Assembly (NCBI GenBank): GCA_002269645.1
Contig: NIVC01000897.1
Span: forward strand, 351,453 to 415,452
DNA length: 64,000 nt
Direction of reading: 5' to 3'
Source: Macrostomum lignano
Lineage: Eukaryota
Part shown: positions 1 through 64,000 of the stretch, piece by piece
Layout of the letters: every line of letters starts with the position of its first letter
How positions within the stretch are numbered: position 1 is the first letter of the stretch
Program-made: the position numbers and the translations under genes
Notes under the pieces: model-generated
Seen by the model: the letters and a program-made list of their open reading frames with translations, nothing else
Databases searched by the model: none
Told to the model about the DNA's origin: nothing

Positions 1-1539
1 CAGACTGGCTCATCCAGTTATTCTAGTATCTGTGAGCAGAACCCCAAGCGCTGGCTTAGATAGAGGGAAGGGGGCTTCGTCAACAGGTTGCATTTTTCAT
101 ACTGCTTAGTCATCGTGATCCGATCGAATTGGATCGTTGGTGGCAAATGGCAGCAGCCCAAGTCCACAGACTTCCTTTGCGCTTGAACGGCAGAATATAT
201 CTATGCGCTATTATACGCTGGTATCAACCGCCTTTAAGGAACCCGGATGTAGCTCGTATAACACGAATTTTACTCCAGTTAAATGTTGTCAGCCTTGACA
301 AGTTAGCTTAGTGCATAGCACGCTTTCGTTTGTAGGAAACTTTGCATGCGACCAAATCATTTCCTTTTGCCTGCCCTTTGCTTTATTTAAGAGATAGAAA
401 GTTGCTTATTTAAATTAATTATTTATTCGTTTGTTAAACTGTTTCGAGTTTTGAATTGGCGCCAATTTTAGAAACTTGGTTAAACACATTTAAAATCGAT
501 GTTGGCTAACTAAATGAATTAAGCACACAGATTAACAAAATTTGCACTGAACTCATTTTTCACAGTTTTACGCTGAATTTTGGCGAAAATTTGAGCTCGC
601 AGTTTAGCAAACGATTGTCAAATTGGGACTTGCTCTGACTTAGCATATCAATACGCTCTTTCAATGTAATTTCTGTAGTGAAAATATAACTATATTGTAT
701 AGAGATCTGTTATGCTGGCACTAATATCGGTATTAACCGTGCACTCAACTTAGCATCTATCAGTACTGTACCATAGTGCACCCCATCAGCACAGAATAGC
801 CGCTCACCGTCCTGGCTCTTTATTCCAGAATTTACCTGCTGCACGTACCAAAAAGCTATCCTAGTCCTCAGGCCATGCAGTGGATTCAGAGCATTTTGCT
901 AAGCCGTTGAGAGCAGTTCTGCAGAAGGACACTGATGGACTGACTGGACTGGTTTATTAGGCAGAGTCGATGAGGCTACGAAATAACGTTTTTTTCCCAT
1001 CGCGTGTCTATATGTATTATATATACTGTCTATTTTTTGTTGAAGTTATTGTGATCAAATTTCATTCTAGCTCTCACGCAGCAGGTAATATTTAGTTAAT
1101 ATCAGTTTTAGAACTCTATTTCTAACTTTTTTTCAAATACAAGAGGTAAACCGCTCGCCTGAGAAGTCATATTTTGAGCAGAAAAAGCAAACAAAAAACA
1201 CAAATCTGGAATCTGCCTCAGCAAACCTGCATTGCCATTGTACCCAGTGACGGAAGGTTCATTATTCTATTATTTTGCTTTTCATTTAAGTCTCTATTCG
1301 CTGTTCCATTGCAATAATTCTGGGTCTGCTTTGATATCAGCTTTCTGTGTATTGTCATCAATTTGTTTGTCTGTTGAAATCTTTTTGACGCTAAAAAAGC
1401 TGCTTGCGTTTGTTCAAAAGCTATGAGTTAAATAAATCGAGCTTTTGTTGCGGATCCGAGGCGGATGGAAGCGCTTGGTTTTGTAGGGTTCACGCGGACA
1501 AGCCAACATGTTGGAGTCATTCGTGTGCGTCATTGTGAT

Positions 1540-2695
1540 GGCCGGATAATCACTGATTGATTGTGCTGGGTGGATAATCACTGATTGATTGTGATGGGTG
1601 GATAACCACTGCTTGATTGTGATGGGTGGATAATCACTGATTGATTGTGATGGGTGGATAATCACTGATTGATTGTGATGAGTGGATAATCACTGCTTGA
1701 TTGTGATAGGTGGATAATCACTGATTGATTGTGATGGGTGGATAATCACTGCTTGATTGTGATGGCCGGATAATCACTGATTGATGTGATGGGTGGATAA
1801 TCACTGATTGATTGTGATGGGTGGATAATCACTGATTGATTGTGATGGGTGGATAATCACTGATTGATTGTGCTGGGTGGATAATCACTGATTGATTGTG
1901 ATAGGTGGATAATCACTGATTGATTGTGCTGGGTGGATAATCACTGATTGTGATGGGTGGATAAGCACTGATTGATTGTGATGGGTGGATAATCACTGAT
2001 TGTGATGGGTGGATAATCACTGATTGATTGTGATGGGTGGATAATCACTGATTGATTGTGATGGGTGGATAATCACTGATTGATTGTGCTGGGTGGATAA
2101 TCACTGATTGATTGTGATAGGTGGATAATCACTGATTGATTGTGCTGGGTGGATAATCACTGATTGTGATGGGTGGATAATCACTGATTGATTGTGATGG
2201 GTGGATAATCACTGATTGATTGTGATGGGTGGATAATCACTGATTGATTGTGCTGGGTGGATAATCACTGATTGATTGTGATAGGTGGATAATCACTGAT
2301 TGATTGTGCTGGGTGGATAATCACTGATTGTGATGGGTGGATAAGCACTGATTGATTGTGATGGGTGGATAATCACTGATTGATTGTGATGGGTGGATAA
2401 TCATTGATTTATTGTGATGGGTGGATAATCACTGATTGATTGTGATGGGTGGATAATCATTGATTTATTGTGATGAGTGGATAATCACTGATTGATTGTG
2501 ATGGGTGGATAATCACTGATTGATTGTGATGGGTGGATAATCACTGATTGATTGTGATGGGTGGATAATCATTGATTTATTGTGATGGGTGGATAATCAC
2601 TGATTGATTGTGATGGGTGGATAATCACTGATTGATTGTGATGGGTGGATAATCACTGATTGATTGTGATGGGTGGATAATCACTGATTGATTGG
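1540..2695. repeat. Minisatellite, 28-bp unit GATTGATTGTGATGGGTGGATAATCACT
   Basis: Tandem unit read directly, with occasional 24-bp deletion variants. Confidence 0.97.
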
Positions 2696-3574
2696 ATGTC
2701 GCCGAGGGCCTTCGCAGGCCTCCTACAAATTATGATTATTATATCACTACCGGTGCTGACGCCATCCTTTTTAATGATACGGGGAGGCATGAGAGACAAT
2801 GGCATAAAAGGAAGTTTTCTTATCCATTTGGGAAAACTCCGAGGGTAGGTAATAAATTTAGAGAATTCTATCTTTATACTTTTTCTCTGGCCTCTTCTTT
2901 TACAAAATTGCAGTCTTATTTTCTCTCTCGGGATTTCAGCTTCATACTTGAACACAATCAACAACCCCTTGTTAAACCCTTGTTGTGTTTATAGCCGCAC
3001 AATCACGCTTAAAGTGTGTTCCTCCCCAAGCCATTTTGTTGGGAATTTACAACTTCCCAAAAGAATGCCGTTTGAAGGCCGAGCCATATATGGAAACAAC
3101 TGAGGGAGACTGTAAATAGATGGGGCAATTCGCCGAGTTACAAGCCCGGAGAGAGCGAGACTGGCAGCTGGGCAGCTTGTTTTTCTTTGACAGCGCAAGG
3201 ATGCAATCGGAATTTCCTGTAGGGAAGAATCTCCCGCCTGTATCTGCCTCACTCAAGGCGAGACATGCTAGGGGCGAAATGGAATCCGAAAAATGAATTT
3301 CTGTCTTCCCATCATTAGCGGTTGTCACTTATTCTTGCCAGGGATAGGTCGAGGGAGAGGGTATTTCATTTAGCAATCCTTAGAGACCCACCACAGCGCC
3401 TGCCGCCCACTACTGCCGCCCCGCTACATCTAAGCGCTAAAAATGCGTCTTTTGTAAAAATTTCTGGAATAAGTGTACATAAATAAAGCCATTTCTGATA
3501 ACAGTCAAGTTCACTCTGACCTTCTGACCTTCGCTATCTCTATTCACTTCTTCGTGAATGTGTCCGTCCCGTCT

Positions 3575-4232
3575 CCTTCAGTCCCTCTCCCTCAGTTCCT
3601 CTCCCTCAGTCCCTCTCCCTCAGTCCCTCTCCCTCAGTTCCTCTCCCTCAGTCCCTCTCCCTCAGTCCCTCTCCCTCAGTTCCTCTCCCTCAGTCCCTCT
3701 CCCTCAGTCCCTCTCCCTCAGTTCCTCTCCCTCAGTCCCTCTCCCTCAGTTCCTCTCCCTCAGTCCCGTCTCACTTAGTCCCTCTCCCTCAGTTCCTCTC
3801 CCTCAGTCCCTCTCCCTCAGTCCCTCTCCCTCAGTCCCTCTCCCTCAGTCCCTCTCCCTCAGTCCCTCTCCCTCAGTCCCTCTCCCTCAGTCCCTCTCCC
3901 TCAGTCCCTCTCCCTCAGTCCCTCTCCCTCAGTCCCTCTCCCTCAGTCCCTCTCCCTCAGTCCCTCTCCCTCAGTCCCTCTCCCTCAGTCCCTCTCCCTC
4001 AGTCCCTCTCCCTCAGTCCCTCTCCCTCAGTCCCTCTCCCTCAGTCCCTCTCCCTCAGTCCCTCTCCCTCAGTCCCTCTCCCTCAGTCCCTCTCCCTCAA
4101 TCCCTCTCCCTCAGTCCCTCTCCCTCAGTCCCTCTCCCTCAGTCCCTCTCCCTCAGTCCCTCTCCCTCAGTCCCTCTCCCTCAGTCCCTCTCCCTCAGTC
4201 CCTCTCCCTCAGTCCCTCTCCCCCAGTCCCAC
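3575..4232. repeat. Minisatellite, 14-bp unit CCCTCAGTCCCTCT
   Basis: Tandem unit read directly. Confidence 0.97.
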
Positions 4233-4994
4233 TAACTCTTAAATGTTTAGCAGTTTTTCAATCTTACATTTTTACTGAATTTATTTTGCTTACAAGAAAG
4301 GCCTCAATATATGTGGTTGTGTTTCAAGTTTATTATAAACCCAGTAATATCGGAGATCCAATTGTATTGATTTTTCTTACACAAAGATTAGCTAATAAAT
4401 AGCAATCGCAGCAATTTCAAGCAAAGTTGATTGGATTCGGCTACAGAAGGAATAAATTTAATTTTGAAAATTTCTTCCACACGCCTTTGAAGCCAAGCGC
4501 ACCTGAGCTCGAGAGCGGCCTCCGCAGCCAATTTTGGGAAACTTGCAGTCGATTATATTTTTAAGCGCCAATTTTTCACCAAGCAAATTTTTACAAGAAT
4601 TGGTCGTCAGATTTGCTTGGCCATCATTTTTTTTGCTGTTTGCTTTGACAACCTTGTCTTATTGAAATTTCGCAAATCATTTCCCAGCAACTGCAGGTGC
4701 AGTCAAACTGAATTAATTGTTTTAATTTTCCTCAGACAGGAAGCAGCTCTGACTTATTCTCAAAGACATCGACTGCTTCAACCGGCTCGGCCTCGAGATT
4801 TGCAATATTGCGTGACTTACTGCTTTAACAAAGGGTTAGGCGGGGCCAGTGTCCTGCTTCTGAGAATAGAATAGATAGTTTAGTAACCTCAATGCCCCCT
4901 CATCAATGCAAGGGGGGCTTGACGACTGATTTAATTAGAAGCTGGCGATTAAGAAACACCGGGTACCTGCTTCTTGAATAGATCTGCCACCACC

Positions 4995-6185
4995 TCAGCT
5001 GTACCTACCTCTCATCTGTATCTCCTTAGCTGTACCTACCTCTCATCTGTAGCTCTTCAGCTGTACCTACCTCTCATCTGTAGCTCTTCAGCTGTACCTA
5101 CCTCTCATCTGTATCTCCTTAGCTGTACCTACCTCTCATCTGTAGCTCTTCAGCTGTACCTACCTCTCATCTGTAGCTCTTCAGCTGTACCTACCTCTCA
5201 TCTGTAGCTCTTCAGCTGTACCTACCTCTCATCTGTAGCTCTTCAGCTGTACCTACCTCTCATCTGTAGCTCTTCAGCTGTACCAACCTCTCATCTGTAT
5301 CTCCTTAGCTGTACCTACCTCTCATCTGTAGCTCTTCAGCTGTACCTACCTCTCATCTGTAGCTCTTCAGCTGTACCTACCTCTCATCTGTAGCTCTTCA
5401 GCTGTACCTACCTCTCATCTGTATCTCCTCAGCTGTACCAACCTCTCATCTGTATCTCCTCAGCTGTACCTACCTCTCATCTGTAGCTCTTCAGCTGTAC
5501 CTACCTCTCATCTGTATCTCCTTAGCTGTACCTACCTCTCATCTGTAGCTCTTCAGCTGTACCTACCTCTCATCTGTATCTCCTCAGCTGTACCTACCTC
5601 TCATCTGTATCTCCTCAGCTGTACCTACCCCTCATCTGTAGCTCCTCAGCTGTACCTACCTCTCATCTGTAGCTCCTTAGCTGTACCTACCTCTCATCTG
5701 TAGCTCTTCAGCTGTACCTACCTCTCATCTGTAGCTCTTCAGCTGTACCTACCTCTCATCTGTAGCTCTTCAGCTGTACCTACCTCTCATCTGTATCTCC
5801 TCAGCTGTACCAACCTCTCATCTGTATCTCCTCAGCTGTACCTACCTCTCATCTGTAGCTCTTCAGCTGTACCAACCTCTCATCTGTATCTCCTCAGCTG
5901 TACCTACCTCTCATCTGTATCTCCTCAGCTGTACCTACCTCTCATCTGTAGCTCTTCAGCTGTACCTACCTCTCATCTGTATCTCCTCAGCTGTACCTAC
6001 CTCTCATCTGTATCTCCTCAGCTGTACCTACCCCTCATCTGTAGCTCCTCAGCTGTACCTACCTCTCATCTGTAGCTCCTTAGCTGTACCTACCTCTCAT
6101 CTGTAGCTCTTCAGCTGTACCTACCTCTTATCTGTAGCTCCTCAGCTGTACCTACCTCTCATCTGTATCCCCTCATCTGTACCTA
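4995..6185. repeat. Minisatellite, 31-bp unit CAGCTGTACCTACCTCTCATCTGTAGCTCTT
   Basis: Tandem unit read directly, with point variants. Confidence 0.97.
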
Positions 6186-6485
6186 CCTACCTCTACTTCT
6201 CTACTTCTAACTATCTTCTATCTCCCTCTCCATCTTGTTTTCCTATTTGCACACATAAGTGCATGTGCACCCTTACTGCCGTGCAGAGAATATTCCCAGC
6301 AGAAATGCGTCGGAGTTGGAGTGGGGCGAAATTGTCAGAATCTGGCAGCAGAGGCGGCGTTAGAAAGTTTAAAACACCTGCGAACGCCTGCTCTTCAAAA
6401 AAATAATTTTCATTTTTATTTTCATTTTATTTGTTAATTTTTTGTCCTGACGCCGGACTGCCGCTTGCATTTCTTTGAAGGGGCG

Positions 6486-7000
6486 AGAGACAGGGGCGCC
6501 CACCGAGAGACAGGGGCAACCACAAAAAGACAGATGCAACTACCAAGAGACAGGGGCGCCCATAAAGAGACAGGGGCAACCACTAAAAGACAGGGACAAC
6601 TACCAAGAGACAGGAGCGCCCACCAAGAGACAGGGGCAACTACCAAGAAACAGGAGCGCCCACCAAGAGACAGGGGCAACTACCAAGAAACAGGAGCGCC
6701 CACCAAGAGACAGGGGCAACTACCAAGAGACAGGAGCGCCCACTAAAAGACAGGGACAACTACCAAGAGACAGGGGCGCCCACCAAGAGACAGGGGCGCC
6801 CATAAAGAGACAGGGGCAACCACTAAAAGACAGGGACAACTACCAAGAAACAGGAGCGCCCACCAAAAGACAGGGGCGCCCACCAAAAGACAGGGGCGCC
6901 AACCAAGAGACAGGGGCGCCCACCAAGAGACAGGGGCGCCCACCAAGAGACAGGGGCGCCCACCAAGAGAAAGGGTCGCCCACTACGAGACAAGGGCGCC
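6486..7000. repeat. Degenerate minisatellite, ~20-bp unit AGAGACAGGGGCGCCCACCA with higher-order variants
   Basis: Tandem unit read directly. Confidence 0.93.
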
Positions 7001-7899
7001 AACCTGACACCAAATATTGGAACCCCTAATATTGGCGGCCCCAAGTGAGCAAGCTAATAAGTTGAATTTTATGTATTTGTTGTTACGAGAAGGTGCTGTA
7101 TGGCAAAGACAACTAGTCATCTTCAAGGTGGCAAAGTTCATGCGGTCCTGTTTTCAAGATTCCTTAGCAAAAGCACCGCTTCGCCCTGTCAATCATGCAG
7201 TTGGAGCGTGATCCCGCGGGCGGCAGCATGTGGAACTGGGGAACGGGTCCAGTCAAGGAGGCCCAGAAACAGAACTTGTAGTAGCAGCGACTTCCCAAAC
7301 ATCCCCCTCCACCCCACTTTTTGCAGACAGCTGTAGGCGGACTGCAGCTTTTGTCAACACTTTGCTCATAGCCCACTGCTCAAAATGCAAAAATGCAAAG
7401 CCTCCCTGAGTGCGGCCATCTGAACTAAACCGGTACGATATTCGGTGCAAGAATATTGGAGTGGGGTGGGGAGAATTTAAATTCAATGAGTGTAGTGAGG
7501 GATTCGTTTGTAAAGAGCTGATTGAAAAAAGTGAATTAAGGAGAGTGAGTGAAAGTGAAAGAGAGAGTGAGTGAAGGAGAGAGTGAATGAATGAATTAGT
7601 GGTTGAATGAGTGAGTGAATGAAGGAAGTGAGAGAGTGAGTGAATGAGAAAGTGATTGAATGAGTAAAATGTCTGTAGAAAGCCGTAATAATGTGGTGAA
7701 AGCTACGGGAGTTCTATAAAGCAATGTGTGAATACTTTTAGCTTTTTCTTAGAAACTGCGCTCGTATTTGTCAAAAGCGCGTTTCTACCTACTTATAAAT
7801 GGAGTTTAAGTAGCATGATTCGCGATTTTTTTATTTAAGGCATCGAAATATAATTTTATATTTGCAGAGAATAAAGGCGATACAATTTGGCAGGAAGTC

Positions 7900-8633
7900 A
7901 AGGAGATTACAAAATTACAGATTTGGGTTTACTTATTCGGCAGATATTCCCTCAGGCCAATTCACTGGATAGACAGTTGCGTCTATTATGTTAACTGGGC
8001 ATCAGTGGGGCTGTGTTAAAATTAGCCGAGACACCGTGTTATTATCAGTGAACACTCGATGTGCATGGGTGACAGGGGGACCACCATGAGCTGCATTGGC
8101 GCGTGCCAGCAGATCAGGTTTCTTCAGCCAGCGGGCAGACTCGTTCCGGTCTGGAGTTTCTACCATAGACATGAGAAGAGCACTGATGGTAGAAACCTGC
8201 TTGACTGTCTTCAAGATTAGCGAACATATCATATAAAAAACACACCGAAAGTTAAGCAGAAAGAAAGTTAGTCGCGGTTAGCCACCAATTTCGCCATAGT
8301 TTCGTAGTCTATAGGCAAAACCCTATTCAGTGCTATGCTTTTTGCAGGTAGTTTTGTAGCCTCCAGCACACCTTGGTTCTGCAGGACATTGCAAGTCATC
8401 AAACCTTGACGCCTTGCCACCCATTTGCAGACGATCTCTGTACAGAAGATGCTATAAGTGGTCTTTTCTTTGACATTAAGCAACCTTGCAATGTCCTTGA
8501 GGTGTTCACCTTTGTCGAGTGCTACTCTTGCTACCATAGACAAAAGCTCCATCACTTTGGAAAATGTATAATGGATTAAACTCAATGTGCGTAAGCTCAA
8601 ATGGGCAACAAAGGTCTCGTATAATAAGAGCAA
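7900..8633 (-). pseudogene. Possible highly degraded Tc1/IS630-like transposase remnant
   Basis: ORF 8268-8633 contains an HTH-like segment (KGEHLKDIARLLNVKEKTTYSI). ORF 8002-8232 has VFTDN, resembling a DDE aspartate context. No TIRs found. Weak by-eye similarity only. Confidence 0.25.
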
Positions 8634-8869
8634 ACCACTGCTACGTATGAAATATGTTTGAGCAAAGCTGCTGGTTAAAAAGTTTTACGGGTCGGATTAA
8701 AAAAGGTGCAATTCTTCTTCACGCAAGTCAGGCAAATAAAGATTCATCTGCCTCGGTCGTGCACTGCCACTTTTCTAGAAAGCTCAAAGAGGATCACCAA
8801 TAGTACAAAAACACAAGCAGATTGACAGGAATTTGGGGAGTTTAACCTCTGAGACACTGGGGACACATG

Positions 8870-10240
<1,371 letters not shown>

Positions 10241-11008
10241 TCACCAGAGATTGCTTGGGTGGTCTTGTCAGAATGCTTCTCAATTGATTCTATGGATGAG
10301 TGTTATATTTATATGCATTCGATTTCTAAGTTTGACATCAAAAGGGCTTGACCAATCAGCTGTTTGGGAGGAGGGTCTCCGGGCCCCTAACCAACCCCCC
10401 CCCCCCCCTATTATTCGGCCACTCTCCGCCCCGCTCTCCCCCCCCTGTTCGGCCCAAGCCGTTGATGGCTACCTGCAGTAGGGTAGCTGATTGTAAACAT
10501 CGCCTCTTTGGATTGTGTAAACACACTCTAGCCAGCAACCCGCACTCGAGCCCCGATATCAGGCTTGAGTTCTCATTGTGTTCTGTATCCATTCTCGGTC
10601 CTCGTATATTGCCAACTACAACTGTGCTCTGGCCAACAAAAGGAGCCGAGGTTTAGTGGGGGTGGGCTGACTTGAGTAGTTAGATAATTTAAACAAAAAT
10701 ACCGGGTTTTTATCCGCGCGGCCACCGAAGCGCCAATGTTGACACAACTCGGAGGGGGCTGGGGTGTCGAAATCATAGAAACTCAAGAGGGTATAAGCAT
10801 TGAATAGAATGTTTGTGTTATAAGATTGCAGCCATGCGACAGCAAAAATAAGAGAAGAAAATACTTGGGCGGTGCAGAGCAGCTGCAGGCTTCAATGCTG
10901 GTCATGGACTTCTGGAGCTATGAACTGGAGTTTTAGCTCACAGGGCCGAGTCATTGCGACGTCAGGGGCGCCAGAGGGCTGTGGTTCTCTATATAGTGGC
11001 AAAAATTA

Positions 11009-11337
11009 TGGCGCCCCTTGGTGCTGGCGCCCCTTGGTGCTGGCGCCCCTTGGTGCTGGCGCCCCTTGGTGCTGGCGCCCCTTGGTGCTGGCGCCCCTTG
11101 GTGCTGGCGCCCCTTGGTGCTGGCGCCCCTTGGTGCTGGCGCCCCTTGGTGCTGGCGCCCCTTGGTGCTGGCGCCCCTTGGTGCTGGCGCCCCTTGGTGC
11201 TGGCGCCCCTTGGTGCTGGCGCCCCTTGGTGCTGGCGCCCCTTGGTGCTGGCGCCCCTTGGTGCTGGCGCCCCTTGGTGCTGGCGCCCCTTGGTGCTGGC
11301 GCCCCTTGGTGCTGGCGCCCCTTGGTGCTGGCGACCC
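11009..11337. repeat. Minisatellite, 16-bp unit GGCGCCCCTTGGTGCT
   Basis: About 20 near-perfect copies. Confidence 0.97.
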
Positions 11338-12419
11338 TCTCTTGTGCCTCACAAAGATGCAGCCTCCCAAATAGAAAATGCTGGCTGAGGTCTCACTCTA
11401 GTATTGCCGCCCTAATGCATAAAATTATTACTATTAGCAGTTGATCAGTTATCTTATTCAATTTTTCAAGATGAATTTGTAACAGAACAGGAGTTGTCAA
11501 AGCCAGATAGCAGATTTCAGAACACCTTGGCGTCGCAGCCAACTTGAAGGCCCGCAACTTTAATTAGCTGACAGGTGGGCTTGATGCAGCCTGTCAAAAC
11601 TTCTATGCTGCTCACAGAGACTGCACGGTGGGGCAAACAGCTGAATAAAATAATACAAACAGAGACACTGCTGCTGTATCTCTAGTCAGGGCTGCAGATC
11701 TGTAATGCTGAACTGCACAATTTCAACTGTGGGAAACAGTAGAAAGGGTTGGCCAGCGATTTGCACACAAACCCCAGTTTAGTTCGTGTGCTCGCTCAAG
11801 TTGTGTCTTCTGTTTGTATTGTGGCCAACCCTCTTGCCTTAAACCCATTAGATGAGTGTTTCATTGCGGCAACTCTTACTGTTAAGCAACGATTACCTTT
11901 TTTGTATTGGCAATTGCCAATTGAGACTGGCGTTGGTTCCTCATTGCGATGAAGAATTTTTCGGAAGCTGGTTTAGAATTGCAAAATAATTTGGCTTCAC
12001 TTATTGGTCTCCAGGACCTTCAGGACACGCGTCCGCTCTCTCTCTCTCCCCAAGAATCCAGTTTCTCGAATTCAATTGACAAGCGCCGTCCTCCTCCAAC
12101 CCGGAGGCGCTTTCACGGGCTTCAATTTCATCGTCACTTCCGTTATGTCGCCTGCGGGGCTTGCAAAAGAGGCGTCTCTTGTATAGTCGAAAAGCGACAG
12201 TGGCTTTTTTGAGTTACTCAACCGATTATCGAAACAGCTAAATGGAAAGGCGACCACCGATCTGCAATGGCAACCATGTGCAGGGAATAAGCATTAGTAG
12301 GTGCGAAATGAAAACAGTGTCATTTCTTATAACATTGATGACAAACTGAATTCAGGCAGGTTAAGCCGAATTGATCGCGGTTAGTACACAGCTGAACTGT
12401 CTGAGTGCGTCAACCTGGG

Positions 12420-12700
12420 GGGAGGGGCTCTGCGCGTCACTCTGATGTACCAGAGGCCCAGGCTCGATTCCCAGTGCAGTCATATTGATTTGGGGCTAAA
12501 TTTGAATCTCGGCTTGGCTCTGCTTGTGCAATTAACGGTCTTGAAGTCCAACCCCCCCCAAGGCACAGTGAAGTGTACATGCTTAACGATAAATAAAGTT
12601 AGGGCCGCTGTACACTCCTGTGTGAGTGTGTGTCTGTGCGTATGACTGCGTACGCATGTGTGCCTGCTCAGGGGAGTCGGCAGAATGGGCAGCAATGTGC
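12420..12700 (+). mobile_element. Second copy of the putative SINE family seen in the FoxG intron
   Basis: Shares GGCCCAGGCTCGATTCC, GAATCTCGGCTTGGCTCTGCT, CGATAAATAAAGTTAGGGCCGCTGT and TGTGCCTGCTCAGGGGAGTCGGC with 9530-9760. Confidence 0.65.
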
Positions 12701-13279
12701 GCCAGGGTTCACACAGAGTTCACACAGAACTCAAGTCTTGCAGTTTAGTATGAATCTAATATGGGAGGCAGAGTGCCAATGGACTCTTAAATCCTATTCT
12801 AAATCACTATATTGGTGAAGCTTTTGTTTGGAAAAAATCATTGTTTGAACATTAGAGACGATTCTGGCTCTCAGCGGGCGGCCTCCTCCGAGCCATGCGC
12901 GGCACAATGGGATCTTCGCTTCGTTGGGCTCTAAATTATATTTTATTTAATGATTGCCGCAACCCCCTAAACATCTCCGAAGAGAAGTCTGCGAGTTGGA
13001 GGGTCGAGCAGCAGGAGCGACTCGCTCGGACTCAACCGATGCGGAACAACTGCCGACAATTGCTGACAAAGCTGATGAGATCTCCTGCGTTTGTTCCGGG
13101 CGCGTGACTTTCAACTTGTCCGATTTTCCCCGATCTGTCTTGAGTATAGCCTCAATGTGCTATACTCAAGGCGGGTCTTGGAGAACTCGGCGCTGCGGGG
13201 GGGGTGGCTGGAAAACCGCCTGCGGTGCTTTGGGAAGGGCTTCTACTGGGACTGTTTGCCATCGCTGTCATAATAGTGG

Positions 13280-13891
<612 letters not shown>

Positions 13892-14591
13892 TTTAGATAC
13901 TACCAGTCCGCTTCTATACTTAGTCTCTTAAATTATCTGTTTTCGCAACAAGCACAAATTAATTTCAAAACTTTCACTGCCATTCTTCAACGCGACAGCT
14001 CCCCGCTAAATGAAATGATGCAACAGTCTAAAATGGACGCCCTCGCCAACACAGGCCGCTGCGGGTAAAAAGCGCTAGCTGGCTCGCCTCTGTTGCTGTG
14101 AGGGGCTGCAATGTTCTCGCATTTCCCCTCAAGGAAGGCGGCTCCAAAGAGCACTGCCGCAATAATTGCGCCCGAGTCGATCTGATCCGCAACATCTCCG
14201 CTCCCTACCTCTCCGCTCTTCATCTTCCCATTTCCAGCGCGCGACATCCCGCAGCGCGGTGGGCGGGGTGGCTTGATCATGCAGTTCCAAGTCGGATCGC
14301 ATTATTTGTATTTGCTTTGATTAGGATTGCTATCATTGAACATTTCCTGTGTTGCCGGGTGCACTTACCCTACAAATTGAAAATGCTTAGAGACCAATCG
14401 ACCTCTAATGATGGGGCTTAACTTTGCATTAAAACAGCTCTCAAATGCCACATTTACTACTCAGGAGTGCCTCGCCAGTAGTAAATGTATTCAATATACG
14501 AACGAAAGCAAAACTAATTAGACTTAACCGTTGTTAAGTGTACCTGCTTTAGCATGGACAATTAAAGTAGAAGCATGCTCAACTCACTGCC

Positions 14592-16450
14592 TCGTGTCTG
14601 TCCTAGTGTCTGTCCTCGTGTCTGTCCTAGTGTCTGTCCTAGTGTCTGTCCTAGTGTCTGTCCTAGTGTCTGTCCTAGTGTCTGTCCTAGTGTCTGTCCT
14701 CGTGTCTGTCCTAGTGTCTGTCCTAGTGTCTGTCCTAGTGTCTGTCCTAGTGTCTGTCCTAGTGTCTGTCCTAGTGTCTGTCCTAGTGTCTGTCCTAGTG
14801 TCTGTCCTAGTGTCTGTCCTAGTGTCTGTCCTAGTGTCTGTCCTAGTGTCTGTCCTCGTGTCTGTCCTAGTGTCTGTCCTCGTGTCTGTCCTAGTGTCTG
14901 TCCTAGTGTCTGTCCTAGTGTCTGTCCTAGTGTCTGTCCTAGTGTCTGTCCTAGTGTCTGTCCTAGTGTCTGTCCTAGTGTCTGTCCTAGTGTCTGTCCT
15001 AGTGTCTGTCCTAGTGTCTGTCCTAGTGTCTGTCCTAGTGTCTGTCCTAGTGTCTGTCCTCGTGTCTGTCCTAGTGTCTGTCCTCGTGTCTGTCCTAGTG
15101 TCTGTCCTAGTGTCTGTCCTAGTGTCTGTCCTAGTGTCTGTCCTAGTGTCTGTCCTAGTGTCTGTCCTAGTGTCTGTCCTAGTGTCTGTCCTCGTGTCTG
15201 TCCTAGTGTCTGTCCTCGTGTCTGTCCTAGTGTCTGTCCTAGTGTCTGTCCTAGTGTCTGTCCTAGTGTCTGTCCTCGTGTCTGTCCTAGTGTCTGTCCT
15301 CGTGTCTGTCCTAGTGTCTGTCCTAGTGTCTGTCCTAGTGTCTGTCCTAGTGTCTGTCCTCGTGTCTGTCCTAGTGTCTGTCCTAGTGTCTGTCCTAGTG
15401 TCTGTCCTCGTGTCTGTCCTAGTGTCTGTCCTAGTGTCTGTCCTCGTGTCTGTCCTAGTGTTTGTCCTCGTGTCTGTCCTAGTGTCTGTCCTAGTGTCTG
15501 TCCTCGTGTCTGTCCTAGTGTCTGTCCTAGTGTCTGTCCTAGTGTTTGTCCTAGTGTCTGTCCTAGTGTCTGTCCTAGTGTCTGTCCTAGTGTTTGTCCT
15601 AGTGTCTGTCCTAGTGTCTGTCCTAGTGTCTGTCCTAGTGTCTGTCCTCGTGTCTGTCCTAGTGTCTGTCCTAGTGTCTGTCCTCGTGTCTGTCCTAGTG
15701 TTTGTCCTAGTGTCTGTCCTCGTGTCTGTCCTAGTGTCTGTCTTAGTGTCTGTACTGGTGTCTGTCCTAGTGTCTGTCTCAGTGTCTGCCTCAGTGTCTG
15801 TCTCAGTATCTGCCTTAGTGTATGTCTTAGTGTCTGTCCTAGTGTCTGTCCTCGTGTCTGTCCTAGTGTCTGTCCTCGTGTCTGTCCTAGTGTCTGTCCT
15901 AGTGTCTGTCCTCGTGTCTGTCCTAGTGTTTGTCCTAGTGTCTGTCCTCGTGTCTGTCCTAGTGTCTGTCTTAGTGTCTGTACTGGTGTCTGTCCTAGTG
16001 TCTGTCTCAGTGTCTGCCTCAGTGTCTGTCTCAGTATCTGCCTTAGTGTTTGTCCTAGTGTCTGTCCTAGTGTTTGTCCTAGTGTCTGTCCTAGTGTCTG
16101 TCCTAGTGTCTGTCCTCGTGTCTGTCCTAGTGTCTGTCCTAGTGTCTGTCCTAGTGTTTGTCCTAGTGTCTGTCCTAGTGTCTGTCCTAGTGTCTGTCCT
16201 AGTGTCTGTCCTAGTGTCTGTCCTAGTGTCTGTCCTAGTGTCTGTCCTAGTGTCTGTCCTCGTGTCTGTCCTAGTGTCTGTCCTAGTGTCTGTCCTCGTG
16301 TCTGTCCTAGTGTTTGTCCTAGTGTCTGTCCTCGTGTCTGTCCTAGTGTCTGTCTTAGTGTCTGTACTGGTGTCTGTCCTAGTGTCTGTCTCAGTGTCTG
16401 CCTCAGTGTCTGTCTCAGTATCTGCCTTAGTGTATGTCTTAGTGTCTATA
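14592..16450. repeat. Minisatellite, 12-bp unit TGTCTGTCCT(A/C)G, with higher-order variant blocks at the right end
   Basis: Read directly. The array resumes after the LTR element. Confidence 0.98.
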
Positions 16451-16463
16451 TTTATGTCCGCCT

Positions 16464-19400
16464 TGTAGTGTGCGTACGCACAGTATGGTACGCCCGGGCA
16501 GTCTGATTGGCTGCGGAGTGGGGTGGGTGCCGCCACCCCAATTCTAACTCCATAATATATAGACTCGTGCCCAGCGCGGCAAGATTTGTAAGAGTTTGGC
16601 TACACAGCAAACACGGCCTCTGACTAAGTTACTACAATGGCGTCGCAAGAACTGAACCTTTAAAAATCATGACTCAGCAAATTTCACTCGCGCCACCCGG
16701 GCCGTTTACAATCGATAGCGACTGCCACTCCACAGCACAGCGCTGGACTGCATGGACTCGTCGCTTCGCCACGTACATCAATGCAGCTGGAATCACCGAC
16801 AAGACTCGAGGGCAGCAGCTGCTGCTGTACGCCGCAGGAGAGGAGCTGCAGGCTGTAGTCGAAGAGAACGAGATCGCCTCTGGAGAGGACTACAGCAGCC
16901 TCGCGAAAAACATCCAGACGTTCTGGGACGGGAAGAATAACATTGTGTTCCTGCGTTTCAAGTTTGAGACCTGCAGACAGCAGCCTGGCGAGCAGATCGA
17001 CCAGTGGTATCAGCGTCTGCGCAAGGCGGCGGAGCCGTGTGAGTTCGGGACCCTCAGAGACTCGCTGATCCGTGACAAAATCGTCGCCTACTGCGAATCT
17101 GAGAGACTCAGGAGAGACTTCTTGCAGACCAACAATATCTCCCTGGCAGATGTGCTCAAAAAGGCGAGGGCGAAAGAAGCCGCGGAGCAGCAGGCCACCG
17201 TGATGGAGAGCGACAGACCAGGGGAACCGCAGCAGCTCGCAGCAGTCAGAAGAGACCAGAAGCCACAGATGCCGCAGACACCAACGCAGCACGTATCGTG
17301 CGATCGCTGCGGCAGGCCAGGGCACCCCACGTGCACCGCAGCGCAGGGCAAGAGCTGCAGAAAGTGCGGGAAGCCGGGCCACTTCGCGCGAGCCTGCAGG
17401 TCCAAGCAGGGCGCCCCGCAGAGCGGCGCCGACGCCGTCGCAACGCTGCAAGGCGAGACCAGCTACCAGAAGGTGGACCACCCGGACTCCGGCGTGTTCG
17501 AGGTCGATCAGGGTGAGCAGTCGGCCCACACAATAGCCGAGATCAACGGCTCCAGACTGTCGGTGTTGATTGACAGCGGTGCGGCTCGAAATGTGATCAA
17601 CCGGGCCACGTTCGAGAGCCTGAGACAGCGGCCGCACCTGCAGACCACCTCGGACAGGCTGTTCGCGTACGGGTCGGACAGGCCGATGCAGCTGCTGGGC
17701 AAGGCGGCGATGGACGTCCGCATTTTCGGCCGGCAGGCAGTCGCCACGTTCCACGTCGTCGAAGGGAGAGGCATCACCATCATCGGCAGGCAGACGGCCA
17801 CTCAGATGGACATCCTGCGGGTCGGGCCACCACCGACAGCCGGACAGCGGGTGCTGCAGGTCGCTGAAGCGGAGGCGGCGGTCGATGGCCTTCTCAGCGG
17901 CACGAGATCCAGCGGAGTGCCTCAAGGACACGTCGAGGACATCGGCAGGGTGCTGCGCAAGCACGCCAGCGTGTTCAGCGGAATCGGCTGCTTCACCGGG
18001 CCGCCTGCCGACATCCACCTCACCGACAGCGCCCGCCCGGTCTGCCATGCGCCTTCGAAGGTGCCGATCCACCTGGCAGACGCGGTGGACAAGGAACTGC
18101 AGTTGTTAGAGCAGCTCGGGATCATTGAGCCCGTCGACGGCCCGGCGCCGTGGGTCGCGCGGATGGTCGTCGTGCCCAAGAAGGAGCCGGGCGAGGTGCG
18201 CATCACGCAGGACCTCCGCGATGTCAACCGCTTTGTCATCCGCGAGCGACACCAGATTCCGACTTTCGAGGAGGTGACCGGGGACATGGCCGGCAGCACA
18301 GTGTTCTCAGAGCTGGACATCGCGAAGGCGTTCTACCAGGTGCCTGTCGCCGAGAAATGCCGCAACCTGCTAACATTCTCGACGCCTCGCGGGCTTCGCC
18401 GTCTCACCCGGCTGTGCATGGGCCTGTCCACCTCCCAGGAGATCCTGCAGAATGTGATGAGTCGAGTGCTGGCAGGCCTGCCCAACGTCAAATGGATCCA
18501 CGACGACGTGGTCGTGTTCGGCCGCACGATGGCGGAGCACAACAGCAGCCTCGAGGCATGTCTGGCCCGCCTGGCGCAGCATGGCATCACGCTGAACGCT
18601 CGGAAATGCCGACTGGCGCGCAGCAGCATCGAGTTCATGGAATGCGGCTCACGGCGGAAGGGGTCCAGGCCACGGAGAGCAAGGTCGCCGCCGTTCAAGA
18701 CTTCAAGGAGCCCGAGTCGATTGGGCAGCTTCGCTCATTCCTGGGCCTCGTGAACTACCTCGCCGTGTTCACGCCACAGCTGGCCAAGGTGGCGGAGCCG
18801 CTGCGGCGCCTGACCAGGAAGACCGTCGACTGGCAATGGGGCGCCGACCAGGCCAGCGCCTTTGAGCAGCTGAAGCGCAGCATCGCGGAGCCGACAACGC
18901 TGGCTTTTTACGACAAGCGGCTACACACGCAGCTGATTGTGGACGCGGGGCCGACCGGACTGGGCGCCATCCTGGCGCAGGTGCAGCGCGACGGCAGCTC
19001 GAGGCCGGTCGCATACGCCAGCCGGACCCTCTCCGATGTCGAGCGGCGATATTCGCAGACCGAGAAAGAGGCACTCGCCGTGAAGTTCGGCTGCCTGAAG
19101 TTTGAGTACTACCTGCATGGATCGCCCCAGTTCACAGTGGTCTCTGATCACAAGCCGCTGACGGCCATGTTCGCGCCTGGGTCGCGGCCGCCTCCACGAG
19201 TCGAGCGAATGGCGCTCAGGATCCAGCACCTAGTGTTCAAGGTCGAGTACCAGCCGGGAGCCTCCAATGCTGCAGATGTACTCAGCAGGCAGCCCCTAAG
19301 CGAGCACGACGGAAGTTTTGGCGAGCAGCGGAGGGAGGCCTACATCAACGAGGTGGCGCAGGCGGCTGTGCCGATGGCGCTGACACTCCAAGACATACGC

Positions 19401-21070
19401 AAGAGCTCTGCCAGCGACCCAGTCATCCGGGCGGCGATAGCGGCGACGCAAGGCGGTCGGTGGGATCGCTCCAACCCCGAGATGCGCTCGCTCCACGCGC
19501 TGCGAGAGGAGCTGTCTGCGGTTGACGGGGTCCTCCTTCGACACCACCGAATCGTCGTGCCAGCTGATCTGCGGCAGCAGATGCTCGAATTAGCGCATCA
19601 AGGACACCAGTGCTCGCAGAAGACGATCGCCAGACTCTGCACGAAGGTCTGGTGGCCGAGGATGGCAACTCAAGCGGAGGAATTCGTCAGTCGATGCCGC
19701 AGCTGCGCCGTCACGTCGCACACGCCAGCCGTCCGGGCCACGCCTCTGCAGCCGACGCCGATCCCCGCGGGCGCCTGGCTGTCGATCGGCGCCGATTTCG
19801 TGGGACCCATCAACAACAACATGCTGCTGGTGTGCGTGGACCGCTACTCAAGGTTTCCGGAGGTGCAGCTCATGCAGACGACGACGGCCGAGGCACTGAT
19901 TCCCCGCCTGCGAGAGATGTTCGCCCGCTTCGGGATCCCACAGGAGCTCGTGACAGATAATGGACCACCTTTCTCGTCCAAGGAGTTCGGCCGGTTCCTG
20001 GCGAGCTACGGGATCAAGCACCGCCTCATCACGCCCTACTACCCAGCGGCCAACGGCATGACAGAGCGACTGAACCGCTCCATCAACAAAGTCGTGCGAG
20101 CAGCCATCGAGGAGCGGCGGGACTGGAGGGCCGCTCTGGACGAGTGGCTGCTGGCCTACAGGAACACGCCGCATACGGCCACCGGGCGCGCACCAGCCGA
20201 ACTGCTGATGGGCCGGCGGCCAAACGACATCATCCCCGCCGCCCGGCCGTCCCAGCGAGTCCGCATCAACGAGCAGCGGCTGAGAGAAGCCGACGCTGGC
20301 GCCAAGGCGGCGATGAAGCAGCACGCGGACGCAAAAAGGCGACCACGGAGGCACGACGTCCAGGTCGGCGACTCGGTGCTACGACGGCGGGTCGGTGCCA
20401 GCAAGACGCAGACGCCATTCGAGAGCGGTGCCTGGACAGTCCAGCGGGTGGCCGGCAACTCGCTGCTGCTACGCCGGGACGGCACGACCTGCTGGCGGCA
20501 CTGCACGGCGGTCAAAGTCGTCAGCCCCGACTTGGCCGACGCCGGCGCCCAGACGCAGACCGCTGCACCGAGAGCTTCGGGCGAGGCGGCCCGAGATCCA
20601 CCCGCCTCCCCCGTGGCGCTGCGCCCGCACCCCCGCGCTGCTCGGGCGGGCGTGAAAATCTACAAGGACTGAATTTGAAATCCTGCGATGACTGAAATTA
20701 ACTGACTTTCTTTTCCGTAATATGCGGACTGAAGTTTTTTTACGTTTTTGCTGCATTCAATTCAAATATTTTATTTCCTTAATATTTTAATCTCCATTTT
20801 CAATGCGCATCATCGGTGAATCTTTCGAACTTTGTATTTTCGAGTTACGTTTAAATCGATTTTCTTCTCTCTCAGTCTCTATTCGAAAGGGGAGAGATGT
20901 AGTGTGCGTACGCACAGTATGGTACGCCCGGGCAGTCTGATTGGCTGCGGAGTGGGGTGGGTGCCGCCACCCCAATTCTAACTCCATAATATATAGACTC
21001 GTGCCCAGCGCGGCAAGATTTGTAAGAGTTTGGCTACACAGCAAACACGGCCTCTGACTCAGTTACTACA
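16464..21070 (+). mobile_element. Full-length Ty3/Gypsy LTR retrotransposon
   Basis: 173-bp LTRs (16464-16636, 20898-21070) with TGTAGT...ACTACA ends and 1 mismatch. 5-bp TSD CGCCT. PBS-like TGGCGTCGC at 16638. PPT AAAGGGGAGAGA before the 3' LTR. Domain order PR-RT-RH-IN. Confidence 0.97.
16669..20672 (+). CDS. Gag-Pol polyprotein, with a single 1-nt frameshift at ~18640
   Basis: Cys/His zinc-knuckle region (CDRCGRPGH..CRKCGKPGHFARAC), protease LIDSGA, RT (FSELDIAKAFYQ, IHDDVVV), RNase H (IVDAG, YSQTEKEALA, VVSDHKPL), integrase (HQGH..CRSC, GADF, TDNG, NGMTER). Frames join as IEFM/GMRLTAEG. Confidence 0.94.
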
Positions 21071-21075
21071 CGCCT

Positions 21076-21690
21076 TAGTGTCTGTCTCTATTAGTTCTTA
21101 GTGTCTGTCTCTATTAGTTCTTAGTGTCTGTCTCTATTAGTTCTTAGTGTCTGTCTCTATTAGTTCTTAGTGTCTGTCTCTATTAGTTCTTAGTGTCTGT
21201 CTCTATTAGTTCTTAGTTTCTGTCTCTATTAGTTCTTAGTTTCTGTCTCTATTAGTTCTTAGTTTCTGTCTCTATTAGTTCTTAGTGTCTGTCTCTATTA
21301 GTTCTTAGTGTCTGTCTCAGTGTCTCTATTAGTATCTGTGTCTGTCTTAGTGTCTGTCATAGTGTCTGTCTCAGTGTCTGCCTTAGTGTCTGTCCTCGTG
21401 TCTGTCTCAGTGTCTGTCTTAGTATCTATCTTAGTGTCTGACTTAGTGTCTGCTTTAGCGGTATTAGTGTCTGTCCTACAAGCAATTAGTGTCTGTCCTA
21501 CAAGCAATTAGTGTCTGTCCTACAAGCAATTAGTGTCTGTCCTTCAAGCAATTAGTGTCTGTCCTACAAGCAATTAGTGTCTGTCCTACAAGCAATTAGT
21601 GTCTGTCCTTCAAGCAATTAGTGTCTGTCCTACAAGCAATTAGTGTCTGTCCTACAAGCAATTAGTGTCTGTCCTACAAGCAATTAGTGT
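21076..21690. repeat. Compound minisatellite: 23-bp TAGTGTCTGTCTCTATTAGTTCT, then a degenerate 12-mer, then 22-bp TTAGTGTCTGTCCTACAAGCAA
   Basis: Read directly. Same TAGTGTCTGTC core as the array left of the LTR element. Confidence 0.93.
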
Positions 21691-23495
21691 CATACTTTTA
21701 CCGCAGACAAACTAGGCCAAGGAAATTCAGTACAGAAGCACAAAAACAGAGTCAGGAGCAGCGGTAGCAGTTGAAAAACTTTTGGTTGAAAAACTTCCTA
21801 TAACCAACCCTCGAACAAAACGCACGATTTCACTTCATTCGCTATTTGGGAGTCCAGAAGAAGGCGAGGTTGTCAATATAGTGCTAAAAGACTGAAAATC
21901 TCCTATATCGCCAATGCAGTTTGCAACGTAAGCACGCGTCCCTCTGTCTCGTTTAGGAAAAAGGCCTCTCCGAAATCTCCCAAGCTGCACTTTTTGGATC
22001 CGTGGAATTCCTCGATGGGCAACAGACACCACGGGAGGCCAGCTTTCCGAATGGATGAAAGCAGCAGACAGCGGGGACAGCAGCAGCGTCCTGCATCTGT
22101 TGCGGCTAACCAAACTGCGCAGACTCTTAGAAGAGGGGGGGAGTTATCCATAGCTTATCCAGGTTCCCTTGTTTCTTTTCTTTCTCTTTTTGCCTCGCAT
22201 TACCCCCTCCCCCCTCCCCAATTTTCCAAGCAGCTGGTGCAGCAGACGCTCTGGAGGATGCACGGAGCGCGTCAGTTAAGGCGAACGCGTACTTGAGCTT
22301 GGGGGGGAGGCGGCGATGGACAGACAGGAAGCCAGGCCAGGCTGGCACAGTACTGCGCACTGAAGTGTCAAGATAGGGAAAATGAAGCTAGCTATGGGAG
22401 AGGCATTTTGTATTGAAGGGTGCGCAAGCATTGGGAAGAGGCGAACAGGCAGGACAGAGCCCTCTAATTGACCAGTCACTGTACACACATGGCAGGCTCG
22501 TGCTGGATTGGCCGTTAGCTGGAACAGGACAGTGTACTCTGGGGGAAGAGCAGCAGCAGCGACTCACACACTCTCTCTCTCTCTCTCTCTTAGCCCCGCC
22601 GTTCCTCCTCTCTCCCAGGTCCTGCTCCGCTCTCTCCGCCCGTTTCTCCTATTTTTTGGTTCTCATTTCCCCAACAACAGCGCAATCGGGAGAGTTAGTC
22701 AAGCCAGTCTAGGCGATCGCGGACAGCAACAAATTAATAATCATTGCTTCTAAATAGGTAAGTAAAATCTACAGTACAGACGTGTTTACACTCTGTAATT
22801 GACTAATATGGCTGTGTCGCATTAGAATGCGCCGTTTCTCAAATAGGGGGGTACCGCAGCAGTTTCTCATCTGCACTGCTCTTGCATCAGTTCTATCTCT
22901 TTAAGTCAGTCAAGTCTCAGCCTTAGTCTGTCCTTGTAGACCTCAGGAGAGCTCAGAGATTTCTTATGCTGGGCCAATGCACAGTTTGCACAGGGCGGTC
23001 GCGCGGGGACTCCCAAAGCGGCCGTTTGAGACTCGAAGCAAAAAAAAGCAAAAAACCACCCCTTTAAAGGACCAGGCCAGTCCAAAAATGATATGCGTAC
23101 AGCAGGTTTGACAGCGAGATAAATACAAACATAACATACTCTGTGCCTCACTGCGACAGAGTACTGTATATACATTTATACACGAAGCTACACCCCCGCG
23201 TGAGGAGAGCGTCAGAAAAAAGAGCAAGAACATATTTTAATGGCCAGTTGAGATTTACGAACAGAAACGCTTGACCTTGGTAGGCTTGCGGGCGCAGGTA
23301 GACGACTGAAGAAATATAGCAATCTTTTATCACTATCTGCGGTAATTCATTCACTGAAATCAAACTTTTTATAGTGGCAACAACGGTTTGCCAATTGACA
23401 TTAAACTCATTGAGAATCTCATCTGCCACCTGCCCCAGCCTGTGCGAGCCTGCGTCACCTGCCTCAGAGAAGGGCGGGAATCGTCATCAGCTGAA

Positions 23496-26400
23496 ATGCG
23501 AAAGGAAATCATTCTGGATGTCATTGAGCCCGGCCTTGGCGAACTGGAAAGCATTTGGGACTATATTGGTGAGGAGGCATTGCGTGTTCAATAATCTCTT
23601 TCATATCTGTAGCTTTGCTGTACTAGAGTTGCATTGGTCTGTAGCTTTGCTGTACAAGAGTTGCATTGGTCCGTAGCTTTGCTGTACTAGAGTTGCATTG
23701 GTCTGTAGCTTTGCTGTACTAGAGTTGCATTGGTCTGTAGCTTTGCTGTACTGAGTTGCATTGGTCTGTAGCTTTGCTGTACTAGAGTTGCATTGGTCTG
23801 TAGCTTTGCTGTACTGAGTTGCATTGGTCTGTAGCTTTGCTGTACTAGAGTTGCATTGGTCTGTAGCTTTGCTGTACTAGAGTTGCATTGGTTTGTAGCT
23901 TTGCTGTACTAGAGTTGCATTGGTCTGTAGCTTTGCTGTACTAGAGTTGCATTGGTCTGTAGCTTTGCTGTACTAGAGTTGCATTGGTCTGTAGCTTTGC
24001 TGTACTAGAGTTGCATTGGTTTGTAGCTTTGCTGTACTAGAGTTGCATTGGTCTGTAGCTTTGCTGTACTGAGTTGCATTGGTCTGTAGCTTTGCTGTAC
24101 TAGAGTTGCATTGGTCTGTAGCTTTGCTGTACAAGAGTTGCATTGGTTTGTAGCTTTGCTGTACTAGAGTTGCATTGGTTTGTAGCTTTGCTGTACTAGA
24201 GTTGCATTGGTCTGTAGCTTTGCTGTACTAGAGTTGCATTGGTCTGTAGCTTTGCTGTACTAGAGTTGCATTGGTCTGTAGCTTTGCTGTACTCATACTA
24301 TAGACTATCCAGATATAAGATCATCGTGTACGGACGGCAGTGATCTTTTCGGCTTTGTACAAGAACAAAGAAATTGTACTAGCTTTGTAGCTTTATTTAC
24401 TATAAGCTATAAATAACTTATGATTGAGTCACTTCTGTACTTATCCGATAGAAAATCCTCAGCGTCTCATTGCCATGGCAACCATCCGCCACCCAGGCTA
24501 CCCAGACGAGCAGAGAACGGAGCGACTCCACACTCTCGCCGAGCAGCTTCAGGCACGCATGTTCGACTTCATCTCGGCTGAGAACCAGCGCCGTGTGCAG
24601 CTCGACACGGAAATTGAGGCCCGCAAGCGTCGGGCAGCTCAGATCTGCCAGACTCTGCGCCTGCCGCCCTACTTTCCTCCCCGCGGCCTGCCATCTCTCA
24701 GCCTGCTTGAGCATTTAGACGCGCACATTGCTCAGTTTGAGGCCGAGATTAAAGAAAGACAGGCCCGCCAGTCTGAGCTCACTGCTCAAGTGCGAAGCCT
24801 CTGCGAACGGCTCGGACTGCCGGACGAGACGGCGACGACGAAACCGGCGGAGGCGACGACGACGGATGGCGATGGCGTTGATTCGACGACTGATGCTGAC
24901 GATGCTATCCCGAGCGAGCAGGTGAGAACCAAACACTCGCCGTGATGGGTGCTCAGGCCGCTAGGAAGAAATGTATTGTATTTACATGTAGCTACAGAAT
25001 GCAGAGTAGGCCAACCCACAGAGCACACTATACTAGTATGTCAGGGCTGCGTACGTATCAGTGCTCGTGCTTAAGTGCTCAGCGGAATGGACACAACTGC
25101 GGGTCGCCTTGATTTGCTGCAATGTCAGTAGTTCCTCCATGGGAACTAGCTAAGTAACTAAGTAATGCATATTATCTTGTAACTCCACTCCCAGGGTACT
25201 GCATTGTAAATAACACCCTGAATGTTTTGAAACAGCTTTGGGTACAGGCACACAGATTGATATGCAATTCAACACCGTGCGTTTGAAATTGTACCTAAGG
25301 AGCGAAATAATGTTTCCAAGCCTTGGAATCGAACCCCGGAACTTTGGTGCGAGTTTTAAACGTATTATTGCTCTACCATTGCTGCCTCTTCAAGACAGTG
25401 AACGTGGGACGACAAATTAAGCGTTTAACTCTCCTATACAGTACTTACAGACCTACGTATTGCCTACCGTCCGACTACTCTTACACACTTCTTATTTTTC
25501 ATTCTCATTTCACTCCTACGTCCTACGCAGGACCTCGAGCGTCTGCAGTCTCGAGTAGCGGAACTCGAGCGACGTCGCGACGACATGCTCAAACGGCTGT
25601 CCGGCCTTGCGGAGGACGTCAGACGAATCGCCCTGGACATAGAGTTCGCCGGCAGCCCGGCAGGGTCTGGCGCGGACGACGCCGCGCAGGCTCTGGAGGA
25701 CGCGGTGCTCGCCGGCGAGGAGACAACGCGGCTGCCGTTGAGCGACGCCACACTGAGCCAGCTGGAGGCCCTGCGACTCCGACTGGTGAAGCACAAAGCG
25801 ATGCTGGTTGGCACCTGCGACGAGTTGCGTCAGCACATCCGGGTGATGTGGACCAGGCTGGACATCCCACACGAGGAGCAGGAGGCGTTCTTGGCGCAGC
25901 ACGCTGGCTACAGGCAGAGCACTCTGGATGCGCTGCAGGAGGAGTCGGACAAATGCCAGGAGCTCAAGTGGTCCCAGGCTACGGCCTATCTGGCTAATCT
26001 GAGGAGAGAGGCCAGGTTAGTGGACGGAAATTGTGAAGGTACAATCTCTAGACTTGTCAGAGGCAGCCCCCAAGGCAGAGAGTGTACATGCCTGGCGATG
26101 AGAAAGTCTGGGCCGCTGTACACCCTGTGTGAGCGTGTGCCTGCGTACAGTATCCATGTGCGTTGCTCAGGCGTCAGCGGAATGAGCATGACTGCCAGCC
26201 TCCTCGGTCGCCTGTTGTTCGCCTTGATTTGCAGCTTGATTGGCAGCGCCAAAAAGCCCCACCTTGCGAATTATATCACTGAATATAACTTTTAATATCT
26301 CTCCGCTGTCCCTCAGCGAGCTGCGCGCCACCTGCTTCCTCGACGACACTGGCGACGAAGCCGACGAGGATGCCGCACTGATCGGCGGCGACCTGGACGA

Positions 26401-27048
26401 CACGGAGGAGGGCGTCGCGGCTCTCGAGCGACGAATCGACGAGCTGCGCGAGTCGTATGAGAAGAATCGCGAACTGTACGCAGCGGTGGGACTGTATCAG
26501 GACACCTGGCGGGCCTACCTGGACGTTGAGCAGCGGATGAAGGATCCGGCAATTCTGAGCAACCGTGGCGGCGTGCTGTTGAAAACTGATAAGGAGCGGA
26601 AACAGCTGCAGAAGGAGCTGCCCAAGGTTGAGAAGAAGGTGAGCGATTTCATAAAGTTTGTACCGTGATTCGGAAGTTATACGGATTTTTAAACTAATGG
26701 TTTTCGATTTTCATGAATTTAGCCTCTGGGGAAATCAGGATCCGATATCACCCGCTGGTCTCTTCCCAGGTGTCAGAGCTGCTCCAGAAGCTCCAAGGCG
26801 GTGACAATTTCCGCATTCGAGGCCGCACCTTTGAGCAGCACGTGCACCACCTGTGGGACTCGCTGCGCAGCGAGCAGGAGGCCAGCAAGTTCAACCGCAA
26901 AGCTGGCGCCGTCGCAGGCGGCCGAACCGGATCAGCAACCAGCGGCGGCGGCGACGACCTGCGCTTGAGCCAGTCGCCGATGCGCGATTCCTCGCTGGGA
27001 GCCGCCGGGTCGCCAAGAAAGTCGCTTTCAGCTACCGGCAAGCGATGA
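23496..27048 (+). CDS. PRC1: Protein regulator of cytokinesis 1 (MAP65/Ase1 family). Exons 23496-23568, 24497-24921, 25531-26015, 26317-26638, 26770-27048
   Basis: LESIWDYIG/YPDEQR N-terminus, LRQHIRVMWTRLDIPHEEQEAF, and DPAILSNRGGVLLKTDKERKQLQKELPKVE matching the PRC1 NRGGxLL motif. All GT-AG junctions are phase-compatible. Confidence 0.9.
23608..24295. repeat. Minisatellite, 32-bp unit TGTAGCTTTGCTGTACTAGAGTTGCATTGGTC, in PRC1 intron 1
   Basis: Read directly. Confidence 0.97.
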
Positions 27049-27214
27049 AGCCTTCATCTGTCTCATTCATTCCTCATTTCTCCCGGCTGTCATTCTCCTG
27101 AGCTTCCAAATTGTTTACCTCTGTCTTCATAAAGAAGGCACGGACCTCTAGCTGGGATTACCTGGACTGGACGTCCATGGGACCTCTGGCTCTATTATCT
27201 AACCTAGAATCCCA

Positions 27215-27362
27215 TAGACCTATTGAGACTTCGGACTAGAGTTCCGTGGACATCTGGATCTAACTGGACTGGATCTCCATGGACATCTGGATTTAACTGG
27301 ACTGGATCTCCATGGACATCTGGATCTAAATTAACTGGATCTCCATGGACATCTGGATCTAA
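27215..27362. repeat. Short degenerate ~33-bp tandem repeat (GGACTGGATCTCCATGGACATCTGGATCTAACT) downstream of the PRC1 stop
   Basis: About 4 copies read directly. Confidence 0.8.
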
Positions 27363-27414
27363 TTGGCCGGGAATTTAGTGGGAATTCTGTTTTCAAACTT
27401 GTACGCGCTTCACC

Positions 27415-27477
27415 CAGGGACTACTAAATACTAAGTACTAAGTATTAAGTATAATACTAAATATTTAGTAGTCCCTG
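27415..27477. mobile_element. 63-bp hAT-type micro-MITE
   Basis: Perfect 16-bp TIRs CAGGGACTACTAAATA / TATTTAGTAGTCCCTG flanked by the 8-bp direct repeat GCTTCACC (27407-27414 and 27478-27485). Confidence 0.88.
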
Positions 27478-28374
27478 GCTTCACCTCGATCATTCCCATC
27501 TAATCTTATGCGAGTCAATGAATCAAGAAGAATCTCTAAAACAGAACACTTTCAACAATCCAATGGCGTTATAGCGCCGGCAGGACCACACGGGCCACTG
27601 CAGTCTACTCGTAATTAAAGTTCTCCGCCAGCTTTTATTGAATTGTGCAGAACCCATTTTAATGTTTATTGCTAAATTGAGTTATGCATTACTATTGTCT
27701 GATAGCAAAAGCTTTATAACCCATTTGAAACCTTGCCAACGATCGAAAAAATTTCATTGAAAAGACGTGCATGTTACTATTCATAATAGTACCATATTGC
27801 TCGCGAAATACTGTTGAGTCCATCTAGACAAAATTTGTAGACAAGAAGCAAAATTTGATATTGTCCTGGCTTTACTGCAGAGAAATCTGAGTTCTCATCA
27901 AATGCAGTTTTTTTTCGTTGCCATCGAGCTGAAGCTTCACATCCGCTGATGCTCGTACTTCACCATCGCTGTTGTCTTCTGTAGCTGCTTCAACTGCTGC
28001 TCCAACTGCTTGTCCTTGCCCTGTTTCCCATTTTACTTGCACTTTTATGCCAGTACAAAGTATATTTATATCCCATATTTGTAGCACTTTCAAGTCTGAA
28101 CACAATCCTAATTGTTTGCGCAAGCATTTAGATAAAAAATGGACTCAAATGCTATTGTAGTTACATGTACAATAATAATATAGTGCTTCACACCAATAAA
28201 TCACCTTGCCTAATGAAATTTATTCTAATCTGTGTGATAACAGTAGAAAAAGTAGCGCTTTTGCTAAAAATGTTCTGAAATTTTATTATAGATTTAGTCA
28301 ATCAGAAATGCACCTCGTAGCTTATACAGCTCGGTACATGATCGGGGCTCATTTCCATTGCACCGTGAATTACA

Positions 28375-29072
28375 CAAGGACGACTTAAGTAGAAGGACGG
28401 GAAACCTCGTTTCTTAGAAAATTTTTGAAGGCACTTTTTCCCGAAAAAATACACTACGGAGATAGGAAATTTTCATTTTTTCAGCACAAAAATTGCTATT
28501 ACTTTTGATAGGAGGCAGATCCAGTGCTCATCTTTTGATATGTTGTGCCTTTTTTATTGCTCTATCGATATTTATAAAGCTTTTCGTTCAGAAAATTAGG
28601 ATTATATGTCAATTTTTTATTCTACGTACATTTCCTGTATCTGAAAATCACAAAAATGCATGACACAGCTCCAATATTTGCTTTTATGAACCTGTTTTAT
28701 CATCTCTGTTACGAATATTTGCTAAACAGTCAGTTAAGAATGATAAAATAGACTTCTAAAACCAAAGAGCCGAGCCGTGGCATTCTAATGTATTTCAATC
28801 ACAAGACACGTGAAAATATACGGAGAATAAAAAATTTACATAGAATCCTAATTTTCTGAACTAAAAGCTTTATAAATATCGATAGAGCAATAAAAAAGGC
28901 ACAACATATCAAAAGATGAGCACTGGATCTGCCTCCTATCAAGAGTAATAGCAATTTTTGTGCTGAAAAAATGAAAATTTCCTATCTCCGTAGTGTATTT
29001 TTTCGGGAAAAAGTGCCTTCAAAAATTTTCTAAGAGACGAGGTTTCCCGTCCTTCTACTTAAGTCGTCCTTG
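28375..29072. mobile_element. 698-bp MITE with ~230-bp TIRs and 8-bp TSD
   Basis: TIR starts CAAGGACGACTTAAGTAGAAGGACGGG. TSD GAATTACA at 28367-28374 and 29073-29080. No coding capacity. An 8-bp TSD fits the hAT, P or Merlin superfamilies. Confidence 0.92.
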
Positions 29073-29507
29073 GAATTACAGTGTGTATGCCATCGTTTTC
29101 TGAATGCTTCAATTTCATCGCTTTGTGAGCTTCTGAAAAATAAAGAAAAAAATTGTTTCAATGGGTAGCGTCTTTAACTTTTACAACGGACTACTAACTG
29201 CCCGGTGGTCCGTGATATTCGCGTTTATTTACTCAGCTGAACTACACATGCAAATTACGAGCTAAAATAACTACTCTGCGTGCTCTGCATGTATGTACAT
29301 GTACAGCATTGTGCAAGTGTTGTAAAGTTTATTCTATATGTATATTTGAGTTCATGTGCGTGTATATACTAGTCGTGTATATAGATACTCATCGTATACT
29401 GTTGTGATATTGAGTGATTTACATGCGATTCCTTCATATGTAGCTGTCATGATATGCAATATATTGATATGATATGAAATTTTCTGTACGAGTATTTGCG
29501 AGAATTG

Positions 29508-30209
29508 CGAAGGACGACTACTCAACTAAAGGACGGAAAACACTAAGTTTCTTAGAATATGTTTAGGAGGCAGGTTTTTGCCGAAAAAATACACTACGGA
29601 GATAGGAACTTTTCATTTCTTTCAGCACAAAAGTCGTTATTGCTTTCGATAGGAGGCAAACACTGCAATGTTCAGCTTTTGATGTGTTGTGCCTTTTTTA
29701 TGGCTCTTTTCGATATTCATAAAGCTTTTCGTTCAGAAAATTAGGATGTTATGTAATTTTTTATTTTACGTACAATTGTACATCTCCTGTGCCTAAAAAA
29801 ATTTAGAATAGCAGGGCTCGGCTTTTATTATTTATTAATCTATTTTATTATCCTTAGCTGACTGTGTAACAATTAAACAATGTGACAGAGATGATAAAAA
29901 TAAATTCATAAAACCAATGAGGAGCTGCGCCATCCATTGTAAGTACAGGGAATGTACTTAGAAAAAATAGCAGAATCCTAATATTCTGAACGAAAAGCTT
30001 TATGAATATCGAATAGAGCTATAAGAAAGGCACAACACACACACCAAAAGCTGAACATTGGGTGCCTCTTATCGAAAGCAATATAACAATTTTTGTGCTG
30101 AAAGAAGTGAAAACTTCCTATCTCCGTAGTGTATTTTTCGGCGAAAACCTGCCTCCTAAACATTTTCTAAGAAACTTAGTTTTCCGTCCTTTTAGTTGAG
30201 CAGTCCTCG
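29508..30209. mobile_element. Diverged second MITE of the same family, internal region in the opposite orientation
   Basis: Long imperfect TIRs (AAAATACACTACGGAGATAGGAA... / ...TTCCTATCTCCGTAGTGTATTTT). Internal segment is the reverse complement of that in copy 1. TSD not clear. Confidence 0.85.
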
Positions 30210-31490
30210 GATAATACATGTAGATGTTTCGGGTCGGCAGCGTGACAAACCAAAACACATAAAAGTAAAAAGAACATTACGGCAAAAAAATAAAGAAATC
30301 TAGAAAATTAATAAAAACAGGCATAAACCGCAAAACTTAAATTGAAAAAATACCTGACCGGTAACATTTTCATTTTGTTTTAAATAACCTCCTATGTAAA
30401 CTAACTTCGTGTGTTACATTTGACACGCTCCCGTGGAATTATTTTCTAATCTTATACATAAAAATCATCTCTCAACTTAATCGCGTACCGTACACTAAAA
30501 TTATATTCGATCTGAAATAAAAAACACATGGTAGGTATCCTTAAATGGTTGGGGTTGGAAGAGAGCGTGGGTCGTAGTCTAGTATACAACCAATTATTTC
30601 TGAAATCATTTTTATAGACCGATACCATCTAACAAAATATAAGATTTTTAGGAAATGTGAACAACTAGGAATGGATATATTTTTTATATTTGTCTAGGGT
30701 TTGTCTATCCGTCTTTATAATATAAGTTATATTATTCTTTCCCATAATTAGTCCAAACTGTCTTAGCTTCAGATGTTAAGTTAAAAGAATATACTCGTAC
30801 TAGGCTGTTAGAAAACTTGAATAATTGCTTTGTATGCCCAACTAAAAATCCTTCTTTGCTATCACACGCAATAATTTATCCGTAATTTGTAAAAATAGTA
30901 AAAAAATCTATTAATTGTTAGAAAATGTTTTTGATCTTATTCTTTATGCATATGTGCTTTTGAAGCTGAAGACATTTACATTTTCATTCAAGTTCTAGAA
31001 AGTTAAAAAAAATTCCAATTTGCAAATTTGCACCTTTTAATTTAAATTAGCTACTTTTAGTGTCTGATTGACCTCCAACTTCAACAATCGATGTTGAAAA
31101 GAAGAAATACAGTAAAAAAACAGTAAAACATTTATTACTGTTTAAGACTTGATTGTGCATTGTGCCTATTAGTTATTTAGAAAATAGTTAGAAAATAGCA
31201 TAATAGTTATTTAGAAAAATGCTTTTAAAAGGTTACAAACTAAAATAAGTTTAAAAATAAGACTAAACGTGACAGTCTCTCTTAAACGAAAAAATCGATT
31301 TATTGTTTACTTGATTCTTTACTTTGTTTAGTTGTTTTGTACTAAATGTGAGGATGCATACGCTCAAATATTCCCTTACAGGAATTTAATTTACATTAAT
31401 CATCGGCACCAAACATGACGCCAGCTGGTCTCTGCTGATCAGCGAGGAGGACTGGGTCCCGGTACGACCGCGACCAGGACGCCCAGACGA

Positions 31491-46373
<14,883 letters not shown>

Positions 46374-46425
46374 GTGAGATGCGCTGCGGTATCTGGCCGC
46401 AAACTGAGCTGAGAGTTAAAACAGA

Positions 46426-47188
46426 AGTAGAAGGCATGAGGGGGCTTCTGGGACAAAATTTTTCACCTCCTCCATAATCCACCTAAATCCATCCATATTA
46501 TCCCTGACAGAATCAGAAAAAAAGGGGGGTCGCACCTGCTAACAAAACGTCTTCCATAATCCACCTAAATCCTTCCATATTATCCCTGACAGAATAAGAA
46601 AAAAAGGGGGGTCGCACCCGCTCACAAAACGTCCTCCATAATCCCATTAAATCTATCTATATTATCCCCGACAGAATCTTGAAAAAGGGGAGGGGTTGCA
46701 CTTGATCCGAAAACTTTAATCCCATTAAATCCATCCATATTATGACTGACAGAATATGGGAATATGGGTCCACTAACACCTGTTATGTTCACTGACACTG
46801 ACATAATCCACTAACATCTTCGAAACAATAAGAAAATAATCTGAATTCTTCTCCCCACATTCAATTTGCAACGTGCTACCAGATCCCTAAGACTTTAAAT
46901 CATCAGCGCAGGGTCCTTACCCTTTGAAAAAAATTAAATTTTCAATAAAAATGTTTCCAGTTGTCTCTCCAGGTTCTTATTATACTCAGCCTAATCCATT
47001 GTACAAATCCAAGTACCAATGCAAACTTGAATGCAGCGAATACATGAGAAAATATTGGCCCAACGTTGATATCAATGTCCCTAATATTAATCTAGCTCTC
47101 CAAAGACTTTGGTTTCATAAGTATGGAGTAACCTATGTAAAAGATTACGACAGCTACTATAACTTTGCAGAAATCATTAGGCAATTGT
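46426..47188 (+). repeat. Left terminal inverted repeat (~760 bp) with ~82-bp subterminal tandem units
   Basis: 46454-47188 is the reverse complement of 63297-64000, with scattered indels. The unit CCATAATCCACCTAAATCC...CTGACAGAAT...GGGGTCGCACC repeats 3-4 times. Confidence 0.93.
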
Positions 47189-47190
47189 AG
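46951..47190 (+). CDS. 79-aa Tyr-rich orphan ORF inside the left TIR
   Basis: AAAAATG start as in other element genes. A counterpart with indels lies in the right TIR (63529-63295, minus). Confidence 0.5.
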   Translation: MFPVVSPGSYYTQPNPLYKSKYQCKLECSEYMRKYWPNVDINVPNINLALQRLWFHKYGVTYVKDYDSYYNFAEIIRQL

Positions 47191-47540
47191 AATGTCGTTA
47201 CAATACGCTTTAAGACTTTAAGACTGCATTAATAGATATTTTTACGCATGGTATTTTGCTGTGTGGCGGGTTGGTGATAGCGGAATGGGTATGGCAGCTG
47301 TCTTGTCATAGCGCGAGCGGCGTGTGCAGCATAGAGAAAAAAGCTTTTGCCCAGCTCAAGCCTTAACTAGCTCAGAAGATCCCTTGCCTAGCTTCAGAAA
47401 CGCCCATTTAGTTCCTTGTTTAAACCCCCAGCCTTCTCAACCCCCAGCTCTTTCAGCAGTCTTCCTAGATCTTTTCCAGGCAACCCCAATCAACCATTAA
47501 TAGAAAATACTGGCTATAAGTAGAAAATCTGCGGGTTTCC

Positions 47541-47621
47541 CTTCTAGAATTCGAATTCTAGAAAATTCTAGAACAAAAAGAGAATCCGTGGATTCCCGAG
47601 CCCACACCAATGGTATATATA
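47541..47621 (+). promoter_or_regulatory. Heat-shock element, CCAAT and TATA upstream of ORF 47739
   Basis: aTTCt-aGAAa-aTTCt-aGAAc (47555-47574) is four perfect alternating nGAAn pentamers, with cTTCt-aGAAt at 47541-47550. CCAAT at 47607. TATATATA at 47614. Confidence 0.7.
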
Positions 47622-47738
47622 CAGCCGATTCACACCGCCCCTCGCCTCACCCTGCCTGCTCCGCCTCGCCTCGCCCCGCCTCAACTCGCTGAGCCAGCAA
47701 CTTCTTATTTTTGACTAGCTTAATCTCTGTATCTTGCC

Positions 47739-48362
47739 ATGGATGAAGAAATGCAAGCAGGCAACAACGTTTACATCCAAAATCTGGAGAACTTCATCAA
47801 GGCGGTTTTTTCTAGTAAAGATCTCGACAACTGGAATCTTTGGGCCGATAAATACAATGCAATTGCTCGGTCACCAATCGTGAAGCCAACTATCAATGGA
47901 CGGCTAGCGAAAACTACCGACAAGCAATTACAAATCGGCAAGGCTCTGGACGAGTTGCGCACGGCCTATAAAACCAACAGTGAGCCTGTGCCAGTGCATT
48001 CTCTAGAAGAATTTATGCAGGGAACATTTACGATCGACGCAGTGCTTGTACAGATTGCCAACCTTCATAAGCTAGTTGAACGGTATGGCAAGCATGGCTT
48101 TGCAAACGGCCTACAGCTCGGCAGGATCTTTCTGAGAATGGAGCGGGTTCTCAGTAAGGAACAGTTCAACGAGCTGAAAAGACGTGCACCGTTCACCAGC
48201 CAGTGGACCAACTTTCTGATGAAATTGGCTGACCAAGCTGAGAAATATCCGGTGCTACAAAGATCTGCAATGTCCCTGCACAAGCTGAAGTCGATGATTG
48301 CATACTTGCCAGAGGCCCTTGCGATGCTGCAACAGGAAGTGGACGAAGGCTTGTTGTTTTGA
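47739..48362 (+). CDS. 207-aa orphan helical protein, possibly DNA-binding
   Basis: Intact ORF with GCCATGG context. The C-terminal half (GLQLGRIFLRMERVLSKEQF...FTSQWTNFLMKLA) loosely resembles DUF3102-like helical domains by eye. Confidence 0.75.
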   Translation: MDEEMQAGNNVYIQNLENFIKAVFSSKDLDNWNLWADKYNAIARSPIVKPTINGRLAKTTDKQLQIGKALDELRTAYKTNSEPVPVHSLEEFMQGTFTIDAVLVQIANLHKLVERYGKHGFANGLQLGRIFLRMERVLSKEQFNELKRRAPFTSQWTNFLMKLADQAEKYPVLQRSAMSLHKLKSMIAYLPEALAMLQQEVDEGLLF

Positions 48363-48457
48363 CTTTTAAATTAGCAATGTATTGTTTATTTAGCAACTCA
48401 TGAAGCTATAATAATAGCAAGTTATCCTTGGATAGTTTTTTATTACTAATATTGACA

Positions 48458-49767
48458 CCAACCTCAAATTTTGAAACCACTGGTTTCATTTTCTGGGGTG
48501 GTTGTTTAACAAGTATGCCATTTTGATTGCCCACCTCAAATTTTGAAACCACTGGTTGCAAATTTTGAAATTTGCTTGGGACAGTGTAGAAAAATGTTTC
48601 TGCTGGAAGCAGTGCAGAACTCAGATCACCCACCTCAAAATTTGAAACCAACGGTTTCATTTTCTGAGGTGGCTGTTTGACTAGGAGAGCGTAGAAGAAA
48701 ACGGAGGGATCACCCAGAAGGTTGTACTTTGTAGAGTGTAGACGTAAGTTTTAAAAATAAAACCCTTGGGAGAGCGTAGAAGAGATCACCCACCTCAAAA
48801 TTTGAAACCAGTGGTTTCATTTTCTGAGGTGGCTGTTTGACTAAGCTCGGGAGAGCGTAGAAGAAAACGGAGCGGCTAGTTGTGGAGGCTAGAAAAAGAA
48901 AGACCCCCTCCCGCCCGGATCAACCCTCAACCCTCTGCAATTCTCTTTTTTGGCTTTGGCGCTGCACTGCACAGAAGTGAATTGCAGAGGGAGGGTGGGT
49001 GGAGAGAGAAGAGGGGACTTGTGGCGGAATGCGCGGACTGCATGCAGTGAGTGGCAGGGCGGGTGAGAACTGGATAGCGCAGCAGTGTAGACCCACCTCA
49101 AAATTTGAAACCAGCGGTTTCATTTTCTGAGGTGGCTGTTTGACTAAGCTCGGGAGAGCGTAGAGCTAGTTGCGGAGGCTAGAGAAGCAGTGCAGAACTC
49201 AGATCACCCACCTCAAAATTTGAAACCAGTGGTTTCATTTTCTGAGGTGGCGCGGCGCCCCTGTGCAAGAGAGCCCAGTGCTCTGGCCCGGACTGTTGGG
49301 GAAGGGAAAGGGAGAGGAGCTCAAGGGGAAGGAGATTTCAGTACAACGGGAGAGTCAAAATTCCCAGGCGCTTCTCTACCCCCAGCGCGAGATCGCTAGT
49401 GTTATGTTTGACTAAAAATAGAATGAGCTCGGGAGAGCGTAGAGCTAGTTGCGGAGGCTAGAGAAGCAGTGCAGAACTCAGATCACCCACCTCAAAATTT
49501 GAAACCAGCGGTTTCATTTTCTGAGGTGGCTGTTTGACTAGGAGAGCTTAGAGAGAGCTAGTTGCGAAGAGAGGCACCCAGAGGACAGGCTTGGAATGAG
49601 AGGCGGTGGGGCAAGACGGGTGAGAGAAGGGCTGGCCTGAGAGTTGGTCTACCCAGACCCCCCGGCCCTCTCTGGGGGTTGGGAGGCTAGAAAAAGAAAG
49701 ACACAAGCGTCTTTAGAGGATCACCCACCTCAAAATTTGAAACCAGCGGTTTCATTTTCTGAGGTGG
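48458..49767. repeat. Array of 8 copies of a 43-bp imperfect palindrome separated by variable spacers
   Basis: CCACCTCAAAATTTGAAACC-AGY-GGTTTCATTTTCTGAGGTGG at ~48458, 48531 (partial), 48630, 48790, 49093, 49208, 49487, 49725. Confidence 0.92.
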
Positions 49768-49910
49768 CTGTTTGACTAGTTGCGGAGGCTAGAAAAAAAA
49801 GAGACAGGCAGAACTGGGCGGGGTGTTCAGTGTGGTGGGACTGGGGAGAAAAAGCAGGCGCTCACCCAGAAACCTTTTATATTGTTGCATAGTTTAGACC
49901 CTGCACATAC

Positions 49911-50217
49911 GGGGTTGTAGCCTAGTGGTTAGGGCGTCGGACTCACGACTTGTATGAAGGTTGGGGGTTCGATTCCCGATCCCCCTGCAACAATCTGTGT
50001 CTTTGAGCAAGGCACTTTACTCCGCATTGCTTCAGTTCACCCAGCTGTAAAATGGGTACCAGCATTAGCTGGAGTAATTGAGGGTGTGTGTGGCGACCCC
50101 CAGTCCTTGGACTGAACAGCCGCACGCAGCCTTCAGATGCGCCGCGCAATAGCTGCGGCTGAGCTGTCGATTGCACATCTGCCCATTGGGCAGTTGTAAT
50201 CAATTATTATTATTATT
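49911..50217 (+). mobile_element. tRNA-derived CORE-type SINE inserted in the Polinton
   Basis: A box TAGCCTAGTGG and B box GGTTCGATTCC, then GTGTCTTTGAGCAAGGCACTTTACTCC..GCTTCAGTTCACCCAGCTGTAAAATGGG resembling the MIR CORE domain, then a (TTA)n tail. Confidence 0.8.
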
Positions 50218-50544
50218 TACCTACGATAGGCATTCTGTCTTCTGCTGCATGCTCTGTTGTTGCCACGTTGCTTACCACATGAAAAACTATAATAAACTAA
50301 TAAACTATATAGCGACTATAATCTGTCGCTACAGTCCTTCAGTTGTTTATCAATGTAAACTGTTCAGCAGTCTTTCTAATTCTTTATTTGGCGTGCGCAA
50401 TACAAAGGAAAGAAAGGAAAGGAAAGGAAAGCACGCGTGGAACTTGTACATTCGCAAAAGCTGCGCTCCCTCAGCAAATAGCAGTTACCCCACCCCTTGT
50501 CGAAATGCAGCTGTTGCGCTTGGCTGCGAATAATCTTTCCCGAC

Positions 50545-51033
50545 TCAAGCGCCTCTCTCAACCCCCAGCTCTTTCAACAGTCTTCCCAATTCATTGTTTG
50601 GAGCACACAAAATAAACCCCGCTCCCGAGCACTCCGCACACCCGCCCTCTCTCCCCAAACACCCACCTTCGCCTTGAACCCCCAAACCCAACTTTGCCTT
50701 ACTAAAAATAACAGCTTTAACTAGCTTCCGAGCAATCGACTCACGAAATCCGCTTGAAGCCCCTATATTGTCTAGTCTCTTAAGCATTTCTTTGTCCCAG
50801 CGATTCTTCTCCTCAGGAAAATCTCTATATTTAACATCGTGCCACATGCAGACAGAGTCTAGCTCATTCACAGGCTCATGCCCAGGATTTGGGTTGTTGT
50901 TTCCATCCAGCTGTATTTCAAGAGGATTCAAAGGCCCGCAATATTTATAGCCGGGAAGTGTCCAGCCTTTGTTTGGATGAGGAAGCTTTTCTATCAGTCC
51001 ATGTGAATCTATTTTACCACCAGAGCGTTGCAT
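50545..51033 (-). CDS. Parvovirus VP1u-type phospholipase A2 protein (162 aa from ATG 51033)
   Basis: LPGYKYCGPLN Ca2+ loop and PVNELDSVCMWHDVKY catalytic HD motif. Confidence 0.9.
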   Translation of the reverse strand: MQRSGGKIDSHGLIEKLPHPNKGWTLPGYKYCGPLNPLEIQLDGNNNPNPGHEPVNELDSVCMWHDVKYRDFPEEKNRWDKEMLKRLDNIGASSGFRESIARKLVKAVIFSKAKLGLGVQGEGGCLGREGGCAECSGAGFILCAPNNELGRLLKELGVERGA

Positions 51034-51063
51034 TATTTTATTTAAAATTTTCTTTTTAAATAA

Positions 51064-52101
51064 ATGACAGATCAGAAACTTAAAAAACTCTACTACAGCG
51101 ACAAAGGATTCTTTGTAGGCAAAAATGCCGTTAGTAAACTCATGGAGCTGAGTAAAGAGCCAAAAGCTACAGTAGAAAAATGGCTCTCTAAGCAGGCTGT
51201 CTTTCAAGTCTATTTCCCACCAGTAAAATTTGAAAGGCCCCATTTCAGTATTTATAAACCTAATGAAGCGCACCAAGCAGATCTTTTGTTTCTCCCCAAC
51301 GACTCAGGCTACAAGTATGCTCTTACAATTATTGACATTGCTTCCAGATATAAGGAAGCTCGCCCACTCAAGACGAAGAAGTCAGAGGTTGTTGCCAGCG
51401 CACTGCAAGATATTTATAAAAACTCTCCGCTCACATACCCCCAAATCTTTATGACCGACCCGGGTAAGGAATTCATGGGTGTAGTGAAATCCCTTATGGA
51501 AAAGAAAAACACAGAGATTCGCTATGGCAGAACAAACTTGCACAGAGACCAGGCTTTTGTGGAAAGATTCAATCTAACTCTAGCCAAGAGACTATTCACT
51601 AAGCAGACAGCGCAAGAACTCAAACTGAGTGCGGGGCAGTACTATACCAAGTGGACAGAAAGACTCCCCACTGTTATAGAGCAACTGAACAATGAAGTCA
51701 CACGCATGACTGGATTGAAACCATCCCATGCAATTAAACAAGACACTGTCGAACTTAAGGCATCTCATAAAACAGACAACAACACGACAACCCCACACAA
51801 CACACACAACACAAAGCACACCTCGAACTACCCTAAGCTTCCAGGAGTTGAATCACCATACATACTGACAAACTCTGAGTTTCTACGCTTTTTATATCTA
51901 CCTGGAGAGCTAGAGAAAGACACCAAAAGAAGAGCTACAGATCCATACTTCAGCCTTGATGTGCATAAAATAGACAGACATTTTACCTCCGACTCCGGTG
52001 ACTATTACTTTTTATCTCAAGCCTTTAACCCTAAATCCCCCACGCGGTCATTCACTAGAGCTGAACTCCTAGTGATACCAGCTGACACAGAAATTAATTA
52101 A
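51064..52101 (+). CDS. int: Retroviral-like (rve) integrase of the Polinton
   Basis: DDE triad contexts HQADL, MTDPGKEF and VERFN. C-terminal YLPGELE..RRATDP..FTRAELL typical of Maverick integrases. ORF is intact. Confidence 0.95.
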   Translation: MTDQKLKKLYYSDKGFFVGKNAVSKLMELSKEPKATVEKWLSKQAVFQVYFPPVKFERPHFSIYKPNEAHQADLLFLPNDSGYKYALTIIDIASRYKEARPLKTKKSEVVASALQDIYKNSPLTYPQIFMTDPGKEFMGVVKSLMEKKNTEIRYGRTNLHRDQAFVERFNLTLAKRLFTKQTAQELKLSAGQYYTKWTERLPTVIEQLNNEVTRMTGLKPSHAIKQDTVELKASHKTDNNTTTPHNTHNTKHTSNYPKLPGVESPYILTNSEFLRFLYLPGELEKDTKRRATDPYFSLDVHKIDRHFTSDSGDYYFLSQAFNPKSPTRSFTRAELLVIPADTEIN

Positions 52102-52117
52102 AATATTAAAATAAAAA

Positions 52118-52495
52118 ATGACAAAGATTGAAACTAGAACCATCAATAAACTCAATAAAATCATTGAATCAAAGAAACCAGGTATTATATCAATTAAAGG
52201 TGTCAAAGTAAAAATCGATCCCACGCAGCAAATAGTTCAGTGTAATGAACAAAGACACAGCATCACAGATGAAAAGTCAGGAGGAATCCTACCATTAGCA
52301 GCTCTTATTCCGATCATTGCAGGCGCTGTAAGTGCCGCAGGTGGTGTAGCTGGAGGTGTAGCAACTGCTGTTAAAGCTGGGAATGATAGAGCCCACCAGC
52401 TGGAATTGCAAAAGATTGCAAGAGACAAAGGTATAACAATTAAGGCAGGAGAGGGCTGCCCGATCGTGATGATTGTGAGCATGAAAATTCTGTAA
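52118..52495 (+). CDS. Small protein with an adenovirus pX (mu) precursor-like hydrophobic segment
   Basis: GGILPLAALIPIIAGAVSAAGGVAGGVA resembles adenovirus pX GGILPLLIPLIAAAIGAVPGIASVA. Confidence 0.75.
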   Translation: MTKIETRTINKLNKIIESKKPGIISIKGVKVKIDPTQQIVQCNEQRHSITDEKSGGILPLAALIPIIAGAVSAAGGVAGGVATAVKAGNDRAHQLELQKIARDKGITIKAGEGCPIVMIVSMKIL

Positions 52496-52686
52496 GCAAG
52501 TCTGACATTGTCAAAGCCATCATGACACTGCACAATGCTGGGTTTACAATAATGCGGATGTGATGAGGTTTAAAACCCCACTTTATCCAGCTTCATAAAC
52601 CTAATACTACTTATAGGATGTAGAAACAGTTCAACTTTTCTATCAGGGTGGTCACCCTCAAAATTTTTTTTATATTTTCGAGAAAA

Positions 52687-55600
52687 ATGCCAAAAGCTAA
52701 TCCAGCAAGAGATTTAGTCAACAAATATTTTTCAAAAGGCGTCTCATTTCAAGACAAAAGTAATTCACTAAGAGAAGCATGCAAACAAAAGTTCAACACC
52801 GACCCCGGTCACCTGGGAAGCTATGAAAAACAGTTGGAAATCATCAATCAATTAGAATCAAACCAGTATGCGCCTATAAAAAATTCTGCAAAGGAACACC
52901 AAGAGAGGAGTCGCAACTTAGTTAACAAATATGAAACTCTCACTGGTGAAAAAGCAAAGTACCCACAAAATAAGCAGGAACAAGAGAAATTAGAGCAATT
53001 AATCCATTTAAAAGAGTCGGAGCTTGCCACTGAAGAGATTAATTTTGCACAGACGAAGTTTACAGAACATTACATAGAGTACACAATCCCAATTAACGGC
53101 ACCAACGGTACCACCGCAAATATCTACGACTATAAAGACAGCATCCAATCAGTTGTTGATCACACACTCAAAACACGCAAGACCTTTAAACTACAGATAT
53201 CATTCAAGATTGCGTTTTATATGCCTGCGAAACCCACTGAGCATCTCGAGTATTACATGACAACAAAGGCAAAGCCATTCACCCCAACAGACACACTGGA
53301 TCCTTTCCTTCAAGATGTCAATAAGAAAATTGAAGCGTTTACATCCAGAGGTTCCGGATGGGTCGTGGGAGGGATTCAAAGAGCGACTGTCATGGTCATG
53401 AAATATGACCCACTTAAAGCCTCCTCTTATATAGAGCTCCCGCATAAGCTAGCCGGTAAAAAAGCTTGCATAAATGTTAAAAATAAAGACAATTGCTGTG
53501 CTCTATGGGCAGTTCTTTCTGCACTTTTTAGTGTACCTCACCACCCCGAAAGAACCTCAAATTATCAAAATTATTTCAACTACTATCTCATTGAATGCGA
53601 AAAGAAGGGAATCAGGTTTGACAAAGGAGGCTTGGCGATCTCTCAGATCCCAAAGCTAGAAGAAGTGTTTAATAACAAAATTAGAATCACAGTCTTTGAG
53701 TGGAGTGAAAAAACTGAGAAAGTTCAACCGGTCAGATGTAGCAAAGACGTTTTAGATCCGAGGGGAAAAGGCGGACTGAAGTGGATCTTCTAGTGATTGG
53801 TAATTTACTAGAGGAGGCTCACTATGTTTGGATTAAAGATCTTTCAAGACTCATACACAAGCAGTTGAATAATCATCACGAGGCTGTTGCCATCTGCCGC
53901 TTGTGCCTTAAGCATTACAGTGGACCTGAACGCTTTGAAAAACTAGCAGAGCATGAATTATCATGCGAGGATCACCCGACAAACTGCTCTCTTCCTTCAG
54001 CTGAAGAGAAGTATCTCCGGTTTAAGAACTATCACAAGATGGAGAAGCTCCCATTTGTTGTATATGCTGATTTCGAATGCTCAATCGTGCCAGAAACTCA
54101 AAAACAAACTCCAACTCAAAAACAAACTCCAACTCAAAAACAAACTCAAACTCAAAAACATGTCCCCAATTCAGTAGCATATGCCTTTATTAATACAAAA
54201 GGACTTGTTGAGTATAATTATTTCTTTGGAGAGCAGTGTGTGGAGCAGTTTATTGCCAGAATGTTAGAGTTGCAAAAATGATTAGCACCCTTCAACCTGT
54301 TCCAATAATGATGACTGAGGAGGATGAAAGCAATTTCCTATCAGCAACTCATTGCCACATCTGCAGGAAACATTTAACTTGCACTAATATTAAAAACCCC
54401 ACCGTTAGGGACCACTGCCACTATACTGGGAAATTTAGAGGTGCAGCGCATAACACCTGTAATCTAAAGCTAAAATCGAACATTCATGATCTAACGATAT
54501 TTTGTCACAACGCAAAGAACTATGACATGCATTTAATAGTTGAAAAAATCGGCATGATTCCAGACATACACCTTGATTGCATCGCAGAGAACAAGGAGAA
54601 GTTTAAGTGTGTTGATATTAAACAGGATAATTCGGGTAAAGGTAAAATAAGACTGAAGGATTCATATCAATTTCTAGCTGCCAGTCTAGACGAACTAAGC
54701 AAGAATCTAAAAGATGAACAATGTACATATACAAAGATGTTTGCAAGTAAAATTAACAACACTGATGAATCATTTAAACTCCTGAGAACCAAAGGCTTCT
54801 ACCCCTATGAAAATATTACTGGGTATCACGTATTTGAAGAAGGTTTACCACCACAAGAAAGTTCTTTTCAAAGCTAACAGACTCTGGAATCTCTGACAAA
54901 GACTATGAGCACGCGAAGCATGTCTATAATTACTTTAATTGTCAAAACTTCTTCCAGTATCACCTGCTTTACCTCTACACAGATGTGTTTCTGCTGGCCG
55001 ATGTGTTTGAAACCTTCAGATCACCTGGTACACAGCATATGGCCTCGATCCAGCACATTATGTGTCTCTGCCTGCCACTAGCTGGGAATCTTTGCTTAAA
55101 ATGAAATGGGATCAAGATCCAGATTGGTACATTGAACTTCTTACAGACATTGACATGTACAATTTTGTCGAATCGTCAAAGCGAGGGGGAATCTCAATTT
55201 GCACATAGATATGCAAAAGCAAACAATCCCTACATTGAATCTTACAATAAGGAGCAGCCCTCAAACTACATTACTTACTTGGACGCTAATAATCTCTACG
55301 GGTGGGCGATGAGTCAAGATCTTCCAGTTAGAGATTTTCGATGGTACCCTCATCAGAATTCAAACGGGACTTTTCATTGGCTGCCATTTATGAGGTTGAT
55401 GTTTACATTCCACCAGAGCTTCACGACTATTTCTCTGACTTTCCACCCTTCCCAGAGAACATCAAGTGCCCGAAAATAATCGAAACTCCCAATGATAATA
55501 ATGGAACTTGGCACCTGTCAGGAACAGAAAAAGAACATACAGAGAAACTAACACAGAATCTAAACAACAAGACACGTTACAAAATCCATTACAAACTGCT

Positions 55601-56559
55601 TCAGTATTTTATCTCACTTGGTTGCAGGGTCACCAAGTTCACCGGGCTCTTACATTTACAGAGGAAGCGTGGATGAAACCCTACATTGATAAGAACACCC
55701 AGTTTAGGACCAAAGCAACCAACGACTTTGACAAGAACCTCTTTAAGTTGGCCAACAACTCTGTCTATGGCAAGACTCTTGAGAATGAGCGGAAAAGAAC
55801 AAACCTGAAACTTGTTACCTCATCAGAGCCTGATGTTATTCAGGCAAATATGTCAAAGCCAACATTCAAAGAACTCCATATCTTTAATAGCTACTTAGGT
55901 GTGATCATATTTTACAAAACCAAGGTGACGCTGCGCAAGCCGATCTATACAGGTGTCACTGTTCTCGACGAATCAAAACGTCTGATGTACCAGTTCTTCT
56001 ATGGCATGAAGCAGCAGTACAAGGATAAAATGAAACTCTTGTACACTGACACAGACAGTTTTATTATGGACATTCAAACAGAAGACATTTATCAGGACAT
56101 GCTGCAGCAAAAAGATTTGTTTGACTTGTCTGAGTATGATGAATCTTTCAGGACACAGAATGGCGATCAAGTGTTTGACGCCACTAACAAGAAAGTGATT
56201 GGGAAAATGAAGGACGAGATTGCTGGTGACATAATCACTGAATTCATTGGGTTGAGAGCAAAGTCCTATTTTATAAAATGTGAGTCGTCAGACCCAATCA
56301 AAAAATCAAAGGGAATTCCGAAACGTGTGTTAGGAAGGAAATTAATGAAGCTGAATACAGAGACGCCTTGAATTGCAACAAAAAGACATCACATGAGTTC
56401 TCAAAGCTACAATCTAAAAACCATATTATTCACACAATTCAGCAAAAGAAGATTGGACTGTCAGGTGCAGATAACAAGAGATTCATTTTTGATGACAATA
56501 TCAACAGTCTACCGTTCGGGCATTGGAGGTTAGGTTTAGGAGGTGGATATTGGGTTTAG
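52687..56559 (+). CDS. pPolB: Protein-primed family B DNA polymerase, broken by several frameshifts
   Basis: GSGW/SYIELP N-terminal region, ExoI YADFE, endonuclease VII-like RDHCHYTGKFRGAAHNTCN, ExoII HNAKNYD, ExoIII YLYTDV..LADVFE, motif A YLDANNLYGWAM, motif B KLANNSVYGKT, motif C LYTDTDS, C-terminal DNKRFI..LPFGH. Confidence 0.95.
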
Positions 56560-56592
56560 GTTTGAGAGAAAGTTTAATAAACCTCATAAAAA

Positions 56593-56993
56593 ATGACAAC
56601 AAATAACTTTCTTGAAGATTTGGCTAACGAACTGGAAATCCCAAACTTTAGAGGAATATTTATGAGGGACACTCTGCCTGATTTTCCTCTAAGAAAAGAA
56701 TGCGGCATCATGAACTTTGACACCACCGATAAGCCAGGATCTCATTGGGTTTGCTGGGTGATTGATCCCATCGCAAGCACAAGTGTTATTACTTCGATAG
56801 CTATGGGACGGCAGTACCAGAAGAGCTAAGAAATTATATGAAGGGAAAAAATAATAAAAAAATTTATCGCTCAGACTTTATTCTCCAAGGTCTTAGCAGT
56901 GATATTTGCGGTGAGCTGTGCATGACTGTTTTGTATGCAATGACCAAAACACGAAAGACCTACAAGGAAATTATTCTTGGCTGTGTTTCATAG
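56593..56993 (+). CDS. Adenain-like cysteine protease (one frameshift at ~56780)
   Basis: GSHWVCW (His), then in the shifted frame YYFDSYG (Asp) and LQGLSSDICGELC (Gln/Cys). Confidence 0.9.
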
Positions 56994-56996
56994 GGT

Positions 56997-57664
56997 TCAT
57001 TGTGCATTCTCGTCGTCCTTCTTGCCGAATTTCTTGCCGAATTTCGCCGACTTTCTTTCCGCATAATGTTGAAGAACTTTCTCGAGTTCATTTCTCAGCT
57101 GACTCATGTCATCAGTACCGACCATGTTCAAGTTCATTCGAATTGATTGTTCATAAAGATCCTGAATGGTTTTGAACTCATCCTCTGAAATGAACTTATC
57201 GTCGATTGCCTTGAAATGTACCCTATGATTGAAGTGTGCACCCCTTTCTCTTTTACTTGCTTCTCCTGTAGCTGCTTTAGTTTTTTTCGCCTGTTTCGCG
57301 CTAATGCTCCAGTAATTGCTGAAATAAGTCCACATGCAGCACCCACAGAGCCGAGCGGGATTGCGATTGGGGCTGTGATGACTGGCAACACTGAGACAGC
57401 TGCAGCAGATCCAGATAGAACAGACACAGATCCTAGAATCATATTGCTGTAGTCGAAAAATTTACAGTGGTTGTCATAGCGCTTAATTTTCTTTGTGTTG
57501 TGGAAAATATTTTTTTCAAGATCATCGCGCATTTTTTGAATCTCCACTAGTCGAAACTGTTGAGAGTTACAAGTAATGACGGGGTAGAGTTTTTGTTGCT
57601 CATATTGGGGTGCACTAGGTGCTGTGGGAGCATTCGGATCATAAAGAGAATTTTGAGCATCCAT
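56997..57664 (-). CDS. Polinton uncharacterised protein with PTAP/PSAP motifs and a hydrophobic hairpin (frameshifted near 57230)
   Basis: APTAPSAP..LYP..FRL.EI..LE N-terminus, two hydrophobic stretches, basic RNRRKK, and a tail AIDDKFISEDEF in a second frame. Resembles a common Maverick family by eye. Confidence 0.7.
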
Positions 57665-57771
57665 TTTTTAGGGAATTTTTTAAAAAAATCGGCAACTAGT
57701 TGGTGGTGGCTAGATTTGTTTTACGGTTGATTGCTTCGTCTGCAGTGACGGCAACAGGTCTCTGAATCTGC

Positions 57772-58514
57772 CTATTCATTATCTGTGAGCTCCATTCTAC
57801 GCATGATCTCAAACAAGTCGGTTGGATCACTTGTTTCCCTTGTGGTCTGTGGTGCCTCTTCAGCGTCAATGTTTTTGAGATTATGCAAGCGTTCAAGACG
57901 ACCGATTCTTCTCACCGATTTCTGCCATTCGGTAAAAACTAAATCTACAAAGACTTTAATTGCAGTAATTCTTACTTTGATTCGATCATGCAACGCTGTT
58001 GACTGAGTCATGAACTCTTCTAAATTCCTCACTTTACCTGTGTTGGTTGCGACGTTTTCTTTAATTCTATCATGCAACGCTGTTGACTGGTTCATGAACT
58101 CTTCTAAATTATTCACTTTAGCTGTGTTTGTGAAAACTCCTCCTTCAAGAATACGCATCCGTCTATCAGTGGAATTTCCAGAAGATTAACTGTCGATCTT
58201 AAGCTGTTGATTTGCGAGACTGCCGAAGTTATTTCTGACCTAAGTTCATTAGTTGCGTTTAACAACGGCACATAAAGCTTATCACTTTCAAACTTCTGCC
58301 TAGCTACTTTAAGCCTGAGATCTTCCATGTTTATTTGCAACTGGTGCATGGAGCGCTCTAGGGCTTTCAGTCTGTTTTTATTCAGTTTGATCTCTGGGAT
58401 CTTTTCGTCGCTGTTGATATATCGCCTGTCAAGGATGGATATCTGAGCTGATGTAAGAGCGCTGTTGCCAGAAATGGATTCACCTGCAAAATTATAGACA
58501 TCTTTTATTAGCAA
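57772..58514 (-). CDS. Coiled-coil protein(s), probably one frameshifted gene, with an internal ~29-aa duplication
   Basis: Overlapping ORFs 58113-58514 and 57772-58158. NLEEFMxQSTALHDRIK occurs twice. Confidence 0.55.
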
Positions 58515-58517
58515 ATT

Positions 58518-59313
58518 TTAAATTACAGTTCTTTTTTCTTGTTGATCATGACAAACTGATAGGGTGTTCCACTTGTCATAGCAAAGATTAACGAATTCCT
58601 CTTGTGAAATCTTTCTGCTTGAGTTTTTTGTTGGATTTATAAAATAGGCAGGCGCAATGACCTCATTGTAAAATCTTTTTAGCCTATCCTGTGGAATGGT
58701 TGGAAACAGGAGAATCAGATTGCAGTTCCCACGAATTGTTTTGTTCGGGAGCTCGAACCAGTTCTGTGCAATGTAAATTACATTACAATTGTTATGTCGC
58801 CCTCTTGTAAAATAGTTTTCTATCTGCTTCTGTGGGCCTGTCATACAATCATCAAAGACGATCAAATGCTTTCTCCCTTTTCTAGCTCATCTGGTTGGGG
58901 TAGAAGTTTGGTCTTTGGATCAGCCTGTGGATCTCCATAGGTGAACACTTTAATGTTCTGCCATTTTTCATTGTCTTTGAGGTGCTTTGCATATTCAGCA
59001 GCTACAATTTCTGGGTTACTGGGAAGGCACATTTGGTTATTAAAACATTGAATAATGTCCTCTTTGTTCAGTTTGTTTTGCAATCCAGAAATCAGCATTT
59101 TATACTCATCTTGATACAGTGTGGGAGAGTAGATGTGCAGAGTGTCATAGTCGATAAAGCCAGGTCTAAGAAGCATGTTAAAGACTCTGAATGTTTTACC
59201 TGAACCTGATGAACCAACAACAATGCATCTGAAGTGACTCGGGATTGACTCGTGATGAGAAAACTTAATCTGATTACGCGTCCAGTGAGGATTGAAGTCG
59301 TTTGAAAGTCCAT
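58518..59313 (-). CDS. A32/FtsK-like DNA packaging ATPase (frameshifted)
   Basis: Walker A CIVVGSSGSGKT (read in the alternative frame at ~59200-59240), Walker B IVFDD, and RGRHNNCNVIYIAQ. Confidence 0.93.
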
Positions 59314-59521
59314 TTTTTCTATGATTGAAAAAAAATTAAATAATAAATCATTTAGAAGATGTGTCATTTCGGGACTTGAATGTGTCGTTTTGGGACTTAG
59401 ATGTGTCATTTTGGGACTTAGATGTGTCATTTCAGGACTAGTCTTATACTCTTACATGTCTTGTACCCTTGAAAGTACCTTTAGTCAAATTTGAAACCAC
59501 TTCCTTTTTTAATGCTAGCTC

Positions 59522-59842
59522 TCATCTTCTCATAGACTGCAGGGTCCACACTGTCTGGATTTGGGGCCAGCGGGCCAGCGGGGCCAGTGGAGGTTGAATC
59601 TCTTGTTTAGGTGTTACAGTATCCTTTATCTTTTTGGCTGCTGTGGCTACACTGCCAGCCGCTTCGGCAACGTTCTTGATGTTCTCTTTGTTCTCTCCAA
59701 TGACCTTAAAAATCTTAGCCCCCTGAGCGATCAAATCGGCAAGGCCATTCCCGAGCGTCTTTTCTTGGATAGTGGCCTGCAGGGAAAAGTCCAGATCCGC
59801 GTTTAATAAGATTAAGTTCCTCTTTGTCATAGTATTTGTCAA
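59522..59842 (-). CDS. Small protein with a predicted amphipathic helix
   Basis: GNGLADLIAQGAKIFKVIG..AEAAGSVATAAKKIK. Sits in the virion gene block. Confidence 0.55.
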   Translation of the reverse strand: MTNTMTKRNLILLNADLDFSLQATIQEKTLGNGLADLIAQGAKIFKVIGENKENIKNVAEAAGSVATAAKKIKDTVTPKQEIQPPLAPLARWPQIQTVWTLQSMRR

Positions 59843-59884
59843 TGTCTTTTTCGAAAATAATTGGCATCTTTTTTAAATAGATAT

Positions 59885-61094
59885 TTATTTTTTGTTGAAC
59901 CGCGAAAGCAGAAGCTCTCTCGCCCTCTTATCGATGTATTTTCTCTCAAGCATTTTATTGAGGATGTTGACAAATTCTTTTCTATTTTCATCTTTCATTC
60001 CGGTCTTTGCCGCTCCTAGAAGAACCGCTACTCGCTTGTAGATTTCAGAAATTCCTTTTCCAGTTGAGGGCGGTTGGTCTTGGGGTTGTGGAGTTGGTTG
60101 GGCTTGTAGCTGCTGGGGAGGTGATGCAAAAGACTGCTCACTTTCAGAGACGGAACTGTCATGTGGTGCCTGTCTTTGTTGAGGTGTGAAAACTCTTTGC
60201 TTGATTCTGTTCATTCGATCTGGAGAGTGTTGTTCTAAGTGTTGCCAGTCTGTTGGGTTTTGTTTCTTATATTCAGCTACTTTCAAAGGGTCTAACTGCT
60301 CGAGTTGACTGAGTACTTGTTCTTCTGTGAAATGTTGCTGCTGTTGTGGCGGTCGTTGTTGTTGTGGTTGCTGTTGCTGTTGTTCTAGATATTTCATCTG
60401 ATCAATGACTTCCCCTGATCTGGCAAACCAAACCATTGTTTAAAGTGCTTGTACTTTTTGAATTTAGTCAGGTTGACACCGTTATCATACATAAGTCTCA
60501 GGACTTCTGGGGCCTTTAGTATTTCTATATCTCTAGCAAGAGCAAAAGTCACTAGATCTCTGTAGTTCTTTAGCTGCTTGTCCGAGATTCTCTCTTGGTT
60601 CTTGGTCATAAAAGTCAGTAAGGCGTCTGTGAAAGGAATTTTTCATAGTTCTAGCCTTTGACAACAGAAATATTTTCTTATTTATGTCGATATAATATTC
60701 CACTGGTTCATTATAAATGTTTTTCTCCACATACTTATTCCAAATACATATTTCCCATCATGTTCGACACGCTCTACTGGTCCAAAAATGTTATCTGTCA
60801 CTTTTAGTTGTGATTGATGTGGTTGTGGTTGTTGTGGTTGCGGCTGTATCTGTGGTGCTTCTGGAATTTTGCCCAAAACCTTTTGCACTTGGGTTTCCTG
60901 TATGTCGTCGATAGTTTCTTTGACCTGATCAATATTTTTCTTAGCTTCTCCATACCCGGCTTATGAAACTCTGTGGCTGCTTGGACAAACTCATTGTAGG
61001 ATTGTTGCTCCTTATTTATTAGCCCGGTAACTCGTTTCTCTGCTTGTGCTAGCTTCTCCAATTCAGATATCTGCTGTGTACTTTTTCGCTTCAT
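59885..61094 (-). CDS. Conserved uncharacterised Polinton protein (PZ-like, tentative), split by frameshifts, with Gln/Pro-rich inserts
   Basis: Fragments FHKPGMEKL, DNIFGP..DGKYVFG, DKQLKNYRDLV and TGKG..KRVAVLLGAAKTG..EFVNILNKM follow the order seen in a widespread Maverick protein (recognised by eye). Confidence 0.55.
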
Positions 61095-61124
61095 TTCTTA
61101 TTTTATTTTATTTTTAGTTAAAAA

Positions 61125-62406
61125 ATGAACGACCCACTGACACCAGTTTTCTACAAAATTAACAAGCCTATTTTGAGTGATGATAGCACAATCAAAGCGA
61201 CTCAGGTAAGAGTTCCAGTCAGGAAAATCAGAATGAAACTAATCTTGGTCCTGGTCAAACACTGACATTTACATACAATGGATGTTCGTCTTTGGTTAGT
61301 GTGCACAGTCTTAAGAGCGGCTTCCATATGACATTTCAATTCAAGACAAAGGTGGTGCGGATGCGGCTCGTGCTAACGTTGACAAGCATGATGCGGATGT
61401 GGCTCTGATCAGTAACTTTTGGGCGTACATGTTCAAGGAGTTTAGTGTATCGAATGGGAGCACTGAGTTGGAGCGAATCGCCAACTTTGGAATTGTCTAT
61501 GACGCTCATTGTTTGATCGAGAATCCTGATTTTATTCAGTTGGGAAGTGGTGCGGGTTTATTGCAGATGAAAAAGAAGGAGATATCAATGACAGTGGCTA
61601 TAAAAAGAGGAAGAAGAGATACAACTATGCATTGCAAGGTGCTGATGATGCTGCTAAAAACCCGCTGTATCGGTCTGTTGATGTATTTGTACCACTGAGA
61701 TTCATGAGTGGATTCTGTAATACATTTAATCGACTGACTAGTAACTTTAGCTACACCTTTAGGATGACTAGAGATGATCGCAGTAGAGTGTTGTGGACTG
61801 GGGCGGACCACACAAGGATGGAGGTGAAGCTAACCGGAATCGAGCTGTATTTGGAAGTCATTGAGCAAAGACTGCACTAAAAGCAGATTATCTTAAGGCA
61901 ATAGAGAAGGACATTGATGTTGCATACACGGCCTACATGTGTCGAGATGAGCGAAACGAAACTAGAACAAACATCTGCATTAAAGAGGGATCATGCAGCA
62001 ATCCAAGGTATATCATTATTAATATGAGAAACCCAAATAGCATTATACGCTACATGCATGGAGACGTGCGGTCCATTCAGCATGAAATCAGTGATAATCT
62101 TTACCCTGCACTGCCACAAAATGGAGATTTCAGTCAGAACAAGATTAGCAAATTTATAGCGAGTTGGTCGACTTGGCTGTGAAAGAGAACAATGGAATTG
62201 CTATCACTGCTCTTCAATATGGAACTCTATATCCGATGTTTGGCGCTGATGTGTCTGCCAGACAAATGCCTACTGATAACAGCCCTGTGAATATCGTGAC
62301 TAACATTGAGAGGACTGTCGCAACACCCGTGGACCTGTACATTATCTATGCATTTGAGAGGAAGGTGAAGCTTAACATGATCAACAATTCATCCAGTAAA
62401 GTTTAA
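61125..62406 (+). CDS. Double jelly-roll major capsid protein (PY/hexon-like), multiple frameshifts
   Basis: ~1.28 kb. Motifs VFVPLRFMSGF..TFRMTRDD, VKLTGIELYL, NPRYIII and LYPMFGADVSARQ match Polinton MCP patterns. Lies directly upstream of the penton gene. Confidence 0.75.
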
Positions 62407-62429
62407 ATATTTTTTTGTGGGTGAAAAAA

Positions 62430-63290
62430 ATGGAAGCTATAGCCGAAAGACTAAACAATATTATTTCGCACTCCAAGGAGAGCATTCCTATTACAATAAC
62501 TGGGCGATTAATGACTCAAACGGGATATTTGTTCAAAAATTAGAGCAGGCGATTAGCCTGGATCCAGGTGCTAATTACCATGTCTATCTTAACGACTTCA
62601 CTGGTTGGTCAAACGTTCCCAATGTGACGGCAGCAAATAATAAGTTTTATTACAAATGGAAAGGTGCAGCAGCAGAACCTGTGGTATTCCCTGTGAGCAC
62701 GCAAAGTGTGGATACCTACAATTACTTTCTAGAAAACGTCTTTACTAAAAGAGGCCATTTTGAGACACCTGATATGAGTAAGCCAGAGAAGAAACTGTTC
62801 CCTGTTAAACTAACCTATGATCTCACTGTAATGAGAGTGGTCATGCAAGTTCACAAAGATGCGGAGGTTGAGTTTAAAGATGACACTTGGTATAGGGAAT
62901 TGGGATTCGTGAAGAAAGTTTATAAGCAGAATCCACAGCGCGGACTGTCACTCAAGCATCGGGGCCGTTAGCATGGCCCGGGAAAGTGTACGCGGTTTGT
63001 TCTTAGCACCCAATATAGCAGACATTGTAAAGGGTTTGAATATTCTAATCAGAACTAATCTCAGTCTTGATTGGGTATTTAAGGGAAAGCGAACTAATAT
63101 TTTGTACAACATCTCCAACTCTGTAGCTGGAGGACAGATGGTGGTAGAGAAACCAAATCCAGTGAAAAGAGTTGTATTGAGTAATAAGGAGATTCACGAG
63201 ATTGTGCTTCAGTTTGAGACTGAAGATGGGATGGGCGTTGATTTTAATGGGGAAGAGTTTGTATTGACGTTAATCATTGAGAGAATGTGA
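62430..63290 (+). CDS. Single jelly-roll minor capsid protein (penton/PX), frameshifted
   Basis: ISLDP..YHVYL..WSNVPNVTAANNKFYY, ELGF and EKPNPV..IHEIVLQFETEDG..VDFNGEEF..L are typical Polinton penton motifs. Confidence 0.82.
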
Positions 63291-63296
63291 GAAATC

Positions 63297-64000
63297 ACAA
63301 TTGCCTAATGATTTCTGCAAAGTTATATAGCTGTCGTAATCTTTTACTAGGTTACTCCATACTTATGAAACCATGTCTTTGGAGAGCTAGATTAATATTA
63401 GGGACATTGATATCAACGTCGGGCCAATATTTTCTCATGTATTCGCTGCATTCAAGTTTGCATGGTACTTACTCTTGTAATGGATTAGGCCTGCGTATAA
63501 TAAGAACCTGGAGAGACAACTGGAAACATTTTATTGAGAATTTATTATTTTTTTTCAAAGGGTAAGGACCCTGCGCTGATGATTTAAAGTCTTAGGGATC
63601 TGGTAGCACGTTGCAATTGAATGTGGGGAGAAGAATTCAGATTATTTTCTTGATTGTTCGAAGATGTTATGGATTATGTCAGTGTCAGTGAACATAACAG
63701 GTGTTGTGACCCATATTCCATATTCTGTCAGTCATAATATGGATGGATTTAATGGATTAAAGTTTTCGGATCAAGTGCCTCCCCTTTCAAGATTCTGTCG
63801 GGATAATATAGATGATTTAATGGGATTATGGAGGACGTTTTGTGAGCGGGTGCGACCCCCTTTTTTTCTATTCTGTCAGGGATAATATGGAGGATTTAGG
63901 TGGATTATGGAAGACGTTTTAGCAGTGCGACCCCTTTTTTCTGATTCTGTCAGGATAATATGGATGGATTTATGGATTATGGAGGAGGTGAAAAATTTTG
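63297..64000 (-). repeat. Right terminal inverted repeat (truncated by the window end)
   Basis: Reverse complement of 46454-47188. The window ends ~28 bp short of the expected terminus. Confidence 0.93.

What the first reader, a model, noticed from the sequence alone, without database searches (positions are those of the whole stretch)
46374..64000. Complete adintovirus-like Polinton with a full virion module sitting in an intron of a ciliary gene
Seen: the TOG4-coding exon ends at a GT donor (46374), and ~50 bp later the TIR begins. The rest of TOG4 is absent from the window. The element encodes PolB, integrase, protease, ATPase, MCP, penton, PLA2 and a pX-like gene. Inference: a ~17.6-kb provirus enlarges an intron of a gene expected to matter for cilia. 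Plus-strand viral poly(A) signals or the HSE promoter could truncate or modulate TOGARAM1 transcripts.
Basis: partly seen in the sequence, partly recalled or inferred. Interest (0 to 1): 0.72.

Follow-up and report, generated by a model that had tools for sequence, protein, structure and literature searches.

The report
Polinton provirus at a flatworm contig end
The window really ends in a ~17.6-kb adintovirus-like Polinton integrated just after an exon of the TOGARAM1-like gene of the flatworm Macrostomum lignano. Most of its genes read as broken, probably because of sequencing errors near the contig end, and the contig stops inside the element, so "sits in an intron" cannot be checked here.

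Summary
The window is the last 64 kb of Macrostomum lignano contig NIVC01000897.1 (assembly Mlig_3_7), and base 64000 is the contig end. From about 46.4 kb to that end lies a Polinton/adintovirus-like element with ~735-nt inverted terminal repeats. The right repeat is cut by the contig end. All eight claimed genes were found: protein-primed PolB, rve integrase, adenain-like protease, A32/FtsK-type ATPase, double-jelly-roll capsid protein, penton, PLA2 and a pX-like gene.

As the sequence stands, only the integrase, PLA2 and one unknown ORF are open. The other genes carry at least 20 frame changes and one stop. Eighteen of the 20 frame changes have the sign of a single lost base. The two terminal repeats differ by 10 substitutions but 32 indels, and 28 of those are bases missing in the contig-end arm. 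The assembly is PacBio/Canu polished only with Pilon. The breaks are therefore most likely consensus errors, not decay.

The host gene is TOGARAM1-like. Its annotated model reads through the proposed GT donor to a stop 36 nt downstream. Downstream TOG4 exons, the right terminus and the target-site duplication lie outside the contig. Verdict: an ordinary new member of a known kind, and the intron claim is untested.

The parts
45822..46374 (+). Last visible exon of the host TOGARAM1-like gene (PAA75203.1, BOX15_Mlig002093g11). Its last ~45 residues look like the first HEAT repeat of a fourth TOG domain. It is followed by AAG|GTGAGA, and the annotated CDS reads on to the stop at 46410-46412.
   Evidence: tblastn of the 1433-aa annotated protein gives exons from 31491 to 46409. 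PDB 5dn7 (FAM179B TOG2) matches the first exon at E 3e-15. Sequence read.
46454..47188 (.). Left terminal inverted repeat (the demonstrable part). The true terminus lies between 46375 and 46454. It contains about 3.7 copies of an 82-nt subrepeat (46465-46770).
47739..48362 (+). Open 207-aa ORF of unknown function, all-helical. An HSE-like palindrome lies upstream at 47556-47573.
   Evidence: The single-sequence model has pLDDT 48 and is uninformative.
48450..49800 (.). G+C-richer non-coding block with 8 irregularly spaced copies of a ~43-nt imperfect palindrome.
49905..50215 (+). tRNA-derived SINE-like insert with an A/T-rich tail.
   Evidence: Rfam tRNA match at 28.4 bits (gathering score 29) at 49911-49984. 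Sequence.
50545..51033 (-). Parvovirus-type phospholipase A2 gene. It is open and colinear with relatives to its C-terminus.
   Evidence: Pfam PF08398, E 2e-13. 60-67% identical to relatives in L002 and L003 in one piece.
51064..52101 (+). rve (retrovirus-type) integrase, open, 345 aa.
   Evidence: Pfam PF00665. 603 relatives, best 69% identical and full length. One piece against P0001 and P0002.
52115..52560 (+). Adenovirus pX-like small protein gene, interrupted by 1 frame change.
   Evidence: Pfam PF05829, E 3e-7. Compared with the 127-aa relative in L002.
52624..56556 (+). Protein-primed family B DNA polymerase gene with an Endonuclease_7-like zinc-finger insert, interrupted by at least 8 frame changes.
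   Evidence: tblastn to the intact 1248-aa PolB of L005, E 4e-75. Weak PF03175 hit and a PF02945 hit. Counts.
56590..56990 (+). Adenain-like cysteine protease gene, interrupted by 1 frame change.
   Evidence: 558 relatives. Intact relatives P0152 and P0169 pass the Pfam Peptidase_C5 cut-off. Counts.
57000..57667 (-). Small membrane-protein gene conserved in related elements, interrupted by 1 frame change.
   Evidence: tblastn to the L005 207-aa protein, E 9e-7. Counts.
57775..58517 (-). Coiled-coil protein region (two ORFs) containing an 84-nt duplication. It is partly similar to a 218-aa protein of relative L004.
58521..59451 (-). A32/FtsK-type packaging ATPase gene (Walker A and B motifs visible), interrupted by at least 1 frame change.
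   Evidence: Pfam Pox_A32, E 0.002, below the cut-off. Matches the A32 proteins of L001 and L005 at E 5e-5.
59525..60439 (-). Two ORFs of unknown function (116 aa, and a Gln-rich 184 aa).
   Evidence: no family match
60403..61067 (-). Homologue of a gene that lies divergent from the capsid gene in relative L004. The relative's protein has no cysteine, so it is not the protease. Interrupted by 1 frame change and 1 stop.
61125..62403 (+). Double-jelly-roll major capsid protein gene, interrupted by 5 frame changes.
   Evidence: 68-71% identical to the 422-aa protein of L004, which passes Pfam PF21738 DJR-like_dom at 29.3 bits.
62430..63287 (+). Penton (single-jelly-roll vertex protein) gene, interrupted by 2 frame changes.
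   Evidence: 61-63% identical to 273-280-aa relatives. The AlphaFold model of P0121 matches mavirus penton 6g41 (E 3e-9), adenovirus penton base and adomavirus LO5.
63297..64000 (.). Right terminal inverted repeat, cut by the end of the contig. At least ~28 nt are missing if the terminus is at 46426.

Best explanation
WHAT IT IS. This is an integrated adintovirus-like Polinton/Maverick, a virus-like DNA element of the Orthopolintovirales kind, in Macrostomum lignano.

HOW SUCH ELEMENTS WORK (established knowledge of the family, not tested here). They replicate with a protein-primed PolB, integrate with an rve integrase, and can build a capsid. The capsid uses a double-jelly-roll major protein and a penton, is packaged by an A32/FtsK ATPase and is matured by an adenain-like protease. 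PLA2 and pX-like proteins serve as membrane-active or core accessories.

WHERE IT SITS. Shown: the copy lies directly downstream of an exon of the TOGARAM1-like gene, at most 80 nt after a consensus donor site. It is about 17.6 kb long as assembled and runs to the end of contig NIVC01000897.1. Inferred: the assembler stopped there because the element is longer than most reads and is repeated in the genome.

THE BREAKS. Shown: the sequence as it stands has at least 20 frame changes and 1 stop, in nine genes. Inferred, about 75% likely: most of these are uncorrected single-base deletions of the PacBio/Canu consensus near the contig end. On that reading the real copy is young (terminal repeats about 1.4% apart by substitutions, or less) and may have open genes.

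EFFECT ON THE HOST GENE. Inferred, about 55% likely: the insertion lies in the intron that splits the fourth TOG domain, and the remaining exons are on another contig. Otherwise this gene copy, one of up to three subgenomic paralogues, is truncated at the insertion.
For: IDENTITY AND GENE SET
- Genes and relatives.
- Terminal repeats.

HOST AND POSITION
- Host species and contig position.

BREAKS AS ASSEMBLY ERRORS
- The repeat arms differ by 10 substitutions but 32 gap events. 28 of the 32 are bases missing in the contig-end arm (binomial p 2e-5). In the outer third the split is 12 to 0.
- 18 of 20 frame steps in the genes have the sign of one lost base (p 4e-4), with only one in-frame stop.
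- The open genes (ORF207, PLA2, integrase) are the ones farthest from the contig end.
- The two LTRs of a retrotransposon in the contig interior differ by one substitution and no indel.
- The assembly is Canu 1.4 on PacBio CLR reads, polished only with Pilon (PMC5730564). Short-read polishing is unreliable in repeats.

INTRON READING
- The exon ends in AAG|GTGAGA, after only about 45 residues of a TOG-like HEAT repeat.
Against: - No independent reads of this locus could be examined, so the error explanation is indirect.
- One-base deletions are also the commonest natural indel.
- There is one in-frame stop and there are 10 substitutions between the arms.
- A SINE-like insert and a repeat array inside the element suggest some residence time, or that they are family features.
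- The public transcript-based gene model does not use the proposed donor. It reads through to a stop 36 nt later, which fits truncation as well as an unspliced precursor.
- The right flank, the target-site duplication and the rest of TOG4 are not in the contig.
Confidence: 0.7

Rival explanations
1. The copy is a genuinely decayed endogenous fossil. The frame changes are real mutations accumulated after integration, and only the integrase, PLA2 and one ORF happen to remain open.
For: Nine genes are interrupted. There is one in-frame stop. The element holds a nested SINE-like insert and a repeat array. Starrett et al. report that degraded adintovirus sequences are common in animal germlines (PMC8502044).
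Against: The indel-to-substitution ratio between the repeat arms is 32 to 10. The indels are 28 to 4 in favour of the contig-end arm. 18 of 20 frame steps have the same sign. The breaks are confined to the genes nearer the contig end. LTRs in the contig interior carry no indels. The assembly method is known to leave such errors.
Confidence: 0.2
2. The element does not interrupt an intron but ends this gene copy. The insertion, or a rearrangement at it, truncated one subgenomic paralogue of the TOGARAM1-like gene inside TOG4, and transcripts terminate at the read-through stop or in the left repeat.
For: The transcript-evidence-based annotation ends the CDS by read-through at 46410-46412. M. lignano carries three subgenomes, so a truncated copy could be tolerated (PMC10733133). 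No downstream exon is visible.
Against: The exon ends at a strong consensus donor in the middle of a HEAT repeat. The annotation pipeline discarded transcripts that overlap repeats and could not join exons across contigs. The contig end explains why no downstream exons are seen.
Confidence: 0.35
3. The junction between the host exon and the element is an assembly chimera, and the element is not at this locus.
For: 36% of the assembly length is reported to lie in scaffolds that are chimeric between subgenomes (PMC10733133). The element is at a contig end and is repeated.
Against: The junction lies 17.6 kb inside a Canu contig, within reach of single long reads that start in unique host sequence. 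The reported chimerism is between homologous subgenomes, not between random loci. The sequence shows no break signature at 46375-46454.
Confidence: 0.08

Closest known systems
Adintoviruses (proposed Adintoviridae; Starrett et al. 2021, PMC8502044), especially those with Mayetiola-class (Alpha) virion modules
   Same: It has the same core set: PolB, rve integrase, adenain, FtsK/A32 ATPase, a hexon-like double-jelly-roll protein and a penton. It also has inverted terminal repeats, parvovirus-type PLA2 and adenovirus pX-like accessories, an animal host, and integration into the germline genome.
   Different: PLA2 and the pX-like domain are two separate genes on opposite strands, not the fused 'PLA2X'. 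The PolB barely touches pfam03175 (24.4 bits, cut-off 25.8), and its intact relative does not match it at all, so the Alpha/Beta class is unclear. The capsid protein is short (about 422 aa). The closest proteins in public data are only 58-71% identical. A flatworm host is not among those listed in that paper.
Polinton/Maverick transposons (Repbase groups; Orthopolintovirales)
   Same: Size of 15-20 kb, long terminal inverted repeats, pPolB plus rve integrase plus protease plus ATPase, and a capsid module.
   Different: The 6-bp target-site duplication that defines their integration could not be seen. This copy carries a SINE-like insert and a hairpin-repeat block.
Orthopolintovirales-related insertions in Rhabditophora flatworms (preprint 10.1101/2025.04.19.649669)
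   Same: Same host class and same viral order, found as embedded regions in genome assemblies.
   Different: That survey is at the level of regions and taxa. No gene-by-gene anatomy or host-gene context for this locus is given in the text I could read.
Mavirus virophage (penton structure 6g41)
   Same: It is the best structural match of the penton. It also has an rve integrase, a pPolB, an adenain-like protease and an FtsK ATPase.
   Different: It has a protist host, depends on a giant virus, and shares only 12-14% sequence identity in the penton.

Membership tests
Polinton/Maverick - adintovirus-like elements | Protein-primed family B DNA polymerase | tested here: met
   tblastn to an intact 1248-aa PolB of related element L005, E 4e-75 with 79-82% of it covered. 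Pfam DNA_pol_B_2 gives 24.4 bits, just under the cut-off. The gene is interrupted as assembled.
Polinton/Maverick - adintovirus-like elements | Retrovirus-type (rve) integrase | tested here: met
   Pfam PF00665, 34.8 bits, above the cut-off. It is an open 345-aa ORF, full length against 603 relatives.
Polinton/Maverick - adintovirus-like elements | Adenain-like cysteine protease | tested here: met
   The window fragment finds 558 relatives. Intact relatives P0152 (24.2 bits) and P0169 (21.9 bits) pass the Peptidase_C5 cut-off of 21.3. The window fragments alone give no Pfam or PDB hit.
Polinton/Maverick - adintovirus-like elements | A32/FtsK-HerA packaging ATPase | tested here: inconclusive
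   Pox_A32 scores 18.1 bits, below the 22.8 cut-off. It matches the Pfam-annotated A32 proteins of L001 and L005 at E 5e-5. Walker A and B motifs are seen in the translation.
Polinton/Maverick - adintovirus-like elements | Double-jelly-roll major capsid protein | tested here: met
   68-71% identical over 100% of a 422-aa relative that passes Pfam DJR-like_dom (29.3 bits, cut-off 27). No structure was modelled because the window copy is interrupted.
Polinton/Maverick - adintovirus-like elements | Single-jelly-roll penton protein | tested here: met
   AlphaFold model of the 63%-identical relative P0121 (pLDDT 67.7). Top Foldseek hits are the mavirus penton (E 3e-9), adenovirus penton base, MELD-virus penton and adomavirus LO5. 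TM-scores are only about 0.35.
Polinton/Maverick - adintovirus-like elements | Long terminal inverted repeats | tested here: met
   The arms are about 735 and 704 nt and 93% alike including gaps, or 98.6% alike by substitutions. The right arm is cut by the contig end.
Polinton/Maverick - adintovirus-like elements | 6-bp target-site duplication | not testable with these tools
   The right terminus lies beyond the end of contig NIVC01000897.1.
Adintoviruses (Starrett et al. 2021) | OTU-like domain at the N-terminus of PolB | tested here: inconclusive
   No Pfam OTU hit at E up to 10. A Cys-containing motif reminiscent of OTU is visible. The region is interrupted, so it could not be modelled as one chain.
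Adintoviruses, Alpha virion module | Fused PLA2-pX gene ('PLA2X') | tested here: not met
   PLA2 (50545-51033, minus strand) and the pX-like gene (52115-52560, plus strand) are separate genes, here and in relatives L002 and L003.
TOGARAM1 / Crescerin (FAM179B) | Array of four TOG domains (two N-terminal, two C-terminal) | tested here: inconclusive
   The TOG2 region matches PDB 5dn7 (FAM179B) at E 3e-15. The third TOG gives weak CLASP_N and CEP104-TOG hits. Of a fourth TOG only about 45 residues are present. Orthology was not tested by phylogeny, and ciliary function was not tested.

The most novel reading that the evidence does not exclude
Behind the assembly errors is a young, coding-intact adintovirus-like element of a lineage so far unsampled (58-71% identical to the nearest public proteins). 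It would be present in several near-identical copies in the laboratory flatworm Macrostomum lignano, polymorphic between its three subgenomes, and here splitting or truncating one copy of a cilium-associated TOG-array gene.
Probability: 0.3. Interest if true: 0.5.

Novelty: new member of a known kind. Interest (0 to 1): 0.3.

Why it matters
Polintons and adintoviruses inside or beside host genes are common, so the biology is not surprising.

Two things matter in practice. First, the locus gives a gene-by-gene description of such an element in a model flatworm, a host group for which this virus order has only just been reported. Second, it is a clear warning. Judged by ORFs alone the element looks like a fossil. 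The pattern of the breaks points to unpolished long-read consensus at a contig end, so 'degraded versus intact' calls for endogenous viruses in this assembly are unsafe without read-level checks.

Tried and rejected
SEARCHES THAT GAVE NOTHING
- Pfam found nothing for the capsid, penton and protease fragments of the window. These genes were identified through intact relatives.
- IMG/VR holds no relative of the penton or the integrase.
- The JGI metagenome scan gave only relatives at 50% identity or less, mostly short or themselves fragmented.
- Locus L005 does not include its own terminal repeats.
- PDB sequence searches with the PolB C-terminal piece and a protease piece found nothing.
- PHROGs gave nothing useful for the unknown ORFs.

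CANDIDATES REJECTED
- The gene divergent from the capsid gene was considered as the protease. It was rejected because its intact relative has no cysteine and no protease match.

WEAK OR UNINFORMATIVE RESULTS
- The homologue search with the TOG3 exon was swamped by low-complexity words. It returned one identical fragment, which nevertheless led to the host identification.
- The single-sequence model of the 207-aa ORF had pLDDT 48 and was not used for a fold search.
- My first break-counting script counted a spurious second piece for the integrase. It was corrected.

Full report
WHERE THE WINDOW COMES FROM

A fragment identical to the host exon led to GenBank protein PAA75203.1. [quoted passage not shown] Its gene lies on contig NIVC01000897.1 of assembly GCA_002269645.1 (Mlig_3_7).

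The fetched locus is base-for-base identical to window 21491-56412. That places the window at contig positions 351453-415452, and the contig is 415452 nt long. Base 64000 of the window is therefore the end of the contig.

THE HOST GENE

tblastn of the 1433-aa protein lays out ten exon blocks from 31491 to 46409.
- The first exon matches the solved TOG2 domain of mouse FAM179B, which is TOGARAM1/Crescerin-1 (PDB 5dn7, E 3e-15).
- The exon at 44399-45139 gives weak CLASP_N and CEP104-TOG hits.
- The last block ends with about 45 residues that have the look of the first HEAT repeat of another TOG domain, followed by AAG|GTGAGA at 46374/46375.

The public model does not splice there. It reads through for 12 codons to the stop at 46410-46412.

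That annotation was built from RNA evidence (StringTie, de novo transcripts, poly(A)-site data). Transcripts overlapping repeats were removed, and it has no means of joining exons across contigs (PMC5730564). Read-through is therefore compatible with an unspliced precursor, with real truncation, or with a model cut short by the contig.

M. lignano carries three subgenomes that are 1.4-2.4% apart (PMC10733133), so up to three paralogous copies of this gene should exist.

THE ELEMENT

An inverted repeat joins 46454-47188 to 64000-63297. The last base of the contig pairs with 46454, so the true left terminus lies somewhere in 46375-46454. The guess of 46426 and the predicted 6-bp duplication cannot be tested. 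Both arms contain 82-nt subrepeats.

Between the arms, from left to right, are:
- An open 207-aa helical ORF of unknown function (47739-48362).
- A G+C-richer block with eight copies of a ~43-nt imperfect palindrome (48450-49800).
- A tRNA-derived SINE-like insert (49905-50215; Rfam tRNA at 28.4 bits).
- PLA2 on the minus strand (Pfam E 2e-13).
- The rve integrase.
- A pX-like gene (for these three).
- PolB.
- An adenain-like protease.
- On the minus strand: a small membrane protein, a coiled-coil region, the A32-type ATPase, two unknown ORFs, and a gene that is conserved next to the capsid gene.
- On the plus strand: the double-jelly-roll capsid gene and the penton gene.

The protease was not found by Pfam in the window. 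A full HMMER scan with one of its fragments found 558 relatives, and intact ones pass the Peptidase_C5 cut-off.

The capsid and penton genes were identified through a 3.7-kb metagenomic contig (L004) with the same gene order. Its 422-aa protein passes Pfam DJR-like_dom. Its 280-aa neighbour belongs to a family whose AlphaFold model (pLDDT 67.7) best matches the mavirus penton, adenovirus penton bases, a MELD-virus penton and adomavirus LO5.

The nearest public proteins are only 58-71% identical, and the integrase itself is not in the 5.8-billion-protein collection.

STATE OF THE GENES AS THE SEQUENCE STANDS

I compared stop-free pieces with intact relatives and counted only how many pieces are needed.

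| Gene | Frame changes | In-frame stops |
|---|---|---|
| Integrase | 0 | 0 |
| PLA2 | 0 | 0 |
| pX-like gene | 1 | 0 |
| PolB | at least 8 | 0 |
| Protease | 1 | 0 |
| Membrane protein | 1 | 0 |
| ATPase | at least 1 | 0 |
| Gene next to the capsid gene | 1 | 1 |
| Capsid protein | 5 | 0 |
| Penton | 2 | 0 |

The 207-aa ORF is also open. Taken at face value, 'complete, with a full virion module' fails.

WHY THE BREAKS ARE PROBABLY NOT BIOLOGICAL

Four observations point the same way.
1. The two repeat arms, which should have been identical at integration, differ by only 10 substitutions (1.4%) but by 32 gap events. 28 of these are bases missing in the arm at the contig end (p 2e-5). In the outermost third the split is 12 to 0.
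2. 18 of the 20 frame steps in the genes have the sign expected after loss of a single base (p 4e-4), and there is just one in-frame stop.
3. The open genes are those farthest from the contig end, and every recognisable gene nearer to it is interrupted.
4. In the contig interior, the two 173-nt LTRs of a Ty3/gypsy element differ by one substitution and no indel.

Mlig_3_7 was assembled with Canu 1.4 from PacBio CLR reads and polished only with Pilon from short reads. It is established knowledge that such consensus is left with single-base deletions where coverage thins at contig ends and where short reads map ambiguously in repeats.

I therefore rate 'assembly error' at about 0.75 and 'real decay' at about 0.2.

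HOW IT MOST LIKELY WORKS

By homology with characterised relatives, and not tested here:
- The integrase inserts the linear genome with its terminal repeats.
- PolB replicates it by protein priming.
- The capsid protein, penton, ATPase and protease form and mature particles.
- PLA2 and the pX-like protein act in entry or as core components (PMC8502044).

The element is longer than most reads of that data set and is presumably multi-copy. That explains why the contig ends inside it.

Its effect on the host gene is open. The two possibilities are an enlarged intron with the remaining TOG4 exons on another contig (about 0.55), or a truncated paralogue (about 0.35).

The 'HSE promoter' is a single TTCTAGAAAATTCTAGAA palindrome about 170 nt upstream of the 207-aa ORF. 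20% of shuffles give as many matches. Plus-strand AATAAA motifs are at the chance level (13 against 11.8).

COMPARISON WITH WHAT IS KNOWN

The element meets the tests for pPolB, rve integrase, adenain, double-jelly-roll capsid protein, penton and terminal repeats. The ATPase and the OTU-like PolB N-terminus are inconclusive. The target-site duplication is untestable.

It differs from published Alpha adintoviruses in having PLA2 and pX as separate genes on opposite strands. Its PolB scarcely matches pfam03175.

Flatworms are not mentioned in the adintovirus paper. A 2026 preprint reports Orthopolintovirales-related insertions in Rhabditophora.

This is a new member of a known kind, in an ordinary genomic situation.

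Noticed in passing
window 16464-21070: Young Ty3/gypsy LTR retrotransposon. Its 173-nt LTRs (16464-16636 and 20898-21070) are 99.4% identical with no indels. Its gag-pol is read in two frames (ORFs of 694 and 840 aa). It is inserted inside a minisatellite whose two halves flank it.
   Followed up: partly
window 48450-49800: Eight irregularly spaced copies of a ~43-nt imperfect palindrome (CCACCTCAAAATTTGAAACC...GGTTTCATTTTCTGAGGTGG) in a G+C-richer, non-coding block inside the Polinton. They occur nowhere else in the window. No Rfam match. Origin unknown: it could be native to the element or a nested insertion.
   Followed up: partly
window 49905-50215: tRNA-derived SINE-like sequence with a tRNA-like head at 49911-49984 (28.4 bits, just under Rfam's gathering score), a conserved core and an A/T-rich tail, nested in the Polinton. 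No second copy in the window.
   Followed up: partly
window 47431-47465 and 50551-50586: A 36-nt direct repeat (94% identical) brackets the block made of the 207-aa ORF, the hairpin array and the SINE. The repeated sequence encodes the conserved C-terminal motif of the PLA2 gene. This could be a trace of a duplication or of cargo acquisition.
   Followed up: partly
window PolB gene 52624-56556; L005 10962-14708: Both this PolB and the intact PolB of a distant relative carry a stretch that passes Pfam Endonuclease_7 (PF02945, 24.5-24.9 bits, cut-off 23.6), a zinc-finger/HNH-like insert ahead of the exonuclease domain.
   Followed up: no
window 9872-10228 (-) and 24424-27048 (+): Neighbouring host genes: a forkhead-domain exon (Pfam E 1e-30) and a MAP65/PRC1-like gene (annotated as 527 aa) directly upstream of the TOGARAM1-like gene.
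   Followed up: no
window 3558-4235, 6475-7029, 10872-11444, 13280-16536, 33468-33998, 44000-44110, 45108-45903: Very dense mini- and microsatellite arrays, several of them inside introns of the TOGARAM1-like gene (25-nt and 22-nt units at 45108-45903). This fits the reported repeat richness of this genome.
   Followed up: no
window 46375-46412: The public gene model PAA75203.1 ends with 12 codons read from what looks like intron sequence (…FVVK|VRCAAVSGRKLS*). It is either a real read-through isoform or an annotation artefact of the contig end.
   Followed up: partly

Follow-up and report, generated by a model that had tools for sequence, protein, structure and literature searches.

The window, that is the whole 64-kb stretch of Macrostomum lignano DNA analysed here, contains a Polinton of at least 17.5 kb, which is bounded by terminal inverted repeats (TIRs) at around 46426-47190 on the forward strand and 63297-64000 on the reverse strand, the latter cut by the contig end. 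The left TIR starts 5'-AG, about 50 bp inside an intron of a host TOG/HEAT-repeat gene. The element is assigned to the Polintons because, together with its TIRs, it carries a PLA2-like gene, a retroviral-type (rve) integrase, a core protein with an adenovirus mu/pX-like motif, a protein-primed DNA polymerase B (pPolB) and an A32-like packaging ATPase. The PLA2-like gene (PF08398 by Pfam; 50545-51243, reverse strand) forms the inner boundary of a variable slot, the integrase (PF00665, over the Pfam cut-off; 51064-52101, forward) has an open frame, and the core protein (PF05829, also by Pfam) lies at 52118-52495 on the forward strand. The pPolB region (52687-56371, forward) is assembled in about eight reading-frame segments, one of which matches PF03175 at E=1e-5, just under the cut-off, and the ATPase (58518-59335, reverse) falls into two frame segments, its PF04665 match, at E=0.002, staying short of the Pfam cut-off. 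At 61127-63290 (forward) several frame segments are taken, by position only, as putative major and minor capsid genes; the Pfam scan gave no match for the protease or capsid ORFs, which are assigned by motif or position. The polymerase, ATPase, protease and putative capsid frames of this copy are broken as assembled, which may reflect either decay or long-read indel error.

The surroundings of the element hold further repeats and insertions. The host gene is CLASP/TOGARAM-like, with exons in 44471-46373, and the Polinton occupies the next intron with its heat-shock-element promoter on the same strand as the gene. Long AT-rich inverted repeats with 259-nt arms of 97% identity, MITE-like in appearance, are found at 28375-29072 and 29539-30218, a very long low-complexity tandem array containing open frames covers 13155-16506, and short tandem repeats occupy 59340-59440, upstream of the ATPase gene. 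Elsewhere in the genome nested Polintons are frequent (L005, L006, L009, L012 and L028), a TIR abutting the polymerase or capsid sequence of another copy.

Just inside the left TIR, ahead of the ORF207 gene, lies the promoter to which the first-pass annotation had drawn attention, and its main features are present as described there. A perfect four-unit heat-shock element (HSE; nTTCnnGAAnnTTCnnGAAn) of alternating nGAAn pentamers at 47555-47574, with two more pentamers upstream, is separated by 39 bp from a TATA box at 47614-47621 (TATATATA, which is TATATAAA in other copies), both on the forward strand, and a pyrimidine-rich, CCTCG-rich leader leads to a GCCATGG start and an intact 207-aa ORF at 47739-48362. 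The HSE is the sole run of at least three units in the window, and runs of at least four are expected only 0.00-0.01 times per element (100 Markov simulations, each of orders 1-3). The upstream TTC/GAA pair (47541-47550, forward) does not keep the register of the main HSE, from which it is offset by 14 bp, and is dispensable, with four of its six core positions gapped in 7/33 promoter haplotypes; it contributes to a 22-bp palindrome at 47542-47563. The CCAAT pentamer (47607-47611, forward) that the first-pass annotation listed is indeed there; as a functional box it was rejected, since it ends 2 bp before the TATA box and varies more among copies than the HSE core or the TATA box. Similarly, other element genes do have A-rich start contexts, as had been noted, but the GCCATGG start marks no separate, host-style class of gene, because sibling genes in the same slot also have A-rich starts. 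Of the contigs guessed to derive from RNA, X4 (from 47731) and X14 (from 47668) cover only sequence downstream of the TATA box and X1 and X3 span the whole promoter stretch, the four runs being unlabelled and the contigs showing neither starts nor levels, so that they carry no weight as evidence.

How well is this promoter preserved in other copies of the element? A 17-nt anchor behind the TATA box locates it at 54 places in the genome, all of which were compared: 41 have four perfect HSE units, three have three and three have two, and in seven the block is lost, such that at least three units persist in 44/54. The conservation that the first-pass annotation had proposed as a check is therefore found, perfect in 41/54 copies. 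Leaving out the seven block-less places, the remaining 47 collapse to 33 haplotypes, in which non-majority letters make up 1.5% of the GAA/TTC core (12 columns) and 1% of the TATA box, against 9.8% of the n columns, 11% of the flanks and 5.5% of the CCAAT pentamer. Variants common to at least two haplotypes affect 1/12 core columns versus 70/124 other columns (Fisher p=0.0013, a value that is indicative, given the relatedness among haplotypes, a redundant assembly and a flank that takes in columns near the gene junction). The exact HSE 18-mer occurs 103 times in the genome compared with four for a reversed control, and 39 of the 103 represent the ORF207-type promoter; the other places, among 15 loci fetched, include Copia-like, Helitron-like and further contexts.

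The layout also agrees with that of host heat-shock genes, as the first-pass annotation had suggested from the closeness of HSE and TATA box. With host hsp20 genes as a positive control, 15/20 loci have a four-unit HSE at -176 to -195 and a TATA box at -113 to -129, and the Polinton promoter, with its HSE at -184 and TATA box at -125, falls within this range. The host hsp20 promoters have a second proximal HSE, which is absent from the Polinton promoter, and capture of the promoter from hsp20 was rejected, as nothing aligns past the HSE and a 10-mer (20 hsp20 loci compared). From core conservation and hsp20-like spacing, the HSE-TATA unit looks selected and functional, in line with the earlier view of it as a working promoter.

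HSEs were also seen in other settings. L095 and L103 have a four-unit one around 1501, flanked on either side by TATA-like boxes, in surroundings that resemble a Helitron (by eye, a PIF1-type helicase and an RPA-like ORF), possibly a flatworm counterpart of Helitron1_CE. In L096, L097 and L100 a four-unit HSE at 1501 sits in Copia-like LTRs, possibly those of the published HSE-bearing Copia families, and in L098 and L102 an HSE and TATA box at 1501, resembling a second promoter type found in the slot, adjoin the degraded integrase of another Polinton family.

The protein encoded by ORF207 is predicted to be all-helical, with an acidic C-terminal end. It had been called an orphan, and it does lack a match in Pfam and PHROGs; within the genome, however, it belongs to a family of 63 matches among 75 candidates, with lineages at 38%, 31% and 30% identity. 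The family is under purifying selection, as dN/dS is 0.08-0.58 in 15/15 pairwise comparisons, and most of its members end in acidic, hydrophobic tails. Three relatives were found outside this genome; P0001, P0002, P0003 and P0005 were kept, P0003 matching the C-terminal part of the L063 ORF, and P0004 and P0006 were dropped as repeat-protein artefacts. The C-terminal domain (aa 97-207; 48027-48359, forward strand) is predicted to be ParB/Spo0J/KorB-like, with predicted helix-turn-helix (HTH) helices at aa 140-149 and 154-169, and in fold comparison the predicted domain aligns, weakly, with the HTH DNA-binding domains of ParB, Spo0J, KorB and Noc over 89-95 of its 111 residues. By profile no member, nor anything else in the genome, matches PF11300 (DUF3102) or the ParB HTH family, and one member matches another HTH family below the Pfam cut-off. 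Among the 26 ORFs scanned Pfam finds neither a ParB CTPase domain nor a ParA or motor partner, and the N-terminal half of ORF207 is itself predicted all-helical. Homologues were likewise absent from a word-index search with the protein and two alignments, from PHROGs, from PDB sequences (noise only, E>0.01) and from a viral_contigs search with two single proteins; Foldseek against PDB and viral libraries established none, a full-length VIA search was uninformative because the N-terminal helices dominate, and none of 10 copies or paralogues looked up by exact match yielded a named record, which leaves no gene identifier to link them with the published expression table. A homodimer prediction scored 0.02 and counts neither way. 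ORF207 is probably a DNA-binding regulator, and a regulator is also what the first-pass annotation had supposed.

Behind the ORF207 stop codon, at 48472-49754, lie eight palindromes of the form TGAAACCA-N-TGGTTTCA with 0-1 mismatch, set within longer imperfect inverted repeats, which represent a candidate cognate array. Elsewhere in the window the palindrome is absent even at three mismatches (0.49 expected), so that no candidate site is found at the TIRs, in the cassette's own promoter or at the replication and capsid promoters. In 764 Mb there are 42 perfect sites, of which 39 lie inside arrays behind ORF207 copies (for one of these, at a contig start, the ORF207 copy is off-contig); the other three comprise one beside a Polinton TIR, where a family fragment also lies, and two in one duplicated unrelated locus. 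Other cassettes carry their own palindromes behind the stop codon: ATACTGCAGTAT in L075 and L061 and, imperfectly, in L073; TTC(C/T)AACGCGTT(G/A)GAA in L089 and L131; TCCTGG/TCTGG types in L078, L084, L091, L121 and L126; and TTTACGAAGCTTCGTAAA in L137. The array of L078 is common to L084 through apparent recombination. Between L089 and L131 (17% identical domains), L073 and L075 (32%) and the window and L063 (38%), alignable DNA is now confined to the palindrome region.

The predicted recognition helices pair up as the palindromes do (for example FTSQWTNFLMK and FTPQWIGFLMK), and similarity between half-sites is correlated with that between the proteins over the 12 cassettes compared (identity, rho 0.47, p=0.003; 0.33 for the 60 pairs below 40%), in a comparison where motifs were chosen by eye and common descent is uncorrected. 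Palindromes are individually significant in 6/13 HTH cassettes and 0/2 RING cassettes. Among 49 tandem-repeat clusters eight have arms of at least six, seven of these being in the Polinton slot, compared with 0/11 host repeats in the window. A STAT/BCL6 reading was rejected, as the spacing is N2 and not the N3/N4 of those motifs. Two further observations concern such sites: a half-site-like TCAAATTTGAAACCA occurs near 59487 and is present too in a copy with another cassette, and the L091-type array (L091:3270-3450; also L028, L109 and L111) holds three 3-unit HSE-like runs overlapping its palindrome, where HSF and the element protein might compete.

The region between TIR and PLA2-like gene is an exchangeable slot. 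At least six different family genes (the L089, L078, L084, L091, L121 and L126 types) stand behind the ORF207-type promoter, and a RING gene behind another HSE promoter. Out of 282 PLA2-anchored candidates, 40 were listed and 20 copies sampled from these, chosen outside the known promoter list: eight slots were empty, seven held a family gene, three a RING gene and one a broken other gene, and one was truncated (RING identity of slot genes was Pfam-tested for L140). An HSE of at least three units precedes the slot gene in 5/20 sampled copies, which adds two further promoter sequences, and these genes point toward the TIR. Divergent lineages of the family have an HSE upstream in 0/23 loci; among them L061, L062 and L067 are on the same backbone (about 95% identical) and L071 and L075 in a different Polinton family. 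Cassettes with an HSE comprise the ORF207, L078, L089, L131, L137 and L144 types, and those lacking one the L061, L119, L142 and L140 types. From the slot survey and these HSE-less loci, it follows that the HSE is a recurrent, optional trait of the slot, and not of the gene family or the element.

Some slot contents are worth recording in their own right. The RING-finger genes are at L140:930-1562, in L141 and at L144:3560-3900, that of L144 being intron-split and behind a four-unit HSE of a second promoter type common to L131. The palindrome TGTAGTTG-N-CAACTACA is found at the inner TIR edge in L170-L174, which it marks, and was rejected as a cassette operator; in L117, L119 and L125, which represent one promoter lineage, it is multiplied in the HSE's place upstream of the TATA box, possibly a swap of activating signal. 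Finally, in L073:1051-9531 two inverted copies of the 38% paralogue flank transposase-like ORFs, an arrangement suggesting that a non-Polinton element, too, carries the cassette or is bounded by it.

What, then, might the cassette do for the copies that carry it? Heat activates HSF. Host HSF would bind the four-unit HSE and induce ORF207, the protein would bind the palindrome array downstream of its own gene, and, once there, would act as an enhancer-bound activator on the nearby divergent PLA2/integrase starts. Judged by the promoter, HSF binding and heat induction of ORF207 are likely, and recognition of TGAAACCA-N-TGGTTTCA by ORF207 is, from helices and palindromes, rather more probable than otherwise. 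Whether the bound protein would activate in cis, or instead repress or tether, is close to evenly balanced; activation is favoured because most members have acidic C-terminal ends and the array is about 1.3 kb from the PLA2/integrase starts. Acidic, hydrophobic tails are commonly read as activating. Taken whole, the reading of an exchangeable cassette whose HSF-induced HTH protein uses its own array as an enhancer, and so serves as a conditional booster for carrier copies, is tentative and slightly more apt to fail in some part than to hold throughout.

The heat-induced protein and its cognate array could also be envisaged with another outcome, in which the bound complex represses, insulates or tethers. 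This would amount to self-recognition akin to prophage immunity or partition, limiting read-through or excluding or marking copies of the same specificity. It would suit a protein whose closest folds are the DNA-binding domains of ParB, Spo0J, KorB and Noc, an array with an inward-facing heat promoter on one side and the integrase/polymerase block on the other, and the occurrence of several palindrome specificities on backbones that are about 90-95% identical, much like lambdoid immunity regions. An autoregulated repressor, however, would have a site in its own promoter or TIR, which this one lacks, and the missing CTPase domain, the helical N-terminus and the acidic tails of most members also speak against it, making this outcome, the main alternative, possible but rather unlikely.

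Binding to the array might instead play no part, with a working HSE promoter that expresses any cargo in the slot and repeats that are by-products of strand-displacement replication or 3'-UTR hairpins, unbound by ORF207. The variety of genes behind one core promoter and the HSE ahead of a RING gene fit such an arrangement, as does the abundance of tandem repeats in the genome, including behind a RING gene, but palindrome cores retained by cassettes that otherwise have no alignable DNA in common, and the concentration of long-armed clusters in the slot with none among the host repeats of the window, render it improbable.

The first-pass annotation went further than the booster reading and proposed a host stress switch that wakes the provirus, with ORF207 as an immediate-early gene required for reactivation. 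A position at the element end, a selected HSE and a probable DNA-binding protein are what such a switch would have, and HSF1 is reported to drive HIV LTR reactivation and EBV EBNA1 expression (in the accessible part of PMC9157408). The proposal is not supported by the comparison of copies: because sister copies exist without the cassette and no candidate site lies at the core promoters, outside the protein's own array, a required master switch is very unlikely, the more so with HSE-less genes in other slots, no HSE at any of the 23 divergent-paralogue loci and broken polymerase, ATPase, protease and putative capsid frames in the window copy. Published expression data point the same way, in that the 2-h heat-shock table of PMC12801592 (1,120 up rows and 1,913 down rows), as far as accessible, has one pPolB and endonuclease VII cluster weakly up (log2FC 2.8, baseMean 4.4), one pPolB cluster down (-1.6), and no row annotated as PLA2-like, poxvirus ATPase or adenovirus core. 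ORF207 itself is not identifiable in that table because unannotated induced clusters carry no sequence, its RING and HTH rows are not tied to particular cassettes, and Polinton or Maverick goes unmentioned in the parts of the paper and its preprint that were searched. The cassette is thus probably an optional stress-responsive booster and not the master on-switch of the element.

It is also very unlikely that the motif is simply unresponsive to HSF in vivo, whether silenced or because an element-encoded HTH protein uses its TTCTAGAA palindromes as operators, as four units, tolerance at the n positions and TATA spacing all match host hsp20 promoters, even if two single-HSE Copia families of M. 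lignano are not induced (PMC12801592, in part), planarian Polintons are PIWI-silenced (PMC8532177, in part) and 3-unit HSE-like runs occur within the L091-type array as well.

Were the booster reading to hold, the hijacking of HSF would come to include DNA proviruses besides retrotransposons and Helitrons. The locus provides a concrete trigger candidate that is testable with public 3'-end heat-shock RNA-seq at 37 and 20 degrees (E-MTAB-14939) and existing M. lignano transgenesis, and linked HTH-palindrome cassettes would supply naturally occurring pairs of protein and DNA specificities that co-vary within an animal genome. A bolder proposition, on present evidence rather unlikely, is that animal Polintons possess a swappable, phage-like control region, consisting of an HSF-triggered promoter, a ParB/KorB-type HTH gene and an operator array in several specificities on one backbone, through which heat selectively turns on the subfamilies with the matching cassette; if true, an animal Polinton would for the first time have a defined control circuit and a defined signal that induces it. 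Judged by titles and listings, with most subscription papers outside the coverage, no HSE or HTH-array cassette has been reported for Polintons, and the same listings give no trigger for animal Polintons, the known triggers for Polinton-related elements being giant-virus infections of protists. The regulator-and-array cassette is apparently undescribed, and it is from sequence that we infer its function.

Among known systems, ParB, Spo0J, KorB, Noc and DUF3102 proteins would resemble ORF207 in the helical HTH domain predicted for it, a weak fold match, and in repeated palindromes beside the gene. ParABS systems combine a ParB-type HTH domain and palindromic parS or operator sites with a CTPase domain and a ParA or motor partner. 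EBNA1 of EBV likewise binds DNA and has a repeat array of its own. At EBV Qp-EBNA1 and the HIV LTR, host HSF acts on an HSE in a latent virus (PMC9157408, in part); these viruses are unrelated, and their HSF1 response was established by experiment, whereas that of the Polinton is a prediction. The working analogy for the booster reading is baculovirus IE1, an early viral DNA-binding protein, together with its hr arrays, in which 3-8 palindrome-containing repeats act as an enhancer (accessible part of PMC4535591). Baculovirus hrs are found dispersed, and IE1 is an essential protein; the Polinton array is single, gene-linked and optional, and the likeness is a functional one with no claim of homology. 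Closest in host are the M. lignano LTR retrotransposons (Mlig-id115 Mag, id36/id55 CsRN1 and id38), which also have canonical HSEs upstream of a TATA box, repeatedly acquired; four HSE-bearing LTR families are heat-induced more than 250-fold and mutation of the HSE abolishes the response (PMC12801592, as far as accessible). In those retrotransposons the HSE controls the genomic RNA of the element itself, with measured induction, whereas in the DNA virus-like Polinton it would drive an optional accessory gene. ONSEN, a Copia element of Arabidopsis, and Helitron1_CE of C. elegans are further transposons that use host HSF through HSEs, and differ in belonging to other element classes and in having no regulator-plus-array cassette (same source, in part). 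The use of HSEs by transposons is therefore a known strategy, for which the Polinton is a new class of element.

Follow-up and report, generated by a model that had tools for sequence, protein, structure and literature searches.

An array of palindromes in an animal Polinton that looks like docking sites reshuffled by recombination

What might a row of near-identical palindromes be doing between two genes of a Polinton? Almost nothing is established about cis-acting control in these elements beyond their termini, and their extrachromosomal persistence is an open question. We analysed such an array in a stretch of 64,000 nucleotides (hereafter the window, meaning the whole stretch at its full length), following a first-pass annotation made from the letters alone. 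The feature is real and well defined. It looks like a set of docking sites reshuffled by recombination and not like a memory of foreign DNA, a reading that is at present a prediction.

The element and the place of the array

The array lies in a Polinton/Maverick element that extends from 46426 to beyond the end of the window (64000), about 17.6 kb. The host DNA in the window is that of an animal and contains introns as well as a high-copy SINE. The Polinton context proposed in the first-pass annotation holds, as terminal inverted repeats (TIRs), an rve integrase, pieces of a type-B polymerase and an A32-type ATPase were all found. The features needed here are:

46426..47188, + strand: left TIR, starting AGTAGA and containing 82-bp tandem repeats
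47739..48362, + strand: intact 207-aa ORF, the candidate binder, all-helical, its C-terminal domain weakly DUF3102-like and ParB-DNA-binding-like
49911..50187, + strand: tRNA-derived, high-copy host SINE inserted beside the array
50545..51243, − strand: PLA2-domain gene (PF08398, E 1.7e-13), convergent on the array
51064..52101, + strand: rve integrase (PF00665, E 2.1e-8, above the cut-off)
59487..59499, + strand: 13-mer like the left arm of a core, upstream of the ATPase gene, which may be there by chance

The TIRs are about 760 bp long, and 46454-47188 aligns with 64000-63297 at 93% identity. This alignment holds 9 mismatches against 28 gap openings; such gap-rich differences would be typical of long-read assembly error, so the many frameshifts of the element may in part be artefacts. 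The protein-primed type-B polymerase gene is split over several frames in the assembly, with a DNA_pol_B_2 match on one piece (E 1.3e-5, 24.8 bits against a cut-off of 25.8). The A32-type packaging ATPase has a Walker A motif in translation and a Pox_A32 match below the cut-off (E 0.002), and a pX-like gene is present. General Pfam profiles matched no major or minor capsid protein and no protease, in the pieces at 61187-63290 or elsewhere. The SINE gives a tRNA-like match of 28.4 bits, slightly below the gathering score of 29, with loose ends at 49911 and 50187.

The array occupies the gap between the stop of the 207-aa ORF (48362) and the end of the PLA2 gene (50545), and starts 96 bp past that stop. 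It is flanked by the 3' ends of two convergent genes, downstream of both and not positioned as a promoter. The operator first suggested, if it means promoter control, is a poor fit for a position behind both the 207-aa gene and the convergent PLA2 gene.

Other observations in the window concern neighbouring sequence. The Polinton is inserted about 50 bp past the GT splice donor that closes a coding exon (45945-46426); this exon probably belongs to a HEAT/TOG-domain gene, and an upstream ORF (44381-45196) matches HEAT and CLASP_N. A direct repeat of 36-40 bp (47430-47474 and 50551-50595) reads LGRLLKELGVE, the end of the PLA2 ORF, on the − strand of both copies, which indicates that a piece of the PLA2 gene tail was duplicated beside the left TIR; a 16-bp stretch at 49371, inside a 153-bp insert of the array, matches the repeat (E 0.03). 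Four 21-bp tandem repeats (59357-59439) lie upstream of the ATPase gene, close to the core-like 13-mer. Farther away are a gag-pol LTR retrotransposon with zinc knuckle, protease, RT, RNase H and integrase (16669-20672) and an ORF matching the MAP65/ASE1 (PRC1-like) family (25585-26295, E 9.5e-17).

Anatomy and variation of the array

Eight 43-bp imperfect palindromes, or cores, were confirmed between 48459 and 49767. Each arm consists of an 8-bp outer box, five A/T-rich bases and a 7-bp inner box, and three bases form the centre. Cores, spacer and inserts, listed here without strand, are:

48459..48501: core 1, outer stem 6/8 around an intact inner 7-3-7 palindrome
48531..48573: core 2, degenerate, outer 4/8, inner 6/7
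48630..48672: core 3, full palindrome, loop AAC
48704..48767: 64-bp low-copy stretch, its start resembling a truncated core, related to a stretch near 49862-49900
48790..48832: core 4, full palindrome, loop AGT
48902..49080: 179-bp insert, holding a separate hairpin with a 13-bp stem (48931-48943 / 48979-48991)
49093..49135: core 5, full palindrome, loop AGC, left flank departing 2 nt from the core
49136..49207: uninterrupted 72-bp spacer, the reference unit
49208..49250: core 6, full palindrome, loop AGT
49252..49404: 153-bp insert, starting 1 nt past core 6 without a duplicated target
49487..49529: core 7, full palindrome, loop AGC
49566..49681: 116-bp insert that interrupts the CTAGTTGC/GGAGGCTAGA module and ends in 4 nt of microhomology
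49725..49767: core 8, full palindrome, loop AGC

In cores 3-8, 17 of the 20 arm positions pair symmetrically (outer 8/8, middle 2/5, inner 7/7) and cores 1 and 2 score 14, whereas the best 20-3-20 symmetry outside the array is 13 over 12,958 positions of the element and 15 over 46,358 positions of host DNA. The two stems that had been described for every core are both complete in six of the eight, cores 1 and 2 being the exceptions; the inner 17-bp palindrome is perfect in seven. The half-site CCACCTCA-N5-TGAAACC, with up to three mismatches, occurs 15 times in the 64 kb, every time within the array. Cores 3-8 differ only at loop positions 2 and 3, one of which is a CpG site. Folded as a hairpin, the core reaches z -5.7 on the + strand and z -7.2 on the − strand. 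The partial core reported near 59487 comes down to the 13-mer at 59487-59499, which is there but is weak evidence, because simulated 13-kb element DNA yields some core 13-mer in 11% of 300 trials.

The gaps between cores measure 29, 56, 117, 260, 72, 236 and 195 bp, which lowers the bottom of the range given earlier (about 72-260 bp) to 29. Spacers do share modules, as had been noticed: relative to the reference spacer, the others are a unit of about 72 bp minus deletions, plus inserts of 64, 179, 153 and 116 bp. These four inserts enter the unit at four different points, with no target duplication, and the stretch of about 150 bp noted between GAGGTGGC and TGTTTGACTA is the 153-bp insert at 49252-49404. 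The stretches once called unique are not wholly so, for an 8-mer, AGYGYAGA, recurs (17 copies in the window, 11 in the array, the latter all on the + strand) and two of the stretches are related to each other (0/200 shuffles). CTAG is found 13 times in 1,342 bp (48458-49800) against 36 times in 13,000 bp elsewhere in the element, the array copies mostly within duplicated modules.

Identical flanks between pairs of cores run for 2-61 nt on the left and 1-29 nt on the right, a mosaic in which the core is the constant part and the flanks are shuffled around it. The 72-bp spacer holds many breakpoints and the core few, those of cores 5 and 6 hugging the palindrome, and core-to-core spacing has no helical phasing. 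Two candidate explanations for the repeat unit were rejected. A short frame runs through the unit, but it lacks a start codon and its residues are altered by the loop changes, so it is not a coding repeat; a conserved block starts A|TC and ends CTRR, the pattern of Helitron ends, but nothing suggests dispersed copies.

The stretch or part of it is present in 20 of 24 listed public sequencing runs, from seven studies of one organism. Contigs of four runs were compared, one per study, one of which may be the source of the assembly. Among the pieces listed, the 179-bp insert was found in three of the four runs with 0, 0 and 1 differences, and the 153-bp insert in three of four with 3, 3 and 4 differences and, in addition, 1-2 gaps. 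Core 8 was skipped between short direct repeats in three of four runs (joint 49678-49776), two runs had a longer skip over it, and core 2 was replaced in two (joint 48507-48568). The visible change between runs is in core number, which varies by deletion between short repeats, and not in insert turnover. Mean depth of the array was 1.5, 1.15, 0.57 and 0.70 times that of the 207-aa ORF in the respective runs and that of the SINE 400-5,700 times, figures used as an order-of-magnitude contrast only because depth is not copy number; by this contrast, cores and inserts do not resemble repeats scattered through the host. Rare variants are lost in contigs, and the SINE swamped the tables of joints, loose ends and pieces, so other versions of the array may exist. 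Contigs of three runs also hold a second version of the 207-aa gene (47731-48101), diverged by about 7-10%, which shows that a sister subfamily exists.

A candidate binder and the readings of the array

We consider it most plausible, at a probability of about 40%, that the array is a set of binding sites for a dimeric, probably element-encoded protein acting as an enhancer or a tether, a reading that draws on geometry, position and weak remote homology. Binding sites or an hr-like enhancer had been proposed before, and this is still the best reading of the array, if unproven. An internal origin is unlikely in an element with a protein-primed polymerase.

The array would be a cis-acting cluster of sites on double-stranded DNA. 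The inner half-sites are two identical 7-bp sequences flanked by the two outer 8-bp boxes, and the 3-bp gap between them puts their centres 10 bp, or one helical turn, apart, which is the layout of classic phage operators. A dimeric helix-turn-helix (HTH) protein could read such a core, and its likeliest source would be the 207-aa gene directly upstream. Once bound, the protein may act as an enhancer, as at baculovirus hr, or it may play the part of a plasmid centromere protein and tether the free linear genome or organise it. The array would grow, shrink and have its flanks swapped through recombination and template switching, both within the palindromes and beside them, and the long inserts would be inherited relics of such events.

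What is known of the candidate protein gives a lead on DNA binding, not a result. The 207-aa protein has four credible relatives with 27-46% identity, one of them from Macrostomum lignano (PAA54076.1); two very long proteins with repeat-driven matches (P0004 and P0006) were excluded from the alignment. Its N-terminal half is helical in a low-confidence model, and the C-terminal domain is predicted to be a helical bundle (pLDDT 82.5, pTM 0.74) that is basic in all five homologues (pI 7.9-9.6). Searches brought in little else. Word-based protein searches returned none for the single sequence and none among longer proteins, and a word-based profile search returned only three relatives already in hand. 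Foldseek found nothing at E 0.001 or better in PDB and BFVD, the best E was 0.15 against PDB sequences and 0.4 in tblastn against phages, and PHROGs gave five single-member matches, all to unnamed families.

The C-terminal domain weakly resembles DUF3102 and ParB DNA-binding domains, below significance. The Atlas put DUF3102 on 11 of 30 named matches (0.93, 155 shared features), and DUF3102 ORFs are the two best non-self matches among 1,356 ORFs. A profile-profile comparison with DUF3102 (29 sequences) was in register over 62 columns, with a score of 21.3 and a probability of 7.8%; none of 200 shuffles reached the score in the first controls, and 1, 2 and 5 per 100 block shuffles did (8/300). 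None of the five family members matches Pfam PF11300 (DUF3102) at E up to 10. In structural comparison, at least 90 of 123 residues of the C-terminal domain were aligned in 7 of 50 rows, among them two ParB DNA-binding domains (1vz0, Z 6.0, r.m.s.d. 5.4, 101 aligned; 6s6h, Z 5.7, r.m.s.d. 5.5, 95 aligned) and three Raf1, all at Z 5.5-6.0, but every Z was below 8, which the tool grades as a common and uninformative arrangement. A ParB HTH profile (22 sequences, after 2 misfits of 24 were dropped) scored 12.1, lower than its shuffle median of 12.6 and than the 15.2 of an unrelated FliS control (23 sequences of 25 taken). The putative recognition helix of the candidate protein is without the arginines that are present in DUF3102. 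The ParB N-terminal CTPase domain has no Pfam match in the 207-aa ORF or the scanned ORFs of the element.

Binding, the identity of the binder and its effect are what we infer from these data. The reading gains from core symmetry far above background and from the arms of cores 3-8, which are invariant although shared flanks can be as short as 1-2 nt; moreover, the end copies are the degenerate or dispensable ones, as is reported for sopC (PMC3177203). Against it, every protein-level link is weak, recent duplication alone would suffice to make cores 3-8 identical, the spacing of the cores has no helical phasing, and no ParA-type partner was found among the ORFs of the element. It is quite unlikely, in our estimate, that the animal Polinton carries a whole partition-type module, with a DUF3102/ParB-like HTH protein and, directly behind its gene, a centromere-like array tethering or segregating the free linear genome in the nucleus. 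EBNA1, which with FR does so for a herpesvirus, offers an analogy. In such a module the overlapping IRF motif could let host antiviral signalling compete for the same sites.

A doubtful but serious competitor dispenses with function. A fold-back palindrome in intergenic DNA would have been copied through hairpin or cruciform slippage, breakage and templated repair, the last bringing in patches of 60-180 bp, and mosaic, deletions and inserts would follow without any binder. The right arm of core 2 matches a left arm in inverted form, a sign of fold-back copying; breakpoints at cores 5 and 6, the skipping of core 8 in three of four runs and the replacement of core 2 in two, and the irregular, unphased spacing all suit this account, and 18 tandem-repeat entries elsewhere in 46000-64000 mark the element as repeat-prone. 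Yet long palindromes tend toward deletion rather than retention, and here seven of eight inner palindromes are perfect, at least six cores persist and breakpoints concentrate in the spacer rather than the core. More unlikely is an enhancer for a host factor, with the right arm of the core as a putative ISRE/IRF site through which the element senses or exploits antiviral signalling, and the palindrome as a by-product of duplication. The motif GTTTCNNTTTC occurs seven times in 64 kb, all in cores, where 0.73 are expected, and diverged core 1 retains it, but the seven matches amount to one event copied, the motif was picked out in hindsight from the many factor motifs that could have turned up, and the 8-bp outer boxes and 7-3-7 symmetry are left unexplained. 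Two published sites bear a likeness to the arm. It carries, with all 12 bases identical, the 12-mer GGTTTCATTTTC that is quoted as ISRE-like in FeLV and is one base off the consensus quoted there (PMC3185530, in excerpt), and the human TOR3A site GCGGTTTCATTTCCC, tabulated with a validation reference in the available part of PMC2175519, agrees with cores 5, 7 and 8 at 13 of 15 positions.

Two further ideas of the first-pass annotation fared worse. A small-RNA or structured-RNA locus, with the cores as processing or stability hairpins and the hairpin of the 179-bp insert as a microRNA precursor, is very unlikely. As RNA the cores do form stable folds, more so on the − strand (-23.9, z -7.2), but any palindrome folds, and microRNA precursors are usually longer than a 43-nt hairpin with a 3-nt loop. 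The first + strand AATAAA past the 207-aa ORF stands at 48756, which would allow a 3' UTR that includes cores 1-3. A precursor-sized hairpin at 48915-49005 (+) reaches z -3.7 (0/200 shuffles; z -3.7 to -5.8 by window), but outside the cores just 1 of 40 scanned segments has z of -3 or below, compared with 2 of 81 in the background, the other inserts show no structure and no Rfam family reaches the gathering score. Programmed capture of foreign DNA at the hairpins, by a CRISPR-like or integron-like process, is highly unlikely. Inserts split the reference unit cleanly, one of them starting 1 nt after a core, and the box-gap-box-loop layout recalls integron attC sites. But only one of four inserts abuts a core end, their lengths range from 64 to 179 bp and there is no target duplication; the two long inserts are nearly unchanged across runs, and array depth stays at the level of the ORF while that of the SINE does not. 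Inserts have no significant match in the rest of the 64-kb window, and the ORFs of the element hold no tyrosine recombinase, HUH or Cas-like match. Because the inserts recur, enter the unit at different points and have no outside source in sight, CRISPR-like capture is unsupported.

If the binding-site reading is true, it would supply the first named protein-DNA control module of a Polinton and a function for an orphan protein family that is also present in a flatworm. If it is false, an IRF enhancer or an ordinary unstable repeat is what remains.

Relatives of the array and known systems

The full palindrome had no match in viral contigs or in prokaryote genomes. A shorter pattern of 22 bases had 16 single matches in metagenomes, all stopping short of the outer boxes, and three single matches in prokaryote genomes. 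Searches of contigs and genomes by the ORF, the ORF alignment, the integrase, the polymerase piece and PLA2 returned no related loci. The literature searched, thin in its coverage of subscription journals, held no description of such a Polinton array, and the available parts of accounts of Maverick architecture (PMC8097293) and adintovirus genes (PMC8502044) do not mention one. By its genes, the element resembles the PLA2-bearing 'adintovirus' Polintons as portrayed in excerpts of PMC8502044, with long TIRs, rve integrase, type-B polymerase, A32-type ATPase and a pX-like gene, and the array and the 207-aa ORF sit in a flanking accessory region when set beside the Maverick architecture outlined in part in PMC8097293. 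Gene order differs from the vertebrate adintovirus/Maverick layout in those excerpts, and no protease match was found here.

A CRISPR array gains unique spacers of one uniform length at a single position, whereas the array here has spacers of 29-260 bp made largely of shared modules, with inserts at four different points. Integron attC sites have AAC/GTT triplets, extrahelical bases and a tyrosine recombinase, whereas the arms here lack the triplets and the extrahelical bases and no tyrosine recombinase was matched. The ISRE/IRF-E consensus GTTTC-NN-TTTC is found in the right arm of seven of the eight cores, a putative site that, unlike a plain ISRE, forms part of a long palindrome with no full site in its other arm.

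The closest architectural match is baculovirus hr. In the available text of PMC4535591, hr are non-coding stretches of viral DNA in which three to eight conserved repeats each carry an imperfect palindrome, and they serve as enhancers and origins, with enhancer strength scaling with copy number; repeated imperfect palindromes in conserved repeats are what we see here. The palindrome is a 43-bp two-box structure here and 24 bp in hr, and hr are dispersed, whereas the Polinton has one array with all 15 half-sites in it. The enhancer and origin activity of hr depends on a viral activator. No relative of IE1 was found, and this is a protein-primed linear element with no obvious need of an internal origin.

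In the F-plasmid centromere sopC, too, an array of palindromes, each arm 7 bp long, follows the gene of a helical protein; the excerpted description places it behind sopB, with degenerate first and last repeats and the SopB site TGGGACC-N2-GGTCCCA (PMC3177203). The inner site here, TGAAACC-N3-GGTTTCA, has the polarity of that site and five of seven bases per arm in common, but its centre is 3 bp instead of 2 bp, and the cores are irregularly spaced where sopC consists of exact 43-bp tandem units (PMC3177203, in part); the number 43 is shared by coincidence, being the unit length there and the palindrome span here. SopB reads its site through recognition-helix arginines, according to the part of PMC2910045 at hand, and the candidate recognition helix here is without them. 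In contrast to SopB/ParABS, there is no ParA, no significant sequence likeness to ParB and a eukaryotic host. Repeated palindromic cis-elements are already known in viruses and plasmids, and their occurrence in a Polinton would be new.
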